Of a stretch of 64,000 nt of DNA, positions 1 through 64,000 are shown piece after piece. Origin of the DNA: an uncultured Gammaproteobacteria bacterium (GTDB taxonomy: Bacteria > Pseudomonadota > Gammaproteobacteria > JACCXJ01); contig CAVXTM010000016.1 of NCBI GenBank assembly GCA_963764725.1, positions 64,001 through 128,000 of the forward strand. The letters are read 5' to 3'. A program made the translations under genes and the position numbers. How positions within the stretch are numbered: the stretch's first letter is position 1; the number at the start of each line of letters is the position of its first letter. The notes beneath the pieces were generated by a model that saw only the letters and a list, made by a program, of their open reading frames with translations, searched no databases and had not been told where the DNA came from.

Positions 1-684
1 ATCAAACTTACGCGCCAGGGCTTCGGCTAGCGCTGGCGCTAACCGGCCGCGGTTGTTGTGGATGAGAGATACCGCGTCGATTAGTTCGCTCTGGGCAGCA
101 TTGCTCCCTGCAATCTTCGCTTGCTCAAACAGTTGCTCCTCGGCCTTCAGCAAGCACTCGGTGTATATCTTAAGCGCGGGATCTGCAACGAGTGTCTTCA
201 GCTCTTGGATGATCAGTTGCACTTGAGTGCATTCATGTAGAGCTTGTGCCTTTCCAACGCCAGGCAGCGCAACGGCCTTATCTCGGCCGGACGTTTCAAT
301 AGCCCTCTTCTCGGCGATTCTTTCGAGCGACGCTAGAGCTTCCTTATGACTTCCAATAACGGCGATTCCGAGGCTGTCACCTACTTTCCAGGCTACGCAT
401 GCAGCCAATTCGTAGGTGAGGCTGGTATCATCCAGTGCCGCACTGAAACGCACACTTATCGGATCTTGGGGGTGTAATTCACATGCTTGGTGTGACGGTG
501 CACGGACATGATCGACCGCCAGCAGCATCCCCTGGGTACAAAAATCTCGGATCGTGCACGGGTGCGAGTCGCGATTCGGGCCTATCATCGTTGCGGGCAA
601 ATCGATTGCTACCCGTGACACACGGCGCCGTTCGCTGCCGGGCAGTTGACCGATTTTTCTAAAGGCAGACGCCTGGCTGACCAT
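1..684 (-). CDS. PilZ-domain protein, probably continuing into a DUF1631-like helical region (partial, runs off window start)
   Basis: Manually translated open frame MVSQASAFRK...ERRRVSR...IRDFCTQGMLL, matching the PilZ RxxxR and D/NxSxxG-like motifs, followed by AEEQLFEQA...NAAQSELIDA; no stop before base 1. Confidence 0.65.
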   Translation of the reverse strand, partial: MVSQASAFRKIGQLPGSERRRVSRVAIDLPATMIGPNRDSHPCTIRDFCTQGMLLAVDHVRAPSHQACELHPQDPISVRFSAALDDTSLTYELAACVAWKVGDSLGIAVIGSHKEALASLERIAEKRAIETSGRDKAVALPGVGKAQALHECTQVQLIIQELKTLVADPALKIYTECLLKAEEQLFEQAKIAGSNAAQSELIDAVSLIHNNRGRLAPALAEALARKFD

Positions 685-1075
685 GACGGGTCGGGAGGTG
701 CAATCCGCATACCGTTCTCGCATTTCGTGCCGCAATTCGCGCGTGCCGCGAACCTTATGCGCAAAAACAAGCAAGGATACATCGCCAACTACAGAAGAAT
801 AAAAGCAAATTTCCTAGTGGGAACCGGTCCCAACGGCGCACAGATGAAAAACCGCATGTGGCCGAATGGGTCGAGCGCCAAAATTCCGCGCGCGGCCGAC
901 TCATGGTTGGCTAGGGCCGGGACTACCAAATAAGCATAGAGCTGGTAGAGGAGCCGGTCGCCCGCGCTCCCCCCCAAGAACCCGCCGTGCCCGATTAAGG
1001 CAACGGGTTCATGATTGGTCTTGACCCGCTTTAGTGGACAGATAGTTGTCTAGAACCTATCTCAAATTTGCCTAA

Positions 1076-2212
1076 GGAACCTCTGCAAAAGTCCACGATC
1101 TGATCGGTAAGCGCACCGAATACAATCGAGGACGATAATGAGCAAGCAGATGACGCTGGGCACGGGTTTCGAGAAGTACAGCAAGACCACCCGTCGGGAG
1201 GAGTTTCTGACGGAGATGGATCGCATCGTGCCGTGGGGAGATCTGTGCGCACTGATAGCGCCGATGTATCCGAAGGCCGGTGACGGTCGCCCGCCGAAAG
1301 AGCTGGAGATGATGCTGCGGGTGTACTTTCTGCAGCAGTGGTTCAATCTCTCGGACCCGGGCGTGGAAGAAGCTCTCTACGACTCGGTGTCGATGCGCCG
1401 GTTTGCGGGCATCGACCTGGGCGAGATGCCTGTGCCGGATGAATCCACGGTGCTGCGCTTCCGCCATTTGCTCGAGGCGCATGGCCTGGGCGAGAAGCTC
1501 TTCCAACAGGTGCATACCCACTTGGAGCGCCAGGGTATCAAAGTGGGCACCGGCATGATTGTCGATGCCACGATTATCAGCGCCCCGCCCTCGACCAAGA
1601 ACAAAGACAAGTGCCGTGACCCGGACATGCATCCGACCAAGAAAGGCAATCAGTGGTATTTCGGGATGAAGCGCACATCGGTGTGGACAGTCAAACCAAG
1701 CTCATCCACGCGGTGGTCGCCACCCCGGCCCATGTGCACGACTCGGTGTGTCTGCCCGATCTCTTGCACGGGGAGGAGACATGCGTCTGGGGCGACTCGG
1801 CCTATCAGGGGCAGAGTGAGGTCATACGCAAGCACGCACCGAAGGCCACCGATTTCACCCATCGACGTTACCGTTATCCAACGGGCGAAGAACAAAACCA
1901 AGTCCAGCGTGCGCGCCAAGGTCGAGCACCCGTTTCTCATCATTAAGCGTATCTTCGGCTTCGTGAAGACGCGCTATAAGGGCCTGGAGAAGAACGCGCA
2001 TCGGCTGTTTATCACCTGTGCGCTCGCGAACCTCTACATGCTGCGCCGGCAGCTGTGGCGACTGGCGGGGGCGTAGTGTGCCTGCACTACGCCAAACGGG
2101 GCGAAAACGGCCCCTTGAACAATGACAAACAGACCTCACGACCGCGCTTCCGTCTGAAATCGATTCGTAGGCCCGCTGCCCGAGCATTTTTGGTTACTTG
2201 TTCAGAGGTTCC
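1076..2212 (+). mobile_element. IS5-family insertion sequence
   Basis: Terminal inverted repeats GGAACCTCTG.../...CAGAGGTTCC flanked by CTAA on both sides (1072-1075, 2213-2216). Confidence 0.9.
1138..2076 (+). pseudogene. IS5 transposase, frameshifted
   Basis: Motifs MLRVYFLQQWFNLSD, VDATII, NQWYFGMK and RAKVEHPF; the AHIGVD...GDSAYQG segment lies in another frame (ORF 1653-1946). Confidence 0.85.
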
Positions 2213-3128
2213 CTAAGCAGGATTGCTATTGTTGCAAGCTGAACAAAGCCTAAGAAATCTCGGCATAATATTCCGATCGAACGAGGAGACGCCTTAGCCA
2301 CTGAATCCAGGCGAAGAACCGCTCAACGAGCAGCGCCGCTCATAGCGTTGCAAACGGCGGGTTTGCGTTTCTTGCGATTCGAGCGGTGCGGCGCAATACA
2401 TGCCGTGCTCTCCAACCCCGAGAGACCACCCGCCCTCTGCCCATTGCTGATGACGGGGCTATCACTTCAGCCCGAAGGCTTACGGCCTGCAGCATTCCTG
2501 TCGGTGTCCTATAACTTGCCAAACCGCATTGCCGTCCCGGCCCAGATTGCCATTCCGCTGCTTCCAGCTTGGCGTACAACCGCTCATAGGTCTACCAGTG
2601 CATACCCCTAGACTTGTTTCGGCATATCAGGGCAATTCGGATCACCGCTCAATCCGGCGTAGATTTTCATTGCCCGATCATGCGCCGTTTCCCGCTAGCT
2701 CGGCCAGCCGGTAGCAATGCCGGCAGGCGAAGTTTCACCCGCCCATATAGAGGATCGCCACGCACCGCCCTCACATGCAAGTAGGTATGTCCCTTGCCCC
2801 AAGGAAGCAGGAACGGTCAAGCGCCCCTCCGTGGTGGAGTTACCACCCATAGAGGTATAAGCCAACTACCTTACTCAAGGAAAGTTAGACAATGCGAGTG
2901 TTAATCCCAGTTATCTACGTGCTTTCAACGGCCGCAGTTACGATTATTTGTTCAGGTCATAGTATTTTGAGGAACGGAATTTGTCCCTAAGTCGTGCACC
3001 GTAGAGGCACTCTGAATTCCTGTTGATTATTGAAAGACGATGTTGCCTCTTGCGGGATCGCGAGAACACAAAAAAGCCTGCTTTCACAAGGGCTTGTGGA
3101 TTTCATTGGATTCCGTACGATGCATAAA

Positions 3129-3204
<76 letters not shown>

Positions 3205-3317
3205 AAAAGGAGGTTGAAATTGTAACTGGCTTAGAAGAACATCGCTATACGCGAGGCGAAAATTGTGACGTCGGAAACCCTCACGTCCTCAACGCCATAC
3301 GGCGGACAGAGTTTTGT

Positions 3318-3992
3318 ATGCAGATATCTTTCATCATCCCAACTCTGAACGAAGAAACGATCGTCGGCGCTACGCTGCAAGCCTTACAATCGCCTCGAGA
3401 GCGCGGACACGAGGTGATTATCGCCGACGGGGGTAGCGAGGACAGAACGCTGGTTGCGTGTGCGGGGTTAGTAAATCACGTTGTCCCCGGCGAGCCTGGG
3501 CGGGCACGGCAGATGAATGCGGGCGCCGCGGTAGCCCATGGCGATGTCCTGCTATTCTTGCATGCCGATACACAGTTACCTGCCGACGCCGACTTGCGCG
3601 TTCTAGCGGTGCTAGCGTCCTCGGGATGCCTCTGGGGTAGATTCGATATACGGCTTGCGGGCAAGAACCCAGTCTACCGCCTGATCGAGTTTATGATAAA
3701 CCTGCGTTCGCGCGTTTCCGGTATCGCAACCGGTGATCAAGCGATCTTTGTTCGACGTACTATCTTCCAAACGCTCGGGGGTTATCCCGACATACCGCTG
3801 ATGGAGGATATAGAGATTTGCCGCACTCTCAAGCGCTTTGCCCGTCCCTATTGCTTGCGTGTCCGAGCGGTCACCTCGTGTCGGCGCTGGGAACAGCGTG
3901 GGATCTTGCGCACGATGATACTGATGTGGTGGCTGAGGCTCGCCTACGCACTGGGGGTAAGCGCCGGGTGGCTCGCCAGGTATTATGACTAG
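3318..3992 (+). CDS. GT2 glycosyltransferase, TIGR04283-like (rSAM/selenodomain-associated, arsenosugar pathway)
   Basis: ISFIIPTLNE, DGGSED, GRARQMNAGA, FLHADT, TGDQAIF, PLMED, RRWE. Confidence 0.85.
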   Translation: MQISFIIPTLNEETIVGATLQALQSPRERGHEVIIADGGSEDRTLVACAGLVNHVVPGEPGRARQMNAGAAVAHGDVLLFLHADTQLPADADLRVLAVLASSGCLWGRFDIRLAGKNPVYRLIEFMINLRSRVSGIATGDQAIFVRRTIFQTLGGYPDIPLMEDIEICRTLKRFARPYCLRVRAVTSCRRWEQRGILRTMILMWWLRLAYALGVSAGWLARYYD

Positions 3993-4629
3993 CGTAAAAG
4001 GCGTCCTGCAGGTTTTTGCCAAGGCACCAATTCCAGGACAGGTCAAGACGCGTTTAATCTCCGCGTTAGGCGTAAACCGCGCAACCGATCTGTATATGCG
4101 TTTAGTACATCACACGTTGATCACGGCAAAACGCTCATCGTTCGAACGCGTCGAATTGTGGTGTTCCCCGACCGCCACCCATGATTTTTTCTTGCGCTGT
4201 TCGGCAACTTACGGAATTTCTCTGCGAACCCAAAAGGGGCATGATCTCGGCGCTCGCATGGCGGATGCGCTAAGGGACGGGCTTACCAGCCACGATTTCG
4301 CGGTGTTGATAGGATGCGATTGCCCCGCATTAACCTCGGTGGATCTCGATCGGTCCGCCCGGCTCCTATCCGAAGGCTATGACGCCGCGTTGGGTCCCGC
4401 GCAGGATGGCGGCTACATTCTAATAGGGATAAGGAAATTCTCACCGTTCTTGTTCAATGATATTCCGTGGGGGACCGACAGCGTGCTAGGGTTGACGAGA
4501 ACGAAGTTATCCGCGCTCAGGTGGCGCTGGCACGAGCTGCCTCAACGATGGGATGTCGATCGCCCGGATGATCTGTTTAAGCTCTCCGGCGGGCCCACGC
4601 GTTCGGTTTCTAAAGCGCGACACTCGTGA
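3985..4629 (+). CDS. DUF2064/TIGR04282-like nucleotidyl/glycosyltransferase
   Basis: FAKAPIPGQVKTRL, DLGARM, IGCDCP, LGPAQDGGY, DVDRPDDL; overlaps the upstream gene. Confidence 0.85.
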   Translation: MTSVKGVLQVFAKAPIPGQVKTRLISALGVNRATDLYMRLVHHTLITAKRSSFERVELWCSPTATHDFFLRCSATYGISLRTQKGHDLGARMADALRDGLTSHDFAVLIGCDCPALTSVDLDRSARLLSEGYDAALGPAQDGGYILIGIRKFSPFLFNDIPWGTDSVLGLTRTKLSALRWRWHELPQRWDVDRPDDLFKLSGGPTRSVSKARHS

Positions 4630-4635
4630 CGAACA

Positions 4636-5091
4636 TTAGGCGGCATAGGATTTCCCCGGATAATCGCTCGTGCCGGTTCGCTTGCAAGGGGGATCCAGCG
4701 CTTCATAGTAGTTGCGTAGCAGCACCGCAACCCGGTCAAGAAGTTCTCCAGCGTCGCTGACCGGAACGTACCGGGTCGTAATGCCACCACGTGATTTCGA
4801 TAAACTACCGAACAGCTCCGATTCGACGCGATAGAGATTTGCCGCGACGCGATTCGACGCAAGGTTGTAATCACCGTCATGGATCGCCTGACGAAGCGTA
4901 GCTATCCGGTCATGATCAACCGGGGGTGATATATTACCGTCGCCGTAATGCACGGTCCTCTTCATCCGATCGGCTCTGGCGAGCTGCCGAAGCGTAGCGT
5001 TCTCCTGTACGGCGTTGCCCTTATGGCGGCAGACATGCGTATGCTGCCCGCTAGGTTCGCCTATCCTTGGCAAACGGGAAAGTTTCGTCAT
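4636..5091 (-). CDS. FlgM-like anti-sigma-28 domain protein with C-terminal extension
   Basis: VDHDRIATLRQAIHDGDYNLASNRVAANL resembles the FlgM C-terminal consensus. Confidence 0.5.
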   Translation of the reverse strand: MTKLSRLPRIGEPSGQHTHVCRHKGNAVQENATLRQLARADRMKRTVHYGDGNISPPVDHDRIATLRQAIHDGDYNLASNRVAANLYRVESELFGSLSKSRGGITTRYVPVSDAGELLDRVAVLLRNYYEALDPPCKRTGTSDYPGKSYAA

Positions 5092-5184
5092 CGCTTACGG
5101 TTCATGGAATCTGTTTTCGTGTAACGGCGATGGAAGATTAATCTTTAAGTAGCTTAAATAATATAAGAATATAAGAGGACCGGC

Positions 5185-5490
5185 ATGATTGAGCTCTTGG
5201 ATGCCGTCGACGATAACGACCATGTGATCAGGTGCATGAGCCGGGAGGATATCCACAAATTTTCCCTTAGGCACCGAGCCTCCATGTATTGGTTTTTGAT
5301 TCAAAACAACGTCTTTTCTTACAAAAACGGTCCGTGACAAAAGACTGCTCGCCTGGATTATGGGATTCCTCGGCGGCCGGCCATCTGTGCAGCGGCGAGA
5401 CCCTATGAGACCTATGAGAGATGTGCTCATCGAGAATTATCCGAAGAGCTCGGTCCTTTACATATGGTGGCAACTATCATTTAGCGTTGG
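5185..5490 (+). pseudogene. NUDIX hydrolase (YfcD/Idi-like), frameshifted
   Basis: MIELLDAVDDNDHVI...LRHRA, then a shifted frame HVLVFDSKQRLFLQKRSVTKDCSPGLWDSSAAGHL; further breaks downstream. Confidence 0.7.
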
Positions 5491-5556
5491 GTGTGGCTGA
5501 GGACGGCAACTACTGGGTCTTTTATTATTAGACAACATTTTGTTAATCAGTGTGTT

Positions 5557-7401
5557 ATGGAGTATATATCAGGTCATGTCGACAGAAAAGCGTCTACCGA
5601 GACGTTAACGACACGCTGCGGCGTTTACCGGATGCTCGACCATGCGGGCAAGGTGATTTACGTTGGAAAGGCGAGGAATCTCAAAAGGCGCATCAGCAAT
5701 CACTTCACTTCGCAAAGCCGCATGGGTCCTAAGGCACGTGCGATGCTCGGCCAAGTTTGCGCCATTGAAGTCACTGTCACCCACACGGAGAACGAGGCGC
5801 TTATCCTTGAGAGCAATCTCATCAAAAAACTTAATCCACGCTATAACATAGTGTTACGCGATGATAAGAGCTACCCGTATATTTACCTGTCGACCGACCA
5901 AGAATATCCCCGTTTAGCGTTCCATCGAGGAGCTCGCGCCGGCGCGGGTCAATACTTTGGACCGTTCCCAAGCGCCAGCTCAGTGCGCGCTAGCATCAAT
6001 CTTCTGCAGAAGTTATTTTTGATCCGGCCATGCGAGGACAGTTTTTTCCGGAATCGAACCCGACCATGTCTTCAATACCAAATCAAGCGTTGCAGTGCGC
6101 CTTGCGTCGGCTTTGTCTCAACCGCGGCATATCGCGAAGACGTAGATCATGCCGTCTTGTTCTTACAGGGTAAAAGCGAGCAGGTGATTGATACTCTAAT
6201 CGAGCGTATGGAGGTCGTTTCGGTGGCCTTGGCTTTCGAGCGAGCCGCGCGCATCCGTGATCAAATCAATCAACTAAAACAGGTGCAACAACGCCAGTGC
6301 ATCACGAGCGGCAGTGATGACGTCGACTTTGTGGCCGGCGCGACTCGGGACGGGAATGCATGCGTGCAGGTGCTCTTTGTGCGCTCAGGGCATATTTTGG
6401 GTCATAAGGCCTATCACCTCACGTATAGAGGCGACGCCGGGCCCGTTGAGATACTCGCCGCTTTTCTACCACAATATTATCTTACCGACCGGCCAGACCG
6501 GGTGATTCCACCGGAGATCGTGGTCAACGGAAATCTTCCGGAGATCGCATGGATGACACGTGCCTTGTCGCAACTTGCAGGGAAAAGGGTAGCGATACGC
6601 CACAGCGTGCGTGGTGAGCGCGCACGCTGTCTCACCATGACGGTACAAAACGCAGAACTTGCGCTCGTACAGCGCATCGCTAACCAAGTCCGCAGGCTCG
6701 ATCGCCTAGCTGCCGTTCAGCAAGCTTTAGCCATCGAGGCACCGATTCAGCGTGTGGAGTGCTTCGATGTCAGTCATACGCGCGGAGAAGCGCCGCTCGC
6801 TTCTTGTGTAGTTTTCGATGCGGAAGGACCCGTGAAAACCGGCTACCGCCGTTTCAGTATCTTGGGCGTAACGCCGGGGGATGACTACGCCGCACTCGCG
6901 CAAGCGTTGCAGCGCCATTACCTTCGAGGACTGCGCGAGGCCCGCCCGCTTCCCGATGTGCTTTTGATCGATGGCGGTGAAGGGCAACTGTCACTGGCGC
7001 GGGAAGTGCTCGAATCCCTTGACATCAAGGGGCCCCTGATTATCGCGGTGGCCAAGGGACCCTCGCGCCGGCCAGGGCTCGAAACGTTGATCGTCGGCGC
7101 CGAGCGGAAGGTCTTAAGCCTTCCGAAGGACTCATTGGCGCTGCACTTCATACAACAGATCCGAGACGAGGCGCACCGTTTCGCGGTCGCCGGACATCGT
7201 CTGCAGCGCGCCAAGGTTCGAAACGTGTCGCCGCTCGAAGCGGTTGAAGGCATCGGTCCGAAACGCCGCCGTGATTTGATGCAACACTTCGGAGGTTTTC
7301 AAGGGGTCGAACGAGCGGGAATAGACGACCTCAGTACGGTTAAAGGCATCAGTAGACAGCTCGCCGCCAAGATCTACCGTCATCTCCACGAAACCGCATG
7401 A
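5557..7401 (+). CDS. uvrC: Excinuclease ABC subunit C
   Basis: GIY-YIG motif GVYRM...YVGKARNL, LRDDKSYPY, ECFDVSH, IDGG, RDEAHRFA, HhH tail; start codon uncertain. Confidence 0.97.
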   Translation: MEYISGHVDRKASTETLTTRCGVYRMLDHAGKVIYVGKARNLKRRISNHFTSQSRMGPKARAMLGQVCAIEVTVTHTENEALILESNLIKKLNPRYNIVLRDDKSYPYIYLSTDQEYPRLAFHRGARAGAGQYFGPFPSASSVRASINLLQKLFLIRPCEDSFFRNRTRPCLQYQIKRCSAPCVGFVSTAAYREDVDHAVLFLQGKSEQVIDTLIERMEVVSVALAFERAARIRDQINQLKQVQQRQCITSGSDDVDFVAGATRDGNACVQVLFVRSGHILGHKAYHLTYRGDAGPVEILAAFLPQYYLTDRPDRVIPPEIVVNGNLPEIAWMTRALSQLAGKRVAIRHSVRGERARCLTMTVQNAELALVQRIANQVRRLDRLAAVQQALAIEAPIQRVECFDVSHTRGEAPLASCVVFDAEGPVKTGYRRFSILGVTPGDDYAALAQALQRHYLRGLREARPLPDVLLIDGGEGQLSLAREVLESLDIKGPLIIAVAKGPSRRPGLETLIVGAERKVLSLPKDSLALHFIQQIRDEAHRFAVAGHRLQRAKVRNVSPLEAVEGIGPKRRRDLMQHFGGFQGVERAGIDDLSTVKGISRQLAAKIYRHLHETA

Positions 7402-7964
7402 ATATACCGAATACCCTCACGGTCATTCGGATCGGCCTGATCCCGGTTTTCGTGATCGTTTTTTACCTGCCGGTAAAATCCGCGAATATTGCTACGACGG
7501 TGATCTTTACGTTAGGCGCCCTGACCGACTGGCTCGATGGTTATCTTGCCCGCCGTTTGCAACAGACCTCCGTGTTAGGGGAGTTTTTAGATCCTGTGGC
7601 CGACAAACTTATGGTGGCCATCGTATTGGTGCTCCTGCTGCAACAAGACCCCTCGGTATGGCTGGCCTTGCCGGCCGCCGTCATCATCGGACGCGAAATC
7701 ACCGTCTCCGCGCTGCGCGAGTGGATGGCCGAGCTCGGAGCGCGCGCCAAAGTTGCCGTCTCCTCGCTCGGCAAGTTTAAAACGACGGCGCAAATGATCG
7801 CACTCATCATGCTCCTTTATCGAGATTCGATTGGCCCCGTGCCTACCTATGCCGTCGGATTCGCTCTGCTTTACGTTGCCGCGGTATTAACCCTGTGGTC
7901 GATGTGTCTTTATCTTTGGTTAGCATGGCCGGAGCTCAAGAAACGCCAATTCCGTGCCGATTAA
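7398..7964 (+). CDS. pgsA: CDP-diacylglycerol--glycerol-3-phosphate 3-phosphatidyltransferase
   Basis: NIPNTLT, DWLDGYLAR, FLDPVADK, ALREWMA; canonical position after uvrC. Confidence 0.97.
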   Translation: MNIPNTLTVIRIGLIPVFVIVFYLPVKSANIATTVIFTLGALTDWLDGYLARRLQQTSVLGEFLDPVADKLMVAIVLVLLLQQDPSVWLALPAAVIIGREITVSALREWMAELGARAKVAVSSLGKFKTTAQMIALIMLLYRDSIGPVPTYAVGFALLYVAAVLTLWSMCLYLWLAWPELKKRQFRAD

Positions 7965-7980
7965 ACGACGTCCCCGCTCC

Positions 7981-8008
7981 TTGACACACGATGTTGCCGG
8001 ATTAGAAT
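7981..8008 (+). promoter_or_regulatory. sigma70 promoter of the tRNA operon
   Basis: TTGACA-16 nt-TAGAAT, 10 nt upstream of tRNA-Gly. Confidence 0.8.
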
Positions 8009-8018
8009 GGCGTCTAAC

Positions 8019-8094
<76 letters not shown>

Positions 8095-8106
8095 ATGACT
8101 CCAGAC

Positions 8107-8131
8107 AAAACCCCGACCGGTTCGGGGTTTT
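8107..8131 (+). terminator. Hairpin/terminator-like spacer structure
   Basis: AAAACCCCGA-CCGGT-TCGGGGTTTT followed by a T-rich tract. Confidence 0.5.
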
Positions 8132-8173
8132 GTTATTTTTCCTTACCTTACGACTAACGACCACACGGTTTTC

Positions 8174-8247
8174 GGCTGGGTGGCAGAGTGGTTATGCAGC
8201 GGCCTGCAAAGCCGTGTACGCCGGTTCGATTCCGACCCCAGCCTCCA
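8174..8247 (+). tRNA. tRNA-Cys(GCA)
   Basis: GGCTGGGTGGCAGAGTGG...CTGCAAA...TTCGATTCC...CTCCA, 74 nt. Confidence 0.97.
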
Positions 8248-8275
8248 CTAAATCGCAAGCGCCTCACGTCATAAT

Positions 8276-8364
8276 GCCCGGGTGGCGGAACAGGTAGACG
8301 CAAGGGACTTAAAATCCCTCGGGAGCTAACTCCCGTGCCGGTTCGACTCCGGCCCCGGGCACCA
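8276..8364 (+). tRNA. tRNA-Leu(TAA)
   Basis: GCCCGGGTGGCGGAACAGGTAGACGC...CTTAAAA, long variable arm, ...CACCA. Confidence 0.97.
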
Positions 8365-8456
8365 TTTGAATATCAAGTAATTATAATTCTTTTCTCGCTT
8401 CAGCGTTAAGCATTGTTCTTTGGGGTCTGTGTAATTTATGCATGTCACGCAATTCG

Positions 8457-9305
8457 CTAGTCAGCCGGCCGGTAGCGGCGCTCAAGCTTATCCAGCGCCG
8501 CGCGTATATGATCACTGTTGTGATGGCTGTGGCGCGCTACCATTTGTACCGTCTTATGGCTGTACGGTCGGCAGATCCACCCCGGCTTGGACTAAGTGAG
8601 TGATCGCCGTATGGCGTAGCGTGTGCCGCACGACTTCCCTGGGGTCCAAACCCGCGCGCACTACGACGCGACGGAAGGGTTCTTCGATCCATTTCGTGTG
8701 ACCCTTCTTGGGGCGGAAGGGAAATAACCATTCCTGCCTGAACTGTGCTGTTTCGATATACCTTCTTAAGAACTCCGCAAGGTAAGCTGTCATTGGTTGT
8801 TCCCGCGCACCGGCCTTCGCTGGGGGAGATAGATGATCGCCGTTCAAGCTCGATATGCTCCAAGCGGATGGAGAGAATTTCCATTCGGCGCAGCGAAGTT
8901 TCGAGCGCAATGAGGATAAATGGGTATATCTGAAAGTTTTGGTCTGCCCTGGCCGCATCCAAAAGGAGCGCGATCTGTTCTGTAGGCAAGTAGGTAATGC
9001 GCCCTCGGTCCTCTTTAAGACGCTCGATTGAAGTGGGCCTGGCATCTATCCACTGCCATTCCACCCCCTTGGTGAAGAGGTGGGAAAGTGCGGCGAGCTC
9101 GCGGTTGATTGAGCAGGAGCAGCACCAGCTTCGAGGCGCTGCTTCTTATAGCGCTGGACGTCAAAGGTGCGGACCTTGGCGAGCGGCTTACGCCTAAAGA
9201 ACGGCAACAAGTGGTAAATGAAGCCGGTAGCGCTTTTTCTCGATATCTTTTCCACCGTCCTGGACGAGTTTATCAAAATAGACTCGGGCGGCTTGAGCGA
9301 ACGCC
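8457..9305 (-). pseudogene. Tyrosine recombinase/integrase remnant
   Basis: ALETSLRRMEIL, HTLRHTAITHLVQAGVDLPTVQ and HKTVQMVAR spread over several frames. Confidence 0.85.
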
Positions 9306-9499
9306 CCCGTGTTCAAAATCCACAGGACGGCTTCGAGCACATAGCGCGTAGGAATCGGTTTGCGTCCCAGACGGCTTTCAGGACTATGTTCTTCCGGAAA
9401 ATGTTCCCGGATGCGTTCCCAGTGCTCATCGCTCAGACGTATCACACTTCCGATTATACACTATGTATATCATCAGGTACTATTTTGAGATAGGTTCTA
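9305..9499 (-). mobile_element. IS5-family (IS427-like) left end and transposase N-terminal fragment
   Basis: MIRLSDEHWERIREHFP...GRKP...VLEAVLWILNTGA; the terminus TAGAACCTATCTCAAA is also present at 1051-1066. Confidence 0.7.
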
Positions 9500-10090
9500 A
9501 TCAATGCGATCGGCGATGGGCTTACACCGGCGACGAGCTTGCCCCAGACTCCTCTTGGTTTTTACACAACCTCGGCCAGGAGCCGCCACTCCAACAACAT
9601 CAGAGGCCAGTGTCTGCTATGCAGCGTTTTGCTTACCGTTGTATCCGGTGCGGTACACGATCAGCTTGGGAAGCCGATGATGGACTGCCTCTCCTATGGC
9701 ATTTTTCTGAGCCCGAAAAACGCGCGTGCGCGTGATGGGGTTCATAAACGATGGATTACTATATGACCCAAAACGAAGAGCTACGACTTCCAGGACGAAA
9801 AATTTAACGGATGACAGGCGAACGCTCCGCATTTCAGGTTTACCCGGCTCCTGTGACCCTGGCACCTCGAACCCGAGCTCGAAGGCTATCGGGATGAGGC
9901 CCGCAGTCGTGCCGAGCAGGAAGTAATCGAGGGGCCGGTAACAGTCCTACAGCCTGAAACGCTGCATACACAACTCCTTCACCTCGTCACCCCTACCTTA
10001 ACCGCTTAGATACCGCCGCTTTAGCTAGGGGGACGATGATAGGCGTCAAACTGAGCCCGGTATTCTTTGCTTTCGGCTCATCCATTCGCT

Positions 10091-10190
10091 TCTATTTATA
10101 CAGGGTCGGTTTGGAGATCCCCATCAATTGGCAGATCTCGTTGATGCCGTGTTCGCGTTGGTTGTACAGTTTGACAACTAGCCGCCGCGA
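10091..10190 (-). pseudogene. Serine resolvase C-terminal HTH fragment
   Basis: RRLVVKLYNQREHGINEICQLMGISKPTLYK. Confidence 0.55.
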
Positions 10191-10706
10191 GCCCGCCTGT
10201 GTCCCTGATGCGTTTCATGGCTGGGTTATCGGCAAGCACCCCTGGGTCCCCCCCCCCCCCCCAGGCCCCTCTCATGGCGCGACCACGAGGCTGACCAGTT
10301 GCGCTCTCGGCCGTGTCTCGTGCAGTCCAGCTCAAGGGGTGCGCGAACAGCGTGGCGACGCCAAAACGCTGGGAAATGCGTCGCTACGCAGTGACATTTG
10401 CGAGCCCGGTATTTTACCGCGCTGCAGTTCATCGTCGTGGTTGGGCGTGATCGACAAAGCGTGCTAACCGACTGACGACCTAGCCATAAATACGCCTACG
10501 GTCATCAAACGAAATGCTGACGACCTCGTTATGGCATGGGGCGTGCCTACTGCATTAAATCCATTCTGAACTTCGTTCTCACTGGTAGGAATCGAAGTGG
10601 GTGGTGCTATGTAAAGCAACAGGTGGTACGCGCCGATCGGCCACTATCTATCTGTATAGTTGTGCCTCAAATAAAGGGAGATTTACATGAGGAATTGGGC
10701 TGCGGT

Positions 10707-11039
10707 GTGTTATTAACTACTTTTCTTCTGGCTGCGTGCGCCACAGCGAGCAAGATATCTGGGGTGCAACTCGGAATGACAAAAGACGAAGTGTTCAGGG
10801 TCATGGGAAACCCGATCAGCGTTAGTGCGCTGGCTGGTTTAGAATATCTTGACTATGTCCTCTCAGAACCACACGACGATGCGTTCCAGGGCTGGACCAC
10901 GGCATACTACGTGAGGCCCGTTAAGACCACGCCATACTACGTGAGGCTCGTTAACGGAAACGTAGAGTCCTACGGTCGCACTGGCGACTTTGACAGCACT
11001 ACCGTCCGCCTGGAGAGCGATCACACAATAGGCTTGTGA
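10707..11039 (+). CDS. Small lipoprotein, SmpA/OmlA-like (5' end possibly frameshifted from ATG 10687)
   Basis: Lipobox LLAAC, then VQLGMTKDEVFRVMGNP. Confidence 0.6.
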   Translation: MLLTTFLLAACATASKISGVQLGMTKDEVFRVMGNPISVSALAGLEYLDYVLSEPHDDAFQGWTTAYYVRPVKTTPYYVRLVNGNVESYGRTGDFDSTTVRLESDHTIGL

Positions 11040-11404
11040 AACCCCAATAACCGGATGCTGTCAAGGAGGACGATTTGAAAAGGCGCATGGAATGCTTCAC
11101 AACCAAGATCTTGGAGTTTCCCCTACGGGAGGTACTGCACCTACCCCGTCTCGCTACTCCTCACTGCAGGGCTTCTGAGCCTATCCCCGGGGACGCTCGC
11201 GGGCCCTTTCCCGGCCGCTCTACGACGGGCCACGATGCGCGGCCGGCCCCCAATTTGGTGAAGCGGTGTTCACGGCGGATCGCTCCGACCAGCTTTGGGT
11301 CGCCGACAGCACCTACGTACCGACCTTGGATGGGGATCGTCGGTGCGCGACGAGCCGGACGCTTTGCAGGATGGCCGGTGCCGCTTTCGCTTCCCCGCCG
11401 AAGA

Positions 11405-11624
11405 CACCCCCTGCCATAAGCTTCCGAACGCCTTCCGCTTCATGACCCGAGGTTTGGGCACACAAGAGACCCGATCGAACGATATCTTAAGCGTATTGAT
11501 GTTTCAGCCAGACTACTTGCGACGGTTACTGGAGTTGGGCTATGCGGATGCAGAGACGCGCCGCGAGGAAATCGCCGCGTTCTTCGTGAAAAGCTATGTA
11601 TGCCCGGATCCGGCAACTGTATGA
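11405..11624 (+). pseudogene. Patatin-like phospholipase C-terminal fragment
   Basis: LPNAFRFMTRGLGTQETRSNDILSVLMFQPDYLRRLLELGYADA; preceded by an IS3-like scrap (APNLVKR...WVADSTYVPT). Confidence 0.5.
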
Positions 11625-11735
11625 TGCGATCGCTGTCGTGCGAGTTTTGGTGATCGTTGGTGATCATTGCCCGGGGGCATTGTAGACATGACGTTCTCCT
11701 CCGATCAGAATGAGTGGTTCGACGTTCTTGTCATT

Positions 11736-12425
11736 CTAAAAGCCGACATTGATTTTAGCAGCAAGCCCCCGGATCCGGTCCGACTCGTACACGTGGACCC
11801 CGCGGGTGGCGTCCTTGGCAATCCGGATCATCGCCGCGGCGACCGCCCGCGCCGCGATCGGCCGGTACTTACCAAGCGGGCCGACGAACATGAATCCGAG
11901 TGCCCGTCCCGCGAGGATCGCGAGCCGCTCTCCGGGACGGCGCTCCCGGCGGTCACCGAGGAGCAGCGAGGGCCGGAAGATGTGTACGCCATCGAACGGC
12001 AGCTTCCGAACCGCATCCTCCACCTCGCCCTTCACCCGGCTATAGAAGACCCTCGATTGGGGATCCGCACCCAGTGCGCTCACTAAGAGGAACTGGCTGG
12101 CGCGGTGACGGGAGGCGAGCTGCGCGAGCTCTTGGACATAGGTGAAGTCCACCCTGCGGAACGCCGCCTCTGAGCCCGCGTGCTTCATGGTGGTGCCCAG
12201 ACAGCAGAAGACGTCGTCGACCCTCGGGACGTCATCGAGCTCCGCTAGCCGGTCGAAGTCGACCATCCGCTGCACCAACTTGCGGTGCGTGGTTCCGATC
12301 TCCCGCCGGCCCAGCACCGCGACCTGCTCCCAGGCGTCGCCTTGGAGCAGCAGCTCCAGGCAGTGACCGCCCACGAGCCCGGTCGCGCCGGCAAGGAGCG
12401 CGGTGCGCCTGCCCGGTGTGACCAT
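11736..12425 (-). CDS. NAD(P)-binding oxidoreductase, YraR/TIP30-like
   Basis: GATGLVG, FCCLGTT, FLLVSALGAD, YSRVKGEVE, RPSLLLGDR. Confidence 0.9.
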   Translation of the reverse strand: MVTPGRRTALLAGATGLVGGHCLELLLQGDAWEQVAVLGRREIGTTHRKLVQRMVDFDRLAELDDVPRVDDVFCCLGTTMKHAGSEAAFRRVDFTYVQELAQLASRHRASQFLLVSALGADPQSRVFYSRVKGEVEDAVRKLPFDGVHIFRPSLLLGDRRERRPGERLAILAGRALGFMFVGPLGKYRPIAARAVAAAMIRIAKDATRGVHVYESDRIRGLAAKINVGF

Positions 12426-12428
12426 GCT

Positions 12429-12854
12429 TTACGTTTCGAGCTTGGCGTCCATCGTGATTCTCGCATTCAGCACCTTCGAGACCGGACACCCTGCCTTGGC
12501 ATTATTCGCTGCCGTCTCAAATGCCTGCGGATCTGCTCCCGGTATTTTCGCCGTCACCTCCAGATGGACGGCCGTAATGGTGAATCCCCCCTCCGTCTTA
12601 TCCAGAGTCACATTGGCCGTGGTGCGAATGCTCTCGGCTGTCATGCCGGCATCTCCCAACTGAGCAGAGAGAGCCATCGAGAAACAGCCCGCATGTGCGG
12701 CGGCAATCAACTCCTCTGGATTGGTGCCGACTCCCTGCTCGAAGCGGGTGCTGAAGGAGTACTGAGTGTCTGACAAAACACCACTATCGGTCGAAATAGT
12801 GCCTTTCCCGTCCTTGAGACCGCCTTTCCATACCGCTGAAGCTTTACGTTTCAT
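12429..12854 (-). CDS. osmC: OsmC peroxiredoxin
   Basis: [30 protein letters not shown]. Confidence 0.95.
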
Positions 12855-13022
12855 AATTCCTCCTGCTATCAATCGTTATTTCGTGAAAAAGCAATAGCCA
12901 TTCAGCACTCAGTTGTTGCAGGACCACTTTCGCTGGGATTGGGACAACGCGGGATGCAAGACGCCCCCAACAGGCGGGCGCCGACTGCGGACGCCCTGTG
13001 ATTCGTGCCAGGAAGGCCGCGA

Positions 13023-15437
13023 TCAAGTCGAAAGCGCAGCAAGCAACGCGTCCTCGACTCTTTCGATCCAGACAAAATTCAGTTGATTGCGCGCGCCCTC
13101 TGGAATGTCTTCCAGATCCTTTTGGTTACGCGCAGGCAGGAGCACCGTTTTGATTCCGGCACGCGCCGCCGCCAACACTTTTTCCTTGATCCCGCCCACG
13201 GGAAGCACGAGACCGCGCAGGCTGATTTCACCGGTCATCGCGGTGTCGCTGCGAACCGCTTTGCCGATCAAGAGTGAAGCGAGCGCGATGAACATGGCAA
13301 CTCCAGCGCTCGGGCCGTCTTTCGGTATCGCCCCCGCCGGGACATGGACGTGAATATCTTTCTTGTCAAACGCATCGTCTGCAACATTGATCTCGGCGGC
13401 GCGCGATTTGACGAGACTCAAGGCAGCCTGCGCGGACTCTTTCATCACCTCCCCAAGCTGACCGGTAAGAATCAGTTTTCCGTTGCCCGGAACGCGAGTC
13501 GCTTCCACAAACAAAATGTCCCCGCCAACCGGTGTCCACGCCAAACCGGTCGCAACTCCCGGCGTGCTCGTCCGCATCGCGATTTCGCTTTCAAATTGTT
13601 TCGCACCGAGAACGGAATGCAAGTCTGCGGTCTCAATGTTGACGCGCGCGGTCGCACCCTCTGCGATGCGCATCGCGGCACTGCGGAAAGCTGTGCCAAT
13701 CTGCCGCTCGAGGTTGCGCACGCCGGCTTCGCGGGTGTAGTCATGAATAATCGCGCGTAACGCATCGTCGCTGATGCCACTCTGCTCAGAAGACAAGCCG
13801 TTTGCTTCGAGCTGCTTTTTCACCAGATACCGGCGCGCGATCTCGATTTTTTCCTCCTCAGTGTAGCCGGGAAGTTGGATCACTTCCATGCGGTCGCGTA
13901 AGGGGCCGGGGATGGTGTCGAGAATATTGGCGGTGCCGATGAACATGACTTTGGAAAGGTCGAACGGCAGCGCGAGGTAATTGTCGCGGAAGGTCGCGTT
14001 TTGTTCGGGGTCGAGCACTTCGAGCAGGGCGGAAGAGGGGTCTCCGTGAAACCCGGCACCGAGCTTATCCATCTCATCAAGCATGAACACCGGGTTACGC
14101 GTTCCCGCCTTGCGTATTGCCTGAATAATGTTTCCGGGCAAGGCGCCTATGTAGGTGCGGCGGTGCCCGCGGATTTCCGCTTCGTCGTGCACGCCGCCGA
14201 GACTGATCCTTATGAATTTGCGGCCGGTCGCTCGCGCGATGCTTTGTCCGAGCGAAGTCTTGCCGACGCCGGGCGGCCCGACAAAACAAAGGATCGGGCT
14301 CTTGCCCTCGGGATTGAGCTTGCGCACCGCGAGGTACTCGAGTATGCGGCGCTTGATTTTTTCCAGCCCGTAGTGGTCCTCATCAAGAATTTTGCGCGCC
14401 TCTGCAATATCGATGGTGCTATCAGTCAAGATCGACCATGGCAATTCGGTGAGCCACTCGAGGTAAGTGCGCACCATCGAATATTCAGCCGCGGCGTCGG
14501 GCATGCGCTCCAATCGCCGCAACTCCTTGCGTGCGTACTCTTCCGCTTCCGCCGGCATTTTCGCTTGCGTGATCGCTTGAGACAACTCTGCGACCTCAGC
14601 CGCGTTCTGATCTGTTTCGCCCAGCTCCTTCTGTATCGTCTTCAGTTGCTCGCGCAGCAGATACTCGCGCTGCCGCTCGTCCATGCTTTCCTTCGTGCGT
14701 TGTCCGATGTCGCGCGACAAACGCAAGACCTCAAGCCGGTGGGCGAGAAACGCCAATACTTTGTCGAGCCGCACCTGCACGTCAAACGTCTCGAGAATAT
14801 CTTGCTTCTCCGCGGGTTTCAGGTCCATAAAGTGTGCGCTGAGATCAGCGAGCGCGGAGGCGGATTGCACTCCTTGCAGCGCACTGGCAAGCTCCTCCGG
14901 CGGTTGCGGCAGCAGTTGTAACGCTTCGACTGCGCGCTCTTTAAGGTGAAGCATTCGCGCTTCGATCTCGCGGTTTGTATGCGCTGACTCCTCGATGAGT
15001 TCAATACGGCCGACCAGAAACGGGTAGCCCTCGATAAATTGCGTGATGCGAAAACGCTGCTCGCCCTGGCAGATCACATGATGCGTTCCGTCGCGGCCAG
15101 TAACGTAGCGCACGACGTTGGCCAACGTTCCCACCCAGTGCAAATCGTCCGGGGTGGGAGATTCCGCTTCGGCGTTGCGTTGCAAGACGACCCCAATAGG
15201 GCGCTCGCTGCGCGTCGCCTCTTGCGCCGCGGCGACCGACTGTTTGCGGCCAACTGTCAGCGGAAGAATGATCCCGGGGAACAGGACCAGGTTGCGTACC
15301 GGCACAATCGGTATGGCGTGCTCCGGCAGGCGCGGGAAATCACGCACCGCGGCGCTTGCCTGGGCATCGCTTGCTTCAGGTTTTTGGTCGCGTCGCAATT
15401 CGGCATTCAAGTTTTCAGCGTTCATTGTTTCGATCAC
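13023..15437 (-). CDS. lon: ATP-dependent Lon protease (accessory copy)
   Basis: [35 protein letters not shown]. Confidence 0.95.
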
Positions 15438-15829
15438 GCCTTACCTAGTGTCAGAATAAGACAACCATCGATGAGATCTCGCCGTATCAGTTCTACTGCT
15501 TGGGTTGGCAGCGCGATTCGGCGCTCGAAGCGCCCGTGCGGTATTTCCAGCCGGTGTATCAGCGCCGCGCGCATTCCCGATGGGAGCAATCTTTCACCGG
15601 AAATCACAAGGCCGTCCGCTTCAAACAGGATTTCAATCTGTTGCGTGCTGACTCCGGGCAAAGCAACACACACAAAAATTTCGCGCTCGGTCTCAACCAT
15701 ATCTACCGGCGGCTCCCACGCGGGGCAGTGTTCGCCAATGAAGAAGAATTGCCGCTGCAACTGCTCCGCTCGTGCGAGCAGCTCGCACGCTTCTGCCCAC
15801 ATCAAAGCCGTGGGATCACGCATTTTCAA
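15434..15829 (-). CDS. Hsp20/alpha-crystallin family protein
   Basis: WEPPVDMVET, ALPGV, GRFERRIALP, DGCLILTL; overlaps lon. Confidence 0.85.
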   Translation of the reverse strand: MKMRDPTALMWAEACELLARAEQLQRQFFFIGEHCPAWEPPVDMVETEREIFVCVALPGVSTQQIEILFEADGLVISGERLLPSGMRAALIHRLEIPHGRFERRIALPTQAVELIRRDLIDGCLILTLGKA

Positions 15830-16037
15830 TCCTCGTCCACAAGCTGGTGTTGCACCAGTTCGCTTTTAAACATTCTTTCTTAAAACCCTTTCACCGCAAA
15901 CGTGGATGTCACGCTTTGGAGGTGGCGCGTGCCGACTCGCCAGCAGTCCAAAAGATTAGGCCATATTCGGCTTTTTCAACAGGCCTCCGGCACGGACGCT
16001 TCTTGAGCTCGTAATTCCATCCGATCCACCGCGGGAA

Positions 16038-16228
16038 CCGGCGGTCACCGAGGAGCAGCGAGGGCCGGAAGATGTGTACGCCATCGAAGGGCGGCTTCCG
16101 AACCGCGTTCTCCATTTCACCTTTCACCCGGCGGTAGGAGACCCTCGATTGGCGATCCGCACCCAGTGCGCTCACCATGAGGAACTGGCCGGCGCGGTGC
16201 CGGGAGAGGCGAGCTGCGCGGGCTCCTG
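16038..16228 (-). repeat. Diverged partial duplicate of the yraR-like gene (matches ~11947-12135)
   Basis: Near-identical DNA encoding VSALGAD...RVKGE...RPSLLLGDRR. Confidence 0.85.
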
Positions 16229-16654
16229 GCTGGCCCCTGCTGGTTCAAGCCGCACAGTAGACGCCCAGTTTTCGATGGGCAGGCCAGGATAGACGCGGAA
16301 ATCCTGTTCATTATTGGTGACTAGGGTGAGCCCCCGACTTAACGCATGAGCGGCAATGAGTTTGTCCAACGCGTCAGTGGTGCGCTCGCGCGTGGCAAGG
16401 CGGACTGGACCGTAGGCCGCCGCCGCATCCTCATCAAACGCGATGGCAGGCACCGCCTCCAGGAGCGCTGCCACTTGATCTTCCTGAACTGTACGGTCGG
16501 CCGTACGACATTCGACACCATACCGAAGCTCTGCCAGTGTGATGGCCGACATGACTACGTCACCTTCGACGCAGTCGGCCAGCTTCGCCACGACTTCTCG
16601 CGGATGGTGCCTTATCAGGTAGATACAGATGTTCGTGTCGAGCATGTATCTCAT
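16172..16654 (-). CDS. vapC: VapC PIN-domain toxin
   Basis: YMLDTNICIY, ITLAELRYG, DKLIAAHA, LVTNNEQDF, ENW. Confidence 0.92.
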   Translation of the reverse strand: MRYMLDTNICIYLIRHHPREVVAKLADCVEGDVVMSAITLAELRYGVECRTADRTVQEDQVAALLEAVPAIAFDEDAAAAYGPVRLATRERTTDALDKLIAAHALSRGLTLVTNNEQDFRVYPGLPIENWASTVRLEPAGASQEPAQLASPGTAPASSSW

Positions 16655-16887
16655 AGCGGCTCGCGTTCAAGCTGCATCTGATGCTGTCGATCGGGAAAGT
16701 CGGGCGACGGACCTAACGCAAGAAAACGCCCGAGTGTCTCACGCATCGAACGTCGTTGCGGACGGAGGATGAGCGTATCGCCGTGGCGTTCGATCTCAAG
16801 CAAGATGTCCATGCGTTCGAACTGCAATTCCTTTGGGATACGTACCGCTTGTGAATTACCGCTCTTGAAGATACGCGTGGTTGACAT
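16651..16887 (-). CDS. vapB: VapB AbrB/MazE-type antitoxin
   Basis: RIFKSGNSQAVRIPKELQF; ATGA-type overlap with vapC. Confidence 0.92.
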   Translation of the reverse strand: MSTTRIFKSGNSQAVRIPKELQFERMDILLEIERHGDTLILRPQRRSMRETLGRFLALGPSPDFPDRQHQMQLEREPL

Positions 16888-17004
16888 GAAGGTCTTCGTA
16901 GCTCAATGTATATCCAAGTATATACACGGCGAAGTATGGCGGCAAGCCTCTGTGGCACAAACAAGGCGTTGCGGTCCTTCACTGCATCTGCCGGGACGGA
17001 CGAT

Positions 17005-17171
17005 ACACCGGTATCTCGCCAGGCCGCGACCTCATCGCGAACCTTGGCGACCAGCTGCGGCCGTAGCTTTTCGTAGGCCGTGCTCCGCAACTCTTCCGGG
17101 GCCGGAAACCAGCGCCGGTCCGGTGGCAGCACCGCGTACGGCGATTCAGGGAAGTCAGGATGCAGTGCCAA
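17005..17171 (-). pseudogene. Type III restriction (Res-like) N-terminal fragment
   Basis: LALHPDFPESPYAVLPPDRRWFPAPEELRSTAYEKL...VRDEVAAWRDTG; family recognised from memory. Confidence 0.5.
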
Positions 17172-17511
17172 TGGGTCACGATGCGTGTAAGGCGGGGTAT
17201 ACAATTAACGCCTTTTTGCTCCGATAGGAAAGTACTGAGGGCCGGCGCTGTTGTCAATCACAGTGCACATCGAGCGAAATCCGAAGATTTGATGAAGTTG
17301 CGGAATCAAGCGGGCAGTGGCGTATAGGTGACGCTGTCCAAATAGGTGCTTCGGACCGTCGGTGAAGAGTGTAGAACAATGCTTCCTTGAGCGATCCTGG
17401 ATGAGTGCGATGAAAGGAGTTCTTCCAAACGTGCAGCACACCGCGGGGCAGCGTAAACGATGACCTCGACCCACTGATCAACGCTGGCTATACGGAGAGA
17501 AGCGATCGTCC

Positions 17512-18282
17512 ATGTGCCAACTCCTGGGTATGAACTGCAATGTGCCGACCGACATCTGTTTTTCCTTTGAAGGCTTCCGTGTTCGCGGCGGGCTGACCGA
17601 CCACCACCGCGACGGCTGGGGGATCGCTTTCTTCGAAGGCCGCGGTTGCCGGGTCTACTTGGATTCCAAGGCCACGATCGAATCGCCGGTGGCCGATCTG
17701 GTCCGGAACTACCCCATTCGTTCGGCGAATGTCATCGCCCACATCCGGAAAGCGACCCGGGGTCGGATAGCGTTGGAGAATTGCCATCCATTTCAGCGCG
17801 AGCTCTGGGGCCAATATTGGCTCTTCGCGCATAACGGCACGCTCGAAAATTTCGACCCTGCCGTCTGCGAGGTCTTCCGGCCGGTCGGAGAGACCGATAG
17901 CGAGAGCGCCTTCTGCTACCTGCTCGAAGGGTTGCGCCGGGAGTTCCCGGTAGGGCCTCCGGGCTGTCGCGATACCTATCAGGTACTGACACGCATTAAC
18001 TCCGCGATCGCCCGTCACGGCGACTTCAATTATTTGCTGTCTAACGGGGACGTCCTGTACGCACACTGTTCGACCAATCTCTATTTCATTACGCGCAAGG
18101 ATCCCTTTACCTCCGCGCACCTGGTTGATCAGGACGTCACGGTAGATTTCAGCACACTCACAAGACCCAGCGACAAGGTCTCGGTGATCGCGACACTGCC
18201 GCTCACCGATAACGAGGCATGGACGAGGCTGGAGCCCGGACAATTGCTGATGTTTCAGGACGGCGAGCCGGTAACGGTTTAA
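17512..18282 (+). CDS. Class II glutamine amidotransferase (YafJ-like)
   Basis: MCQLLGMN, DGWGIAF, AHIRKAT, NCHPF, FAHNG, TDSE. Confidence 0.93.
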   Translation: MCQLLGMNCNVPTDICFSFEGFRVRGGLTDHHRDGWGIAFFEGRGCRVYLDSKATIESPVADLVRNYPIRSANVIAHIRKATRGRIALENCHPFQRELWGQYWLFAHNGTLENFDPAVCEVFRPVGETDSESAFCYLLEGLRREFPVGPPGCRDTYQVLTRINSAIARHGDFNYLLSNGDVLYAHCSTNLYFITRKDPFTSAHLVDQDVTVDFSTLTRPSDKVSVIATLPLTDNEAWTRLEPGQLLMFQDGEPVTV

Positions 18283-18503
18283 GCGAATAATCCTTTCCCG
18301 ACCGGGCACGGTGGTGGATCGCCCGACCGCCCACATAAAAAAGCCCCCTCGCGGGGGCAAAGTTGTGGAGGCTAGGCTGTAGCGCATCTTAGGGGAGTTC
18401 GAGCCGTTGCGGAATGTGACAAATTGCCGCACGGCTGCATCGACGCAAGCGCCGAGTGTTGCAAATCACGCTGCAGTGATCTGGGATGGGCTACGAAAAT
18501 GGG

Positions 18504-19412
18504 CTCATCGTGAAAGTGAGTGGGTAGAAAATGATGTTTTCACAGCACCGGCAGCATGCAGGTAAGCACCTTAAGGCGCAGGTAATGCTGGTCGCGGAGT
18601 CCGTAGGCGCGGCGCTGGATGACGCGGATCTTGTTGTTGAGTCCTTCGACGAATCCGAGAGAGATCTTGTTCTCTGGTTTGCAATAAGCAGCGATCCCAT
18701 CCCAATGGCGCTCGATCATCTCGGCGAATTTCTCGTACGGTTTCAGGCGCTGCCATTTAAGCGCGTTGCGCCAGTTTTCGAAGAAACGTCGCGCCCAGGC
18801 TTCGCGCTCGTAGCACCACAACTGGCCGAAGGATTCCTTGAGCAGATAAGCGGTATTCAATCGCTTGTTGGCGGCGAGGAGCCTTTTCAGGGCGGCTCGA
18901 CCATCGAGGGTCAGATGCTCCCGCCGGGAGAGCAGCGTATACCTTTGACCCTTGATGTAGCTCCGTTTCTCGCCGCTGAGCCGGGCATACTCCTCCTTGC
19001 GGATCTTATCGAGCGCCTCACCCAGGTGACGCATCACGTGAAATTTATCGAACAGGATAGCCGCCTGGGGTGCTTGTTCTCTGGTACTGTTGCGAAACGG
19101 CTTCCACATGTCCATCACGGCCAAGCGTACCCCCTTGGTTTTACGTGGCCCCAGCCAGGTGAAGAATTCGTCCATGCTGGCCTCCGAGCGACCGGTTCCG
19201 CCGAACCAAATGGGTCGGCCACGGAGGAGATCGCTGACCACGATGCGATAGGTGTGACCCTTGCGGATGGCGATCTCATCGATGCCGATAACCGCAGGTC
19301 CTGGCCGGCCAGCCCGTGCAAGCTGCGCACCCATGTATTGCTTGTCCAACTCCTTGACCGTCTGCCAGTCGAGATCCAACTCATCGGCCACCGCTTTGAT
19401 GGTGCTCGTGCG
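18504..19412 (-). mobile_element. ISL3 element, 5'-truncated transposase plus right end
   Basis: IGIDEIAIRKGHTY, MDMWKPF, FDKFHV, VEGLNNKIRVIQRRAYG; terminus GGCTCATCGTGAAAGTGAGTGGG. Confidence 0.85.
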
Positions 19413-19755
19413 CCAGCTCGCGCTCAGTTGCGGGACGGTGGAGTTGCAGCGGCCGCGGGTACGGGGGGAGGAGGAGCGCTTTGAGAGTCGGCTCTTACCC
19501 TTGTTTGTTCGCCGGACGGAGGGCGTTGCGGAGTTGCTTCCCACCTTATATCTGCACGGGCTGTCGATGGGGGATTTTGAGCTAGCGCTCCGTGGGCTGC
19601 TCGGGGACGGGGCGCCGCTCTCGGGGAGTTCGATTGCGCGGCTGAAGACGAAATGGCAGGGAGAATATGCGGTTTGGAGTCAACGCTCTCTCGCGGAGTT
19701 GGAGGTCGTCTATCTGGGTCGACGGGGTGTATGTAAAAGCCGGATTGGAGAAGTG
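19412..19755 (+). pseudogene. IS256 transposase internal fragment
   Basis: RPRVRG...FESRLLP...LYLHGLSMGDF...VYL(W)VDGVYVKAGLEK. Confidence 0.8.
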
Positions 19756-19822
19756 ATCTTGTAAGCTTTCGATAGACGACTTAATCGAGGTAAATTGGAG
19801 TGGACCACGAGAGGAGTCGGAG

Positions 19823-20091
19823 ATGGAGAAACTTAAGCGGCGGCAGTTTACCGCCGAGTTCAAGATAGAAGCGGTGAAGCTGGTGCTCGAGCAGGGCTAC
19901 AGCTATGCCGAGGCAGGCAAACGATTGGGGGTTCTGGCGAAGTTGATAAAGGCGTGGGCAAAGAAATATCGGGGGGGGGGTGAATTGGTTGCCGGTGCGC
20001 CGCGCTTGCGGGTGACACCGGAGCAGCAGGAGCTCAGCCGGTTGCGCCAGGAGGTGCAACGATTGCGGATGGAACGTGACATTCTAAAAAA
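19823..20091 (+). pseudogene. IS3 OrfA interrupted by IS110
   Basis: RRQFTAEFKIEAVKLV...ELSRLRQEVQRLRMERDILK, then IS110 sequence. Confidence 0.85.
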
Positions 20092-20328
20092 CCTTCTAAG
20101 GGGCGTGCCCACTACCTGTAGGAGTAGAAACTCCGGTGATTTTATACTGCCCCGGACGAAGGGAGCGGCCGTTGGCTTTTTGGTGGCATTGACCCCGTAA
20201 AAAAACGTGGTCCAGGGACAGTAGCGCACTTGGCAGTGGTGACACCGTTTCGGTGATCCCGGTTAGGAAAGTGATGATTGAGCGCCGTCCCGCCCTTCGA
20301 TTCTTTTGGCAAACGGTGGAGAACGAAG
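20092..20328 (+). ncRNA. Candidate IS110 bridge/seek RNA (non-coding leader)
   Basis: Long leader with pairing segments CGAAGGG/CCCTTCG and CACCG-TTT-CGGTG, plus motifs matching the target and the element end. Confidence 0.55.
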
Positions 20329-21702
20329 ATGGCGCGAGCGAGAAAGCCGAAAGGCAAGCGGCAAACATTATCGGTGGTTCATCCGAAGGCGGCGGGAATT
20401 GATGTCGGCGCACAGATCCACGTGGTTGCAGTTCCGGTGGAACTGGCAGCGGAGGCGGTGCAAACATTCAAAAGTTTCACCCGCGATCTACATCGACTTG
20501 CTGGTTGGCTAGTTGATCTGGGTATCACAACGGTTGCCATGGAATCGACGGGCGTGTACTGGGTCCCCCTCTTTGAGATATTAGAGAGTCGTGGTATTGA
20601 AGTTCTCTTAGTCAATGCCCGTCACGCCAAAGCGGTCCCTGGGCGCAAGACCGATGTCAATGACGCGCAATGGTTGCAACAACTGCACGCCTGCGGTCTT
20701 TTACGCGGAAGTTTCCATCCCGAGCGGGAGGTGGCTGTTTTACGGGCCTACGTGCGACAACGCGATCGGCTTTCGGACTACGCCGCTTCCCATATTCAAC
20801 ACATGCAGAAAGCGCTGAACCAGATGAATCTGCAGCTGCAGCACGTCGTGACCGACATTACTGGTGCCACGGGGTTGACGATTATCCGTGCCATTGTCGC
20901 TGGAGAACGCGATCCTGCGGTATTGGCAAGTTACCGTGATGTACGCTGTAAGGAATCGGTTGAGGCAATCCGCGAAGCGCTCGTCGGTCACTATCTTCCC
21001 GAGCACGTCTTTGCGCTGCGCCAAGCCCTCGAGCTTTATGATTTCTACCAGCAGCAAATCGCCGCGTGTGATGTGGAGATTGAACAGGCCCTGGCCCGGC
21101 TTGGTCACGGGAGGGAATTACCGGCCACCCCCTTGCCCAAGCCCAAGCATCGAGGTCGTGCACCCAATGCACCGAGATTTGATATTCGCATGGCTCTTTA
21201 TACGGTGGTTGGTACCGACGTGACCCAAATCCACGGGATGGGCCCGCACCTCGCGTTGAAACTCCTGGGAGAATGCGGAACGGACATGTCACGTTGGCTC
21301 AGTGCGAAGCACTTCACCTCCTGGCTAGCGTTGGCGCCCGGGAACAAAATCTCCGGCGGGAAATTATTATCGTCCAGAACGCGTCCCTCATCGAGTCGCG
21401 CTGCGGCGCTCTTACGCCTGGCCGCGACCACCCTTGCCAGAAGCGATACGGCTCTGGGCGCCTTTTACCGCCGCCTTGGCGCGCGGGTGGGTAAAGCCAA
21501 AGCTGTCACCGCCACCGCGCGCAAGCTCGCAGTCTTGTTCTACAATGCCCTGCGCTACGGCCTTGATTACGTTGACCCGGGCGCATCGTACTACGAAGAG
21601 CGCTATCGTCAACGTACGCTCTCGAACCTTCGTCAACGCGCGCGAGCTTTGGGCTTTGAACTCTTACCGCGCACGGAGGAGGCCGTGGCGGGAGTTTCTT
21701 AG
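20329..21702 (+). CDS. IS110 DEDD recombinase
   Basis: GIDVGA, AMESTGVYW, KTDVNDAQWL, NKISGGK. Confidence 0.93.
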   Translation: MARARKPKGKRQTLSVVHPKAAGIDVGAQIHVVAVPVELAAEAVQTFKSFTRDLHRLAGWLVDLGITTVAMESTGVYWVPLFEILESRGIEVLLVNARHAKAVPGRKTDVNDAQWLQQLHACGLLRGSFHPEREVAVLRAYVRQRDRLSDYAASHIQHMQKALNQMNLQLQHVVTDITGATGLTIIRAIVAGERDPAVLASYRDVRCKESVEAIREALVGHYLPEHVFALRQALELYDFYQQQIAACDVEIEQALARLGHGRELPATPLPKPKHRGRAPNAPRFDIRMALYTVVGTDVTQIHGMGPHLALKLLGECGTDMSRWLSAKHFTSWLALAPGNKISGGKLLSSRTRPSSSRAAALLRLAATTLARSDTALGAFYRRLGARVGKAKAVTATARKLAVLFYNALRYGLDYVDPGASYYEERYRQRTLSNLRQRARALGFELLPRTEEAVAGVS

Positions 21703-21742
21703 TCCCTTATCCATGAAATCTTGTGCAAAAAAGCAAAGAGTG

Positions 21743-22829
21743 TCATGCATGAGCGGTATTGAGAGCAGGCATGACCACATACTCTCGGATAGCGAGTGCG
21801 CTGCTGAGCACACGACGACCGAATGTCGTGAGGTAGTACTTGTAGCGATGTCCAATCTTTTTGATGAGGCCATGGGTGCGCAAGCGTTTCAACCAGTAGG
21901 AGGCACGGCCGGTGGAGAGATCCCGGAGATGGGCTCGGAGATCGGAGGCGCGAAAGCCGCTGATGTTCCACTCCCCGCGGGCGAGGGTGATAAAAAGGCT
22001 ATGATCTTCACCGAGGAAGAGATTGAAGCCCCGATAGGAGCGGTCTTTCTCTCGTACAGGTTTGGCCATTTTGTCGATGGCGTGCAGAGCTGCATTGGGG
22101 TTATCGATGCTGGCCATGAAGCTGAGATAGCGTTCATTGGCAGCATGCATCAGCTCTCGCAGATCGGGGAGGCTATAGATGTTTTTTCGCAGGGGTGCGA
22201 GTTTGAATTGCTTGCGCCCATTGCGTTGTTCCACCCAACGGTGGTGTTTGAAGAAGGAGACATCGTTGGCGGTGCATTCCACCCGAGCCATGAGACTGAA
22301 TTTATCGTAGAGCTTGAGGCTTGCTGGTCCCATATGATGGCGGATGCGTGTACCCTGAATGCGGGTGTGAAAATCGTTACCGGCCTCCCCGCTGAAGGCC
22401 GAGGTAAGTTTGCGTCCCAAGAAGGTGGCGACGTGTTCTGCCTTGAGGGCATGCACGGCGGTACGCACGATGGCTTGATAGAGGGGTTGGAAATCGGCTT
22501 GGCGGTGGAAGATGACATCGGTCGAGAAAGCCAGGGCCAGGGAGTGGCCCTGCTTGGCGCGCCGAGGATGCAACTCCACCTGCATGCAGCTCCAGTGATA
22601 ACCAGCGCGAAACTGACCCAAGATAGGACAGAAGCTTTTCGCCCATCGGTCCAAACGCCGATGCAAGCCTTTGGGATCGAGGCTATCGGCAAGCGCCTGA
22701 GCCTGTTGGGGATCGCCGATGGACAAGAAGGCATTATCGGCGCGCTCAAAGGCGATCCCTGTCTTGGTCAGTCGTTGGGCTAACCAGTGATGGCCGTTCA
22801 AATAGACCTGCAGGCGAAACGGTGCCCAG
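21743..22829 (-). pseudogene. 5'-truncated putative transposase of an unclassified element (family usually annotated as MarR-like)
   Basis: NGHHWLAQRL, DNAF, LKLYDK...RVECTANDV, C-terminal wHTH LKRLRTHGLIKKI...YYLT; lies inside the IS cluster. Confidence 0.55.
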
Positions 22830-23724
22830 GTGGGTACTCTGCGACTCGATTATCCGATGAGGCTATTGTGCCGTGTGATGGGGGTTTCGGCCAGTGGCTA
22901 TTATGCGAGGCTTTGCCGTCCGCCCTCGAAGCGATCGAGGGAGGAGGTGCGCTTGAAGGTCGCGATCGGTGCAGCCCATGAACGCACCCGTGGCACCTAT
23001 GGTGCGGAGCGTTTGCAAAAAGAGCTACAAGCCGAAGGTATTCAGGCGGGGGTGGGGCGGATCAAACGCCTTCGCAAGCAGCTTGGGCTATGTTGCAAAC
23101 AACGGCGTAAGTTCAAAGCCACAACCCATTCCAACCATCGGCTGGCGGTTGCAGAGAACCTCCTCGATCAGAATTTTGCAGCGACTCGGCCTAACCAGAT
23201 CTGGGTCGCCGACATCAGCTATGTGCCGACCGATGAGGGCTGGTTATACCTCGCTGCCCTCAAGGACCTCTACACCTGCGAGATCGTCGGCAGAGCGCTC
23301 TCGGAACGCATGAGCAAGGAGCTCGTGGGCCGGGCGCTGATCCAGGCGGTCGCAGCCAAACGCCCAGCGGCAGGGCTGATTCATCATTCTGATCGAGGCA
23401 GTCAATACTGCTCGCATGACTACCGGAAACTCCTCGAGCAATTTGGCATGAAAGCTTCCATGAGCCGCAAAGGCAACTGCTACGACAATGCCCCGGTGGA
23501 GAGTTTCTTCGCCTCGTTAAAAACCGAGCTCGTTTATCATCGGCGCTACCAGACGCGTCGCCAGGCCGTGGCCGAAATCACCGAGTATATCGACCTTTTT
23601 TACAATCGCCAGCGGCGGCATTCGAGACTCGGGTATCTCTCGCCCATGGCTTTCATTATAAAATACTGGGAGAAACGACAGGCAGCTTAAAAGTTATGGC
23701 GTCCACTATTGACAACCGACCTCA
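22830..23724 (+). mobile_element. IS3 OrfB (DDE) with right inverted repeat
   Basis: WVADISY, HHSDRGSQY, GNCYDNAPVESFF; end GGCGTCCACTATTGACAACCGACCTCA. Confidence 0.92.
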
Positions 23725-25730
23725 CCTTTACCTGATAACGAACAAGAGGGTCGGTCGTATCCTGTTTGAACAACTGCCCAAATACTTCATGCGAAATACG
23801 GCTTTGCTCATCGCGGAACGCGCGCTCGCTCCGGAGTTGATCGAGCCGCCGCAGTATTTGCTCAACTAATGCACCCAGCCTGCTGGGAATGGTGTTTTCC
23901 TCAAAGGAAATGCGAAACGCCTGGACGAAATCGTCGTTCGGGCGCGCCAGTAGCTGGTCGAGCACCAACGGGATACCGTGACGACCCCAGCCGTAAAACG
24001 CTTCCGCTGGGATCTCCGTTTCGCGCTCAAGCCTTGCCGCCTGCCGTACCAATTCGATGTGCTCGGGGGGAATGCCGGTTTCGGGGGCGAGAAAAGCTGT
24101 GTCGTCATCCGTCAAGTCGGCGAGTTTAACGCCTTCCAAAACCGGTTCGAGCTCGGCTAGGTGTTCCTCGTATGTGCAAGCCGCGCATGGTTTACAAAAT
24201 AGACCGGGGCGCATGGTTTACAAATTCTCTCCCTGTCCGTGCCATTGGCTGGGAGGGTTGATTTTCTGGTTTCGCTCATTGAGTACACCCAGAAGATGAA
24301 AGCTATAGCGTACTTCCCACAGGAACTCGTCAATCTGGTGCATGCCGATCGGTTCCTTGGCCAGAATGTCTGAGACATAGAGCAGATGGCCTTTCCACTT
24401 GATTTCGCCATTATGTCGCACCCTTCGGACCGTCACCTCAGTCCCATACGCCACTGGCGGCAGCTTCGTGGGATAACTCCTGGGCGAGGCCGTGTACCGT
24501 TCACGAGGTGTTCGCCGTGCCAGCGCTTCATGGCTACGCTCTGCGTTGTACTCGCTGACAAACGCGTTAAAGCGTTGCTGCTGGGCTTCGAGCGTCGCTG
24601 CAGGAGGCGCCACCGCGGCTTCTTTCAACGTCCGATGCATGCGCTCATGTCGGCCATTCTGATCCGGCCGGCCAGGTTCAATGCGCTCGGGACGGATACC
24701 CAGCCGAATCCACCAGGCCGACAGCCGACTCAACCCACCCACCGCCAGCGAGGCAAAGGGGGCGCCGTTGTCGGTCCGTATAGCTTCCGGCAATCCGTAC
24801 TCCCGAAAGACCCATTCGAACCAAGGCTGGACCTCGGCTCACGTCGGTCGTGCCAGACCTCGGCACTGCAAGAGGTAACGGCTGAAGTTGTCCGTCATCG
24901 TCAGCGGGTAACAGCGCCGGCCATCGCCCAGCACGAAATCGCCTTTGAAGTCCGCGCTCCAAAGGGCATTGGCGCCGTCGCAGTGGAGCAACGGCTCGCT
25001 GTGAGGCGCCACCCGCCGACGGCGGCGACGCGGACCCACCAGACCCGCCCGCTTCAGAATCTCACCCGCCGTACTGTCGGCGGGCCAAGCCACCGCGGGA
25101 TCTTCACGGCGCAACCCATCCATCACCTTCTTCGGCCCAAAACGTTGATGCCGCAGTTTGTACTGCACGATTCTTTCGCACAGCGCCGGTTCACTCGCAT
25201 TGGGATGATACTTGGCCGCCCGCGACCACTCCTTGAGCCCATCCAGCCCCAACCGCTGGTACCGCTCAATCCATTTGTCACCTGTCGGGCGACTGATCCC
25301 ATAAAACTCACACAAATTGATCTTGGGGCACTGACCATTCAACCAGTCACCGATAAATTGAACTCGTTGGTCCATCGCACAGGTCTCTTTCCACGGCATT
25401 GGCGTTTCCTCCTCGCCAATACCATAACTGATGTAAACCATGTGCCCGGTTTGTTTTTGTAAAGGATCATACCGGTTTGTACCCCCCCGTTTGGTCGAAG
25501 ATCCGGACGATCAGGTCAGCGGTATGCTTCTCCGCTCTCCGGAATTGTTCGGCCGCATAGGAGATTTGATATTCGCCATTAGTATCGGTAACCGCTTCAC
25601 CCAGGAATTGTTCCGCACGAAGGTCCTTGTCGAATGCACGAATGATATAGCCGCTTAAGTCGAAGACCTCGCCCGAGCGGCTAACCTTACCTCTTACGAT
25701 AAACCGCACGGTGGTTATAACGGAGCTCAT
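23725..25730 (-). pseudogene. N-terminus of a large Tc-toxin-A-like/carboxypeptidase-regulatory-like protein, split by IS481 and IS3
   Basis: IRAFDKDLRAEQFLGEAVTD...ADLIVRIFD (25481-25730) and FLAPETG...IPAEAFYGWGR (23725-24172). Confidence 0.45.
24173..25481 (-). mobile_element. IS481-family element; transposase 24218-25399 has an internal stop at 24839
   Basis: MPWKE, WSADFKG, IRTDNGAPF, QNGRHERMHRTLK; repeated terminal CATGGTTTACA sites at both ends. Confidence 0.88.
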
Positions 25731-25864
25731 ATCGCTACCTCTTGTGGTGGCCTACCGATTACACACGAGAACGGCTCGCAGAGCGCCGCAAGCAGACTAA
25801 GCGACTGGCTGGGCGCTCCGCGTTATAATTAGATGCTCCTATGGTTAGGAAACGAGGTAGCATC

Positions 25865-26065
25865 ATGAAAGTCGCCGATCTCACGGTTGAACAATTGCGA
25901 ACGCTAATCAAGAAAGTCGTGCACGAAGAGTTGCGCGACCTGATGACCGATCCCGATAAGGGACTGGAACTGACCGACGAGATCCAAACACGGCTGCAAG
26001 CGTCCCTGGCCTCCGAAGGCCGGATCTCCTTCGAGGACGTGCAACGAAGGCTGAATCTCGCTTGA
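25865..26065 (+). CDS. Putative antitoxin
   Basis: 66 aa, acidic C-terminus ISFEDV, overlaps a RelE-type toxin. Confidence 0.7.
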   Translation: MKVADLTVEQLRTLIKKVVHEELRDLMTDPDKGLELTDEIQTRLQASLASEGRISFEDVQRRLNLA

Positions 26066-26325
26066 CCTATAACGTCGAGTTCACCTCTCAAGCGCTCGAG
26101 GATCTCTCCCGCCTTGATGCCGCAATCGCCAGACGCATCGCCGAAAAAATCCAGTGGCTCGCCGAGCATTTCGATCAAATCCAAGCCGAGACGCTGACAG
26201 GACGCTTTGCAGGTCTGTTCAAGCTCCGGGTCGGTGACTGGCGCGTACTTTACACGACCGATCCGGCTCAACGCATCATCACGGTTCATGTGATTGCCCA
26301 TCGCAGCAAGGTTTATAAGTCCTGA
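26062..26325 (+). CDS. RelE/ParE family toxin
   Basis: YNVEFTSQALEDLSRL, KLRVGDWRVLY, IAHRSKVY. Confidence 0.88.
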   Translation: MTYNVEFTSQALEDLSRLDAAIARRIAEKIQWLAEHFDQIQAETLTGRFAGLFKLRVGDWRVLYTTDPAQRIITVHVIAHRSKVYKS

Positions 26326-26379
26326 CACGCGTGTGCATCGCGCACCTCACTCAACCTTCATTTCCGTTCGGCAAGGCCT

Positions 26380-26880
26380 CGCCGCTACCGGCCCAATCGA
26401 CCGGCAACCCACCCAGAGGAACGTAGCGGTGGAACGACGAATAAGGCCAATCGTCAATCGTCGCCCCAAACCATGCTTCATAGGATTCCAATGCACGTAA
26501 TCGACGTGCCGGGCGTAATCGGCCTCGTCACGAATGACGTGCTCCCAGAAGCGCTGCCTCCATGCCCCTCGCTCTCCTTCGTCATCCGGACCTTCGAGCG
26601 CCGCTCGGTGCGGGGTAGCGCCTGCACGAATCGTATCTTGATCGCCTCCCAGCGATTGGAGAAATCATCATCGCCCGGCGGCAAGGTCCAAATGCAATGC
26701 AGGTAGTCGGGAAAGACCACCCAGGCGTCGATGTGAAACGGCCGCTCCCGCCGCGTCACTCGCACCGCCTCGCGTAGCGCATCGACATGGCGCACCAGCG
26801 TATCCAGCCGCCGCTCCAACAGGGTTCACCGTAAAGAAATAGGTGCCGCCCAGCACCCGAAAACGTCGATAGTCCAACAT
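26380..26880 (-). pseudogene. REP-associated tyrosine transposase (RAYT), frameshifted
   Basis: YRR...GGTYFFTVN / PFHIDAWVVFPDYLHCIWTLP / RFWEHVIRDEADYARHVDYVHWNP in three frames. Confidence 0.85.
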
Positions 26881-26896
26881 AAAACTCCATACCCGT

Positions 26897-27044
26897 CGTA
26901 GGGCGGAAGCCCGAAGGGTGTTCCGCCAAATGGGATAATCCAAATCAACGGCACGCGATCCATCAAATATGTCTCCCTTCACACTCGGCGGAACCCGCAG
27001 AGCCATTCCCATCCGGCGAAACCCATTTCATGGTTCCGTCTTAC
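26897..27044. repeat. REP-like hairpins flanking the RAYT gene
   Basis: GTAGGGCGGAA...TTCCGCC at 26897-26927, and an inverted degenerate partner GGCGGAACC...GGTTCCGTCTTAC. Confidence 0.65.
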
Positions 27045-27085
27045 GCGGGTTCGGAACGTGGTGGATACCCCGTTCCGCGCGGGAG

Positions 27086-27685
27086 CTACCTACGGGCGCC
27101 TTGATACTTTGGTAGGTTGAGCACCGGCCACTTAGGCGGACTATCTCCGGATATGTCCAGCATTCTCTGCCGATCAGCTTCGCGCGAATCTGCTCGTAGA
27201 AGAAACGGTATATTCCACCCTTTGATTTGGCGACTATACTCGCCAGGATTCACTTCCGTTCCGAATCTGTCTCGCTTTTCAAACTCGTAATAATCACGAA
27301 ACCTACCAAAAACCTTGGTTATCTGTATCTCGACAGTGTCTCCCTTCTCCGAAACGCGCCAAGCATAGTCGGCCTCAACTGTTAGGAGAGCGTGTCCAGA
27401 ACCCCATGCTTGATCCGCACCTCTAGCACCTGGCCACCATCCCTCAGACTGTGCCAGGAATTCTTCGGTAAGGTGAAAATGCTCTATGCCGCTACGTTGG
27501 CCTCGGTGTGCTCTAGCAGCCGCTTCTTCGGTCATGCGGCTCAGGCTTTCTTCCAAGAGTTGTGAGTAGGCTTTACCGCAGCCAGACATTACCCATTCCT
27601 TTTCTACTGTAGAGCTTCCGTCAAGAAGTGTGTAAATAAGTTCAGGCGGCCTTTCTGAGGGTGTCATCATTTTTTCGTATGCCAT
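27086..27685 (-). CDS. Hypothetical protein (possibly the C-terminal remnant of a larger gene)
   Basis: 199-codon ORF with lower GC, adjacent to an IS256 scrap; no family recognised. Confidence 0.45.
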   Translation of the reverse strand: MAYEKMMTPSERPPELIYTLLDGSSTVEKEWVMSGCGKAYSQLLEESLSRMTEEAAARAHRGQRSGIEHFHLTEEFLAQSEGWWPGARGADQAWGSGHALLTVEADYAWRVSEKGDTVEIQITKVFGRFRDYYEFEKRDRFGTEVNPGEYSRQIKGWNIPFLLRADSREADRQRMLDISGDSPPKWPVLNLPKYQGARR

Positions 27686-27714
27686 CGGCGAACGGGATGC
27701 CGCGATAGACTTCT

Positions 27715-27872
27715 TTAAGTAACCCCGCGGCGTTCAATCGGCGGAACGTCGTTTCAGCGACCCTCATGATTTCCAGATCAGCGCGGTGGCGTTCTCGACG
27801 TTCTTGAACCGCTTGGCGGCATCGGTACGCAGCCGTACGGCGGCAAAGGGCGACTCGATCGGGTTAGTGGTC
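27715..27872 (-). pseudogene. IS256 transposase C-terminal fragment
   Basis: TTNPIESPFAAVRLRTDAAKRFKNVENATALIWK. Confidence 0.8.
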
Positions 27873-27906
27873 TGAGGTCGGTTGTCAATAGTGGACGCCA
27901 TAACTT

Positions 27907-28770
27907 TTAAGCTGCCTGTCGTTTCTCCCAGTATTTTATAATGAAAGCCATGGGCGAGAGATACCCGAGTCTCGAATGCCGCCGCTGGCGATTGTAAAAA
28001 AGGTCGATATACTCGGTGATTTCGGCCACGGCCTGGCGACGCGTCTGGTAGCGCCGATGATAAACGAGCTCGGTCTTTAACGTGGCGAAGAAACTCTCCA
28101 CCGGGGCATTGTCGTAGCAGTTGCCTTTGCGGCTCATGGAGGCTTTCATGCCAAATTGCTCGAGGAGTTTCCGGTAGTCATGCGAGCAGTATTGACTGCC
28201 TCGATCAGAATGATGAATCAGCCCTGCCGCTGGGCGTTTGGCTGCGACCGCCTGGATCAGCGCCCGGCCCACGAGCTCCTTGCTCATGCGTTCCGAGAGC
28301 GCTCTGCCGACGATCTCGCAGGTGTAGAGGTCCTTGAGGGCAGCGAGGTATAACCAGCCCTCATCGGTCGGCACATAGCTGATGTCGGCGACCCAGATCT
28401 GGTTAGGCCGAGTCGCTGCAAAATTCTGATCGAGGAGGTTCTCTGCAACCGCCAGCCGATGGTTGGAATGGGTTGTGGCTTTGAACTTACGCCGTTGTTT
28501 GCAACATAGCCCAAGCTGCTTGCGAAGGCGTTTGATCCGCCCCACCCCCGCCTGAATACCTTCGGCTTGTAGCTCTTTTTGCAAACGCTCCGCACCATAG
28601 GTGCCACGGGTGCGTTCATGGGCTGCACCGATCGCGACCTTCAAGCGCACCTCCTCCCTCGATCGCTTCGAGGGCGGACGGCAAAGCCTCGCATAATAGC
28701 CACTGGCCGAAACCCCCATCACACGGCACAATAGCCTCATCGGATAATCGAGTCGCAGAGACCTCATCAA
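27907..28770 (-). CDS. IS3 OrfB transposase
   Basis: Near-identical to 22830-23690. Confidence 0.9.
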   Translation of the reverse strand: MMRSLRLDYPMRLLCRVMGVSASGYYARLCRPPSKRSREEVRLKVAIGAAHERTRGTYGAERLQKELQAEGIQAGVGRIKRLRKQLGLCCKQRRKFKATTHSNHRLAVAENLLDQNFAATRPNQIWVADISYVPTDEGWLYLAALKDLYTCEIVGRALSERMSKELVGRALIQAVAAKRPAAGLIHHSDRGSQYCSHDYRKLLEQFGMKASMSRKGNCYDNAPVESFFATLKTELVYHRRYQTRRQAVAEITEYIDLFYNRQRRHSRLGYLSPMAFIIKYWEKRQAA

Positions 28771-28813
28771 CGCGTACCTCGTAGCGACTCCTTGGCAAAG
28801 TACGCGGTGGCTT

Positions 28814-30425
28814 CCTAAGAAACTCCCGCCACGGCCTCCTCCGTGCGCGGTAAGAGTTCAAAGCCCAAAGCTCGCGCGCGTTGACGAAGGTTCGAGAGCG
28901 TACGTTGACGATAGCGCTCTTCGTAGTACGATGCGCCCGGGTCAACGTAATCAAGGCCGTAGCGCAGGGCATTGTAGAACAAGACTGCGAGCTTGCGCGC
29001 GGTGGCGGTGACAGCTTTGGCTTTACCCACCCGCGCGCCAAGGCGGCGGTAAAAGGCGCCCAGAGCCGTATCGCTTCTGGCAAGGGTGGTCGCGGCCAGG
29101 CGTAAGAGCGCCGCAGCGCGACTCGATGAGGGACGCGTTCTGGACGATAATAATTTCCCGCCGGAGATTTTGTTCCCGGGCGCCAACGCTAGCCAGGAGG
29201 TGAAGTGCTTCGCACTGAGCCAACGTGACATGTCCGTTCCGCATTCTCCCAGGAGTTTCAACGCGAGGTGCGGGCCCATCCCGTGGATTTGGGTCACGTC
29301 GGTACCAACCACCGTATAAAGAGCCATGCGAATATCAAATCTCGGTGCATTGGGTGCACGACCTCGATGCTTGGGCTTGGGCAAGGGGGTGGCCGGTAAT
29401 TCCCTCCCGTGACCAAGCCGGGCCAGGGCCTGTTCAATCTCCACATCACACGCGGCGATTTGCTGCTGGTAGAAATCATAAAGCTCGAGGGCTTGGCGCA
29501 GCGCAAAGACGTGCTCGGGAAGATAGTGACCGACGAGCGCTTCGCGGATTGCCTCAACCGATTCCTTACAGCGTACATCACGGTAACTTGCCAATACCGC
29601 AGGATCGCGTTCTCCAGCGACAATGGCACGGATAATCGTCAACCCCGTGGCACCAGTAATGTCGGTCACGACGTGCTGCAGCTGCAGATTCATCTGGTTC
29701 AGCGCTTTCTGCATGTGTTGAATATGGGAAGCGGCGTAGTCCGAAAGCCGATCGCGTTGTCGCACGTAGGCCCGTAAAACAGCCACCTCCCGCTCGGGAT
29801 GGAAACTTCCGCGTAAAAGACCGCAGGCGTGCAGTTGTTGCAACCATTGCGCGTCATTGACATCGGTCTTGCGCCCAGGGACCGCTTTGGCGTGACGGGC
29901 ATTGACTAAGAGAACTTCAATACCACGACTCTCTAATATCTCAAAGAGGGGGACCCAGTACACGCCCGTCGATTCCATGGCAACCGTTGTGATACCCAGA
30001 TCAACTAGCCAACCAGCAAGTCGATGTAGATCGCGGGTGAAACTTTTGAATGTTTGCACCGCCTCCGCTGCCAGTTCCACCGGAACTGCAACCACGTGGA
30101 TCTGTGCGCCGACATCAATTCCCGCCGCCTTCGGATGAACCACCGATAATGTTTGCCGCTTGCCTTTCGGCTTTCTCGCTCGCGCCATCTTCGTTCTCCA
30201 CCGTTTGCCAAAAGAATCGAAGGGCGGGACGGCGCTCAATCATCACTTTCCTAACCGGGATCACCGAAACGGTGTCACCACTGCCAAGTGCGCTACTGTC
30301 CCTGGACCACGTTTTTTTACGGGGTCAATGCCACCAAAAAGCCAACGGCCGCTCCCTTCGTCCGGGGCAGTATAAAATCACCGGAGTTTCTACTCCTACA
30401 GGTAGTGGGCACGCCCCTTAGAAGG
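28814..30425 (-). mobile_element. IS110-family element, copy 2
   Basis: Removing it restores IS3 OrfA ERDILK(K)ATAYFAKES. Confidence 0.93.
28815..30188 (-). CDS. IS110 DEDD recombinase
   Basis: Translation identical to copy 1. Confidence 0.93.
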   Translation of the reverse strand: MARARKPKGKRQTLSVVHPKAAGIDVGAQIHVVAVPVELAAEAVQTFKSFTRDLHRLAGWLVDLGITTVAMESTGVYWVPLFEILESRGIEVLLVNARHAKAVPGRKTDVNDAQWLQQLHACGLLRGSFHPEREVAVLRAYVRQRDRLSDYAASHIQHMQKALNQMNLQLQHVVTDITGATGLTIIRAIVAGERDPAVLASYRDVRCKESVEAIREALVGHYLPEHVFALRQALELYDFYQQQIAACDVEIEQALARLGHGRELPATPLPKPKHRGRAPNAPRFDIRMALYTVVGTDVTQIHGMGPHLALKLLGECGTDMSRWLSAKHFTSWLALAPGNKISGGKLLSSRTRPSSSRAAALLRLAATTLARSDTALGAFYRRLGARVGKAKAVTATARKLAVLFYNALRYGLDYVDPGASYYEERYRQRTLSNLRQRARALGFELLPRTEEAVAGVS

Positions 30426-30756
30426 TTTTTTAGAATGTCACGTTCCATCTGCAATCGTTCCGCAACTCCCGCTGCAACCGGGTGAGCTCTGCTTCTACCG
30501 CCGTCACCGGCAAGCGGTTCGACCCCACCTCTCAAGTTTCCCCCCCGAGTTCTTTGCCCACGCCGTTCACTAAGGTCTTCGCTGACATCGATAACCAATC
30601 GATGCCGCCTCGGTAGCTTTTAACCTCTCCTCCACAACCAGCTTCACCGCATTCTCACGAAACTCTTTCGTGTAAACCTGCTTCGGTAACTTATTCATTG
30701 AACACCTCCTTCTCCTATACCCTATCGAAGGCGTCCATTTTTTTCATCCTACCTCA

Positions 30757-30968
30757 AGGCATCCGACCTCGACGCAGGCGCCGAGCCGAAGGACCTGGGT
30801 CAGGATACGACCGACGGACAGGGCTTTTTCACCCTCGTCTTTACACCGGCAAAGACGAACCAATAACGGATGACACCACGCGCCGGTTGCGTCTACGGAT
30901 TAACGACCCAGAGGGCAAAGAACTTGCGACGGTCGAGAAGACGGTCAACGTCAAACAGCCGGTATTAC
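30757..30968 (+). pseudogene. Continuation of the gene broken at 23725
   Basis: Joining through the shared AGG gives QVKASDLDAGAEPKDLGQDTTDGQGFFTL. Confidence 0.6.
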
Positions 30969-31806
30969 TCAAGGTTTCAGGCGCTGCCATTTAAGCGCGT
31001 TGCGCCAGTTTTCGAAGAAACGTCGCGCCCAGGCTTCGCGCTCGTAGCACCACAACTGGCCGAAGGATTCCTTGAGCAGATAAGCGGTATTCAATCGCTT
31101 GTTGGCGGCGAGGAGCCTTTTCAGGGCGGCTCGACCATCGAGGGTCAGATGCTCCCGCCGGGAGAGCAGCGTATACCTTTGACCCTTGATGTAGCTCCGT
31201 TTCTCGCCGCTGAGCCGGGCATACTCCTGCTTGCGGATCTTATCGAGCGCCTCACCCAGGTGACGCATCACGTGAAATTTATCGAACAGGATAGCCGCCT
31301 GGGGTGCTTGTTCTCTGGTACTGTTGCGAAACGGCTTCCACATGTCCATCACGGCCAAGCGTACCCCCTTGGTTTTACGTGGCCCCAGCCAGGTGAAGAA
31401 TTCGTCCATGCTGGCCTCCGAGCGACCGGTTCCGCCGAACCAAATGGGTCGGCCACGGAGGAGATCGCTGACCACGATGCGATAGGTGTGACCCTTGCGG
31501 ATGGCGATCTCATCGATGCCGATAACCGCAGGTCCTGGCCGGCCAGCCCGTGCAAGCTGCGCACCCATGTATTGCTTGTCCAACTCCTTGACCGTCTGCC
31601 AGTCGAGATCCAACTCATCGGCCACCGCTTTGATGGTGCTCGTGCGGCAGCGCCGCCCGACGTAGAAAGCAAAGCGCTTGGTGTAGAAAGGGTTGTCGGC
31701 CAGAAAGTCCAGACGCTCGCGCTTCACCTTGCCGCACTGCCGGCAATCCACACGCCGGACCTCCAACTCCAGCCGCACGTGCGTATCCCCGCAGGAGAGA
31801 TCTCAA
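30969..31806 (-). mobile_element. ISL3 transposase fragment (second copy)
   Basis: CRQCG zinc finger, IGIDE, FDKFH; near-identical to 18740-19412. Confidence 0.85.
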
Positions 31807-32021
31807 TCAAGGACTGGCGAAAAGGAACAAGGGGCATCTGGAGCGCATGCACGGTCATCTCGCCGAGGCGCTGCGCAACTTTCGGGAGGCCGAGAAGATA
31901 TTCACCGGCCTGGTCGAGAGGAATGGCGAAGGCGATCGTCCCAGGGCCGAGCTGGCGCGCACCCTGAACTCGCATTGGTGACGCCCTTGCCGATCAAGGC
32001 CGCCCCTCGGACGCGTTCGAC

Positions 32022-34241
32022 ATGCACCGTCGCGCCTTGGAGATCCGTCAAGGGCTGCATTCAACCCACCCGGAAGACAGCATGACCGCGATCGAAGTCG
32101 CGGAGAGCCATCGGTCGATCGGCGTCTTACAGCTTCGTATGGGCGCGGCCTCCGAAGCGGAGCAGAGTCTTGAAGCCGCGGTGCATCTCGCGCTGGATCA
32201 CCTCTTCGACCCAGAGGTTTCCGGAGCAGGCAATACGGATCCAGTGCGCACCCCGATGACCATACTGCCAAGAACGGCGGCTCTAACAGTGCTCGCCGAC
32301 TCGCTGTTGAACACTGCGATAGCATCTTGGTCCGAAGAGGCTTCTAACCGAGCCCTGTCCGTTGCGCGTGATCTCGCTTGGGCTAGACCCCTTTCGGCGG
32401 AAGGAAGAACGGCAGATGCCTTCGCGCTTGTTTATCGTGCCCACATCGTTGGGGGTCTTGATCCATCCGAAGCGCTCCAGGATTACCGAAAGGTGAATGC
32501 CTCCTTCGACGAGCTTCTGCGGTGGGATCCTTACAACGATCTCTGGCGGCGCGAATGGGCCGCGACCGGTTTAGTGGTCAGCGAGGGGATTTTGGCCTGC
32601 TTGCAGGATGAACAGCAGCGCTGCAAAAAACTGGCCCCGGATCTCAGGGAAGCAGAGCGTCTGAATCTCGAGGCCATCGAGCAGCTGCGGGTCCTCGCCA
32701 ACAAAGACCCCGGCAACGTGTCGTGGGGAAGCGATTTGGCATGGGCTCTCTCCGTTCGGGCGAAAGTCCTCAAGGAGAAAAAGCAACCGGATGAACGCCT
32801 CTGGGCGCTCGACGAGGCCGTCGAACTCTACACGCAGGCAGCCATGGACCCCAGCGATGTGGACGCCCAGTGGAGCCGGGCGAACGCTCACCGAGACCGG
32901 GCGGCCGCCTTGGCTGACCGGAACAAGACGGGTGCAGCCATCGAAGACCAGCGACGGGCGCGCGAAATCCTCGAAACAGTGGTCAAAGAGCATCCGAGTC
33001 ATCTCGTCTTCCGCGGTGAGCTTGTTCAAACCTTGGACGGAGAGATCGCGCTGCTTCCGAAGAACGGCGATCCAGCCGCCGCCGGCGCGCTCGAACGACA
33101 GAAGAAGGAGCAACAGACAGAATTGGAGCGACTCCAAGCCGTGGACGCAGGGGATAGCTATCAGAACGAAATCTGGACGGAGCAATGGGAGCGAGGGAAG
33201 AAGGCCGAACAGGACAAAAAGTGGGATGCAGCCGTTGACGCCTATCGCGCCGAGATCGAGACTCTCAGGGCAGCGGCGGCCCAAGAACCAAACCGGGCCG
33301 CAGTCTGGTACGCGCTCGCCCAGAAACTTTTCGCCGGAGCGCTGGCTAAAGCAGGGCGAGCAACCGAAAGCGTGAGTGCCTACCGCGAAGGTCTCGACTC
33401 GGCCAAGAAAGCTGCGGAACTCGCTTCAAAGAATGCAAAATACCAGAACCACGTACATGTGGTTCACGTGAATCTCGGGGCCGCCCTTCAGGAGAGCGGC
33501 GATCTCGAGGAGGCCCTGCGCGAGTTTCGTGCTTCCCTGGAACCGCTCAACACCGCGCTTCGACTCGATCCGACAGATGCTCAGTACCACGAGAACGAAA
33601 GCAACGCATACGACTGGATCGCTTCTACCCTCGAGGAACTCAGCCAACGCGAACCGGAACGACCGGATGCCCTGCGGGAAAAACGAGAAACAGCGCTGCA
33701 AAAGAGAGTACACGCGTCGTGGCGCGCCGCTGCGTTTTCGTCCGAGATGGCTAAAGCTAATAACTACCATAACCTGGCCATGGCCCGACGAGGCCTGGCC
33801 CTGTTTCTTTTCACGGAAAAAGATGAAGTGCAGGCAGCACTTAACCTAATGGAGCAAGCCCGATTGGACGTGGAACGTACGGTGGCGCAAGACCCGAGCA
33901 ACCCCAGGTATCATTACTACCTTGGCGACGCAGATATAGCGGTCGGCATATTACGGCGGGAAAATGCTCAGATTGGTGGATGGGAGGAAGCGATCCGTAA
34001 GGGCCTCGTCTCGATCGATCACGCCCTCAGCCTCGCGCCGAAAGAAGCTGTTTATTTGAAGCCTTACGGCGGCTATCGTCAGTATCTCGGCGAGGAACTA
34101 ATCAAAGATCACCGCGTTGAGGCCGGCCGAAAGGAATTGGAACTGGCGCTTTCGGCGTACGAAAAAGCGCAGAAACTTTCGCCGAAAGATCTGGAAATTC
34201 GGGAGGTCATCGAGGCGGTGCGAGTAACGCTGGCGCGGTAG
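32022..34241 (+). CDS. Large tetratricopeptide-repeat protein, probably 5'-truncated
   Basis: 739 aa of TPR-like repeats (DPYNDLWRRE, DPGNVSWGSDLA, DPTDAQYH, DPSNPRYHYYLG); TPR-like coding continues upstream in a shifted frame to the ISL3 junction. Confidence 0.75.
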   Translation: MHRRALEIRQGLHSTHPEDSMTAIEVAESHRSIGVLQLRMGAASEAEQSLEAAVHLALDHLFDPEVSGAGNTDPVRTPMTILPRTAALTVLADSLLNTAIASWSEEASNRALSVARDLAWARPLSAEGRTADAFALVYRAHIVGGLDPSEALQDYRKVNASFDELLRWDPYNDLWRREWAATGLVVSEGILACLQDEQQRCKKLAPDLREAERLNLEAIEQLRVLANKDPGNVSWGSDLAWALSVRAKVLKEKKQPDERLWALDEAVELYTQAAMDPSDVDAQWSRANAHRDRAAALADRNKTGAAIEDQRRAREILETVVKEHPSHLVFRGELVQTLDGEIALLPKNGDPAAAGALERQKKEQQTELERLQAVDAGDSYQNEIWTEQWERGKKAEQDKKWDAAVDAYRAEIETLRAAAAQEPNRAAVWYALAQKLFAGALAKAGRATESVSAYREGLDSAKKAAELASKNAKYQNHVHVVHVNLGAALQESGDLEEALREFRASLEPLNTALRLDPTDAQYHENESNAYDWIASTLEELSQREPERPDALREKRETALQKRVHASWRAAAFSSEMAKANNYHNLAMARRGLALFLFTEKDEVQAALNLMEQARLDVERTVAQDPSNPRYHYYLGDADIAVGILRRENAQIGGWEEAIRKGLVSIDHALSLAPKEAVYLKPYGGYRQYLGEELIKDHRVEAGRKELELALSAYEKAQKLSPKDLEIREVIEAVRVTLAR

Positions 34242-34302
34242 TTCTATGCCGCATTATGCGCGGTAGCACGCTACGTACGCCGCCGGGGCCATTGTTACCC
34301 CG

Positions 34303-34530
34303 GTTAGGTCGAGGATTGGCGCGCACACCGTAGGCGTCGGTGGGTGAATCCAGTGCTTTCACACCGGCCCTCAGTCCGACCATGCCCTAGCCACGTTTCC
34401 AATCCCCGCCACGACAAACCGAGCGTGCCGATTTCCAGCACTCGGCTTTCCGGTTGACTTCATCATGAGGCTTATGTGACCTATCCATCAGCAGCGCTTT
34501 CAGCAACCATGCTTACTCCACCTGCCTTCT
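34303..34530 (-). ncRNA. Group II intron 3' remnant (domains V and VI)
   Basis: AAGCCGAGTGCTGGAAATCGGCACGCTCGGTTT (DV with AGC triad), then GGCGGGGATTGG...CCAATCCTCGACCTAAC. Confidence 0.75.
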
Positions 34531-34798
34531 TGATTGCGGTAAGGTGTCCGGCGGTCCTCGGATCCAGGGACCGAGAGACAGGTGCGGACGTGCCACTCTT
34601 TAGATAACTCGCACCAAGTGTAGCTGCATGCACCGAGTCCGCGCTGACCGCGGCGAGTCGGAGGCGGTGACGAAGCAGCCGTGCTGACTATCAGGACATT
34701 CCGAATAAAACACGACGAGCTCTCGCGCGGACAGGCGTAAAACGCAATGATGGAGAGACATGGGTTGCAGGGTAAAACGCGTAACTACTTGTAATACA

Positions 34799-34854
34799 TG
34801 GCGGAGAGGGAGGGATTCGAACCCCCGGTGAGTTGCCCCACAACGGTTTTCAAG
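34799..34854 (-). pseudogene. 3' half of tRNA-Ser(TGA), att-site relic
   Basis: CTTGAAAACCG...GGTTCGAATCCCTCCCTCTCCGCCA; no 5' anticodon stem or D arm. Confidence 0.8.
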
Positions 34855-35029
34855 CGCGTAGCTGCAAAATTATTTGTTTTTTTATGTCAAGCACTTACAC
34901 GCCTAATTCTTTGATCCCTCGAAAAATAGCGTAACAATGATTAATCATATTGCGTCATTCTGGGTGTGACAAGGTTGTGACAAAAAGACCTTTCCTGACC
35001 TCGCGATCCTCGGACACCGTCCAGAGCGG

Positions 35030-35372
35030 GATCTGCCGCTGCGACCTGGCGTCGGCGCCGAGCTTCGGCAAGCGTTCTGTCAGCACTTTCTCTGCGGCAT
35101 CGAGCGACGCAATATTGATCAGCGCCTGCACGAGGTGCTTCGTGATGACGGGGTCGAAATCGCGCGCGTCCACCCATCGCTGCGCGACGATGCGTGCGTT
35201 ATCGTACTGACGGTTCCTGACCAGCGTCCTTGCCTCGGTCGCCGTAATCGGGCTGCGGCCCGATGTCGGCGACGATCAATTCGACCGCGGCGCCGAGGTC
35301 CCACGGCTGCGCGTCGGGAAACTCGCCGTTCTTGAGTGCCTCGGCCAGCTTCCGTACCGCTTCGCTGTCCAT
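35030..35372 (-). pseudogene. Truncated, frameshifted TPR-like protein (third gene of the TIR operon)
   Basis: ATG 2 nt after the hydrolase stop; LVRNRQYDNARIVAQ...KHLVQALINIASLDAAEKVL. Confidence 0.5.
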
Positions 35373-35374
35373 GG

Positions 35375-36363
35375 TCAGACCTCAAGCGCCTCTCTCAGAT
35401 GCTGGCGCAGCTTCTTGCCGGCGAGATAGTGCGTGATGGTGTGACGCCAGTTGCCCCAGTTCGACTCCTTCACCTCCTCGACGCTCTTGCCGCCGACGGA
35501 CCGATAGTCGTTCGCGAACCTCGGATCGGCGCCGCAGATCGGATCCATCGGATCGTAGATGTTGATCCAGCGCCGCAGGGTGGCCGCTGGGAAATCGACA
35601 GCGTCGCGCCCGGCGGCGATCAACTCCTGCTGCATTTCGCGAACGCCGAGCGGCGAGCCGAGCGTGATCAACGTATCGACCGGCGGGCAGTTGGCGCAGT
35701 TACGCAGCACGTCGTAGGCCACCATGGTCCCCATGCTGTGCGAGACGATGACGACCTTCTCGGCCTGGTTGTGCGCTGACGCCAGGTCGCTCAGCAGGAG
35801 CGAGCGCAACTTCTTGCGCACCTGGAAGCGTTCACCGTCGGCGCGAACGAATTCCTTGTCGAACAGGAAATAGTAGGCCTCCATGGCAGCCTTCTTGATG
35901 ATGGCCTCGCGCACCGGCGACGGCAGCAGTCGCGCGATCTCGCGATCGGCAGGCGCTGCGTCAACCGCCGCGGGCGCGGGCGCCAGTGGCCAGATTGGCG
36001 GCAAGCGAAGCGTTCGAGGAAAGCCTGCTCCCGCGGCGTCACGGCATTCGGCAGCTGCAGATTCGGATCGACGCGGTCGAGTCCCTCGCTCGCGAGCTCA
36101 GCCGACGCATCGCCCTCCTTCTCATAGTACGACCTGAGATCCGTCTCGTAGTTGGTGCCATAGAAGACATCGGCGTAGTAGTTGAGGAAGTGCGGGACAC
36201 CTTCCGTCGCGAGATCGATACCCCCATTCGAAGACGTGAACACAGACGGCATCGGGTCGCCGCGTTCCAACCCCCAGACCCACAGCTCCTTCAGTTTGTC
36301 GGGTGCGGGCTTCTTGGCGAGGCCGTGGCTGAAAATCACGCTGGTAGCACACTTCGCTGGCAT
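35375..36363 (-). pseudogene. Alpha/beta hydrolase (lipase-like) with one frameshift near 36005
   Basis: VIFSHGL, YYADVFY, IVSHSMGT nucleophile elbow, LITLGSPLG, WINIYDPMDPI, terminal His. Confidence 0.75.
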
Positions 36364-36423
36364 GTGAGTTTCTGGATTGAGCTGCCGCACTTCCGCCGCA
36401 ATCGATGGGAGTATGAAATCGCC

Positions 36424-37740
36424 TCAGACCTGATCGCAGTCGGGCAAATGTTCGAACGCCTTGCGCACCAGTGCGCGCTCCTCGGGCGTAGGCTCAAGCT
36501 TCGCCATCAACCGGCACGCCTGTTTCCAGCTCGTCTGGTGCGACCCGGTCTGCGAGCGGGCCATCGCGACGGCAGCGTCGTAAATTCGAGCCGCATCTGC
36601 ATAGTTCTTCTGCATGAGCAGGACTTCGCCGACGGTCGCCGTCATCCAGTACTCGCCCTGGCGCGGCGCGGTACCGACGATCTCTTGGACCCTGGTCGCA
36701 AAATCAGCCGCTCGCTCGAGATCTTCCGGCGTGCCGAGCAGGACGCTTTTCGCCGCTGCGTTGATGCCGGTGTAGTAGTCGTCAGCGGCGAGCCCGAAGG
36801 CTTCCGCGTACAAGTCGCGTGACTGCTTCAAGTCCGGGATTCGATTCGAGCGCTCGTAGTGCTCCATCCAGGTCGAGGCATAGATACCGATCGTCTCCGG
36901 ATCCTTCTCGCCCGACTCGTACAGCTCGCTGACGATATCCTGTGCGGCCAACAGATCCTGTTCCGGCCCGCCACCCCGCGCGCGACGCAGCAGCGCGAGG
37001 GCGCGCAGTTGCTTCGGTCTGATCGCGCGCGGGAATTCCTTCTCGAGCTCCTGCAACATCGCGATCGCCGCATCGTACGCACCGATCTTGGTGAGGCCCT
37101 CCGCGGCCTTGCAGCCCAACGCTGCCGAGACACGCCAGGGCAGGCCGCGCTCGGCGAACAACTGCTGGATACGCTCGGTCCGGCCGTTGCGTATCGCCGC
37201 GCCGATCTGGTCCGCGGCCTTCTTGGACGCCTCGTCGAGGTCGAGCGCGAGGCGCACTGCTTCCTCGCTCATCGGCTGCCCGACCACGGCATGGAGCAGA
37301 CGCAGCAACTCGCCGCCGTTTGGGCCGTCGGGATAGCCGCTGAAATCCATGAAGATCCGCAAGGCGGCGAAGGTGGGGACCTCGGTCTGATCGACCCGCA
37401 CCGGAATGAACCGAAAGGCGCGCTTCTTGCCGCTCGCTTGCTCCATGGTCTGGTATTCGCGGCGCACCCATTCGGAATCACGCGCCTGGCTCGACCACAC
37501 CAGTATCCCCGCCTGGCTCGAGGACAAGGCGTCTTCGAGGCGCGTCACCAATTGATCGCCGCCGACGAGCACACATTGATCGAGAAACACCTTGTGCTTG
37601 TATCTGCGCAGTACGTCGTACAGGTTCAATACCCACGCACGGTTGGCAGATCGATAGGAGAGGAATACGTTCCATTGCTCGCCGCCACTCAAGGGGCGCG
37701 GAGCAGGCACGTGGCTGAGCCATTCTTCTGCAGCGTTCAT
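36424..37740 (-). CDS. TIR domain + TPR-S (MAP3K TRAF-binding/DUF4071-like) protein
   Basis: VFLSYRS, VFLD, SEWVRREY; DPETIGIYASTW, YAEAF...DDYYTGINAA, YWMTATVGE; GGAG RBS. Confidence 0.85.
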   Translation of the reverse strand: MNAAEEWLSHVPAPRPLSGGEQWNVFLSYRSANRAWVLNLYDVLRRYKHKVFLDQCVLVGGDQLVTRLEDALSSSQAGILVWSSQARDSEWVRREYQTMEQASGKKRAFRFIPVRVDQTEVPTFAALRIFMDFSGYPDGPNGGELLRLLHAVVGQPMSEEAVRLALDLDEASKKAADQIGAAIRNGRTERIQQLFAERGLPWRVSAALGCKAAEGLTKIGAYDAAIAMLQELEKEFPRAIRPKQLRALALLRRARGGGPEQDLLAAQDIVSELYESGEKDPETIGIYASTWMEHYERSNRIPDLKQSRDLYAEAFGLAADDYYTGINAAAKSVLLGTPEDLERAADFATRVQEIVGTAPRQGEYWMTATVGEVLLMQKNYADAARIYDAAVAMARSQTGSHQTSWKQACRLMAKLEPTPEERALVRKAFEHLPDCDQV

Positions 37741-38338
37741 TTTGGATTCTCCGGACCTGGAGTCTGCGCCGCGTGTGCAGTAGGCGAGCGCACGCTCGTC
37801 ACTCACGCGATGCTGCGCGCGACCCGGTCACGATGCCCAGATTGAGCCACAACTTGCAGCCCTGACAGTGGACAAAAGTCGCGGTCGGTAAGGGGAAGAG
37901 TACGGATGGACCTGTGGGTTGTCAATGACACGAGCCGTCGGTCCAGGATGCGGGATGTTTCGGGCCCTTCAGCCATCCGAAGCCCGGGGATCCAGGGGTG
38001 TTTTGGCCTCTCGGGCGGGTGCCGGCCGACGGAGGCTGTCGGCTCAGGGAGTGGAACCGGGTGGGAGGGGTGGTACGCTGGGATCAGGCCATTTGAGTCG
38101 GTGGAATGACCGCGCGGGCGATCGGGGCGGTGCCCGGGCGGACAAGCCGAGATGAGTGAGGATCTGGGCGATGACAGGGGGATCTTCGATGGCGGCGATG
38201 ATCTTCAAGAGGCCGCCACATTGGGGCAGTGCTCCAGGTCGAGGCTTGGCTGGGGAGCGTTTGTAAGGACAGCACCTTCTGACCCGCCCGGGGGAAGCCC
38301 AGAGAACGCCGTAGGGGTTAACGCCAAAGGCAGGATAG

Positions 38339-38488
38339 TTTACGGAGCACGACGTACGCGCTAAGTGTGCCTCCGATGCCGAAAGTCTAGAGCATGCGCG
38401 CCAGCTCTTGGCGCACGCAGATTCTCGCTTGACTGCCCGTGTCTATCGCCGCAAACCGGAACTTGTAAAGCCAGGGAAAGGGGTTTGA
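38339..38488 (+). pseudogene. Tyrosine integrase C-terminal remnant
   Basis: FTEHDVRAKCASDAESLEHARQLLAHADSRLTARVYRRKP (HxxR, H and Y), followed by a repeated AATCGTACA. Confidence 0.75.
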
Positions 38489-38550
38489 ATCGTACAAATG
38501 GCGTTTAATCGTACAGGTGCTAAAAAAATATCGCTGTAACTTATTGATTT

Positions 38551-38627
38551 TGGCGCGCCCGGAGAGATTCGAACTCCCGACCCCCTGGTTCGTAGCCAGG
38601 TACTCTATCCAACTGAGCTACGGGCGC
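38551..38627 (-). tRNA. tRNA-Arg(ACG)
   Basis: GCGCCCGTAGCTCAGTTGGATAGAG...CTACGAA...GCGCCA. Confidence 0.97.
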
Positions 38628-38676
38628 AGGGCGCAGTCAAAGACCCCTGATCGGCTGCGGGTTGTAGCCGTGAGGA

Positions 38677-38769
38677 TGGCGGAGAGAGAGGGATTCGAAC
38701 CCTCGATGGAGTTTTTAGCCCCATACTCCCTTAGCAGGGGAGCGCCTTCAGCCTCTCGGCCATCTCTCC
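38677..38769 (-). tRNA. tRNA-Ser(GCT)
   Basis: GGAGAGATGGCCGAG...CTGCTAA, long variable arm, ...CCGCCA. Confidence 0.97.
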
Positions 38770-38832
38770 ACGCTGTAAACACCTGCGCTTTGTCTAAGTT
38801 TATCGCAGACCCGCCCAGTCTAAAGGTAGGGT

Positions 38833-39066
38833 TTATCGATGTTGTACATCTTTTTCTAGCTCTGGCTCCACGGCGACGCTCGCCTTGCCTATCCCCCCCG
38901 CCTGTTCCTGTTGGATCCGCAGGTAGATCTCCTCTCTATGCACGGCGATTTCCTTCGGTGCGTTCACGCCTACTCGTACTTGGTTTCCCTTCACTCCGAG
39001 CACCGTTACAGTGACGTTGTCGCCAATCATCAATGACTCGCCGACTCTCCTAGTCAATATCAGCAT
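38833..39066 (-). CDS. csrA: Carbon storage regulator
   Basis: [16 protein letters not shown]...VHREEIY. Confidence 0.98.
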
Positions 39067-39219
39067 CTCCTGCCTCCTCCATTATCACTAGCGTACTTGA
39101 CGCCTGGAATTGTGCTTTGTTCCCCGCCTTAAAGCAAAGGGCTCCCTGCCCTACATTCACCAGTTTAACCCGTACAAACGTTAAATGCGAGATGAATTGC
39201 TGAGCTTTTAACTGCTTAG

Positions 39220-39362
39220 TCCTACTGTGTTACAAGGCGATCAAGGGATGCCATGCGAGGGGAATCGGGCGAGAAAGCGGAGTTTACACGGCAGTAAATG
39301 AGCATTTCGAGCCCGATGCCAACGAAGCAGGGTGCCCTTCAGCAGCTTGTAACACAGTAGGA
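39220..39362. mobile_element. MITE, 143 bp
   Basis: Perfect 17-bp TIR TCCTACTGTGTTACAAG/CTTGTAACACAGTAGGA flanked by TTAG on both sides. Confidence 0.8.
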
Positions 39363-39372
39363 TTAGGTAGGA

Positions 39373-40596
39373 TTAGGTGGAACTTTTTTCCAGACCAAAC
39401 GCACTGTGTAAGGTCCGAACCCCAAGCTCTAGATACTTCTCATCAACAACGACGGAAATCTTGATTTCGGAGGTTGAAATCATGCGAATGTTGATGCCCT
39501 CCTCGGCCAAGGCCCGAAACATCTTGGACGCAATCCCGGCATGGGAACGCATACCCACGCCTACCACCGAGATCTTCACGATCTTGTTATCCCCTTCGAC
39601 TCCACGTGCCGCCAGATCGCGGGCAACTTTTCCAAGTGCCTCCAATGCCCTGTCATAGTCGTTTCGATGCACGGTAAAGGTGAAATCCGTGGTCCCATCC
39701 GCCCCGACGTTTTGAACGATCATATCGACTTCGATGTTCGCATCGGCGATCGGACCCAGGATACGCGCGGCGATCCCCGGCCTATCGGGCACACCGAGGA
39801 CCGTGAGTTTTGCCTCGTCACGATTGACGGTAATTCCAGACAGCAGGGGTTGTTCCATAGACGCATCCTCAGGGGCGATGAGCGTTCCGCCGCCCTCCGC
39901 GAACGAGGAGAGCACGCGCAGCGGCACATTGTATTTACTTGCGAACTCCACCGAGCGGATCTGCAGGACCTTGGCGCCGAGGCTCGCCATCTCCAGCATT
40001 TCCTCGTAGGTGAGGCGTTCGAGGCGGCGCGCCTCGGGCACGATGCGCGGGTCGGTGGTATACACCCCGTCCACATCGGTAAAGATTTGACATTCGTCGG
40101 CCTTGAGTCCGGCGGCCAACGCCACCGCCGTGGTATCGGACCCCCCGCGGCCCAGTGTGGTGATATTTCCCTTTTCATCCACTCCCTGAAATCCCGCTAC
40201 CACCACGATCATACCGGTGTCGAGATCCTGCCGCACGCGTTGGCCGTTGACGTCTAGAATGCGGGCCTTGTTATGAGCGCTGTCCGTCAGAATATGCACT
40301 TGCGCACCGGTGTAGGAGCGGGCGCGCTGCCCGGACGCTTCCAATGCCATGCACAGGAGCGCAATCGTCACTTGCTCGCCCGTCGCCAGCAACACGTCGA
40401 GCTCCCTCGGGTTCGGTCGCGGGGTGATTTTTTTTGCCAGCGCGATGAGCCGATCCGTCTCGCCGCTCATCGCCGAGACGACCACGACCACCTGATGACC
40501 CGTCCGGTGCGCCGCGCTAGCCTTATCCGCAACGGCGCGGATGCGTTCAACGCTACCGACCGAGGTTCCCCCGAACTTTTGTACGATTAATGCCAT
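39373..40596 (-). CDS. lysC: Aspartate kinase
   Basis: IVQKFGGTSV, LGRGGSDTT, two ACT domains. Confidence 0.96.
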   Translation of the reverse strand: MALIVQKFGGTSVGSVERIRAVADKASAAHRTGHQVVVVVSAMSGETDRLIALAKKITPRPNPRELDVLLATGEQVTIALLCMALEASGQRARSYTGAQVHILTDSAHNKARILDVNGQRVRQDLDTGMIVVVAGFQGVDEKGNITTLGRGGSDTTAVALAAGLKADECQIFTDVDGVYTTDPRIVPEARRLERLTYEEMLEMASLGAKVLQIRSVEFASKYNVPLRVLSSFAEGGGTLIAPEDASMEQPLLSGITVNRDEAKLTVLGVPDRPGIAARILGPIADANIEVDMIVQNVGADGTTDFTFTVHRNDYDRALEALGKVARDLAARGVEGDNKIVKISVVGVGMRSHAGIASKMFRALAEEGINIRMISTSEIKISVVVDEKYLELGVRTLHSAFGLEKSST

Positions 40597-40726
40597 ATCC
40601 GCCGCAAAGGCCGGCCACTCCACCTGAAGCGCAAAGCAACTGGAATACGGGCTGGCCTCAGAGCTTGCGAAGAAATCGTAGCGAGCACGCACACCCGCGA
40701 GGCGCAGTAGATTTATTCACACGCTC

Positions 40727-43369
40727 TCACGGCGCGATTTGGCCCCGAACCCAGTCGCTCACCGTGGCGAGCGCAGCTTTTAATTTGTCCGGTTCACTGC
40801 CGCCGGCCTGAGCAAAGTCGGGCCGTCCCCCACCCTTGCCGCCAACCTGTTGGGCGACGAAATTCACCAAATCGCCGGCCCTCACATGGCGTATCAGATC
40901 CTTGGCCACGCCGGCCACCAAGAGTACTTTTCCAGATTGCACGCTTGCTAGCACGATGACCGCGTGCGAGAGCTTATCCTTCAAGCGATCCATGGCCGCG
41001 CGCAACGACGCGGGATCGGCGTCATCGATGATCTCCGCGAGCACCTTGACGCCGGCGATATCGACCGCGGCCTCGGAAAGATCGCGTCCGGTTTGAGTGC
41101 TGAGCCTGGCGCGAAGTTGCTGATTCTGTTTTTCTTCGTGCTTGAGGTTCTGCAACAACTGCTCTACTCGTACGCCGAGCTGCTCGCGCGGCGCTCTCAA
41201 GAGATCCGCAATCTGCTGCAGTTGCTGGTCGCTCTGGGTCACCCAGGCGAGCGCCCCCTCCCCTGTCTGGGCCTCGATGCGACGGACTCCGGCCGCAACC
41301 CCGGTCTCCGACACGATCTTGAATAAACCGATGTCACCGCTATGCCGCACATGCGTACCGCCGCATAGCTCGACCGAGAAATCCCCTATCTTGAGCACCC
41401 GCACCTGTTCCTCGTATTTCTCTCCGAAAAGCGCCAGGGCGCCGCTCTCAAGAGCCTGGCCTACGGGCATAATCACCGTCTCGACCTCGCGATTGGCGCG
41501 GATCTCGCGGTTGACCAAGCGCTCCACCTCATGCAACTCATCGGACTCGAGCGGCCCCGTGTGTGAGAAGTCGAAGCGCAAGCGCTCGGGCGCCACTAAC
41601 GAGCCCTTTTGGACGACATGCGTGCCCAGAACTTGCCGCAAGGCCGCGTGCAACAGATGCGTCGCGGAATGATTAAGCGCCGTAGCGCAGCGTAAGGCCG
41701 GATCGACCTGCGCGTGAACGGACTCTCCTTCTCGTAGGACTCCCCTCGTAAGCGATCCGAGGTGCAGAGTGGCGCTGGCTAGGCTCTGGGTATCCGAGAC
41801 GCGAAACAGGGCCTCGCGTGCGCAGAGATCCCCAATATCACCCACTTGTCCGCCGGCTTCGGCATAAAACGGTGTTCTATCGAGAACCACGACCCCCTGC
41901 TCTCCGGCTTGCAGCGCGGGAACCCGCTCTCCCTGCCGATATAGCGCCACGACCCGGGACTCACTCTTTAACCCCGCGTAACCGGTGAACTCGCTCCCCG
42001 AGACGCGCAGGGGATCATCGGCCGCAAGTGCGGGCAAGAGCGCCTCCATTGCCGCCGGCTGCCCGAACTGGCTGGCCGCCCGCGCCCGCTCGCGCTGTTG
42101 CTCCATCTCCCGCTCGAATCCCTCCATGTCCAAGGTCAAACTGCGCTCACGCGCGATGTCGGCGGTGAGATCGACCGGAAAACCGTAGGTATCGTAGAGT
42201 TGAAACACGTCGCGGCCCGGGATCACGCTCCCAGACAGATCAGCAATTGAACGCTCCAGAAGCTTGAGCCCGAGATCGAGCGTCTCGGCAAAGCGCTCCT
42301 CTTCCTGTTTCAAAACCCGCTCAATGGCAACTCGTCCCTCCGCTAATCTCGGATAAACCGCACCCATCTCGGTTGCGAGCACCGCTACGAGCCGGTGAAA
42401 GAAAGGTTCCCGTAACCCGAGCCGACGCCCGTGCCGAACGGCCCGACGGATGATGCGCCGGAGCACGTAACCCCGGCCATCGTTGGAGGGGACCACGCCC
42501 TCCGCGGCGATGAAGGCGCAGGAACGGATGTGATCGGCAATCGCCTGAACCGAGGTCCGATGCACGGCGTCTTTGTCGCTTACCAAAGCGATGACCGCGC
42601 CCGTCAGGGCGCGGAACACATCGATATCGTAGTTACTGTGGACCCCTTGCATGACGGCGGCGATGCGCTCCAAGCCCATCCCGGTATCGACCGAGGGATG
42701 TGGAATCGGGTGCAAGCGTCCGCTGTCATCGCGGTCATACTGGGTAAATACCAGGTTCCAAATCTCCACATAGCGATCCCCGTTCTGCTCAGGGCTTCCG
42801 GGCGGCCCACCCGCGATCGCCGCGCCGTGGTCGAAAAAGATCTCCGAGCAGGGACCACAGGGGCCCGTCGCGCCCATGGTCCAGAAGTTGTCTTGTTCCC
42901 CGCAGCGCGATAGGCGGCGCGTGTCGACCTTGATCTCATCGAGCCAGATCGAGGCCGCCTCGTCGTCGTCCTGGAACACCGTGATCCAGAGCCTTGCGGG
43001 ATCGACGCCCAAGGACCCGGTCAAAAACTCCCAGGCGTAGTGAATCGCCTCGCGCTTGAAATAATCACCGAAGCTGAAGTTTCCAAGCATCTCGAAAAAG
43101 GTATGGTGGCGCGCGGTGTAACCGACGTTCTCGAGATCGTTGTGCTTACCGCCGGCGCGCACGCATGCCTGGCAGGAGACGGCGCGCTGAAAGGGGTGCT
43201 GCTCGCGTCCCAAGAAGACGTTCTTGAATTGCACCATACCGGCATTGGTGAACAAGAGCGTCGGATCGTTGGCCGGCACCAGCGGTGAGCTGGGAACAAT
43301 CGTATGCTCTCGCGCGCTAAAGAAATCCAGAAATGCCCGCCGGATCTCGGCGCTGCTCTTTATCGACAT
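40727..43369 (-). CDS. alaS: Alanine--tRNA ligase
   Basis: [51 protein letters not shown]. Confidence 0.98.
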
Positions 43370-43377
43370 AGACTGCG

Positions 43378-43500
43378 ACGCAACCAATGTTATACAGACC
43401 GACTTCAAGAAATCTGGAAGTCCCTTCTCCCTCAGAGAGAAGGCTAGGATGAGGGGATATCTATCCCCTCATCCCCACCCTCTCCCGGGTGGGAGAGGGA
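43378..43500. repeat. Composite palindromic intergenic repeat, copy 1
   Basis: ACGCAACCAATGTTATACAGAC leader plus CCCTTCTCCC/GGGAGAGGG hairpins; inverted copy at 49337-49485. Confidence 0.8.
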
Positions 43501-43542
43501 GTTTATCGAAAGGCCTAAATTTCAAATATTCTTGGCTAGGAT

Positions 43543-43983
43543 TCAATCGCCTGTATCTAACGCGCGCCGGACCCGCTCCGCAATGAACCCACGGTTTACC
43601 AAGTAGCGTGCTTGACGCGCCCGCTCCTTCCTATCCACAGGCAACCGCGCGCCAAAGTGTTTAGCCCTGGTTTGAAGCATACGTTCTTCCCAGCACGGCT
43701 CCCCGGTACGGATTAATCCCGCGATGATCTCCGCGTCGATGCCGCGTTTCTTCAGCTCGGCAACGATCCGCAAGGGACCGTATCCGCGTTCGGTTTTCGA
43801 CGCGATAAAGGCGCCCGCAAAGCGTTCATCGCTCTGCCAGCCCGCGGCGGCGAGCTCGCGCAAGACCTGCTGCGCGAGGTCCTCCGGGCTGCCGCGCCGC
43901 GTAAGCCGCGCCGCGAGCTCCTTGCGGCTATATTCGCGTCGCGCGAGGAGGCTGAGAGCATACCGGCGCGCTCTGTCCTTCAG
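43543..43983 (-). CDS. recX: Regulatory protein RecX
   Basis: [43 protein letters not shown]; probable CTG start. Confidence 0.9.
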
Positions 43984-45011
43984 GCCCGCGCCTCCTCGGC
44001 CACCGGGCTGCGTTCCGCATTACCCGGCAGGAACTTCGCGCGGATTGCCTGCTCGATTGCGGCTGCCTTATCGGGATGTTCCTTGAGAAAGGCACGGGCA
44101 TTTTCCTTTCCCTGCCCGATGCGCTCGCCCCGGTAGCTGTACCAGGCGCCGGTCTTCTCGATGATCCCGCCCGCGACACCGAGGTCCACCACCTCTCCGG
44201 CACGCGAGACACCCTCGCCGTACAGAATATCGAAGATCGCCTCTTTGAAGGGCGGCGCCAACTTGTTCTTCACGACCTTGACGCGGGTCTCGTTGCCGAC
44301 GATTTCCTCATCGCGTTTGATGGAACCGATGCGGCGGATGTCGAGCCGAACCGAGGCGTAGAACTTGAGGGCGTTGCCGCCGGTCGTGGTCTCCGGGTTG
44401 CCGAACATGACGCCAATTTTCATGCGGATCTGGTTGATGAAAATCACCAAGGAATTGGAACGCTTGATGTTGCCGGTGAGCTTGCGCAAGGCTTGCGACA
44501 TGAGACGCGCTTGCAGGCCCACGTGCGTATCGCCCATCTCACCCTCGATCTCGGCCTTCGGCGTGAGCGCCGCGACCGAGTCGATCACAATGCAATCGAC
44601 CGCGCCCGAACGCACCAGCATGTCCGTGATCTCGAGCGCCTGCTCGCCGGTGTCCGGTTGGGAGACCAGCAGATCATCGATCTTGACCCCGACTTTTCCG
44701 GCGTAGCTCGGGTCCAAGGCGTGCTCGGCATCCACAAAGGCGGCGGTGCCCCCGCACCGCTGTATCTCAGCCACGGCGTGCAAGGCCAAGGTGGTCTTGC
44801 CCGAGGATTCCGGACCGTAGATTTCGACGATCCGGCCGCGCGGGAGACCCCCGACACCGAGCGCGATATCGAGCCCGAGCGATCCCGAAGAGACGGTCTC
44901 AACGTCGCGGACCGCTTGCACCTCACCCATGCGCATGACCGATCCCTTTCCGAACTGTTTCTCGATCTGGCTCAAGGCCATACCCAGTGCCTTTTTTCGA
45001 TTCTCATCCAT
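43980..45011 (-). CDS. recA: Recombinase A
   Basis: [23 protein letters not shown]. Confidence 0.99.
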
Positions 45012-45399
45012 TGATTTTCCGTCCTCCGGCGCGCGTTAGATATCGTTGCCGCTGGTGCGAGCGTTAAAGGCGCCTCTTGAGCCCGTTCTGTTCGCGCGTT
45101 CTTACACCGCTCATTCGAAAGATCTTGTACGCGAGAAATCGGCAACGATCCACGCTAGCATACTAACTTCGGCAATTGAAATGTCATGCCACCACCATTC
45201 CCAAGCAACAGGCAGGAACGACGCGCCGATATACGGGATCAAATCATCACTAAACAAGAAAAGCATGTGCCCCAACACCTCGCCAAAAAGTCAAGTTATA
45301 GTCTGAAGATGCGAAATATGTGGCCCAGATGAGAAAGAAAAACAGCGAGACCGCCAAGAATATCCATCATGGTTGACGTTTTCATGGTTACTACACTGA

Positions 45400-45484
45400 G
45401 GTTAATCTAAATTAATGCCGCGTCTGTCATACACTTGAATGAACTGCGGCGATCCCGCGCGTCGGCTTGAGTGCGATGTTAGCC
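45400..45484 (-). other. Degenerate attC-like site
   Basis: GGCTAAC (RYYYAAC) contains the upstream ORF's stop and is followed by ATCGCACTCAAGCCGACGCG...CGCGGC. Confidence 0.45.
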
Positions 45485-45988
45485 ATGGCTACCCCTGGAC
45501 TCGCGTACAAGTTCGCATGCAGCAAAGCAGATGCGTTCAAGGTTGAGCGCGATGAGCACGAACTGCATTTTTGGTGAGAGCTGATCGTACTTCGATGGCT
45601 GGGGTACGACCTTGCACATCTCGTGCAGCATATCTACGGAGATGTGGACGGCCTCCTGCCCAAACTCAGGTAAGGCGTTGTAGAGGTCGGAGACAACCTG
45701 CTGCGACAGCGACGACGATAGGTCGTGTGCAAAGTCGTTGCGCAGCTTCCCGATCCGTCGCAGCGCTCCTCTGAATTTTGCGTCGAACCCAAGGCAGCAA
45801 GCAAGCTCAACCTTCTTCGCGTAGCTCAGATCGAGGTCGGCGAGGAATTTAGGTTCGACGACAGTCAGCTCCAGAAACGTGTTCACTTGAGCCTCAACGT
45901 AAAGGTGCGAGCGGATGACCGAGCCGACCTCGTCTTCTGCGAGTGCTGCCGAAACAAATTCAGCATTGATAGGCAATGACTCGGTCAT
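45479..45988 (-). CDS. HEPN-like (MtlR-type) protein
   Basis: SHLYVE and RNDFAH (RxxxxH) in a helical 169-aa protein. Confidence 0.6.
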   Translation of the reverse strand: MTESLPINAEFVSAALAEDEVGSVIRSHLYVEAQVNTFLELTVVEPKFLADLDLSYAKKVELACCLGFDAKFRGALRRIGKLRNDFAHDLSSSLSQQVVSDLYNALPEFGQEAVHISVDMLHEMCKVVPQPSKYDQLSPKMQFVLIALNLERICFAACELVRESRGSHG

Positions 45989-46056
45989 AGGGCTATCGGT
46001 GAACTAAGGATTATCAGGAAAAAAGCTTACCACATCGCACCAGACTTGGCGCGGGC

Positions 46057-46668
46057 TTACGGGTATGCGGACGATCCCCCAAGACGCCCTTGCGCTCCGT
46101 TTGGTTCGGCGCCGAGCCGCCAACGCGTGAGCACTTGATAATGCGACCCGTCGGGATTGGTTTTGGACTCGACCAAGGCAAAGTCATCAACGCGCCAGGC
46201 GACGGCAACGATCGGCCGTTCGCGCCGGACTACGAGCGCCTTGCGCATCAAAGTCACATGGGGTTTAAACGGACGCGTATCAAGATCAACGCCACAGCCG
46301 GCGACCCCCACGTTTAGATCTCGAACCAAAGCAGCGAGACTCTCCGGCAACTCGCGCGCACCGAGCCAAAGGATCCCGGATTTTGGCCATAAGCCGATTT
46401 GATCGAGTCGGAGATCGAACGAGTGTCCCGCGATCCCCGCGGCTATCTTCTCGGCACAGATCCGTGTTTGCGCCGTGACCGAGCCTAAGAAGAGGAGTGT
46501 GATATGGAGGTTTTCCGCAGCCACGGGTTTGGCCCGGCGTGCGTGTAACGAGGCCATTACCTCGACCAGGCAGGAGCGCACCTCCTCACTTGGCCACAAG
46601 GCAAAGAACAAGCGTTGGGCGGGCGCCTCGCTCCGAGGAGAGCGCGATTTCTCTGCTTCGACATTCAT
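46057..46668 (-). CDS. thpR: RNA 2',3'-cyclic phosphodiesterase
   Basis: RLFFALWP, HITL and HVTL motifs. Confidence 0.92.
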   Translation of the reverse strand: MNVEAEKSRSPRSEAPAQRLFFALWPSEEVRSCLVEVMASLHARRAKPVAAENLHITLLFLGSVTAQTRICAEKIAAGIAGHSFDLRLDQIGLWPKSGILWLGARELPESLAALVRDLNVGVAGCGVDLDTRPFKPHVTLMRKALVVRRERPIVAVAWRVDDFALVESKTNPDGSHYQVLTRWRLGAEPNGAQGRLGGSSAYP

Positions 46669-47138
46669 TGCAAGCGCTCGATAAGCCCGCGTAACGCTGT
46701 CTCGACAGCCTGCCGCCGCACCTTGTCCCGGTTGCCCTCAAAATGCTCGCACGCCGTGACCGGTGGGTGACCGCCGCCGGCCCAGGCGAACCATACGGTC
46801 CCAACCGGTTTGTCCTCGGAGCCGCCCTCCGGCCCCGCGATCCCGGTTACGGCAACGCTTATATCACTTCGACTATGGATGAGCGCGCCTTGGGCCATCT
46901 CGATGGCGGCCTCCGCGCTCACGGCGCCGAAGCGTGCGAGCGTCTCGGCATTAACCCCCAACATCTCCTGCTTGGCCTCATTCGAATAGGTCACGAAACC
47001 GCGCTCGAACCACGCGGAACTGCCCGCGATCGAGGTCACCACCTGGGCGACATAACCTCCGGTGCAGGACTCGGCGGTGGCGAGCCGGTAGCCCCGATGC
47101 TGCAATCGCCGTCCGAGCTCTCGCGCTAGCCGCCGCAC
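46665..47138 (-). CDS. pncC: NMN deamidase (CinA C-terminal family)
   Basis: AESCTGG, TYSNEAK, GAVS, TGIAGPEGG. Confidence 0.9.
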   Translation of the reverse strand: MRRLARELGRRLQHRGYRLATAESCTGGYVAQVVTSIAGSSAWFERGFVTYSNEAKQEMLGVNAETLARFGAVSAEAAIEMAQGALIHSRSDISVAVTGIAGPEGGSEDKPVGTVWFAWAGGGHPPVTACEHFEGNRDKVRRQAVETALRGLIERLQ

Positions 47139-47665
47139 CGGGACACGGTCGCGGCCAGCCTCTCTTCGGCGCGCCGCCGCTCAAAAAATCGTTTTAGCAA
47201 ACTACAACATTCGGCCTCGAGGATCCCGCCCTGCACTTCCACGTCGTGATTAAAGCGGCCGCTGCCCAGGATCTCGAAGACGCTGCCCACGGCCCCGGCC
47301 TTGGGATCACGCGCACCGTAGAGCACCCGCGCGATCCGGGCATGCACGCTGGCGCCCGCGCACATGACGCAGGGTTCCAAGGTCACAATCAAAGAGCAAC
47401 CGGGCATGCGGTAATTTCCAATCCGCTCCGCCGCACGCCGCAGCGCTATGATCTCGGCGTGGGCGGTGGGATCGTTGCGGCCGATCGGTTGGTTCCACCC
47501 TTCCCCAAGGATCTCATCATTCAGCACCACGACGGCGCCGACGGGGACTTCGCCGTGTTCTTCGGCACGGCAGGCGAGAGCGAGCGCCTGCCGCATCCAG
47601 CGCTCATCATTGACTCCCGTTAGGTGCCCTTCCCGCACCGCCGATTCCTCGTCGTTCATTCCCAC
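47126..47665 (-). CDS. tadA: tRNA adenosine(34) deaminase
   Basis: EVPVGAV, HAE, EPCVMC. Confidence 0.95.
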
Positions 47666-49230
47666 TCGATGGTAGCCGGCGGTTTTCCGGAGATGTCATA
47701 CACGACCCTTGAGACGCCGGGAACCTCGTTGAGAATTCGCCGCGCCACGTGATCCAGGAATTCGTGCGCGAGCGGCGCCCAGCGGGCGGTCATGAAATCC
47801 AAGGTCTCGACGGCGCGCAAGGCGACGACCGGCGCGTAGTGGCGCGCATCGCCGGTGACACCGACCGAGTTGACCGGTAACAACACTGCGAAGGCCTGGC
47901 TGACTTTCTCGTACAGTTCCTGCCGGTGCAGCTCGTCGATAAAAATCACATCCGCCCGCCGCAAGATCTCAGCGCGCGCCGCGGTGACTTCCCCTAAAAT
48001 CCTGACCGCAAGCCCCGGGCCGGGGAAAGGGTGGCGGTAGACCATATCGTAAGGCAGGCCGATCTCGATGCCGATCTTGCGGACCTCGTCCTTGAAGAGC
48101 TCCCGCAAGGGTTCGATCAGCTTCAGCTGCATGCGTTCCGGCAGGCCGCCCACGTTATGGTGGGACTTGATGACGTGGGCCTTGCCGGTCGCCGCATGCG
48201 CCGATTCGATGACATCGGGGTAAATAGTGCCCTGAGCCAGCCAGGCTACGTTGGGAAGTGTCCGCGCCGCTTCCTCGAATACCTGGATGAATTCCCGGCC
48301 GACAGCCTTACGTTTTTCTTCGGGATCGTGCAGGCCCGCCAAGGCATTGAGGAAGCGATCGGCGGCGTCCACGCGCAGCACTCGGAGGTGAAGGTGGCGC
48401 GTGAAAGTCGCCATGACTTGATCGGCCTCGTTCAGTCTCAGCAAGCCGTTATCGACGAAGACGCAGGTCAGCTGATCGCCGATCGCGTGCTGCAAAAGCG
48501 AGGCAACCACCGAGGAATCGACCCCCCCGGAAAGTGCCAGCAGGACCCGATCCTGCCCGACCCGCTCGCGCACGCGCGCCATGCTGTCCGCGATGATGCT
48601 CGCGGTGGTCCAGGAGCTCCCGCAGCCGCAAATCTCATGGATAAACCGGGCGAGGATGCGTTGCCCTTGGCGCGTGTGAGTGACCTCGGGATGAAACTGC
48701 AGGCCATAATACCGGCGCGCCTCGTCGGCCATGCCGGCGATCGGTGCCCCCTCGGTTGCGGCGATGCGGACGAATCCGGGCGGTAACTCGGTCACGCGAT
48801 CGCCGTGGCTCATCCACACATCCAGCACCCCGTGGCCATCCGGGCTCAGGTGATCCTCGATATCCTTGAGCAGAAGGGAATGGCCGGACACCGAGACCTG
48901 GGCGAAACCGAACTCCCGAACACACGAGGATTCGACCGCGCCCCCGAGCTGCGCCGCCATCGTCTGCATCCCATAACAGATACCGAGCACCGGCACACCG
49001 AGCACAAAGACCGGCGCGGGCGCCGCGATCTGCGGCGCCAGGGTGACGGATTCCGGGCCGCCCGAGAGCACGATGCCGCGCGGCTCAAAGCTCCGGATCC
49101 GCTCGTCGGCGAGATCGTAGGCGTGGATCTCGCAGTAGACACCGGCGTCCCGTATGCGCCGGGCGATGAGCTGGGTGTATTGAGAGCCGAAATCGAGGAT
49201 GAGGATGCGATCGCGATAGATATCTGCCAT
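47656..49230 (-). CDS. guaA: GMP synthase
   Basis: [35 protein letters not shown]. Confidence 0.98.
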
Positions 49231-49336
49231 TGCGTGCCCGTCTTCCGGGAAGGGTCGATACTCCAACTCCCTGTCCTTCCGGGACAGGCATCGTCTATTC
49301 TCCCTCTCCTCCGGGAGAAGCACCGTCTCGTCTTGT

Positions 49337-49485
49337 CTCCCTCTCCCACAGGGAGAGGGTTGGGGTGAGGGGATCAGAATAATCGACGCATGTGTTTGAT
49401 TTGATTCCCCTCATCCTAACCTTCTCCCTGTGGGAGAAGGGACTTCCAGATTCGTCGAAGTCAGTCTGTATAACATTGGTTGCGT
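49337..49485. repeat. Composite palindromic intergenic repeat, copy 2
   Basis: Reverse-complement match to 43378-43500. Confidence 0.8.
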
Positions 49486-49521
49486 GAGAATTTAAGTCGT
49501 CGCCGGATGCGGGCTCTCGGT

Positions 49522-51018
<1,497 letters not shown>

Positions 51019-51076
51019 TTATAAAGGGGTGGTGGACCGTGGGTAAACGCCTAGTCCAAGCATCGCCGCCGGTCCG

Positions 51077-52483
51077 ATGATATCAGAACCTATCCTCGCC
51101 GCATCGACCATGGAAGACATTTATACCGTCACGCGCCTAAATCGCGAGGCGCGTATCCTTCTCGAGGGACATTTTCCACCGCTATGGATCGAAGGCGAGG
51201 TGTCGAACTTCGCCCGCCCGGCCTCGGGGCATCTGTATTTCTCGCTGAAGGATGCGCAGTGTCAGGTCCGCTGCGCCATGTTCCGGTCGCGGAATTTACT
51301 CGTCAATTTCAATCCGCACAACGGAATGCAGGTCATCGCCTACGCTCAGGCGAGCCTGTATGAAGGCCGGGGAGAGTTCCAGCTTATCGTCGAGCACCTT
51401 GAGCCCGCGGGTGAAGGCCGTTTGCGCTTGGCATTCGAGGCGCTTAAACAACGGATCGCGGCCGAAGGGCTGTTCAGCGAGGCGCATAAGATCCCGATAC
51501 CGGCGCTACCGCGTTCAATCGGCGTCGTGACCTCGCCCACCGGGGCCGCGATCCGCGACATTCTGAGCGTCCTGGGCCGGCGCTTCCCATCGATCCCGAT
51601 CGTACTCTATCCCGTACCGGTGCAGGGAGCGGGCGCCGCCGAGGCGATCGCCCGCATGATCGCGCTAGCCGACGGCCGTGCCGAGTGCGACGTGCTGATC
51701 GTAGCGCGCGGCGGCGGATCCTTGGAGGACCTCTGGGCGTTCAACGAAGAGACGGTCGCGCGGGCCATCTACGCCTGCAAGCTTCCGGTCGTAACCGGGA
51801 TCGGCCACGAGATCGATTTTACCATTGCGGATCTGGTCGCCGACCGCCGCGCCCCGACGCCCTCGGCGAGCGCCGAGTTGGTGAGCCCTGACCGTAGCCA
51901 ACTCAGCGCACAGCTCGCGGAGCTGGAACGGCGGCTAGCGCATCTATTCCGCGGATCGTTTGCACGCGTGCAGATGCTACTGGAACACCTGCAAAAACGC
52001 CTGCTCCATCCTGGCCGGCGCGTGCTGGATCTCGCCCAGCGCGCCGATGAGCTATCACTGCGCTTGGAGCGCGCCGCGCGCAGCGGGATCGCGGCCAAGC
52101 ACACGCGGCTCGAAACCCTATCCGCCAGGCTTTGGAGCCTGGCGCCGTCCGCGCTGATTGCGCTGCACCTGACCGAGTGTGATCACTATGTGAGGCGACT
52201 GCGGCACGGGATCGATCAGTCGCTGGCAAAGACGACTGGGAAACTCGTAAATTTAAGCCGCGCTTTGCAAGCCGTGAGCCCGCTCGCGACCCTGGAACGT
52301 GGTTACGCCATCGTCACCCGGCTGCCCGGAGGTGAAATCGTTCGCGACGCTGCGCGGGTCGCGCCCGGTTGCGAGATCGATACGCGCCTCGCCCGGGGAC
52401 GCCTGCGCTGCTTCGTCGAAGCCGTATTCGAGCGTGAAGGGCCGGGTGAGGCGCCGGCGGATGCGAAGTACGAAGGCACGTAA
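51077..52483 (+). CDS. xseA: Exodeoxyribonuclease VII large subunit
   Basis: SGHLYFSLKD, RGGGSLEDL, GHEID, RAPTPS. Confidence 0.97.
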   Translation: MISEPILAASTMEDIYTVTRLNREARILLEGHFPPLWIEGEVSNFARPASGHLYFSLKDAQCQVRCAMFRSRNLLVNFNPHNGMQVIAYAQASLYEGRGEFQLIVEHLEPAGEGRLRLAFEALKQRIAAEGLFSEAHKIPIPALPRSIGVVTSPTGAAIRDILSVLGRRFPSIPIVLYPVPVQGAGAAEAIARMIALADGRAECDVLIVARGGGSLEDLWAFNEETVARAIYACKLPVVTGIGHEIDFTIADLVADRRAPTPSASAELVSPDRSQLSAQLAELERRLAHLFRGSFARVQMLLEHLQKRLLHPGRRVLDLAQRADELSLRLERAARSGIAAKHTRLETLSARLWSLAPSALIALHLTECDHYVRRLRHGIDQSLAKTTGKLVNLSRALQAVSPLATLERGYAIVTRLPGGEIVRDAARVAPGCEIDTRLARGRLRCFVEAVFEREGPGEAPADAKYEGT

Positions 52484-52625
52484 TCACTGCCTAACGCTCA
52501 TTCCATACCCCGGATTGTGGCTTTGCTAGGTTCCGGAAATAGGCTATATTGAGAATACGTCTTTTGTAATCAAAAGACGGGGCATCATATAAAGTATAGT
52601 ACTTTAATTATAAGGAGGAACGGTT

Positions 52626-52712
52626 ATGGGTACTGAAGTTATGATGATAATTCCTGTAATAGTTGCACTTATAGGAATAGCTCTCTACCGCTGGGGCAGG
52701 AGCAACGATTGA
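52626..52712 (+). CDS. Putative 28-aa single-pass membrane protein
   Basis: TAAGGAGG RBS; MGTEVMMIIPVIVALIGIALYRWGRSND. Confidence 0.6.
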   Translation: MGTEVMMIIPVIVALIGIALYRWGRSND

Positions 52713-52847
52713 AATCCGGAAGCGTTATCCCGAAAAGGGTTATTCATAGCTAATAAAAAAAGGAACCCGGGCGGCCGGGAGCGGTACCGATGAATCTGCC
52801 GCGACCCGGCCGCTTCTTAGCAACAGGGAGCACGGATTAACTACTAA

Positions 52848-53034
52848 TCCTCCCGTGCCATAAGCCCCTGAAAGCCGCTCTGGAGCTTTGAAATCACCCC
52901 CTAAATGCGCATTTACCTTGTAAACTCCGCTTTTCGCGAGATCCGCAAGCTCGCCGAGAGCGGTCATCAAACGGCAATCCTCAGCACGGACTATCGCTCG
53001 AGACCACGAGGGTCGTAAACGTCGCTTACGGCAC
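52848..53034. repeat. Degenerate MITE related to 39220-39362
   Basis: Shares the internal AAAGCGGAGTTTAC..GTAAATG.GCATTT motif (inverted) and a similar end TCCTCCCGTGCCATAAG. Confidence 0.5.
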
Positions 53035-53096
53035 CCTCGATGGGACGCCCGCCGATATTCCGCTGGCGAGCCATTATGGATTGTCCGGTTCCAATC

Positions 53097-54506
53097 ATGC
53101 GCCGAGCGTTATTATCAGCTTTTATCTACGGGTGCTTGCTACTGGCCGGTTGCGAGGCGGGTGAGCGGGCCGGCATCAGCGCGCCCCGTTCTCCGGTCGG
53201 TCCGGTGCCGGCCGAGCCGCAACGGCCCGGCGATCCCAAACGCGGCTATCGGGCGCTCGTCACCGAGCCCTATGTGAGCTGCGGCATTCCCTACGCGGCT
53301 TACCGGGAGAGCGCCGACCCGCCCCCGCCCTCGCATCGCTTACCGGGCCGGGAGGGGCGCAACGCGGAGTTGCCTTACAATTTCACGGCGCATACGACCA
53401 AGGACGGGGTCGAGCTGGTGGTATCGAATTGCCTGACCTGCCATGCGGGATTTTTCGATGGGCGGCTCATCGTCGGACTCGGCAACGAAGCGCTGGATTT
53501 TACCGAGGACCGCGTACCCTACATTGAGGGACTGGGCGCCTACGTCCAAGACGAGAAGGCGGCGCGTGAATGGCGTAAATGGGCGGACCGGCTCGAGGCC
53601 ATCGGCCCCTACAGCACCACCGACACGGTGGGTTCAAACCCGGCGATCAGCATCACCTGGGCACTCTTCGCGCACCGCGATCCTAAGACGCTCGCCTGGT
53701 CGCAGGCAGCGCTCATCGCGCCCCCGCCCACCCGACCGTTGCCCGCCACCGTGCCGCCCTGGTGGCGCATGAAGAAAAAGCATGCGATGTTCGATACGGC
53801 TGCCGGGCGCGGCGATCACGCGCGCCTCATGATCCTCGCCTCGACCTTGTGCACGGATAGCGTCGAGGAGGCGCGGGCTATCGATGCCTACGCGCCCGAT
53901 ATACGTGCCTTTATCGAGTCCTTGCAGCCGCCCGCTTATCCGTTTGCAACCGATCAAGCGCTTGCGGCGAGGGGCCACCTGCTGTTCGAAGCCAGCTGCA
54001 CCCAATGCCATGGGACCTATGGAGAGAACTGGACTTACCCGAATCGGGTCATCGATCTGGCCCGGATCGGTACCGATCCGGCCGTGGCCCTGGCTGCCAC
54101 CGGCGGGAGCGAAGACCGATTTCTGCGCTGGCTCGGTCGGTCGTTTTACGGCGAATCCGCGCGCCTCGCCCCGGCCCGCGGTTATATCGCGCCACCCTTG
54201 GATGGCGTCTGGGCCACGGCGCCTTACCTGCACAATGGCTCGGTGCCGACGATCGACGCCTTGTTGAACAGCGGTAAACGGCCCAGGTATTGGCGCCGGT
54301 CGTTCGATTCCAAGGACTACGATCAAGAAACGCTGGGCTGGCGATATATCGAGCTTGCGGAAGGCAAGAAGGGAACGGATCCCAACGCAAGGAAATGGGT
54401 TTATGACACCACGCTGCCCGGCGCTACCAATAGCGGACATACCTTTGGCGATCATTTGAACGAGGGCGAGCGACGGGCGGTCCTCGAGTACTTGAAAACA
54501 TTGTGA
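53097..54506 (+). CDS. Di-heme c-type cytochrome lipoprotein, RoxA/RoxB-related
   Basis: LAGC lipobox, CLTCH, CTQCH, PPWW, APPLDGVWATAPYLHNGSVPT, NSGH. Confidence 0.8.
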   Translation: MRRALLSAFIYGCLLLAGCEAGERAGISAPRSPVGPVPAEPQRPGDPKRGYRALVTEPYVSCGIPYAAYRESADPPPPSHRLPGREGRNAELPYNFTAHTTKDGVELVVSNCLTCHAGFFDGRLIVGLGNEALDFTEDRVPYIEGLGAYVQDEKAAREWRKWADRLEAIGPYSTTDTVGSNPAISITWALFAHRDPKTLAWSQAALIAPPPTRPLPATVPPWWRMKKKHAMFDTAAGRGDHARLMILASTLCTDSVEEARAIDAYAPDIRAFIESLQPPAYPFATDQALAARGHLLFEASCTQCHGTYGENWTYPNRVIDLARIGTDPAVALAATGGSEDRFLRWLGRSFYGESARLAPARGYIAPPLDGVWATAPYLHNGSVPTIDALLNSGKRPRYWRRSFDSKDYDQETLGWRYIELAEGKKGTDPNARKWVYDTTLPGATNSGHTFGDHLNEGERRAVLEYLKTL

Positions 54507-55240
54507 GGGAAACACCGGATCTCGTGGCGCATCGCGGGTATGCGCTTCATTATCCGGAAAATACCGGCGCTGCCATCCATGCCGCGCTCGCGGCTGGCGC
54601 CAAGTATTTCGAATGCGATGTCCAACTCACCGCGGACCGCGTACCCATCCTGTTTCATGACCAGACCTTGGATCGCGTCTGCGGCGTGCCCGGCAGAATC
54701 CATGACTTCAAGTTCGCCGAGTTAGCTCCACTGTCGGCCCACGAACCCGGGCGCTTCGGTGAACGCTTCCAGGGCGAACCCATCGCCTCGCTGGAGGCTA
54801 TTGGCCGCATTCTGATATCCAACCCGGAGGTCGTGGGTTTCATAGAAATCAAGACCGAGTCCATCGAGCGTTTCGGCGTAGATATGGTGTTCGACAGTGT
54901 CGATGCGGTTCTTTCGCGCTGCGCGCGCCAGGTTGTTTTGATTTCGTATTCGGGGAGGTTTATTCACTATGTGCAGGGTTACTTTATCGGTGCGGTGATC
55001 GACCGTTGGGAGGATCTCGATAGCGTACGCTTGTTGCACCCGCACTATGTCTTCTGCGATCTTGATGGGTTACCGCCCACGGGCGAGCTTCGGTGCCAAG
55101 GCGCGAAACTGGTGGTGTTCGAAGTCCGTCATGCCGCCCTGGCGTTGGCGCTCGGGGAACGCGGCGTGGAGCTCATCGAGACCTTTGCGGTCGGGGAATT
55201 ACTCGAGGAGCTTAGTGACGTTCGCGATCCTCGGCCGTGA
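54503..55240 (+). CDS. Glycerophosphodiester phosphodiesterase
   Basis: VAHRG, PENT, ECDVQLTAD, HD, EIK. Confidence 0.9.
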   Translation: MRETPDLVAHRGYALHYPENTGAAIHAALAAGAKYFECDVQLTADRVPILFHDQTLDRVCGVPGRIHDFKFAELAPLSAHEPGRFGERFQGEPIASLEAIGRILISNPEVVGFIEIKTESIERFGVDMVFDSVDAVLSRCARQVVLISYSGRFIHYVQGYFIGAVIDRWEDLDSVRLLHPHYVFCDLDGLPPTGELRCQGAKLVVFEVRHAALALALGERGVELIETFAVGELLEELSDVRDPRP

Positions 55241-56406
55241 CCGAAGACCGTTACGATATCGCCGTCGTGGGCGCAGGAATTCACGGGGCCGGTGTGGCCC
55301 AGGCCGCGGCCGGCTACCGCACCTTGGTGATCGAAAAGAGCGCGCCGGGGGCGGGGACCTCGTCCCGATCGAGCAAGTTGATCCACGGCGGGCTCCGCTA
55401 TCTCGAGAGCGGCCAGCTCCGTCTGGTTCGCGAATCGCTGCGGGAGCGTGAGATTCTGCTGCGCATCGCGCCGGGTCTCGTCCGCCGCATTCCTTTCCTG
55501 ATCCCGGTGTATCAAAACTCGGCGCGTCCGCCGTGGAAGATCCGCTTGGGCTTGTCGGCCTACGCCCTGTTAGGGGGCGGCAAGCGCGGTACTCGGTTTC
55601 GGTCGCTAGGGCGCAACGCATGGAATACGCTCGGCGGATTGCGGACAGACGGGCTGCGCGCGGTCTTCGAGTATTGGGATGCGCAAACCGACGATGCCGC
55701 CTTGACGCGCGCGGTATTGAGCTCCGCCCGGGCTTACGGGGTCGAGGTGATTTATCCGGCGATGTTCGAGGGCGCCGTGCGCGACGGCGATGCCTATCGC
55801 ATTCGCTATCGCGCGCAAGGGCAAGTACGCACCTGTGTGGCGACCGTTTTGATCAACGCCGGTGGCCCCTGGGTCAATGAGATCCAGGAACGGGCGCAGG
55901 CACCCTCGCTGGCGATCGATCTAGTACAGGGGACCCATATCGTCCTCGACCGGCCGGTGACCGATCGGGTGTTCTATGTCGAGTCACCGCGCGACCGGCG
56001 TCCCGTATTCGTGATGCCTTGGCGCGGCGCGACGTTGGTCGGAACGACCGAGACCGTGTTTCGAAGCGATCCGGAGTCGGTGCGGCCGCTTCCCCAAGAG
56101 ATTGAGTATCTCGAAGAGATGCTACACCATTATTTTCCGCGTTATCCCGGGAAACGCATGCAAGCGATGGCGGGGTTGCGCGTCCTGCCCAAGCGAGAGG
56201 CTTCACCTCAGGACCGATCGCGGGAAACCGTCCTGCTTTGCGACGACCCAGCCCGGCCGCACCTGGTGGCGATCTACGGCGGCAAGCTCACCGCCTACCG
56301 CGCCACGGCGGCGAAGGTGCTTAGGATCCTCGGACCAAGTTTACCGCCCGTTGCCAAACCTGTTCGTACCGACAACATCGATTTAAGCGCGTCAGCGTTC
56401 GATTAA
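55237..56406 (+). CDS. glpD: FAD-dependent glycerol-3-phosphate dehydrogenase/oxidase
   Basis: GAGIHG, TSSRSSKLIHGGLRYLE, GGKLT. Confidence 0.8.
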   Translation: MTEDRYDIAVVGAGIHGAGVAQAAAGYRTLVIEKSAPGAGTSSRSSKLIHGGLRYLESGQLRLVRESLREREILLRIAPGLVRRIPFLIPVYQNSARPPWKIRLGLSAYALLGGGKRGTRFRSLGRNAWNTLGGLRTDGLRAVFEYWDAQTDDAALTRAVLSSARAYGVEVIYPAMFEGAVRDGDAYRIRYRAQGQVRTCVATVLINAGGPWVNEIQERAQAPSLAIDLVQGTHIVLDRPVTDRVFYVESPRDRRPVFVMPWRGATLVGTTETVFRSDPESVRPLPQEIEYLEEMLHHYFPRYPGKRMQAMAGLRVLPKREASPQDRSRETVLLCDDPARPHLVAIYGGKLTAYRATAAKVLRILGPSLPPVAKPVRTDNIDLSASAFD

Positions 56407-56458
56407 CTTCGCGGCGGCTTGTGGCGCGCCATGTACGCGATAAGGTATAACCCGGAGC

Positions 56459-56959
56459 GTGAAAAAACCCTATGTGTCCACCGCGCGCCCGATCCCGGCA
56501 GGTTTTTTACGCCATCCTGCACATCTTCTAGCATTGGGGTTTGGCACAGGATGTGCCCCCATAGCACCGGGTACAGCCGGAACGGTTTTTGGGGTTCTGG
56601 TGTACCTGGCGTTGCAAGCCGTCCCGGTGCTGTGGTATTTAATGGTGACGGTGGTTCTGTTCGGTGTCGGTGTGCTCGTATGCCACCGCGCGGCCGAGGC
56701 CCTGGGTACGCACGACCATCCCGCGATCGTTTGGGATGAAGTGGTCGGTTACCTGGTGGCCATGACGGCGGCGCCTGACGGTTGGGCTTGGATGCTGCTT
56801 GGGTTCGTGCTTTTTAGAGCCTTTGATATTTTCAAGCCCTGGCCGATTCGAACCATCGATGTGCGCGTTTCGGGGGGAATGGGGATCATGCTTGATGATG
56901 CCGCCGCGGGGCTTTACGCCTTTTTAATCATGCAGGTGACCGGATATTTGACGCACTAA
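56459..56959 (+). CDS. pgpA: Phosphatidylglycerophosphatase A
   Basis: APGTAGT, IVWDE, FRAFDIFKPWPI, MLDD. Confidence 0.95.
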   Translation: MKKPYVSTARPIPAGFLRHPAHLLALGFGTGCAPIAPGTAGTVFGVLVYLALQAVPVLWYLMVTVVLFGVGVLVCHRAAEALGTHDHPAIVWDEVVGYLVAMTAAPDGWAWMLLGFVLFRAFDIFKPWPIRTIDVRVSGGMGIMLDDAAAGLYAFLIMQVTGYLTH

Positions 56960-56995
56960 GCCGGCGCATCTGCTTTAATACGAGAACTAGAACCT

Positions 56996-57616
56996 ATGGC
57001 GCATTACCATCTCAGCTCGGTTTCTTCTATTGCGATTATGGGGGTGCTGTTTTTTGCACCCCAAGCGCACGCCGATGTCTACAAATACGTCGATAAATAC
57101 GGCCGCGTCTACCTCACCGACCGGCCAAGCCATTCTGGCTATACACGCATTGTCCGGACCTTGAAGGGTTGGACGCTGCCCTCGGGCAAGGGATATTCCA
57201 ATAGCGGGAAGAATCGTAGCCTCTATGGCCCGGCCATCGCCCAGGCGGCACTCAGGTATAAGCTTCCTCACGCCTTGTTGCATGCCGTGATTAAGGCCGA
57301 ATCGGCTTACAATCCAATAGCGGTCTCGCGCGCCGGCGCGGTGGGGCTCATGCAGCTCATGCCCGGTACCGCGCTACGCTACGGCGTCATCAACCGTAAA
57401 GATCCCATCGCGAACTTGAGCGGCGGGTCGCGTTACCTGCGCGATCTCATGGGCATGTTTAAGAACAACCTGGTGCTCGCGCTTGCGGCCTATAACGCGG
57501 GTGAAAATGCCGTGATCCGCCATGGCCGTAAGATCCCGCCCTATCCAGAAACCCAAACCTACGTGCGGCGCGTGCTGCAATACTATAAGCAATACCAGCT
57601 TTCGATGAGCGGGTGA
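56996..57616 (+). CDS. Lytic transglycosylase (DUF4124-like + SLT domain)
   Basis: AESAYNP, GLMQL, AYNAG, ETQTYV. Confidence 0.92.
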   Translation: MAHYHLSSVSSIAIMGVLFFAPQAHADVYKYVDKYGRVYLTDRPSHSGYTRIVRTLKGWTLPSGKGYSNSGKNRSLYGPAIAQAALRYKLPHALLHAVIKAESAYNPIAVSRAGAVGLMQLMPGTALRYGVINRKDPIANLSGGSRYLRDLMGMFKNNLVLALAAYNAGENAVIRHGRKIPPYPETQTYVRRVLQYYKQYQLSMSG

Positions 57617-57786
57617 GAGCGCTTACTGCGCACCGCTCGCTCCTCGACGATCCAGTTGATATGTCTCGTCGCTCACTCCCCGGCTCCTGGCGCTCGGGGC
57701 CGCTCGCGACGTATCTCTCACAAACCCGGCCATCGGCTTACGATCCGGAGGGAGTGATGAGCGGGATCGGTTCGCGCCTGTGTTTT

Positions 57787-57890
57787 CTATAGAGAGTGAA
57801 GTCCGAGCCAGCTCTGCCAGATTTCGGCCCGCACCTGTTGCACCGCCTTCTTGTTGGTGGTGTTCTCCCACAGCACCAGGTTTGGGGGCA
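57787..57890 (-). pseudogene. DUF1156 (adenine methylase-like) fragment
   Basis: LVLWENTTNKKAVQQVRAEIWQSW; family recognised from memory. Confidence 0.45.
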
Positions 57891-57895
57891 TATCG

Positions 57896-59281
57896 TCATG
57901 GGAGAACGACGCCGGAGCGATCAGCGATCCGTTGAGCGAGCTCAAGAAAGTCGGTGTAGGCGTTTCGAGCTGCCTGGCTATGTGCACCGATCGCACCATC
58001 AGCCGGCTTGAGGAAGAACACTGGCTTGCGGGCCTCCATCGCCATCGGCATCAAGCTCCGGTAATGCTTGAGCATCGCCAGACAAAATGGATCCGTGGCG
58101 GCAATCATCGCGGCACCTGACGATTCATCGAGCACCGACTGCCGGTACTCGGCTGGAAAGCGGTCGATCCAACGCTGGTAAGCTTTGGGCGGCCGGTTTT
58201 CGCGCATGCCATGTTGCATTACCACGTAGCCCAATGGCTCAATCTGTCCCGAGGGCAGTTCCATCGCCGGATCGGGGTTCTTGTCGGACAGCTCCGTCCA
58301 ACTCGCGCGCCAGGCGCGAAGCGAGGGCGCAAGGTTGCGTAGCCCCTGCAAGGAGAACAGGTCGGGACCGAGTGGGATCACCACGTGTTGGCTTGCGATT
58401 AATGCGGCACGATTGATTGCGCCGAGGTTGGGCCCGACGTCGATTAGCACCCAGCTTGCGTCCAAGGCCAACGCCGCCTGACGCATCCCCCGGTAGAAGG
58501 CCGTCATCGTACGGAATGACGATTCGTCCTTATTGTGGCAGCGGGGCCAAGCGTCGGAAAGTTTGTCCTCGAACGTTGATAGTGCCAGATCCCCGACGAC
58601 GAGCCCGAGACAAGCGTTGATTTGCTCCACATACGGCGTTTGAACGTCACCGAGGCCACGGATGATGGGTCGCAGCGCACCGAATATGGTTTTGGGGGCT
58701 AGTTGTTGCTCGACTGGCCGAATGTTCTCGGCGATCACCTCCGGAGCAACCGCCTGCTGCAGGTACTCGATCAGGAACAGTGATTTGGAAAGATCATCCA
58801 GAGTGCTGCCCAGGCACGGCTGTGCGTCGAATGTCCTGACATGCGAGACGCGCCGCTCGATAAGGATACGTTCCTCTTGCTCTGACGCGTAACCGCGACG
58901 TGGGCCAAGGCGGATGCAAATGCGGCCCTTATAGCGCACCGGCGGAAGTAGCGAAGGCTGTACCCTGACAACGGCTACCTCGCCTTGCGTCGTGATGATC
59001 TTCTCCACCCTGATCGTGGGTAGCGGTTGGATGTTACCATCGTCGCGCAGGCCTCCAAGGTTGCGCAGCAGTTCGTCGGTTATGGTGATACGTGCAAATC
59101 GCCCCACGTTGTTGACACCGACAATCAAGTGACCAGGGCGCCCGTGATTCGGCAGGTCGTTGGCAAATGCACAGACTGCTTCGGAGAATTTGTCTGTGTC
59201 TCGAGTCGAGATGGTGAACTCGACTAGGTCTGCTTCGTGCTGGGCAATCAGCTTCTCCAGCTCTTGTTCGGTCAGGTTGCA
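57896..59281 (-). pseudogene. Deletion fusion: AlbA_2/Schlafen-like N-terminus joined to a ParA-family ATPase C-terminus
   Basis: E.DLVEF...AVCAFANDLP...LIVGV; then GDLALSTFE, IDVGPNLGAINRAAL, PDLFSLQGL; no Walker A and no clear start. Confidence 0.65.
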
Positions 59282-59309
59282 CTAATTCGGTTCCGCGGAG
59301 CGCTGGCAT

Positions 59310-59550
59310 AAGCGGCTCCAAGTTGTAGTTACACTGGTCACGCCGAAATCCGGTTCACGCTGAAACGGCCGGCGCAGGTAGCGCACCTCGTACGCGTCGC
59401 CGTCCCGGAACTCGACCGGGACGGACGAAAGCGGCAGATGACTGACCATGGGGCGCGACCAGCAACTTATCTAAGGCGATCCGCTCATAGCACGGCAGGA
59501 CGGCCTCGCCGATGCCGACGACCGTGACCAGTGAGTCCGGCAGGACGCCG
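59310..59550 (-). pseudogene. SNF2-type helicase/DUF3883 fragments
   Basis: YERIALDKLLVAPHGQSSAAFVRPG and VRYLRRPFQREPDFGVTSVNYNL. Confidence 0.55.
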
Positions 59551-59571
59551 CGATAATTTATTCACAACCGA

Positions 59572-61251
59572 TCACTCGTCCGTCACACAGCCTTCCGATG
59601 CCGATTTCACGTTTTTAATATACTTGTAGAGCGTTCCGCGCGCCGCCTTGTAGGGCGGGGGTATCCATCGGGCTCTACGGCGGGCGAGATCTTCATCCTC
59701 CAGCTCGACGCTCAAACAACGTTCGGCTGCATCGATGGTGATCCGGTCGCCGTCGTGAATGAGCGCGATCGGTCCGCCTTCCTGAGCCTCGGGGACCACG
59801 TGCCCGACGATGAAGCCGTGGGACCCGCCCGAAAACCGCCCATCGGTGATCAAGGCCACATCCGCGCCGAGCCCCGCGCCCATGATCGCCGAGGTTGGGG
59901 TCAACATCTCCGGCATCCCCGGTCCGCCTTTCGGACCCTCGTAGCGGATCACGACGACATCGCCTTTTTGGATCTGATTTTTTTCCAGCGCGGCGAGCAT
60001 GGCTTCCTCGGAATCGTAGACCCGGGCCGGCCCGGAAAACTGCAAGCCTTCCTTGCCGGTGATCTTGGCCACGGCGCCGCCCGGCGCGAGGTTTCCCTTG
60101 AGGATCTGGATATGACCGCTCGTCTTGATGGGCCGTGCGAGCGGCCGCACCAACTCCTGGCCCGGTGCAAGCCCCGCGACGGCGGCTAGATTCTGGGCCA
60201 TGGTCTTCCCGGTCACCGTCAGACAGTCCCCTCGCAAGAAACCGTTTTCCAACAGGTATTTCATCACCGCCGGTGTTCCGCCGATCTGATGCAGATCCTC
60301 CATGACGTAACTGCCGCTCGGTTTGAGATCGCCGAGGTAGGGGGTGCGATCACTGACCGCTTGAAAATCGTCGAGATCGAGTTTGACTCCGACCGCGCGC
60401 GCCATGGCGATGAGGTGCAGCACGGCGTTGGTCGAGCCTCCCAGCACCGTGACCAGGACCATGGCGTTTTCAAACGCCTCGCGGTTCATGATGTCGCGCG
60501 GTTTGATGTCCTGCTCGATTAAATGGCGGATCGCCGCGCCCGCCCGCAGGCATTCGTCGAGCTTCGCCGGATCGACCGCCGGCGTCGATGAGCTGTAGGG
60601 TAACGACATTCCGAGCGCTTCGATCGCGACCGCCATGGTGTTGGCGGTGTACATGCCGCCGCAGGCGCCCGCACCCGGACAGGATCTTTTCACGATGTCG
60701 CTACGTGTCGCCTCGTCGATGGCGCCCGCGAGATACTCGCCGTAGCTCTGAAACGCCGAGATGATGTCGAGCTTTTTATCGCCACGGTGGCCGGGCCGGA
60801 TGGTGCCCCCGTAGATCATGAGCGCCGGGCGGTTCAGACGGCCCATGGCCATGAGGCAACCGGGCATGTTTTTATCGCAGCCCGGGATCGAAATATTGGC
60901 GTCATACCATTGGGCGCACATCACCGTCTCGATGGAATCGGCGATGAGATCGCGCGATTGCAGCGAATAACTCATACCTTCCGTGCCCATCGAGATCCCA
61001 TCGCTCACGCCGATGGTGTTGAAACGCATTCCCACCAAACCCGCGGCGACCACCCCCTCCTTGATCTTCTCCGCGAGCCGCAAGAGATGCATGTTGCAGG
61101 TATTGCCCTCGTACCAGACACTGGCGATCCCGACTTGCGGTTTGTGCATGTCCGCCTCGGTGAGTCCGGCGCCGTAGAGCATCGCTTGCGACGCGCCCTG
61201 GGATTTCGGTTGGGTGATGCGTGCGCTGTAGCGGTTAGCGCGATGGGCCAT
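59572..61251 (-). CDS. ilvD: Dihydroxy-acid dehydratase
   Basis: [37 protein letters not shown]. Confidence 0.97.
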
Positions 61252-61589
61252 GCGAAACTCCGGAGGTTCTCAATCGTGCACCGGATATTACACGGCCCGG
61301 CGCGGTACTCACAACGGCACTAGATAATGGGTCGTTCCACCACGATGCGTCGGTTTTCCCAAATGGACCGTTTTCGCCGGCCTTGACATGACCTTCGGGA
61401 AGTGAAATGCCGGGAGTATCGATCTATCGTTCCTAGCGGGAGTTATCGACACCATGAGGTTGCTCGACCGCTTGTGCCGGGGCTAGAGCATCCCCAGCAA
61501 CTTTAGAAGGTAAGGAAACGATGAAAGCGACATCTGCTGCGCCCGGCACCGGCCATCGCGGATTACGCGACTCCCTCTCCTGCGTCAAC

Positions 61590-62369
61590 TCACGCGAGGA
61601 ACTCGACGGCACCCGTCTTCAGGTCGTAGAACGCGCCCGCGATCTTGACGGCACCAGCTGTCTCCAGCTCGGCGATCACCTTGCTGTTCTTCCTGATGTT
61701 GCCCATGGTCAGTTCGACGTTCTTCCGCGCCACCGCATCGACGAATTCCGCGTTGCCCGCCGTGCGATCCCCGGTGTATGTCGTCGCCTTGATCGCCGGC
61801 TGGATCTTCGCAAGCAACTGCGTGAGGTTGCCAAGCTTAGCGTCGGCGATTGCCCCGGCCACCGCGCCACACGCCGAGTGACCCATCACCAGCACCACCT
61901 TCGCCCCGGCGAGCTTCGTGGTGAACTCCATGCTGCCGAGGATGTCGGGGTTCTCGATGTTGCCTGCGATCCGGACGTTGAAGACGTCGCCCATGCCGAG
62001 GTTGAAGAGGATCTCCGCCGGGGCACGCGAATCGATGCAGCTGAGCAGTACGCCTGCGGGAAACTGCCCGGAGGCCGCAGCGCGCTGCTCCGCGAGGAAG
62101 TCGCGCTGGATCTTCCGCCCTTCGCGGAAGCGGACGTTGCCCTCCTTCCACTTCGCGACGATCTGGTCCGCCGTCATCTGGTCGCGCGCTTCCTTCGTCA
62201 GCGCAACGACGGGCGGTTCCTGCGCGGCGGTGGTCTCCACCGGCTTCGTCTCAGCCGCCTTCGCACCGTAGGCGCCAAGCAATCCGACCGCCGCTGCCAC
62301 GGTAGACGTCTTGATGAAGGCTCGCCTCGACGGAAAGTGACCCAGATTGCTCTTCTCGGATTCAGACAT
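61590..62369 (-). CDS. Beta-carbonic anhydrase with Tat signal
   Basis: SRRAFIK twin-arginine signal; CIDSR, RIAGN, GHSACG. Confidence 0.92.
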   Translation of the reverse strand: MSESEKSNLGHFPSRRAFIKTSTVAAAVGLLGAYGAKAAETKPVETTAAQEPPVVALTKEARDQMTADQIVAKWKEGNVRFREGRKIQRDFLAEQRAAASGQFPAGVLLSCIDSRAPAEILFNLGMGDVFNVRIAGNIENPDILGSMEFTTKLAGAKVVLVMGHSACGAVAGAIADAKLGNLTQLLAKIQPAIKATTYTGDRTAGNAEFVDAVARKNVELTMGNIRKNSKVIAELETAGAVKIAGAFYDLKTGAVEFLA

Positions 62370-62755
62370 GAGGCTGATCTCCTGGTAAGGTTGCCAGTAG
62401 GATAACGGACAGGTATCGTAAACTGTATCACGCCTCGCGGGAGGACTCAAAACGAACTGAAGGCACGGGCGCAGCGCAGTTAGCCGTCTCGTGCAGGGGC
62501 GTCTGACTGCCGGGGCAGCGCGCGAGGAGTGCTCGAGGCCGCGGACACGGAGTCGCATGAAACGATCGATCGCGATTCGTCGGGAGTGCGTGGCCGGGCT
62601 TCGCCGGCGCGACGCCGGCGCGACCAATCAGGACGAGTTCGCGCGCTGTTGAAGCGCTTCTCGCACGAGACGCACGCTGACACCGGTTTGTAGAGCTGAT
62701 CGATCTCCGCATGCATCCAGTGACAGTAACTGCAATCCACGTCGGTGAACCCGCA

Positions 62756-63595
62756 CTACCACAGATAGGCGGCTCCCACCCCCGCGTACACCTGATTGGC
62801 AGAGCCGCGGTCGTCCACGATGGGGCTATCCGCCGCGTCATCCAGGAGGCGGCGGTATTGAAGGCCGGCGGCGAGCAACCACTCCCTGCTCAGGTAAAAC
62901 AGTGCCCCCAGATTGAGTCGGACGTCGTTGACCCCGCCGCTTGGCGAAAACTGGGGTAGCCCGGTCGCCGCGGCGTCGGCGGCGTCGACCCCGAAGTATG
63001 TCTCCACGTAATCGGAGTCCGCGAACTGCATGCCACCGCCGATGTGGACGTCGATGGCTTTTGTCACTGGTCGCCAGTAGCGCGCCGAAATCCTTCCCCG
63101 CAGCCCATCGCTCTCGTTGCCCACGTCTTGCTGGATAGCACCCCCCGCGACCAAGCGATGGCGCGGATTCCCCGGCTCTACGATGTAATACCAATCCAAA
63201 AATGCGCCCATCTCCACGGTGCCGTCGATCTCCTGCATGCGCGCCACCACTTCGTCTTCCACATCGTCATCGCGTCCGAAGTGATAGTTGATCAGAGGCC
63301 CGAATCGAAGGTTTGGGCGGTCGAGCACATTGAACGTCACCTCCGCTCCCAGCAACTGCACGAACCGCTTCGATCCCTCGAACTGATAACGAAAAAACGG
63401 CGCGACGCCCACCTCGTAGTCGTTTGAGCCGAGGTAATCCGGTATTGCTCCCACGGCCGCGCCGGCAATGCGCGGCACCTCCGTCTCCAATTCGAACAGA
63501 GCTTCGGCCTGGACCGAGATGCCCGTTCCTGCAAGAAACCCCAGGAGCGATAACTTGATAGCAAGCTGTCGCAATATGCGTACTTTATGAATCAT
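62756..63595 (-). CDS. MipA/OmpV family outer membrane protein
   Basis: Signal peptide, PDYLGS, YFGV, AADSPIV, terminal aromatic residue. Confidence 0.88.
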   Translation of the reverse strand: MIHKVRILRQLAIKLSLLGFLAGTGISVQAEALFELETEVPRIAGAAVGAIPDYLGSNDYEVGVAPFFRYQFEGSKRFVQLLGAEVTFNVLDRPNLRFGPLINYHFGRDDDVEDEVVARMQEIDGTVEMGAFLDWYYIVEPGNPRHRLVAGGAIQQDVGNESDGLRGRISARYWRPVTKAIDVHIGGGMQFADSDYVETYFGVDAADAAATGLPQFSPSGGVNDVRLNLGALFYLSREWLLAAGLQYRRLLDDAADSPIVDDRGSANQVYAGVGAAYLW

Positions 63596-63797
63596 GATCC
63601 ATCCTCTCTCTTGTCCGGAACCTGGGCCACATTTCGACCAAGTTGCTGTATTTCCGCTAAACGTGGCTCGGTTACTATCGGGATTACGGTTTAGTGGATT
63701 TCTGAATTTATCTAACCCTCAAGCAGTAACTGCAGGCTTTATGGAAAGTCTGACCGAGCTGAACGCATTCGAGGCGAAAAGACCGCCGCGCTGGATT

Positions 63798-64000
63798 TCA
63801 GGGTGCCAGTTGTAGTTTGGGCGCTCGTCCTTGTTGTCGGTTTGCTCGCGGTGGTGTCAATTCCTGGGGCGTTGCGGTTGGCTCCTGGATGTTGAAGAAG
63901 ATGGCATACAGCACCGGTGTCAGTATCAACGCTAGGATAGCGGCGCACGTCAGTCCGAACATGATGCACACCGCCATCCCCCCGAAGAACGGGTCCACCA
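63798..64000 (-). CDS. RND efflux permease C-terminus (partial)
   Basis: DPFFGGMAVCIMFGL...LILTPVLYAIFF. Confidence 0.8.
   Translation of the reverse strand, partial: VDPFFGGMAVCIMFGLTCAAILALILTPVLYAIFFNIQEPTATPQELTPPRANRQQGRAPKLQLAP

Follow-up and report, generated by a model that had tools for sequence, protein, structure and literature searches.

IS110-family elements inserted at the A-run of IS3 orfA genes, and a predicted left-end guide RNA that covaries with their target sites

Two IS110-family copies and their IS3 surroundings

The window, which is the whole stretch of 64,000 nt that was analysed, carries two copies of an IS110-family element, each located in an IS3 orfA gene within a region of rearranged insertion sequences. 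The features of the region are:

19823–20091, + strand: 5' part of the orfA gene of one IS3 (IS3_A; PF01527), with a translation ending ...RMERDILK(K) at the A-run
20092–21702, + strand: IS110-family element copy 1, with 1611 nt identical to copy 2 (PF01548 and PF02371)
20092–20328, + strand: left end (leader) of copy 1, 237 nt, predicted to encode a guide RNA and conserved in 66 unique homologous leaders
20329–21702, + strand: gene for a 457-aa DEDD recombinase (PF01548, 2.5e-20; PF02371, 2.8e-11; both above the curated cut-offs)
21703–22839, no strand assigned: truncated copy of another multi-copy IS, other genome copies of which continue past 22839 with shared sequence
22837–23724, + strand: IS3 orfB and right inverted repeat beside copy 1, 99.66% identical to those beside copy 2
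27873–28813, − strand: remainder of the second IS3 (IS3_B), consisting of AAGCCACC..., the end of orfA, orfB and the right inverted repeat
28814–30425, − strand: IS110-family element copy 2, the sole copy with both junctions intact
30426–30756, − strand: left inverted repeat of IS3_B and its orfA (with frame breaks) up to the A-run

The original prediction of two identical IS110 copies at 20092–21702 (+) and 28814–30425 (−) was correct, as the copies are 100% identical over the 1611 nt from 20092 and first differ at offset 1611, and the inverted-repeat arms are 20058–21702 and 28815–30459. These are the only full copies in the genome, and a DNA search of 15 genomes of the same family, which took in the unpublished G008, G011 and G012 (used for this negative result alone), found no close copy elsewhere, only matches of 67–91% over short parts. 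Both copies lie 3' of ATGGAACGTGACATTCTAAAAAA in an IS3 orfA, the shared start context that had been proposed, and their left flanks share 24 nt, with the first mismatch at offset 25. The junctions of copy 2 are ...ATTCTAAAAAA/CCTTC on the left and, as predicted, TTTCTTAGG/AAGCCACCGCG on the right (the right flank is also written AAGCCACC). Copy 1 is likewise preceded by ...ATTCTAAAAAA in an IS3 orfA, and the PF01527 match of this left flank extends over 19823–20200. The last base of copy 1, the second G of TTAGG, was replaced at the joint with the third IS, and the right junction of copy 1 is destroyed because of this truncated IS. It represents the left 1141 bp of its element, overlaps the IS110 end by TTAG (and may start at 21699), and is fused to orfB with 54 nt of the IS3 missing. 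A 352-aa ORF on the minus strand of the truncated IS had no Pfam match.

The IS3 hosts had been described as otherwise divergent, which holds for their orfA sides but not for the orfB parts (22837–23724 and 28760–27873), which share 99.66% identity over 888 nt. The left inverted repeat of IS3_B matches the common right inverted repeat, and the left end of IS3_A does not. No uninterrupted copy of either IS3 was found in the genome, and therefore no empty site can be read there. The insertion separates orfA from orfB by 1.6 kb, which prevents synthesis of the OrfAB fusion.

Both junctions of copy 2 were spanned by contigs of sequencing runs X1 and X2, which are possibly from the source sample. 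The Logan contigs of runs X1–X4 break at 28813 and 30450; none skipped the element (neither an empty site nor an excision joint was present), and no indel was listed at the junction A-runs. One X1 contig (record 7) has a single additional letter, at an unlisted place, relative to the window over 28785–30450. Contig depth was ~7 on the IS110 and ~270–300 on the IS3 parts, these values being sums over organisms and not copy numbers.

The recombinase and its relatives

At least 8000 homologues of the recombinase were found at E ≤ 1e-30 and, among the matches listed, 119 besides the window's own are 66–76% identical. In 18 homologues, residues D25, E72, D109, D112, P337, G338, S342 and G343 are invariant or nearly so, and D25, E72, D109, D112 and S342-G343 are invariant. 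The IS110 family has been described as carrying a DEDD tetrad and a C-terminal G--P----SG motif (PMC11187229), and by this motif description the conserved residues are given putative catalytic roles. The element has the Pfam domains, the tetrad with the SG motif, oriented and specific insertion, and a repeat of no more than 2 nt, all of which are IS110 features. Homologues are carried on 253 plasmid records, and therefore the clade travels widely. The PLSDB annotation around two of the plasmid matches listed no pseudogenes and showed neither an element name nor a broken IS3.

Insertion sites of relatives

Junctions were examined at 79 loci from one scan of genome contigs from many phyla, together with the window, giving 75 distinct rows. 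Nine of 88 recombinase matches (L019, L029, L031, L040, L052, L061, L064, L065 and L069), which have no alignable or complete leader, were left out of these site counts. IS3-type orfA and/or orfB genes abut the element on the same strand in 41 of the 75 rows, an IS630-type N-terminal gene in 11 and an IS4-like gene in two, while 15 rows have flanks without assignment; this typing included a Pfam check on 10 representative flanks. Among the unassigned sites, those of L025, L058 and L090 do not resemble transposase genes. The left flank ends in A6 or more in 52 of 65 unique cases, which exceeds chance, and AA follows TTAGG in 57 of 58 right flanks. Insertion at the IS3 frameshift site had been predicted from the two window copies, and relatives from many phyla were found at the same IS3 position. 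A slippery A-run is the site that IS3 elements need for their transposase, and recoding there sets the OrfA:OrfAB ratio.

Empty sites were present in two other genomes. In the first (G015), an empty IS3 paralogue with 84% identity has CTT-A6-GGCAGTTGCC in frame (ERDILKKAVAIF), i.e. CTT-AAAAAA-GGC with an A AAA AAG heptamer, and another IS3 is occupied in all seven of its near-identical copies. In the second (G018), an IS630-type element present in 10 copies has four empty and three occupied sites. In IS630-type genes, the targeted A-run encodes Lys-Lys and lies between the segments for DNA binding and catalysis.

A conserved RNA structure in the left end

The leader was found to contain a conserved, covarying RNA structure with the following predicted features, listed together with the sub-terminal repeats of the element:

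20126–20134, + strand: left sub-terminal inverted repeat AGAAACTCC, partner of GGAGTTTCT
20157–20299, + strand: structured core of a bridge-type RNA, with outer stem 20157–63/20293–99 (RNAalifold, 58 sequences)
20167–20212, + strand: putative target-binding stem-loop, with stem 20167–71/20208–12 and inner stem 20181–86/20193–97
20172–20181, + strand: candidate right-target guide UUGGCUUUUU in the first internal loop (5' side), which is the reverse complement of target sequence AAAAAGCCAA
20198–20206, + strand: candidate left-target guide UAAAAAAAC in the first internal loop (3' side), matching the left flank ...CTAAAAAA in the same sense
20215–20291, + strand: second, putative donor-binding stem-loop, with stems 20215–19/20287–91, 20225–27/20282–84 and 20237–44/20253–60
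20263–20269, + strand: candidate left-donor guide UUAGGAA in the second loop (3' side), with the same-sense sequence of the right end (TTAGG) and the probable AA core
21691–21699, + strand: right sub-terminal inverted repeat GGAGTTTCT

Of the 32 pairs in the consensus structure, 20 show compensatory changes on both sides, and 91.5% of consensus pairs are paired compared with 82.2% in shuffles (0/500) and 36–58% in slid controls. Pairing is 97.6–99.7% in helices 2 and 3, which make up the target stem-loop, and 95–99.5% in helices 4–6 of the second stem-loop, with both stem-loops enclosed by the outer stem. The + strand is the folded one, as shown by G-U pairs that are invariant in 58/58 sequences. 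A fold of the leader had been proposed as a check, and the 58-sequence consensus supplied one with covariation, but the single-sequence fold of 20140–20330 was no better than shuffles (z 0.46). The leader segments picked out in the original prediction, TGGCTTTTT (20173–20181), TAAAAAAA (20198–20205) and TTAGGAA (20263–20269), are present at those positions, and the enclosing segments CGAAGGG/CCCTTCG form the outer stem at 20157–63/20293–99. [quoted passage not shown]

An Rfam scan of 19500–31500 (E ≤ 1) found no matching family, the only hits being two chance mir-932 matches in the transposase gene (E 0.98). No sigma-70-like promoter was detected in a scan of 19950–20400, and no junction promoter was seen in the RE-LE junctions of tandem copies, which were judged by eye only.

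Covariation of the guide segments with the flanks

Both target-matching segments covary with the flanks, the outcome that the proposed RNA-guided reading calls for. In permutation tests that ignore the relatedness of the elements, the prefix-match sum of right guides with right flanks was 80 against a permutation mean of 41.1 (sd 5.5; 0/10000; 57 unique sites), and the value for left guides with left flanks was 247 against 211.9 (sd 4.9; 0/10000; 42 unique pairs). Five of the 66 leaders (L029, L031, L040, L061 and L069) were left out of the covariation table.

The window's right guide matches its flank over 9 nt (TGGCTTTTT with flank AAGCCA), and other right guides occur with correspondingly different flanks, namely AAAAGTTTTT with AAACTT (L033, L053 and L083), GCCTTTT with AAGGC (L021 and L068) and CAGCTTT with AAAGCTG (L025). 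The right-guide prefix match is only 0–1 in 35 of the 57 sites. On the left, guide GUAAAAAAA goes with TCC-A7 ('QKK' in OrfA) and guide GUCAAAAAA goes exactly with GTC-A6 ('LSKK'). The latter is the common left guide, and has C where 13 flank pairs have T; three flanks (L023, L048 and L050) have a G inside the A-run that is absent from the guide. The motif that the guides would specify is YTAAAAAA-RGC.

In all six lineages with a left guide that deviates from the A-run (L058/59/62, L054/57, L034/38, L036, L042 and L030), the flank deviates in the same way over at least 4 contiguous nt. In the recombinase tree (FastTree, midpoint root; four of 61 proteins with an in-frame stop near the nominal start were dropped), these retargeted lineages fall among A-run lineages. 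Subclade structure dominated the mutual information between leader columns and positions in the flanks or ends, and the only standouts were right flank position +5 with column 20175 and the sub-terminal repeat. The element has a predicted structured RNA in its long end and two loop segments that match opposite target strands, overlap at the core and covary with the target, as do elements with bridge RNAs or seekRNAs.

Element ends, donor side and core

The element begins CCTTC and ends TTAGG, lacks terminal inverted repeats and is bordered by AA on either side. Its transposase gene stops at a TAG (21700–21702) within the terminal TTAGG. The sub-terminal repeats covary among relatives, AGAAACAC occurring with GTGTTTCT and AGAAGCTCA with TGAGCTTCT, and position 10 of the RE is complementary to column 20132 in 45/45 cases. 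The UUAGGAA loop segment is nearly invariant, as is the right end, and a single compensatory case was found in L066, where RE TTTCTCAGG (TCAGG) is accompanied by loop GUUCAGGAA (UCAGG). Neither mutual information nor a 5-mer search revealed a right-donor guide, which would be complementary to the first bases of the left end. In relatives L034, L054, L070, L071, L077 and L092, tandem copies are joined by RE-A(2-4)-LE junctions.

The core is most simply AA. The sites in G015 fit an AA core, and occupied copies in G018 are 3 nt (one AAG codon) shorter than empty copies. With an AA core, the reconstructed empty site of the window, CTAAAAAAGCCACC, is 1 nt short of the orfA frame, and so is that of L067, both as read by eye from the junction strings.

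Comparison with characterised systems

Guide RNAs of this kind are used by IS621 and ISEc21 (Durrant 2024, PMC11208160; Hiraizumi 2024, PMC11208158; Siddiquee 2024, PMC11187229). Like the window element, IS621 has a DEDD recombinase with PF01548 and PF02371 and a short core found on either side of the inserted element (PMC11208160, PMC11208158). However, recombinases of the IS621 branch are 315–330 aa (Siddiquee 2024, PMC11187229) compared with 457 aa here, the IS621 core is CT whereas that of the window element is most simply AA, and the IS621 target is a REP sequence whereas that of the window element is an IS gene. Further, the LTG of IS621 (nt 50–58) precedes its RTG (nt 77–80; PMC11208158), whereas the guide that would pair with the top strand is the 5' one in the window element. 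The outer stem around both stem-loops and the 9-nt sub-terminal inverted repeat also set the window element apart from IS621, as does the finding of neither a junction promoter nor a right-donor guide.

ISEc21, also of the IS110 family, has its non-coding region upstream and uses a seekRNA, and its natural target is inside IS3-family elements (PMC11187229). It is a direct precedent for an RNA-guided IS landing in IS3, but it targets a different IS3 site and its recombinase is 358 aa rather than 457 aa. In ISEc21 (NZ_LT903847.1), the same-sense left match at ~101–112 of the non-coding region (located by eye) is 5' of the reverse-complement right match at 128–135 (located by k-mer scan), which is the opposite of the guide order in the window element.

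Members of the IS1111 group also hunt mobile DNA, namely IS4321/IS5075 in Tn21 inverted repeats, the IS1111-attC group, and IS1383 in IS1384 inverted repeats (PMC11208160, PMC11187229). These target ends or recombination sites, whereas the window element targets a translational recoding site. They have their long non-coding region downstream of the transposase gene, whereas the window element has a 237-nt left end upstream and a gene that reaches its last bases. The terminal extensions are 34 nt on the left and 3–5 nt on the right in the window element, and 7 and 3 nt in the IS1111 group (PMC11187229). The IS1111 features that the window element does share are the sub-terminal repeat (9 nt; range 7–17 bp) and a top-strand guide located 5' of the bottom-strand guide. 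The guide order matches the IS1111 type and is the reverse of the IS621 and ISEc21 type, in which the guide pairing with the bottom strand is 5', under a convention calibrated on ISEc21 (NZ_LT903847.1) and the IS621 numbering (PMC11208158).

A search of full-text literature found no paper on IS110-family insertion at the IS3 frameshift site, and the term 'IS3' is absent from PMC11208160 and bioRxiv 10.64898/2026.08.14.744561. An A-run target for this clade may already be recorded in Durrant 2024 Supplementary Data 2 or among the AtaideLab/Targets logos.

Discussion

It is very likely that the window carries an active-looking member of a clade in which a bridge- or seek-type RNA from the left end chooses the A-run as insertion site. 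The site specificity across phyla, covarying RNA structure, guide–flank covariation, natural retargeting and real empty sites described above all bear on this, and those found among relatives support the RNA-guided reading originally proposed. The clade would be a large IS110-family group with long (~455 aa) DEDD recombinases and a guide RNA encoded in the left end. The first internal loop would hold two target guides specifying an A6–8 run and its neighbours, and the UUAGGAA of the second loop would match the element's own right end plus the AA core. In the IS3 family, the target would be the slippery site A AAA AAG/A at the transition from orfA to orfB. Insertion would be co-oriented with the host IS genes and leave AA on both sides, and the host IS would be unable to make its fused transposase because orfA is parted from orfB. 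The RNA is presumably expressed and then bound by the recombinase, a circle is the probable intermediate, and the core would be exactly AA.

A more far-reaching reading, which in all its parts taken jointly is possible but tentative, is that a widespread 'IS110 proper' clade specialises in hunting programmed-frameshift and Lys-Lys A-run sites in other insertion sequences (IS3 and IS630), where a host IS could not lose the target without losing control of its transposase. There would then be an arms race in which guides track IS subtypes and escape variants (CTA6, TCCA7, GTCA6, TTGGCAAA and CTGGGAAA), and the RNA would represent a third architecture, encoded in the left end as in IS621 but with IS1111-type guide order and a three-way junction. 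The RNA may be transcribed by read-through from the host IS, as the scan found no promoter belonging to it and the element always inserts in the orientation of the host genes. An evolved role in disabling IS3, as a 'hyperparasite', is an interpretation, whereas the evidence shows a sequence-guided preference for a conserved A-run site that is used in IS630-type genes too.

A somewhat unlikely alternative is that the clade is not an IS3 specialist, the guides specifying a low-complexity A-run plus 2–4 nt for which IS3 and IS630 are merely the commonest multi-copy carriers. The 11 IS630-type, two IS4-like and 15 unassigned rows beside the 41 IS3 rows are consistent with this, as are the sites of L025, L058 and L090 and right-guide matches that often comprise only the A-run and a G. 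However, 54 of the 75 rows abut the transposase gene of another IS, which, judged informally, is far above the genome share of such genes. Moreover, the guide variants track IS3 subtypes (GUAAAAAAA with TCC-A7 and GUCAAAAAA with GTC-A6), and L034, though retargeted, again sits in a transposase gene.

For the pair in the window, it is unlikely that a single IS3::IS110 insertion was duplicated, with its left side later exchanged for that of a different IS3 by recombination in the 24–34 nt shared on the left. Right flanks that are nearly identical over 888 nt beside left flanks that diverge, the nest of rearranged ISs with the truncated third IS and 54-nt deletion at the right end of copy 1, and the match of only the IS3_B left inverted repeat to the common right one are in line with such a history. 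However, the exchange would have had to fall within 24 nt, as the copies differ at offset 25, whereas two guided insertions with recombination inside the identical 1.6-kb IS110 need no rare event and fit the site specificity seen in other genomes. The general conclusion is independent of the history of this pair, either way.

Recognition of the A-run by the recombinase protein alone, with the leader serving only as a 5' UTR, promoter or end-recognition region, could be reconciled with the near invariance of the A-run and TTAGG-AA end and with most of the apparent complementarity reflecting shared ancestry, but it is very improbable, as loop and flank have changed jointly outside the A positions in six lineages, the 5' loop segment covaries with the right-flank triplets, and both segments are unpaired in an internal loop framed by covarying stems, as in characterised relatives (PMC11208160, PMC11187229).

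Guidance by a left-end RNA would represent a natural use of programmability, the parasitising of other transposons, in a large and uncharacterised branch of RNA-guided recombinases. The parasitised motif is one that host transposons must keep, the recoding site that sets their OrfA:OrfAB ratio, providing a testable case of conflict between mobile elements, and such insertion would explain many of the 'broken' IS3 and IS630 genes in genome annotations. The clade also provides a set of ~60 natural guide/target pairs, with several retargeting events, for a bridge-type RNA unlike that of IS621 in guide order, core (most simply AA) and fold, which may be useful to recombinase engineers.

Two identical copies within IS3 orfA genes

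The IS110-family element is present in two copies that were found to be identical over 1611 nt, and a search of the 4.2-Mb genome to which the window belongs identified no further full copies.

20092-21702, + strand: copy 1 of the 1.6-kb IS110-family element
28814-30425, - strand: copy 2 of the 1.6-kb IS110-family element

The sole ORF (20329-21702) encodes a 457 aa recombinase matching both PF01548 and PF02371, with residues D25, E72, D109, D112 and S342-G343 invariant in an alignment with 17 homologues. As the stop codon (TAG) sits inside the terminal TTAGG and the gene reaches the element end, the element has no sizeable non-coding part other than its 237-nt left end (the leader, 20092-20328). 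Both copies are directly preceded by ATGGAACGTGACATTCTAAAAAA within an IS3 orfA gene (PF01527), as first observed. The two IS3 had been described as otherwise divergent, and their orfA genes do belong to clearly different elements, but orfB and the right inverted repeat share 99.66% identity between the two loci.

Both junctions are visible only at copy 2, where ATTCTAAAAAA is followed by CCTTC at the left and TTTCTTAGG by AAGCCACCGCG at the right. [quoted passage not shown] As the right sides are near-identical and this junction is lost, the window by itself is no proof that the IS110 inserted twice independently. The simplest origin for the hybrid structure around copy 1 is that two IS3 elements, both already occupied, recombined inside the identical IS110, though an exchange confined to the final 24 nt of orfA may also account for it.

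At least four IS families are nested together in the IS3/IS110 region. The truncated multi-copy IS joined to orfB (21699-22839) is matched over its full length at five or more further places in the genome (99.6-99.8% identity) and has a 352-aa minus-strand ORF with no Pfam match, and its end has TTAG in common with the IS110 end. The left end of the IS3 bearing copy 1 interrupts an open frame (19480-19755, ending ...YLWVDGVYVKAGLEK) that, judging by a motif, resembles the N-terminal region of IS256-type transposases. Two ORFs overlapping 17488-19484 had no Pfam match, and a 300-nt direct repeat with 100% identity (18739-19038 and 30973-31272) brackets the entire cluster. Beyond the window, a distant IS110-family relative in the same genome (G000:C1:455153-455829) shares 71-81% DNA identity with parts of the transposase gene.

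Insertion sites of relatives

The window element belongs to a widespread clade. At least 8000 recombinase homologues were found at E<=1e-30, and all 119 of those listed, the window protein aside, are 66-76% identical. Homologues also occur on 253 plasmid records. A single search of genome contigs, run with an alignment of 18 proteins, yielded 79 loci, each taken with 2.5 kb of flank; the hosts include Acidobacteriota, Alpha-, Beta- and Gammaproteobacteria, a Cyanobacterium, Chlorobiaceae and Verrucomicrobia. At many loci, tblastn with the window OrfA and OrfB as queries located an orfA ending at DILK ~230-250 nt ahead of the recombinase gene and a same-strand orfB ~80-100 nt downstream of its stop. 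Using further seeds, with families verified by Pfam, 75 distinct junction rows were classed, of which relatives contributed 73 and the window two; nine more recombinase matches, all lacking a usable leader, were omitted from the site counts.

Genes at the junction rows
IS3-type gene on at least one side: 41/75
IS630-type N-terminal gene: 11/75
IS4-like gene: 2/75
Inner junctions of tandem arrays: 6/75
No gene match: 15/75 (some on contigs too short to score, with a flank yet reading ...ERDILKK)

The flanks gave a clear A-run logo, T-(C/T)-(T/C/A)-AAAAAA before the element and AA-(A/G)-(G/C)-C after it. A6 or longer ends 52 of 65 unique left flanks, and AA begins 57 of 58 right flanks, following a nearly invariant right end, GTTTCTTAGG.

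Consensus fold of the predicted leader RNA

The leader is predicted, from its consensus fold, to encode a bridge-type RNA. The 66 unique leaders aligned well, and 58 were folded using RNAalifold with the addition of the outer stem proposed earlier. The resulting fold has six helices and 32 pairs, with 91.5% of cells paired versus 82.2% in column shuffles and 36-58% with partners slid, and two-sided changes at 20 of the 32 pairs; none of 500 shuffles reached any of these measures. Three G-U pairs are invariant in all 58 sequences, and the + strand is therefore the RNA strand. A single-sequence fold of the leader was unremarkable, and a promoter scan of the leader region found no promoter-like site.

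20157-20163 with 20293-20299, + strand: outer stem around two stem-loops, both of which have a large internal loop
20167-20212, + strand: first stem-loop; internal loop with 5' side UUGGCUUUU(U) and 3' side UAAAAAAAC(G)
20215-20291, + strand: second stem-loop, with UUAGGAA in the 3' side of its loop

Two of the three motifs put forward as guides, TGGCTTTTT and TAAAAAAA, are exactly the two sides of the first internal loop, the third is the UUAGGAA of the second, and the proposed outer stem is part of this covarying fold.

Covariation of guides and targets

The 3' segment of the first loop has the same sense as the top strand of the left flank, and the 5' segment, which extends through the A-run, corresponds to the right flank in reverse complement. 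The match sum between right guide and flank, for the first bases after the A-run, was 80 against 41.1 (sd 5.5) when permuted (57 unique pairs), and that for the left guide was 247 against 211.9 (sd 4.9; 42 unique pairs), neither value being reached in 10000 permutations that ignore relatedness. Lineages that target sites off the A-run provide a stronger argument for covariation of loop and target than these tests. The six lineages are placed separately among A-run lineages in the recombinase tree, and in all six the departure from the A-run is common to guide and flank, over at least 4 contiguous nt.

Left guides and flanks off the A-run
L058/59/62: guide GUUUGACAA, flank CTTTGACAA
L054: guide AUAUAUAA, flank TTATATA(A)
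L034/38: guide GGCAAA, flank GGGCAA(A)
L036: guide GAGCAAA, flank TGGCAAA
L042: guide CGAGAAA, flank TGGGAAA
L030: guide CCUAAAAA, flank TTTAAAAA

Right guides and flanks
L033, L053, L083: guide AAAAGUUUUU, flank AAACTT
L021, L068: guide GCCUUUU, flank AAGGC
L025: guide CAGCUUU, flank AAAGCTG
L081: guide CAACUU, flank AAGTTG
Window: guide UGGCUUUUU, flank AAGCCA

Within the A-run group, left-guide variants follow IS3 subtypes: TCC-A7 flanks occur with the guide GUAAAAAAA, T-A6 flanks with GUUAAAAAA, and GTC-A6 flanks (L086 and L091) with GUCAAAAAA, an exact match. The commonest left guide has C against T in most IS3 flanks, and the match of many right guides is limited to the A-run and one base.

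The donor loop UUAGGAA corresponds to the right end TTAGG plus AA, a match that is uninformative because both are almost invariant; in one relative (L066) both have changed, to UCAGG and TCAGG. The sub-terminal repeat AGAAACTCC/GGAGTTTCT also covaries: at one variable pair, complementarity is kept in 45 of 45. The left end opens with a variable stretch (C-N-N-N-C), and neither mutual information nor a 5-mer search revealed a segment complementary to it.

Empty, occupied and scarred sites

Real empty sites were obtained from two genomes. In a Caedibacter record (G015; L097-L104), all seven near-identical copies (at least 99%) of one IS3 are occupied by an IS110 relative, and these copies sit on both chromosome and plasmid. 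Either each copy was hit or a composite IS3::IS110 is still mobilised in trans. An empty paralogue (84% identical) reads GAT ATC TTA AAA AAG GCA GTT GCC (ERDILKKAVA), in which the heptamer A AAA AAG lies in frame, and has A6-GG where the occupied IS3 has A7-G. The occupied relatives are consistent with an AA core and unchanged length.

The second genome (G018, found via L083; L115-L124) carries 10 near-identical copies of one IS630-type element, of which four are empty (TTT-A8-G-CTTCTC), three occupied and three scarred at the same spot. The occupied flanks are shorter by one AAG codon and match the right guide of the element exactly. Two scars consist of CGGGC, the opening 5 nt of the IS110 left end, joined to flank 13 nt further on, and the remaining one is a plain deletion at the A-run; these look like imprecise losses of the IS110.

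Relatives in tandem, head to tail with RE-A(2-4)-LE junctions (right end to left end), were found at L034, L041, L054, L070, L071, L077 and L092, with a maximum of three (L054). At L041 the two neighbours are not the same element, sharing 65% and 67% identity with the query.

Assuming an AA core, the window empty site would be CTAAAAAAGCCACC, one base too short for ILKKATAYFAKES in frame, and L067 is likewise one base short. As many 1-nt indels separate the orfA of the IS3 holding copy 2 from an abundant contig in metagenome run X1, and a contig spanning both junctions has one letter more than the window, a homopolymer assembly error in the window is possible. Across 27800-30800, word depth in two sediment metagenome runs (X1 and X2) was ~270-300 for contigs of the IS3 parts versus ~7 for the IS110 contig, and the high-depth contigs end precisely where the IS110 junctions lie. 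The contrast suggests that the community contains many unoccupied IS3 relatives, but the depths are sums over organisms.

Comparison with known systems

The mechanism class, an RNA from a long non-coding end with two loops and guides for both strands, is that established for IS621 (PMC11208160, PMC11208158) and ISEc21 (PMC11187229). In IS621, the left-target guide (nt 50-58) is followed by the right-target guide (nt 77-80; PMC11208158). ISEc21 (NZ_LT903847.1), used for calibration, has a same-sense left match at ~101-112 of the non-coding region (by eye) and, 3' of it, a reverse-complement right match at 128-135 (k-mer scan). The guide order in the window element is the reverse of both and is that given for the IS1111 type by Siddiquee et al. 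(PMC11187229), whereas the non-coding region lies upstream of the recombinase. By size the recombinase belongs with the long 'IS110 proper' class (395-455 aa according to PMC11187229), and the 9-nt sub-terminal repeat is IS1111-like. Given the reversed guide order and the upstream non-coding region, the window element thus lacks one defining feature each of the IS621/ISEc21 and IS1111 types, although it would work like both.

Precedents for insertion into other mobile elements are IS4321/IS5075 at Tn21 ends and IS1383 at IS1384 ends (PMC11208160, PMC11187229), and tandem IS110 arrays are already described (bioRxiv 10.64898/2026.08.14.744561). No paper with a frameshift A-run as an IS110-family target was found in a literature search covering the main texts of articles.

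The initial observation is real, and the RNA-guided mechanism proposed for it is supported by the leader fold and the guide/flank covariation. On these sequence comparisons, the window element is best described as an RNA-guided IS110-family element whose guides would specify the IS3 slippery A-run and the IS630-type A-run. Insertion at the slippery A-run separates IS3 orfA from orfB, and for this consequence the name 'hyperparasite' is fair; IS genes may be sought as such, or they may simply be the commonest carriers of the A-run motif. What is new is the target class and the different guide layout, in a mechanism class that is already known.

Follow-up and report, generated by a model that had tools for sequence, protein, structure and literature searches.

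The three genes A, B and C, which follow each other in this order with short gaps on the minus strand of the window studied here (a stretch of 64,000 nucleotides from contig CAVXTM010000016.1 of an uncultured gammaproteobacterium), raise the question whether they form one conserved system, as the first-pass annotation had it, or separate units that lie side by side. Their common orientation is confirmed throughout. The reading that we favour, at a probability of roughly 0.7, is that of a decayed genomic-island patch beside tRNA-Ser and tRNA-Arg genes, which carries two separable conflict modules, probably of the anti-phage kind, built on the same type of sensor, TPR-S.

Gene A (36424-37740) is intact and encodes a protein of 438 aa, which is also present in the protein database as a 438-aa protein (P0001). 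Its TIR domain (residues ~25-135, 37336-37668) matches Pfam TIR_2 (PF13676; 2.2e-22, 80.3 bits against a cut-off of 28), and a TPR-S match (PF20308; 2.5e-12, 47.7 bits against 27.6) covers residues ~221-330 (36751-37080); many homologues carry PF13281 as well. In the AlphaFold2 model (pLDDT 89.5, pTM 0.87) a helical repeat region extends over residues ~142-428. The putative catalytic Glu95 (codon 37456-37458) lies in a W-V-R-R-E motif, is at least 90% conserved among 22 homologues and, in alignments with the Brucella TIRs 4lzp and 4c7m, falls on the Glu of their "WPARELDGL" segment, a residue that we take to be catalytic. Both the TIR domain with its conserved Glu and the TPR-S domain had been proposed from the letters of the sequence, and both proposals are borne out by these matches.

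Profile matches to the solved TIR NADases BtpA/TcpB (4lzp, 1.6e-10), AbTIR (8g83, 3.2e-07), RUN1 and Roq1 range from 1.6e-10 to 5e-06 and span the TIR core of A including the Glu. These proteins are, however, free or NLR-fused TIRs and not TPR-S fusions as in A. For the TPR-S part no sequence-level match was found in the PDB. The predicted structure of this part can be laid on 5ulm_A with a Foldseek rmsd of 3.8 over 271 columns, which suggests a likeness to the TRAFs-binding TPR region of ASK1/MAP3K (PF13281; PDB 5ulm, 8qgy), although ASK1 is a eukaryotic kinase scaffold without a TIR. A is best read, from its domains, as a stand-alone TIR-TPR-S sensor and putative NADase. The C-terminal TPR-S repeats would keep the N-terminal TIR inactive until a trigger is bound; the freed TIR domains would then assemble and cleave NAD+, and either NAD+ depletion or an ADP-ribose-derived signal would halt the infected cell.

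The A family is widespread and highly conserved, with 805 homologues, many of them at 60-77% identity, spread over several phyla as given in the locus titles. Over A, the window and near-identical soil-metagenome contigs show 11 differences, 10 of which fall on third codon positions; seven are synonymous, three exchange E for D and one I for V, and the gene appears to be under purifying selection. The distribution of A is patchy, like that of horizontally acquired genes. A full-length relative (38% identity) is present in only one of eight genomes of the same genus; relatives were found with the A-family alignment, a scan of the genome contigs with the single A sequence having given none. Searches of PLSDB plasmids and of phage records gave no full-length homologue; Streptomyces plasmids contain matches to the TIR only, and phage records contain none. 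The patchy distribution is the sole basis on which A may be considered mobile.

Gene B (35375-36363) was called a lipase-fold hydrolase, and the Pfam match to PGAP1 (5.1e-07; weaker ones to Abhydrolase_6, Tle3, LCAT and Lipase_2) together with the nucleophile motif SHSMG (Ser codon 35735-35737) bears this out. S212, D272/D275 and H309 are invariant in the family alignment of 20 homologues, as are SHSMG, a YDP.DP motif and WRH, all of which are likewise retained in the C-terminal piece of B in the window. The GxSxG elbow, Asp and His of a PGAP1/lipase-like hydrolase are therefore all present in B, though its ORF is frameshifted. Members of the family share a conserved N-terminal part, a conserved short helix between two variable linkers and a conserved catalytic C-terminal part of ~185 aa.

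In the window B is distributed over two frames. The N-terminal piece (35992-36363, profile positions 1-123) starts at ATG 36363, as placed by alignment to the intact homologue of Pseudomonas nabeulensis (L037); the C-terminal piece (35375-35971, profile positions 136-333) carries the catalytic Ser and the Asp and His motifs in another frame. Since the 20-sequence profile matches B at 35992-36363 and again at 35378-35971, the net shift must lie within 35971-35992. The single frameshift previously noted at ~36005 was thus placed close to the actual break, but this break may consist of two shifts instead of one.

Gene C (34955-35372) starts at ATG 35372, 2 bases past the stop of B, and is a remnant comprising the first ~120 residues of a TPR-S and trypsin-type protease. 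Its intact homologues have 544-592 aa and combine TPR-S with Trypsin_2, and the earlier suspicion that the third gene had been a TPR-S-protease fusion proved right. A frame change occurs near 35235-35262, and C ceases to match the intact relatives near 35025, roughly at residue 120 of their 544-592, so that it is both frameshifted and truncated; only the truncation had been noticed before. The remnant is left without the WHGIN sensor core and without the entire protease domain. Its cut-off point is abutted by a repeated mobile-element end (34781-34995, minus strand) which includes the 3' half of a tRNA-Ser(TGA)-like gene.

B and C constitute an obligate pair. Wherever a unique metagenome locus extends for 500 bp or more downstream of B, C comes directly after B on the same strand (61 of 61); with a limit of 300 bp the count is 64 of 65. 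The median gap is 26 nt. Intact pairs are present, for instance, in Povalibacter uvarum and Pseudomonas nabeulensis. In this second module, C would supply the TPR-S sensor together with the trypsin-like protease, and B, encoded just upstream, the lipase-like alpha/beta hydrolase. By analogy, B would be a latent zymogen from which the C protease, by cutting the variable linkers, releases a lethal hydrolase. The analogy is drawn from a preprint (bioRxiv 10.1101/2025.11.14.688446), in which an alpha/beta hydrolase beside a sensor-fused protease is described as a zymogen whose cleavage at two sites frees a middle fragment near the lid; the hydrolase studied there, LcHydrolase of Lysobacter capsici AZ78, is processed by a caspase-like protease at R|G sites that are conserved. 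By description, B resembles it in adjoining a sensor-fused protease at all of the 61 loci and in the middle segment that separates its N- and C-terminal parts, a comparable three-part layout. The pairs differ in that C combines a trypsin-like protease with TPR-S, in contrast to the caspase-like protease of the published module as described there, and in that B-C of the window is a pair of pseudogenes. No conserved R-G pair is evident in the linkers of the B family alignment; the trypsin-like protease may cut elsewhere. Complex prediction for intact C with B scored 0.01 against a mark of 0.32, which permits no call either way. If the analogy holds, B-C would extend the logic of protease-licensed hydrolases to a trypsin/TPR-S form.

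The sensors of both modules are related. Comparison of the A and C family profiles by hhalign (97.5%, E 4.9e-12) aligns A residues 208-408 with C residues 77-255, which points to a homologous TPR-S sensor shared by A and C; BLASTP of A against an intact C found no match, and the homology is visible by profile-profile comparison only. Fusions of TPR-S with TIR, trypsin, CHAT, alpha/beta hydrolase and patatin domains occur in neighbouring genes. It is conceivable, though we advance this only tentatively, that these proteins form a guild in which one sensor fold is mounted on at least five killing or signalling heads (TIR, trypsin, CHAT, alpha/beta hydrolase, patatin) encoded by clustered genes. 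Co-resident members would then sense the same trigger or co-assemble via TPR-S, and one infection cue would fire several effectors, i.e., NAD+ loss together with a protease-licensed lipase attack. Should this be true, the pair of TPR-S-trypsin and hydrolase would count as an abortive-infection system that is widespread and has not yet been named. In the literature collection searched, no bacterial paper on TPR-S (PF20308), PF13281 or DUF4071 was found, and the term TPR-S is absent from two Aravind-group eLife papers and from PMC9503650.

No PADLOC system model matches at the locus, in keeping with the initial impression that it corresponds to no named system, but related architectures are already described in two preprints: the zymogen module above and BcTir/Tpr of Bacillus cereus (bioRxiv 10.1101/2023.05.26.542521; operon of OOQ93166.1). 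According to the latter, BcTpr has 415 aa, a TIR-like N-glycosidase head with catalytic E86 and C-terminal TPRs; the TIR Glu is called catalytic for SARM1 and for E86 of BcTpr alike, BcTpr depletes NAD+, and BcTpr and BcTir together protect E. coli from phages. The same source credits "Tpr core" assemblies to Burroughs and Aravind 2020 and gives their arrangements as solo or with TIR, patatin, LSDAT/SLOG or caspase neighbours. A agrees with BcTpr in architecture (438 aa, TIR with E95 and TPR-S, against ~415 aa, TIR-like head with E86 and TPR), the likeness being one of architecture only, and the repertoire of its neighbours agrees with that reported for the "Tpr core". The tested system, as presented there, however needs a second small TIR gene, BcTir, and none adjoins A in the window. 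By these analogies, A and B-C resemble kinds of anti-phage module that are already described, and the locus is probably not to be regarded as a new system.

Resemblance to other TIR-bearing systems is more distant. A shares with Thoeris a TIR with conserved Glu and weak matches to ThsB models, but its TIR shares one polypeptide with a TPR-S sensor, and all Thoeris model scores are far below the cut-offs (ThcB4, 32 bits against 220). No ThsA-type effector (SIR2/SLOG or Macro-TM) was found in A, B, C or the flanks. Likewise, no CD-NTase or pyrimidine cyclase of CBASS or Pycsar is found among the cassette genes, and for CBASS there are only matches of the TIR region to the SAVED-TIR effector model.

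Other explanations have to be weighed against two separable modules of which one is decayed. As assembled, B-C is to be read as dead in this genome, B being frameshifted and C frameshifted and cut at the mobile-element junction. Alternatively, B could be intact in reality, with the shift at 35971-35992 an assembly error and C alone dead; the shift indeed sits in a GC-rich repeat coding for Ala and Pro, and many ORFs are split in other MAG-derived loci. We consider this rather unlikely, as long nearby genes are whole (alaS with 893 aa, lysC with 439 aa, A, a 739-aa TPR gene and two IS110 transposases of 474 aa), while C carries a second, independent frameshift as well as the structural truncation, upon which decay of its obligate partner B is to be expected. 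Metagenome contigs offer only GC-rich partial matches of 34 nt with loose ends at 35971-35992 and at the C frameshift, and among the sequencing runs searched the highest share of sampled words was 0.31. A different objection is that the three genes form one integrated system after all, in which A senses infection, its TIR product activates the C protease and C activates B. Such TIR-to-protease signalling has a cited precedent in type IV Thoeris, which is described as a caspase-like protease activated by a TIR signal. The A-B-C order with short gaps is common to the window and L037, and A lies just upstream of B in five further loci (L090, L101, L106, L108 and L158). This integrated system is nevertheless quite unlikely, and the idea of one conserved operon cannot be upheld: of 73 genome loci centred on A, only three have B-C nearby and the other 70 lack it, and of 26 loci centred on B that have 1500 bp or more of upstream sequence, A is found upstream of B in four and is missing in 22. 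Nor is the orientation of A relative to B-C constant, since A and B-C are co-linear in L037, convergent in L001 and divergent in both L033 and L128, and the input domain of C is a TPR-S homologous to the sensor of A and not a known nucleotide-binding domain. Moreover, in L037, the only co-linear intact A-B-C locus, Arg replaces the catalytic Glu of the A homologue, which hints that A beside B-C can have a non-catalytic role. A is thus a separable gene and a loose neighbour of B-C. It often stands alone or by patatin, other TIR proteins, CHAT-TPR-S, hydrolase-TPR-S or nSTAND1 genes, and in 11 Acidobacteriaceae loci it is located between dnaX-ybaB-recR and an MFS gene, without B-C. Co-localisation of A and B-C (about 4-15% of loci) is, as judged without a computed background rate, far above chance adjacency, and this non-randomness leaves room for a functional link.

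A might also be a Thoeris-like signal generator and not deplete NAD+ self-sufficiently. Effectors that other genomes encode close to A (CapV-like patatin, SLOG or SIR2) would respond to its product, and A would be an orphan in this genome. A CapV-like patatin, which matches the PADLOC CBASS phospholipase effector model at 3.9e-45, is one of the two closest ORFs at 21 of the 73 loci and lies no more than 5 kb away at 28; SLOG and SIR2 genes also occur as neighbours, and BcTpr is reported to make a cADPR isomer (bioRxiv 10.1101/2023.05.26.542521). We regard an orphaned generator as possible but doubtful, given that no such effector lies near A at the 11 housekeeping-site loci and many others, that 29 of 78 "core Tpr" operons are counted as solo in the same preprint, and that the patatin loci usually come with a small ThsB-like TIR of their own or with an unknown gene of 184 aa. 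Very unlikely in our view is that the genes are not anti-phage at all and serve instead in circuits for kin discrimination, programmed death or stress in soil bacteria whose lifestyles are complex. It is true that nSTAND1-WD40, CHAT, TIR and pYEATS, which occur among the neighbours, are the repertoire attributed by Aravind-group papers to the conflict systems in which multicellular prokaryotes are enriched, and the lack of full-length A homologues in the phage and plasmid collections fits this view. The only experimental data that the two preprints give on the related architectures, however, show anti-phage activity or protease-licensed cell death, and the patchy occurrence of A among its same-genus genomes likewise speaks against it. 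A conflict or defence character of the neighbourhood does hold: of the 73 loci centred on A, 43 have a gene for TIR/SIR2, patatin, a second TPR-S, CHAT/trypsin, a hydrolase or STAND within two ORFs of A to its left or right.

Under the favoured reading of two separable modules, the locus illustrates the decay of defence cargo, in which the self-contained A survives, apparently under selection, and B-C dies once one partner is cut by a mobile-element junction. The census of loci yields an obligate hydrolase/TPR-S-trypsin pair, a separable TIR-TPR-S unit and a sensor domain common to both, which provide clean and testable units for work on TPR-S sensing.

The flanks are not in every respect as first described. 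The supposed integrase remnant by tRNA-Arg could not be substantiated, PF00589 having no match in 37800-38550; this region is a patchwork of sequence with 14 further occurrences elsewhere in the genome. For the small ORFs at 38044-38275 there is neither a Pfam match nor a tblastn match to plasmids, and their reading as an IS91-type C-terminus was dropped. The tRNA-Ser relic beside the locus is real, its 3' half being located at ~34800-34855 inside the repeated element end, while the true tRNA-Ser(TGA) gene is located in L164. A second copy of the mobile-element end is found elsewhere (G000:C1:54800-55023) at 86% identity.

The three close-set genes on the minus strand at 34955-37740 are members of two kinds of system that have already been described, computationally and in preprints, one of them intact and the other decayed; they do not form a new three-gene system. 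The first-pass annotation had read genes A, B and C as a single candidate defence operon of uncharacterised type between a tRNA-Ser relic and an integrase remnant at tRNA-Arg. Its observation of three genes is confirmed and part of its interpretation stands, while the proposed new system does not. The obligate pairing of B with C and the TPR-S sensor common to A and C are useful and testable by-products.

Gene A (36424-37740, minus strand) is an uninterrupted ORF of 438 aa, whose product is present identically in the protein collection and bears TIR_2 (2.2e-22) and TPR-S (PF20308, 2.5e-12) domains, each beyond the curated Pfam cut-off. The putative catalytic glutamate noticed earlier in the TIR domain was recovered as Glu95 in W-V-R-R-E, conserved at 90% or above among 22 homologues. 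A profile search of solved structures aligned Glu95 to the Glu in WPARELDGL of Brucella TIR chains and also matched AbTIR, PdTIR, RUN1, Roq1 and L6; in all of these we take this position to be the catalytic residue. Near-identical, low-depth soil-metagenome contigs show 11 differences from gene A, 10 at third codon positions; seven are synonymous, and the remainder comprise three E>D changes and one I>V. Judged by its intact ORF, conserved key residues and mostly third-position or synonymous differences, gene A looks functional in this genome. In the BcTir/Tpr preprint (bioRxiv 10.1101/2023.05.26.542521), the corresponding Glu of SARM1 and BcTpr is called catalytic. The TIR profile also matches the N-terminus of PDB 9m0n_A / 9umd (E 6e-04), an 824-aa chain entitled 'Tetratricopeptide repeat protein' that is a solved TIR-TPR protein of a different family from A.

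Gene B begins 60 bases downstream of A (ATG 36363, stop 35375, minus strand) and encodes, by Pfam, a PGAP1/lipase-like alpha/beta hydrolase with the nucleophile motif SHSMG. The gene is broken over two frames: 35992-36363 corresponds to positions 1-123 of a profile from 20 intact homologues, and 35378-35971 to positions 136-333, which places the lesion in 35971-35992, within a GC-rich stretch coding for Ala and Pro; by three-frame translation, two single shifts may be present instead of one. The family layout comprises a conserved N-terminal part, a conserved helix (TPRE.AFL..FEAKL) between two variable linkers and a conserved catalytic part of ~185 aa, and as assembled the frameshift falls in the second linker. 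Gene C (minus strand) starts at ATG 35372, two bases past the B stop, changes frame near 35235-35262 and loses its likeness to relatives near 35025, ~120 residues in; the homology gives out where a repeated element end of ~200 nt starts, at ~34995. Intact C relatives from Pseudomonas nabeulensis (L037), Povalibacter uvarum (L001) and a deltaproteobacterial MAG (L033) are 544-592 aa long, with an N-terminal TPR-S and a C-terminal Trypsin_2 peptidase domain with conserved His, Asp and Ser motifs, which bears out the suggestion that the third gene was once a TPR-S-protease fusion. The stub in the window is without the sensor core and the entire protease. As assembled, B-C is dead in this genome, and the B profile found no second copy of B there.

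These same three genome loci hold intact B and C relatives beside an A relative, in the order and strand of the window in L037, with B-C convergent with A in L001 and divergent from it in L033. Relatives of A in the database number 805 (E <= 0.001), and the best 120 are ~430-510 aa long and 60-77% identical. A pattern scan, with one genome per species, gave 73 A-centred loci, assigned by their titles to Acidobacteriota, Bacteroidota, Pseudomonadota, Verrucomicrobiota, Actinomycetota, Gemmatimonadota, Planctomycetota and others; tblastn (1e-3) places a relative of B or C in just 3 of them. B has 552 relatives of ~333 aa, and scanning metagenomes with an alignment of 20 sequences yielded 80 B-centred loci, reduced to 76 by removing four with identical B DNA. 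C lies downstream of B on the same strand in every one of the 61 loci that extend 500 bp or more past B, and in 64 of the 65 that extend at least 300 bp, the sole miss having just 438 bp; the median gap in metagenome loci is 26 nt. An A relative is found upstream of B in 4 of the 26 loci that reach 1500 bp or more in that direction, and any A-like match in 6/76, one on the opposite strand. Further neighbours of B-C include TIR, nSTAND1(-WD40), ParA-like AAA_31-TIR and other TPR-S proteins. Since C follows B in 61 of 61 loci and A stands beside B-C rarely, B-C is an obligate two-gene unit and A a separate one, which joins it in only some of the loci, the orientation differing between them; the frequencies of 3/73 and 4/26 speak against one three-gene system. 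The co-localisation of A with B-C is nevertheless real and probably above chance adjacency, and a functional tie between the two may exist.

In L037:8001-9305, the sole co-linear intact A-B-C locus, the A homologue (P0045) has 'KCVVSRY' for the usual 'EWVRREY', which replaces the conserved Trp as well as the catalytic Glu, the latter by Arg; this homologue could play a scaffolding role.

To tally the surroundings of A in the 73 loci, the two closest ORFs that reach 100 aa were taken on either side, using naive longest ORFs that were clustered, with Pfam run on one representative per cluster. Patatin is near A in 21 loci, another TIR, SIR2 or DUF4062 protein in 17, a second TPR-S protein (headed by CHAT, Abhydrolase_6, patatin or trypsin) in 14, a CHAT or trypsin protease in 10, an alpha/beta hydrolase in nine and an nSTAND1 and/or WD40 giant protein in nine; at least one of these kinds is present in 43. 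In 11 Acidobacteriaceae MAGs (L009-L013, L048, L050, L054, L064, L065, L070) A always occupies the same site, flanked by dnaX-ybaB-recR on one side and an MFS transporter gene on the other, with no recognisable partner in these loci, and the fixed site suggests vertical retention within the family. Split ORFs are numerous in several of these loci, probably through assembly indels. In Bacteroidota (L036:6220-7939, L046:7016-7983 and ~15 more loci), a CapV-like patatin and a 184-aa protein, at times with a 135-aa ThsB-like TIR, lie upstream of A. The 184-aa protein, of no assigned identity, accompanies A in 17/73 loci, and no cyclase was seen in these patatin loci; the set is a candidate TIR-signal-activated phospholipase system. 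Downstream of A in 9/73 loci (L025:9334-12046 and eight others), a 238-aa uncharacterised protein directly precedes a CHAT + TPR-S protease (~650 aa), apparently a further pairing of a protease with an effector of uncharacterised kind.

BLASTP detects no similarity between A and C. Profile-profile comparison aligns residues 208-408 of A with residues 77-255 of C at 97.5% probability (E 4.9e-12), pairing YYTGINAAAK with WHGIN and DYWMTATVGE with D.W..ATA.EA. A confident AlphaFold2 model of A (pLDDT 89.5, pTM 0.87) has a beta-alpha TIR fold with helical repeats behind it. Among the Foldseek matches of the repeat region, the ASK1 central regulatory region (5ulm_A, rmsd 3.8 over 271 columns; also 8qgy) is the most specific, consistent with the PF13281 label borne by many A homologues. 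Elsewhere in the source genome, a 451-aa MAP3K_TRAF_bd/TPR-S protein (G000:C13:72942-74297; L168:805-2160) matches a PADLOC TIR effector model at its N-terminus (3.6e-08), and contig C4 carries a TPR-S + patatin fusion (L169:1327-3294).

PADLOC gave generic TIR-region matches only for A (best PDC-S66, 8.6e-09), none for the B and C pieces of the window or for an intact B relative, and matches through the protease domain alone for an intact C relative; the patatin neighbour of A matched the CBASS phospholipase effector model (3.9e-45). The Thoeris and retron-TIR models of NCBIfam score far under their cut-offs. The closest counterpart of A is matched by architecture and neighbourhood: BcTpr, as presented in its preprint, is a protein of 415 aa that joins a TIR-like glycosidase head (residues 1-189, catalytic E86) to a C-terminal TPR. 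It depletes NAD+ with a cADPR isomer as product and, acting with BcTir, a small TIR protein, defends E. coli against T phages (bioRxiv 10.1101/2023.05.26.542521). The same text credits the "Tpr core" to Burroughs and Aravind 2020. Of the 78 operons that it counts, 29 are solo and 28 include TIR, while the others have YspA, patatin, LSDAT, calcineurin or caspase; this repertoire is also that seen around A. For B-C, a second preprint (bioRxiv 10.1101/2025.11.14.688446) describes an alpha/beta-hydrolase gene beside a sensor-fused protease gene. That hydrolase, nearest to lipases and oligopeptidases by HHpred, is a zymogen cut at two sites into fragments of 8.1, 4.7 and 19.8 kDa, and co-expression of its N and C fragments kills cells. 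B has a comparable three-part layout with a helix between variable linkers, whereas its partner is trypsin-like and the published one caspase-like; no conserved R-G site was seen in the B family alignment.

The domains, the gene linkage, the common sensor and the lesions are shown directly; the mechanisms of A and of B-C we infer. A would be a one-protein sensor-effector, in which trigger binding by TPR-S would release or assemble the TIR domains for NAD+ cleavage. In intact B-C, the sensor-protease C would cut the latent lipase-like hydrolase B and thereby license it, the two modules presumably acting in parallel and not in series.

The tRNA-Ser relic proved real: the element end beyond C (34781-34995, minus strand) closes with the 3' half of a gene resembling tRNA-Ser(TGA), and within it are two TGTCACA repeats, a TGATTAATCA palindrome and a box similar to TTGACA. 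Its second copy (G000:C1:54800-55023) lies ~30 kb from the true tRNA-Ser(TGA) (L164:1469-1556) and may delimit an island on that contig. Very short metagenome unitigs from four soil runs of two studies match 34900-34984 at depths of 60-260. The supposed integrase remnant was not recovered, as PF00589 matches at 16 places in the genome and at none in 37800-38550; the stretch from A to tRNA-Arg (37810-38550) is a patchwork of pieces recurring at 14 other genome places with 69-97% identity, and its small ORFs have no Pfam match. A was not found in seven of eight same-genus genomes searched (the tally takes in the unpublished G005, G008, G009, G010 and G014), the eighth, G008, having a full-length relative of 38% identity. 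Just past the island junk, a 739-aa protein (32022-34241, plus strand) consists of TPR repeats only, with no enzymatic domain found. Mobile DNA abounds around the locus. At 34330-34450 (minus strand) Rfam domain V/VI (44.9 bits; gathering score 40) marks a group II intron, a 3' fragment since there is no space upstream for a full one. Two IS110-family transposase genes (both 474 aa, on opposite strands) and two IS3 transposase (rve) genes (286 and 287 aa, on opposite strands) within 20278-30239 flank ~5 kb of ORFs without a Pfam match, an arrangement that may represent a composite or inverted-duplication structure.
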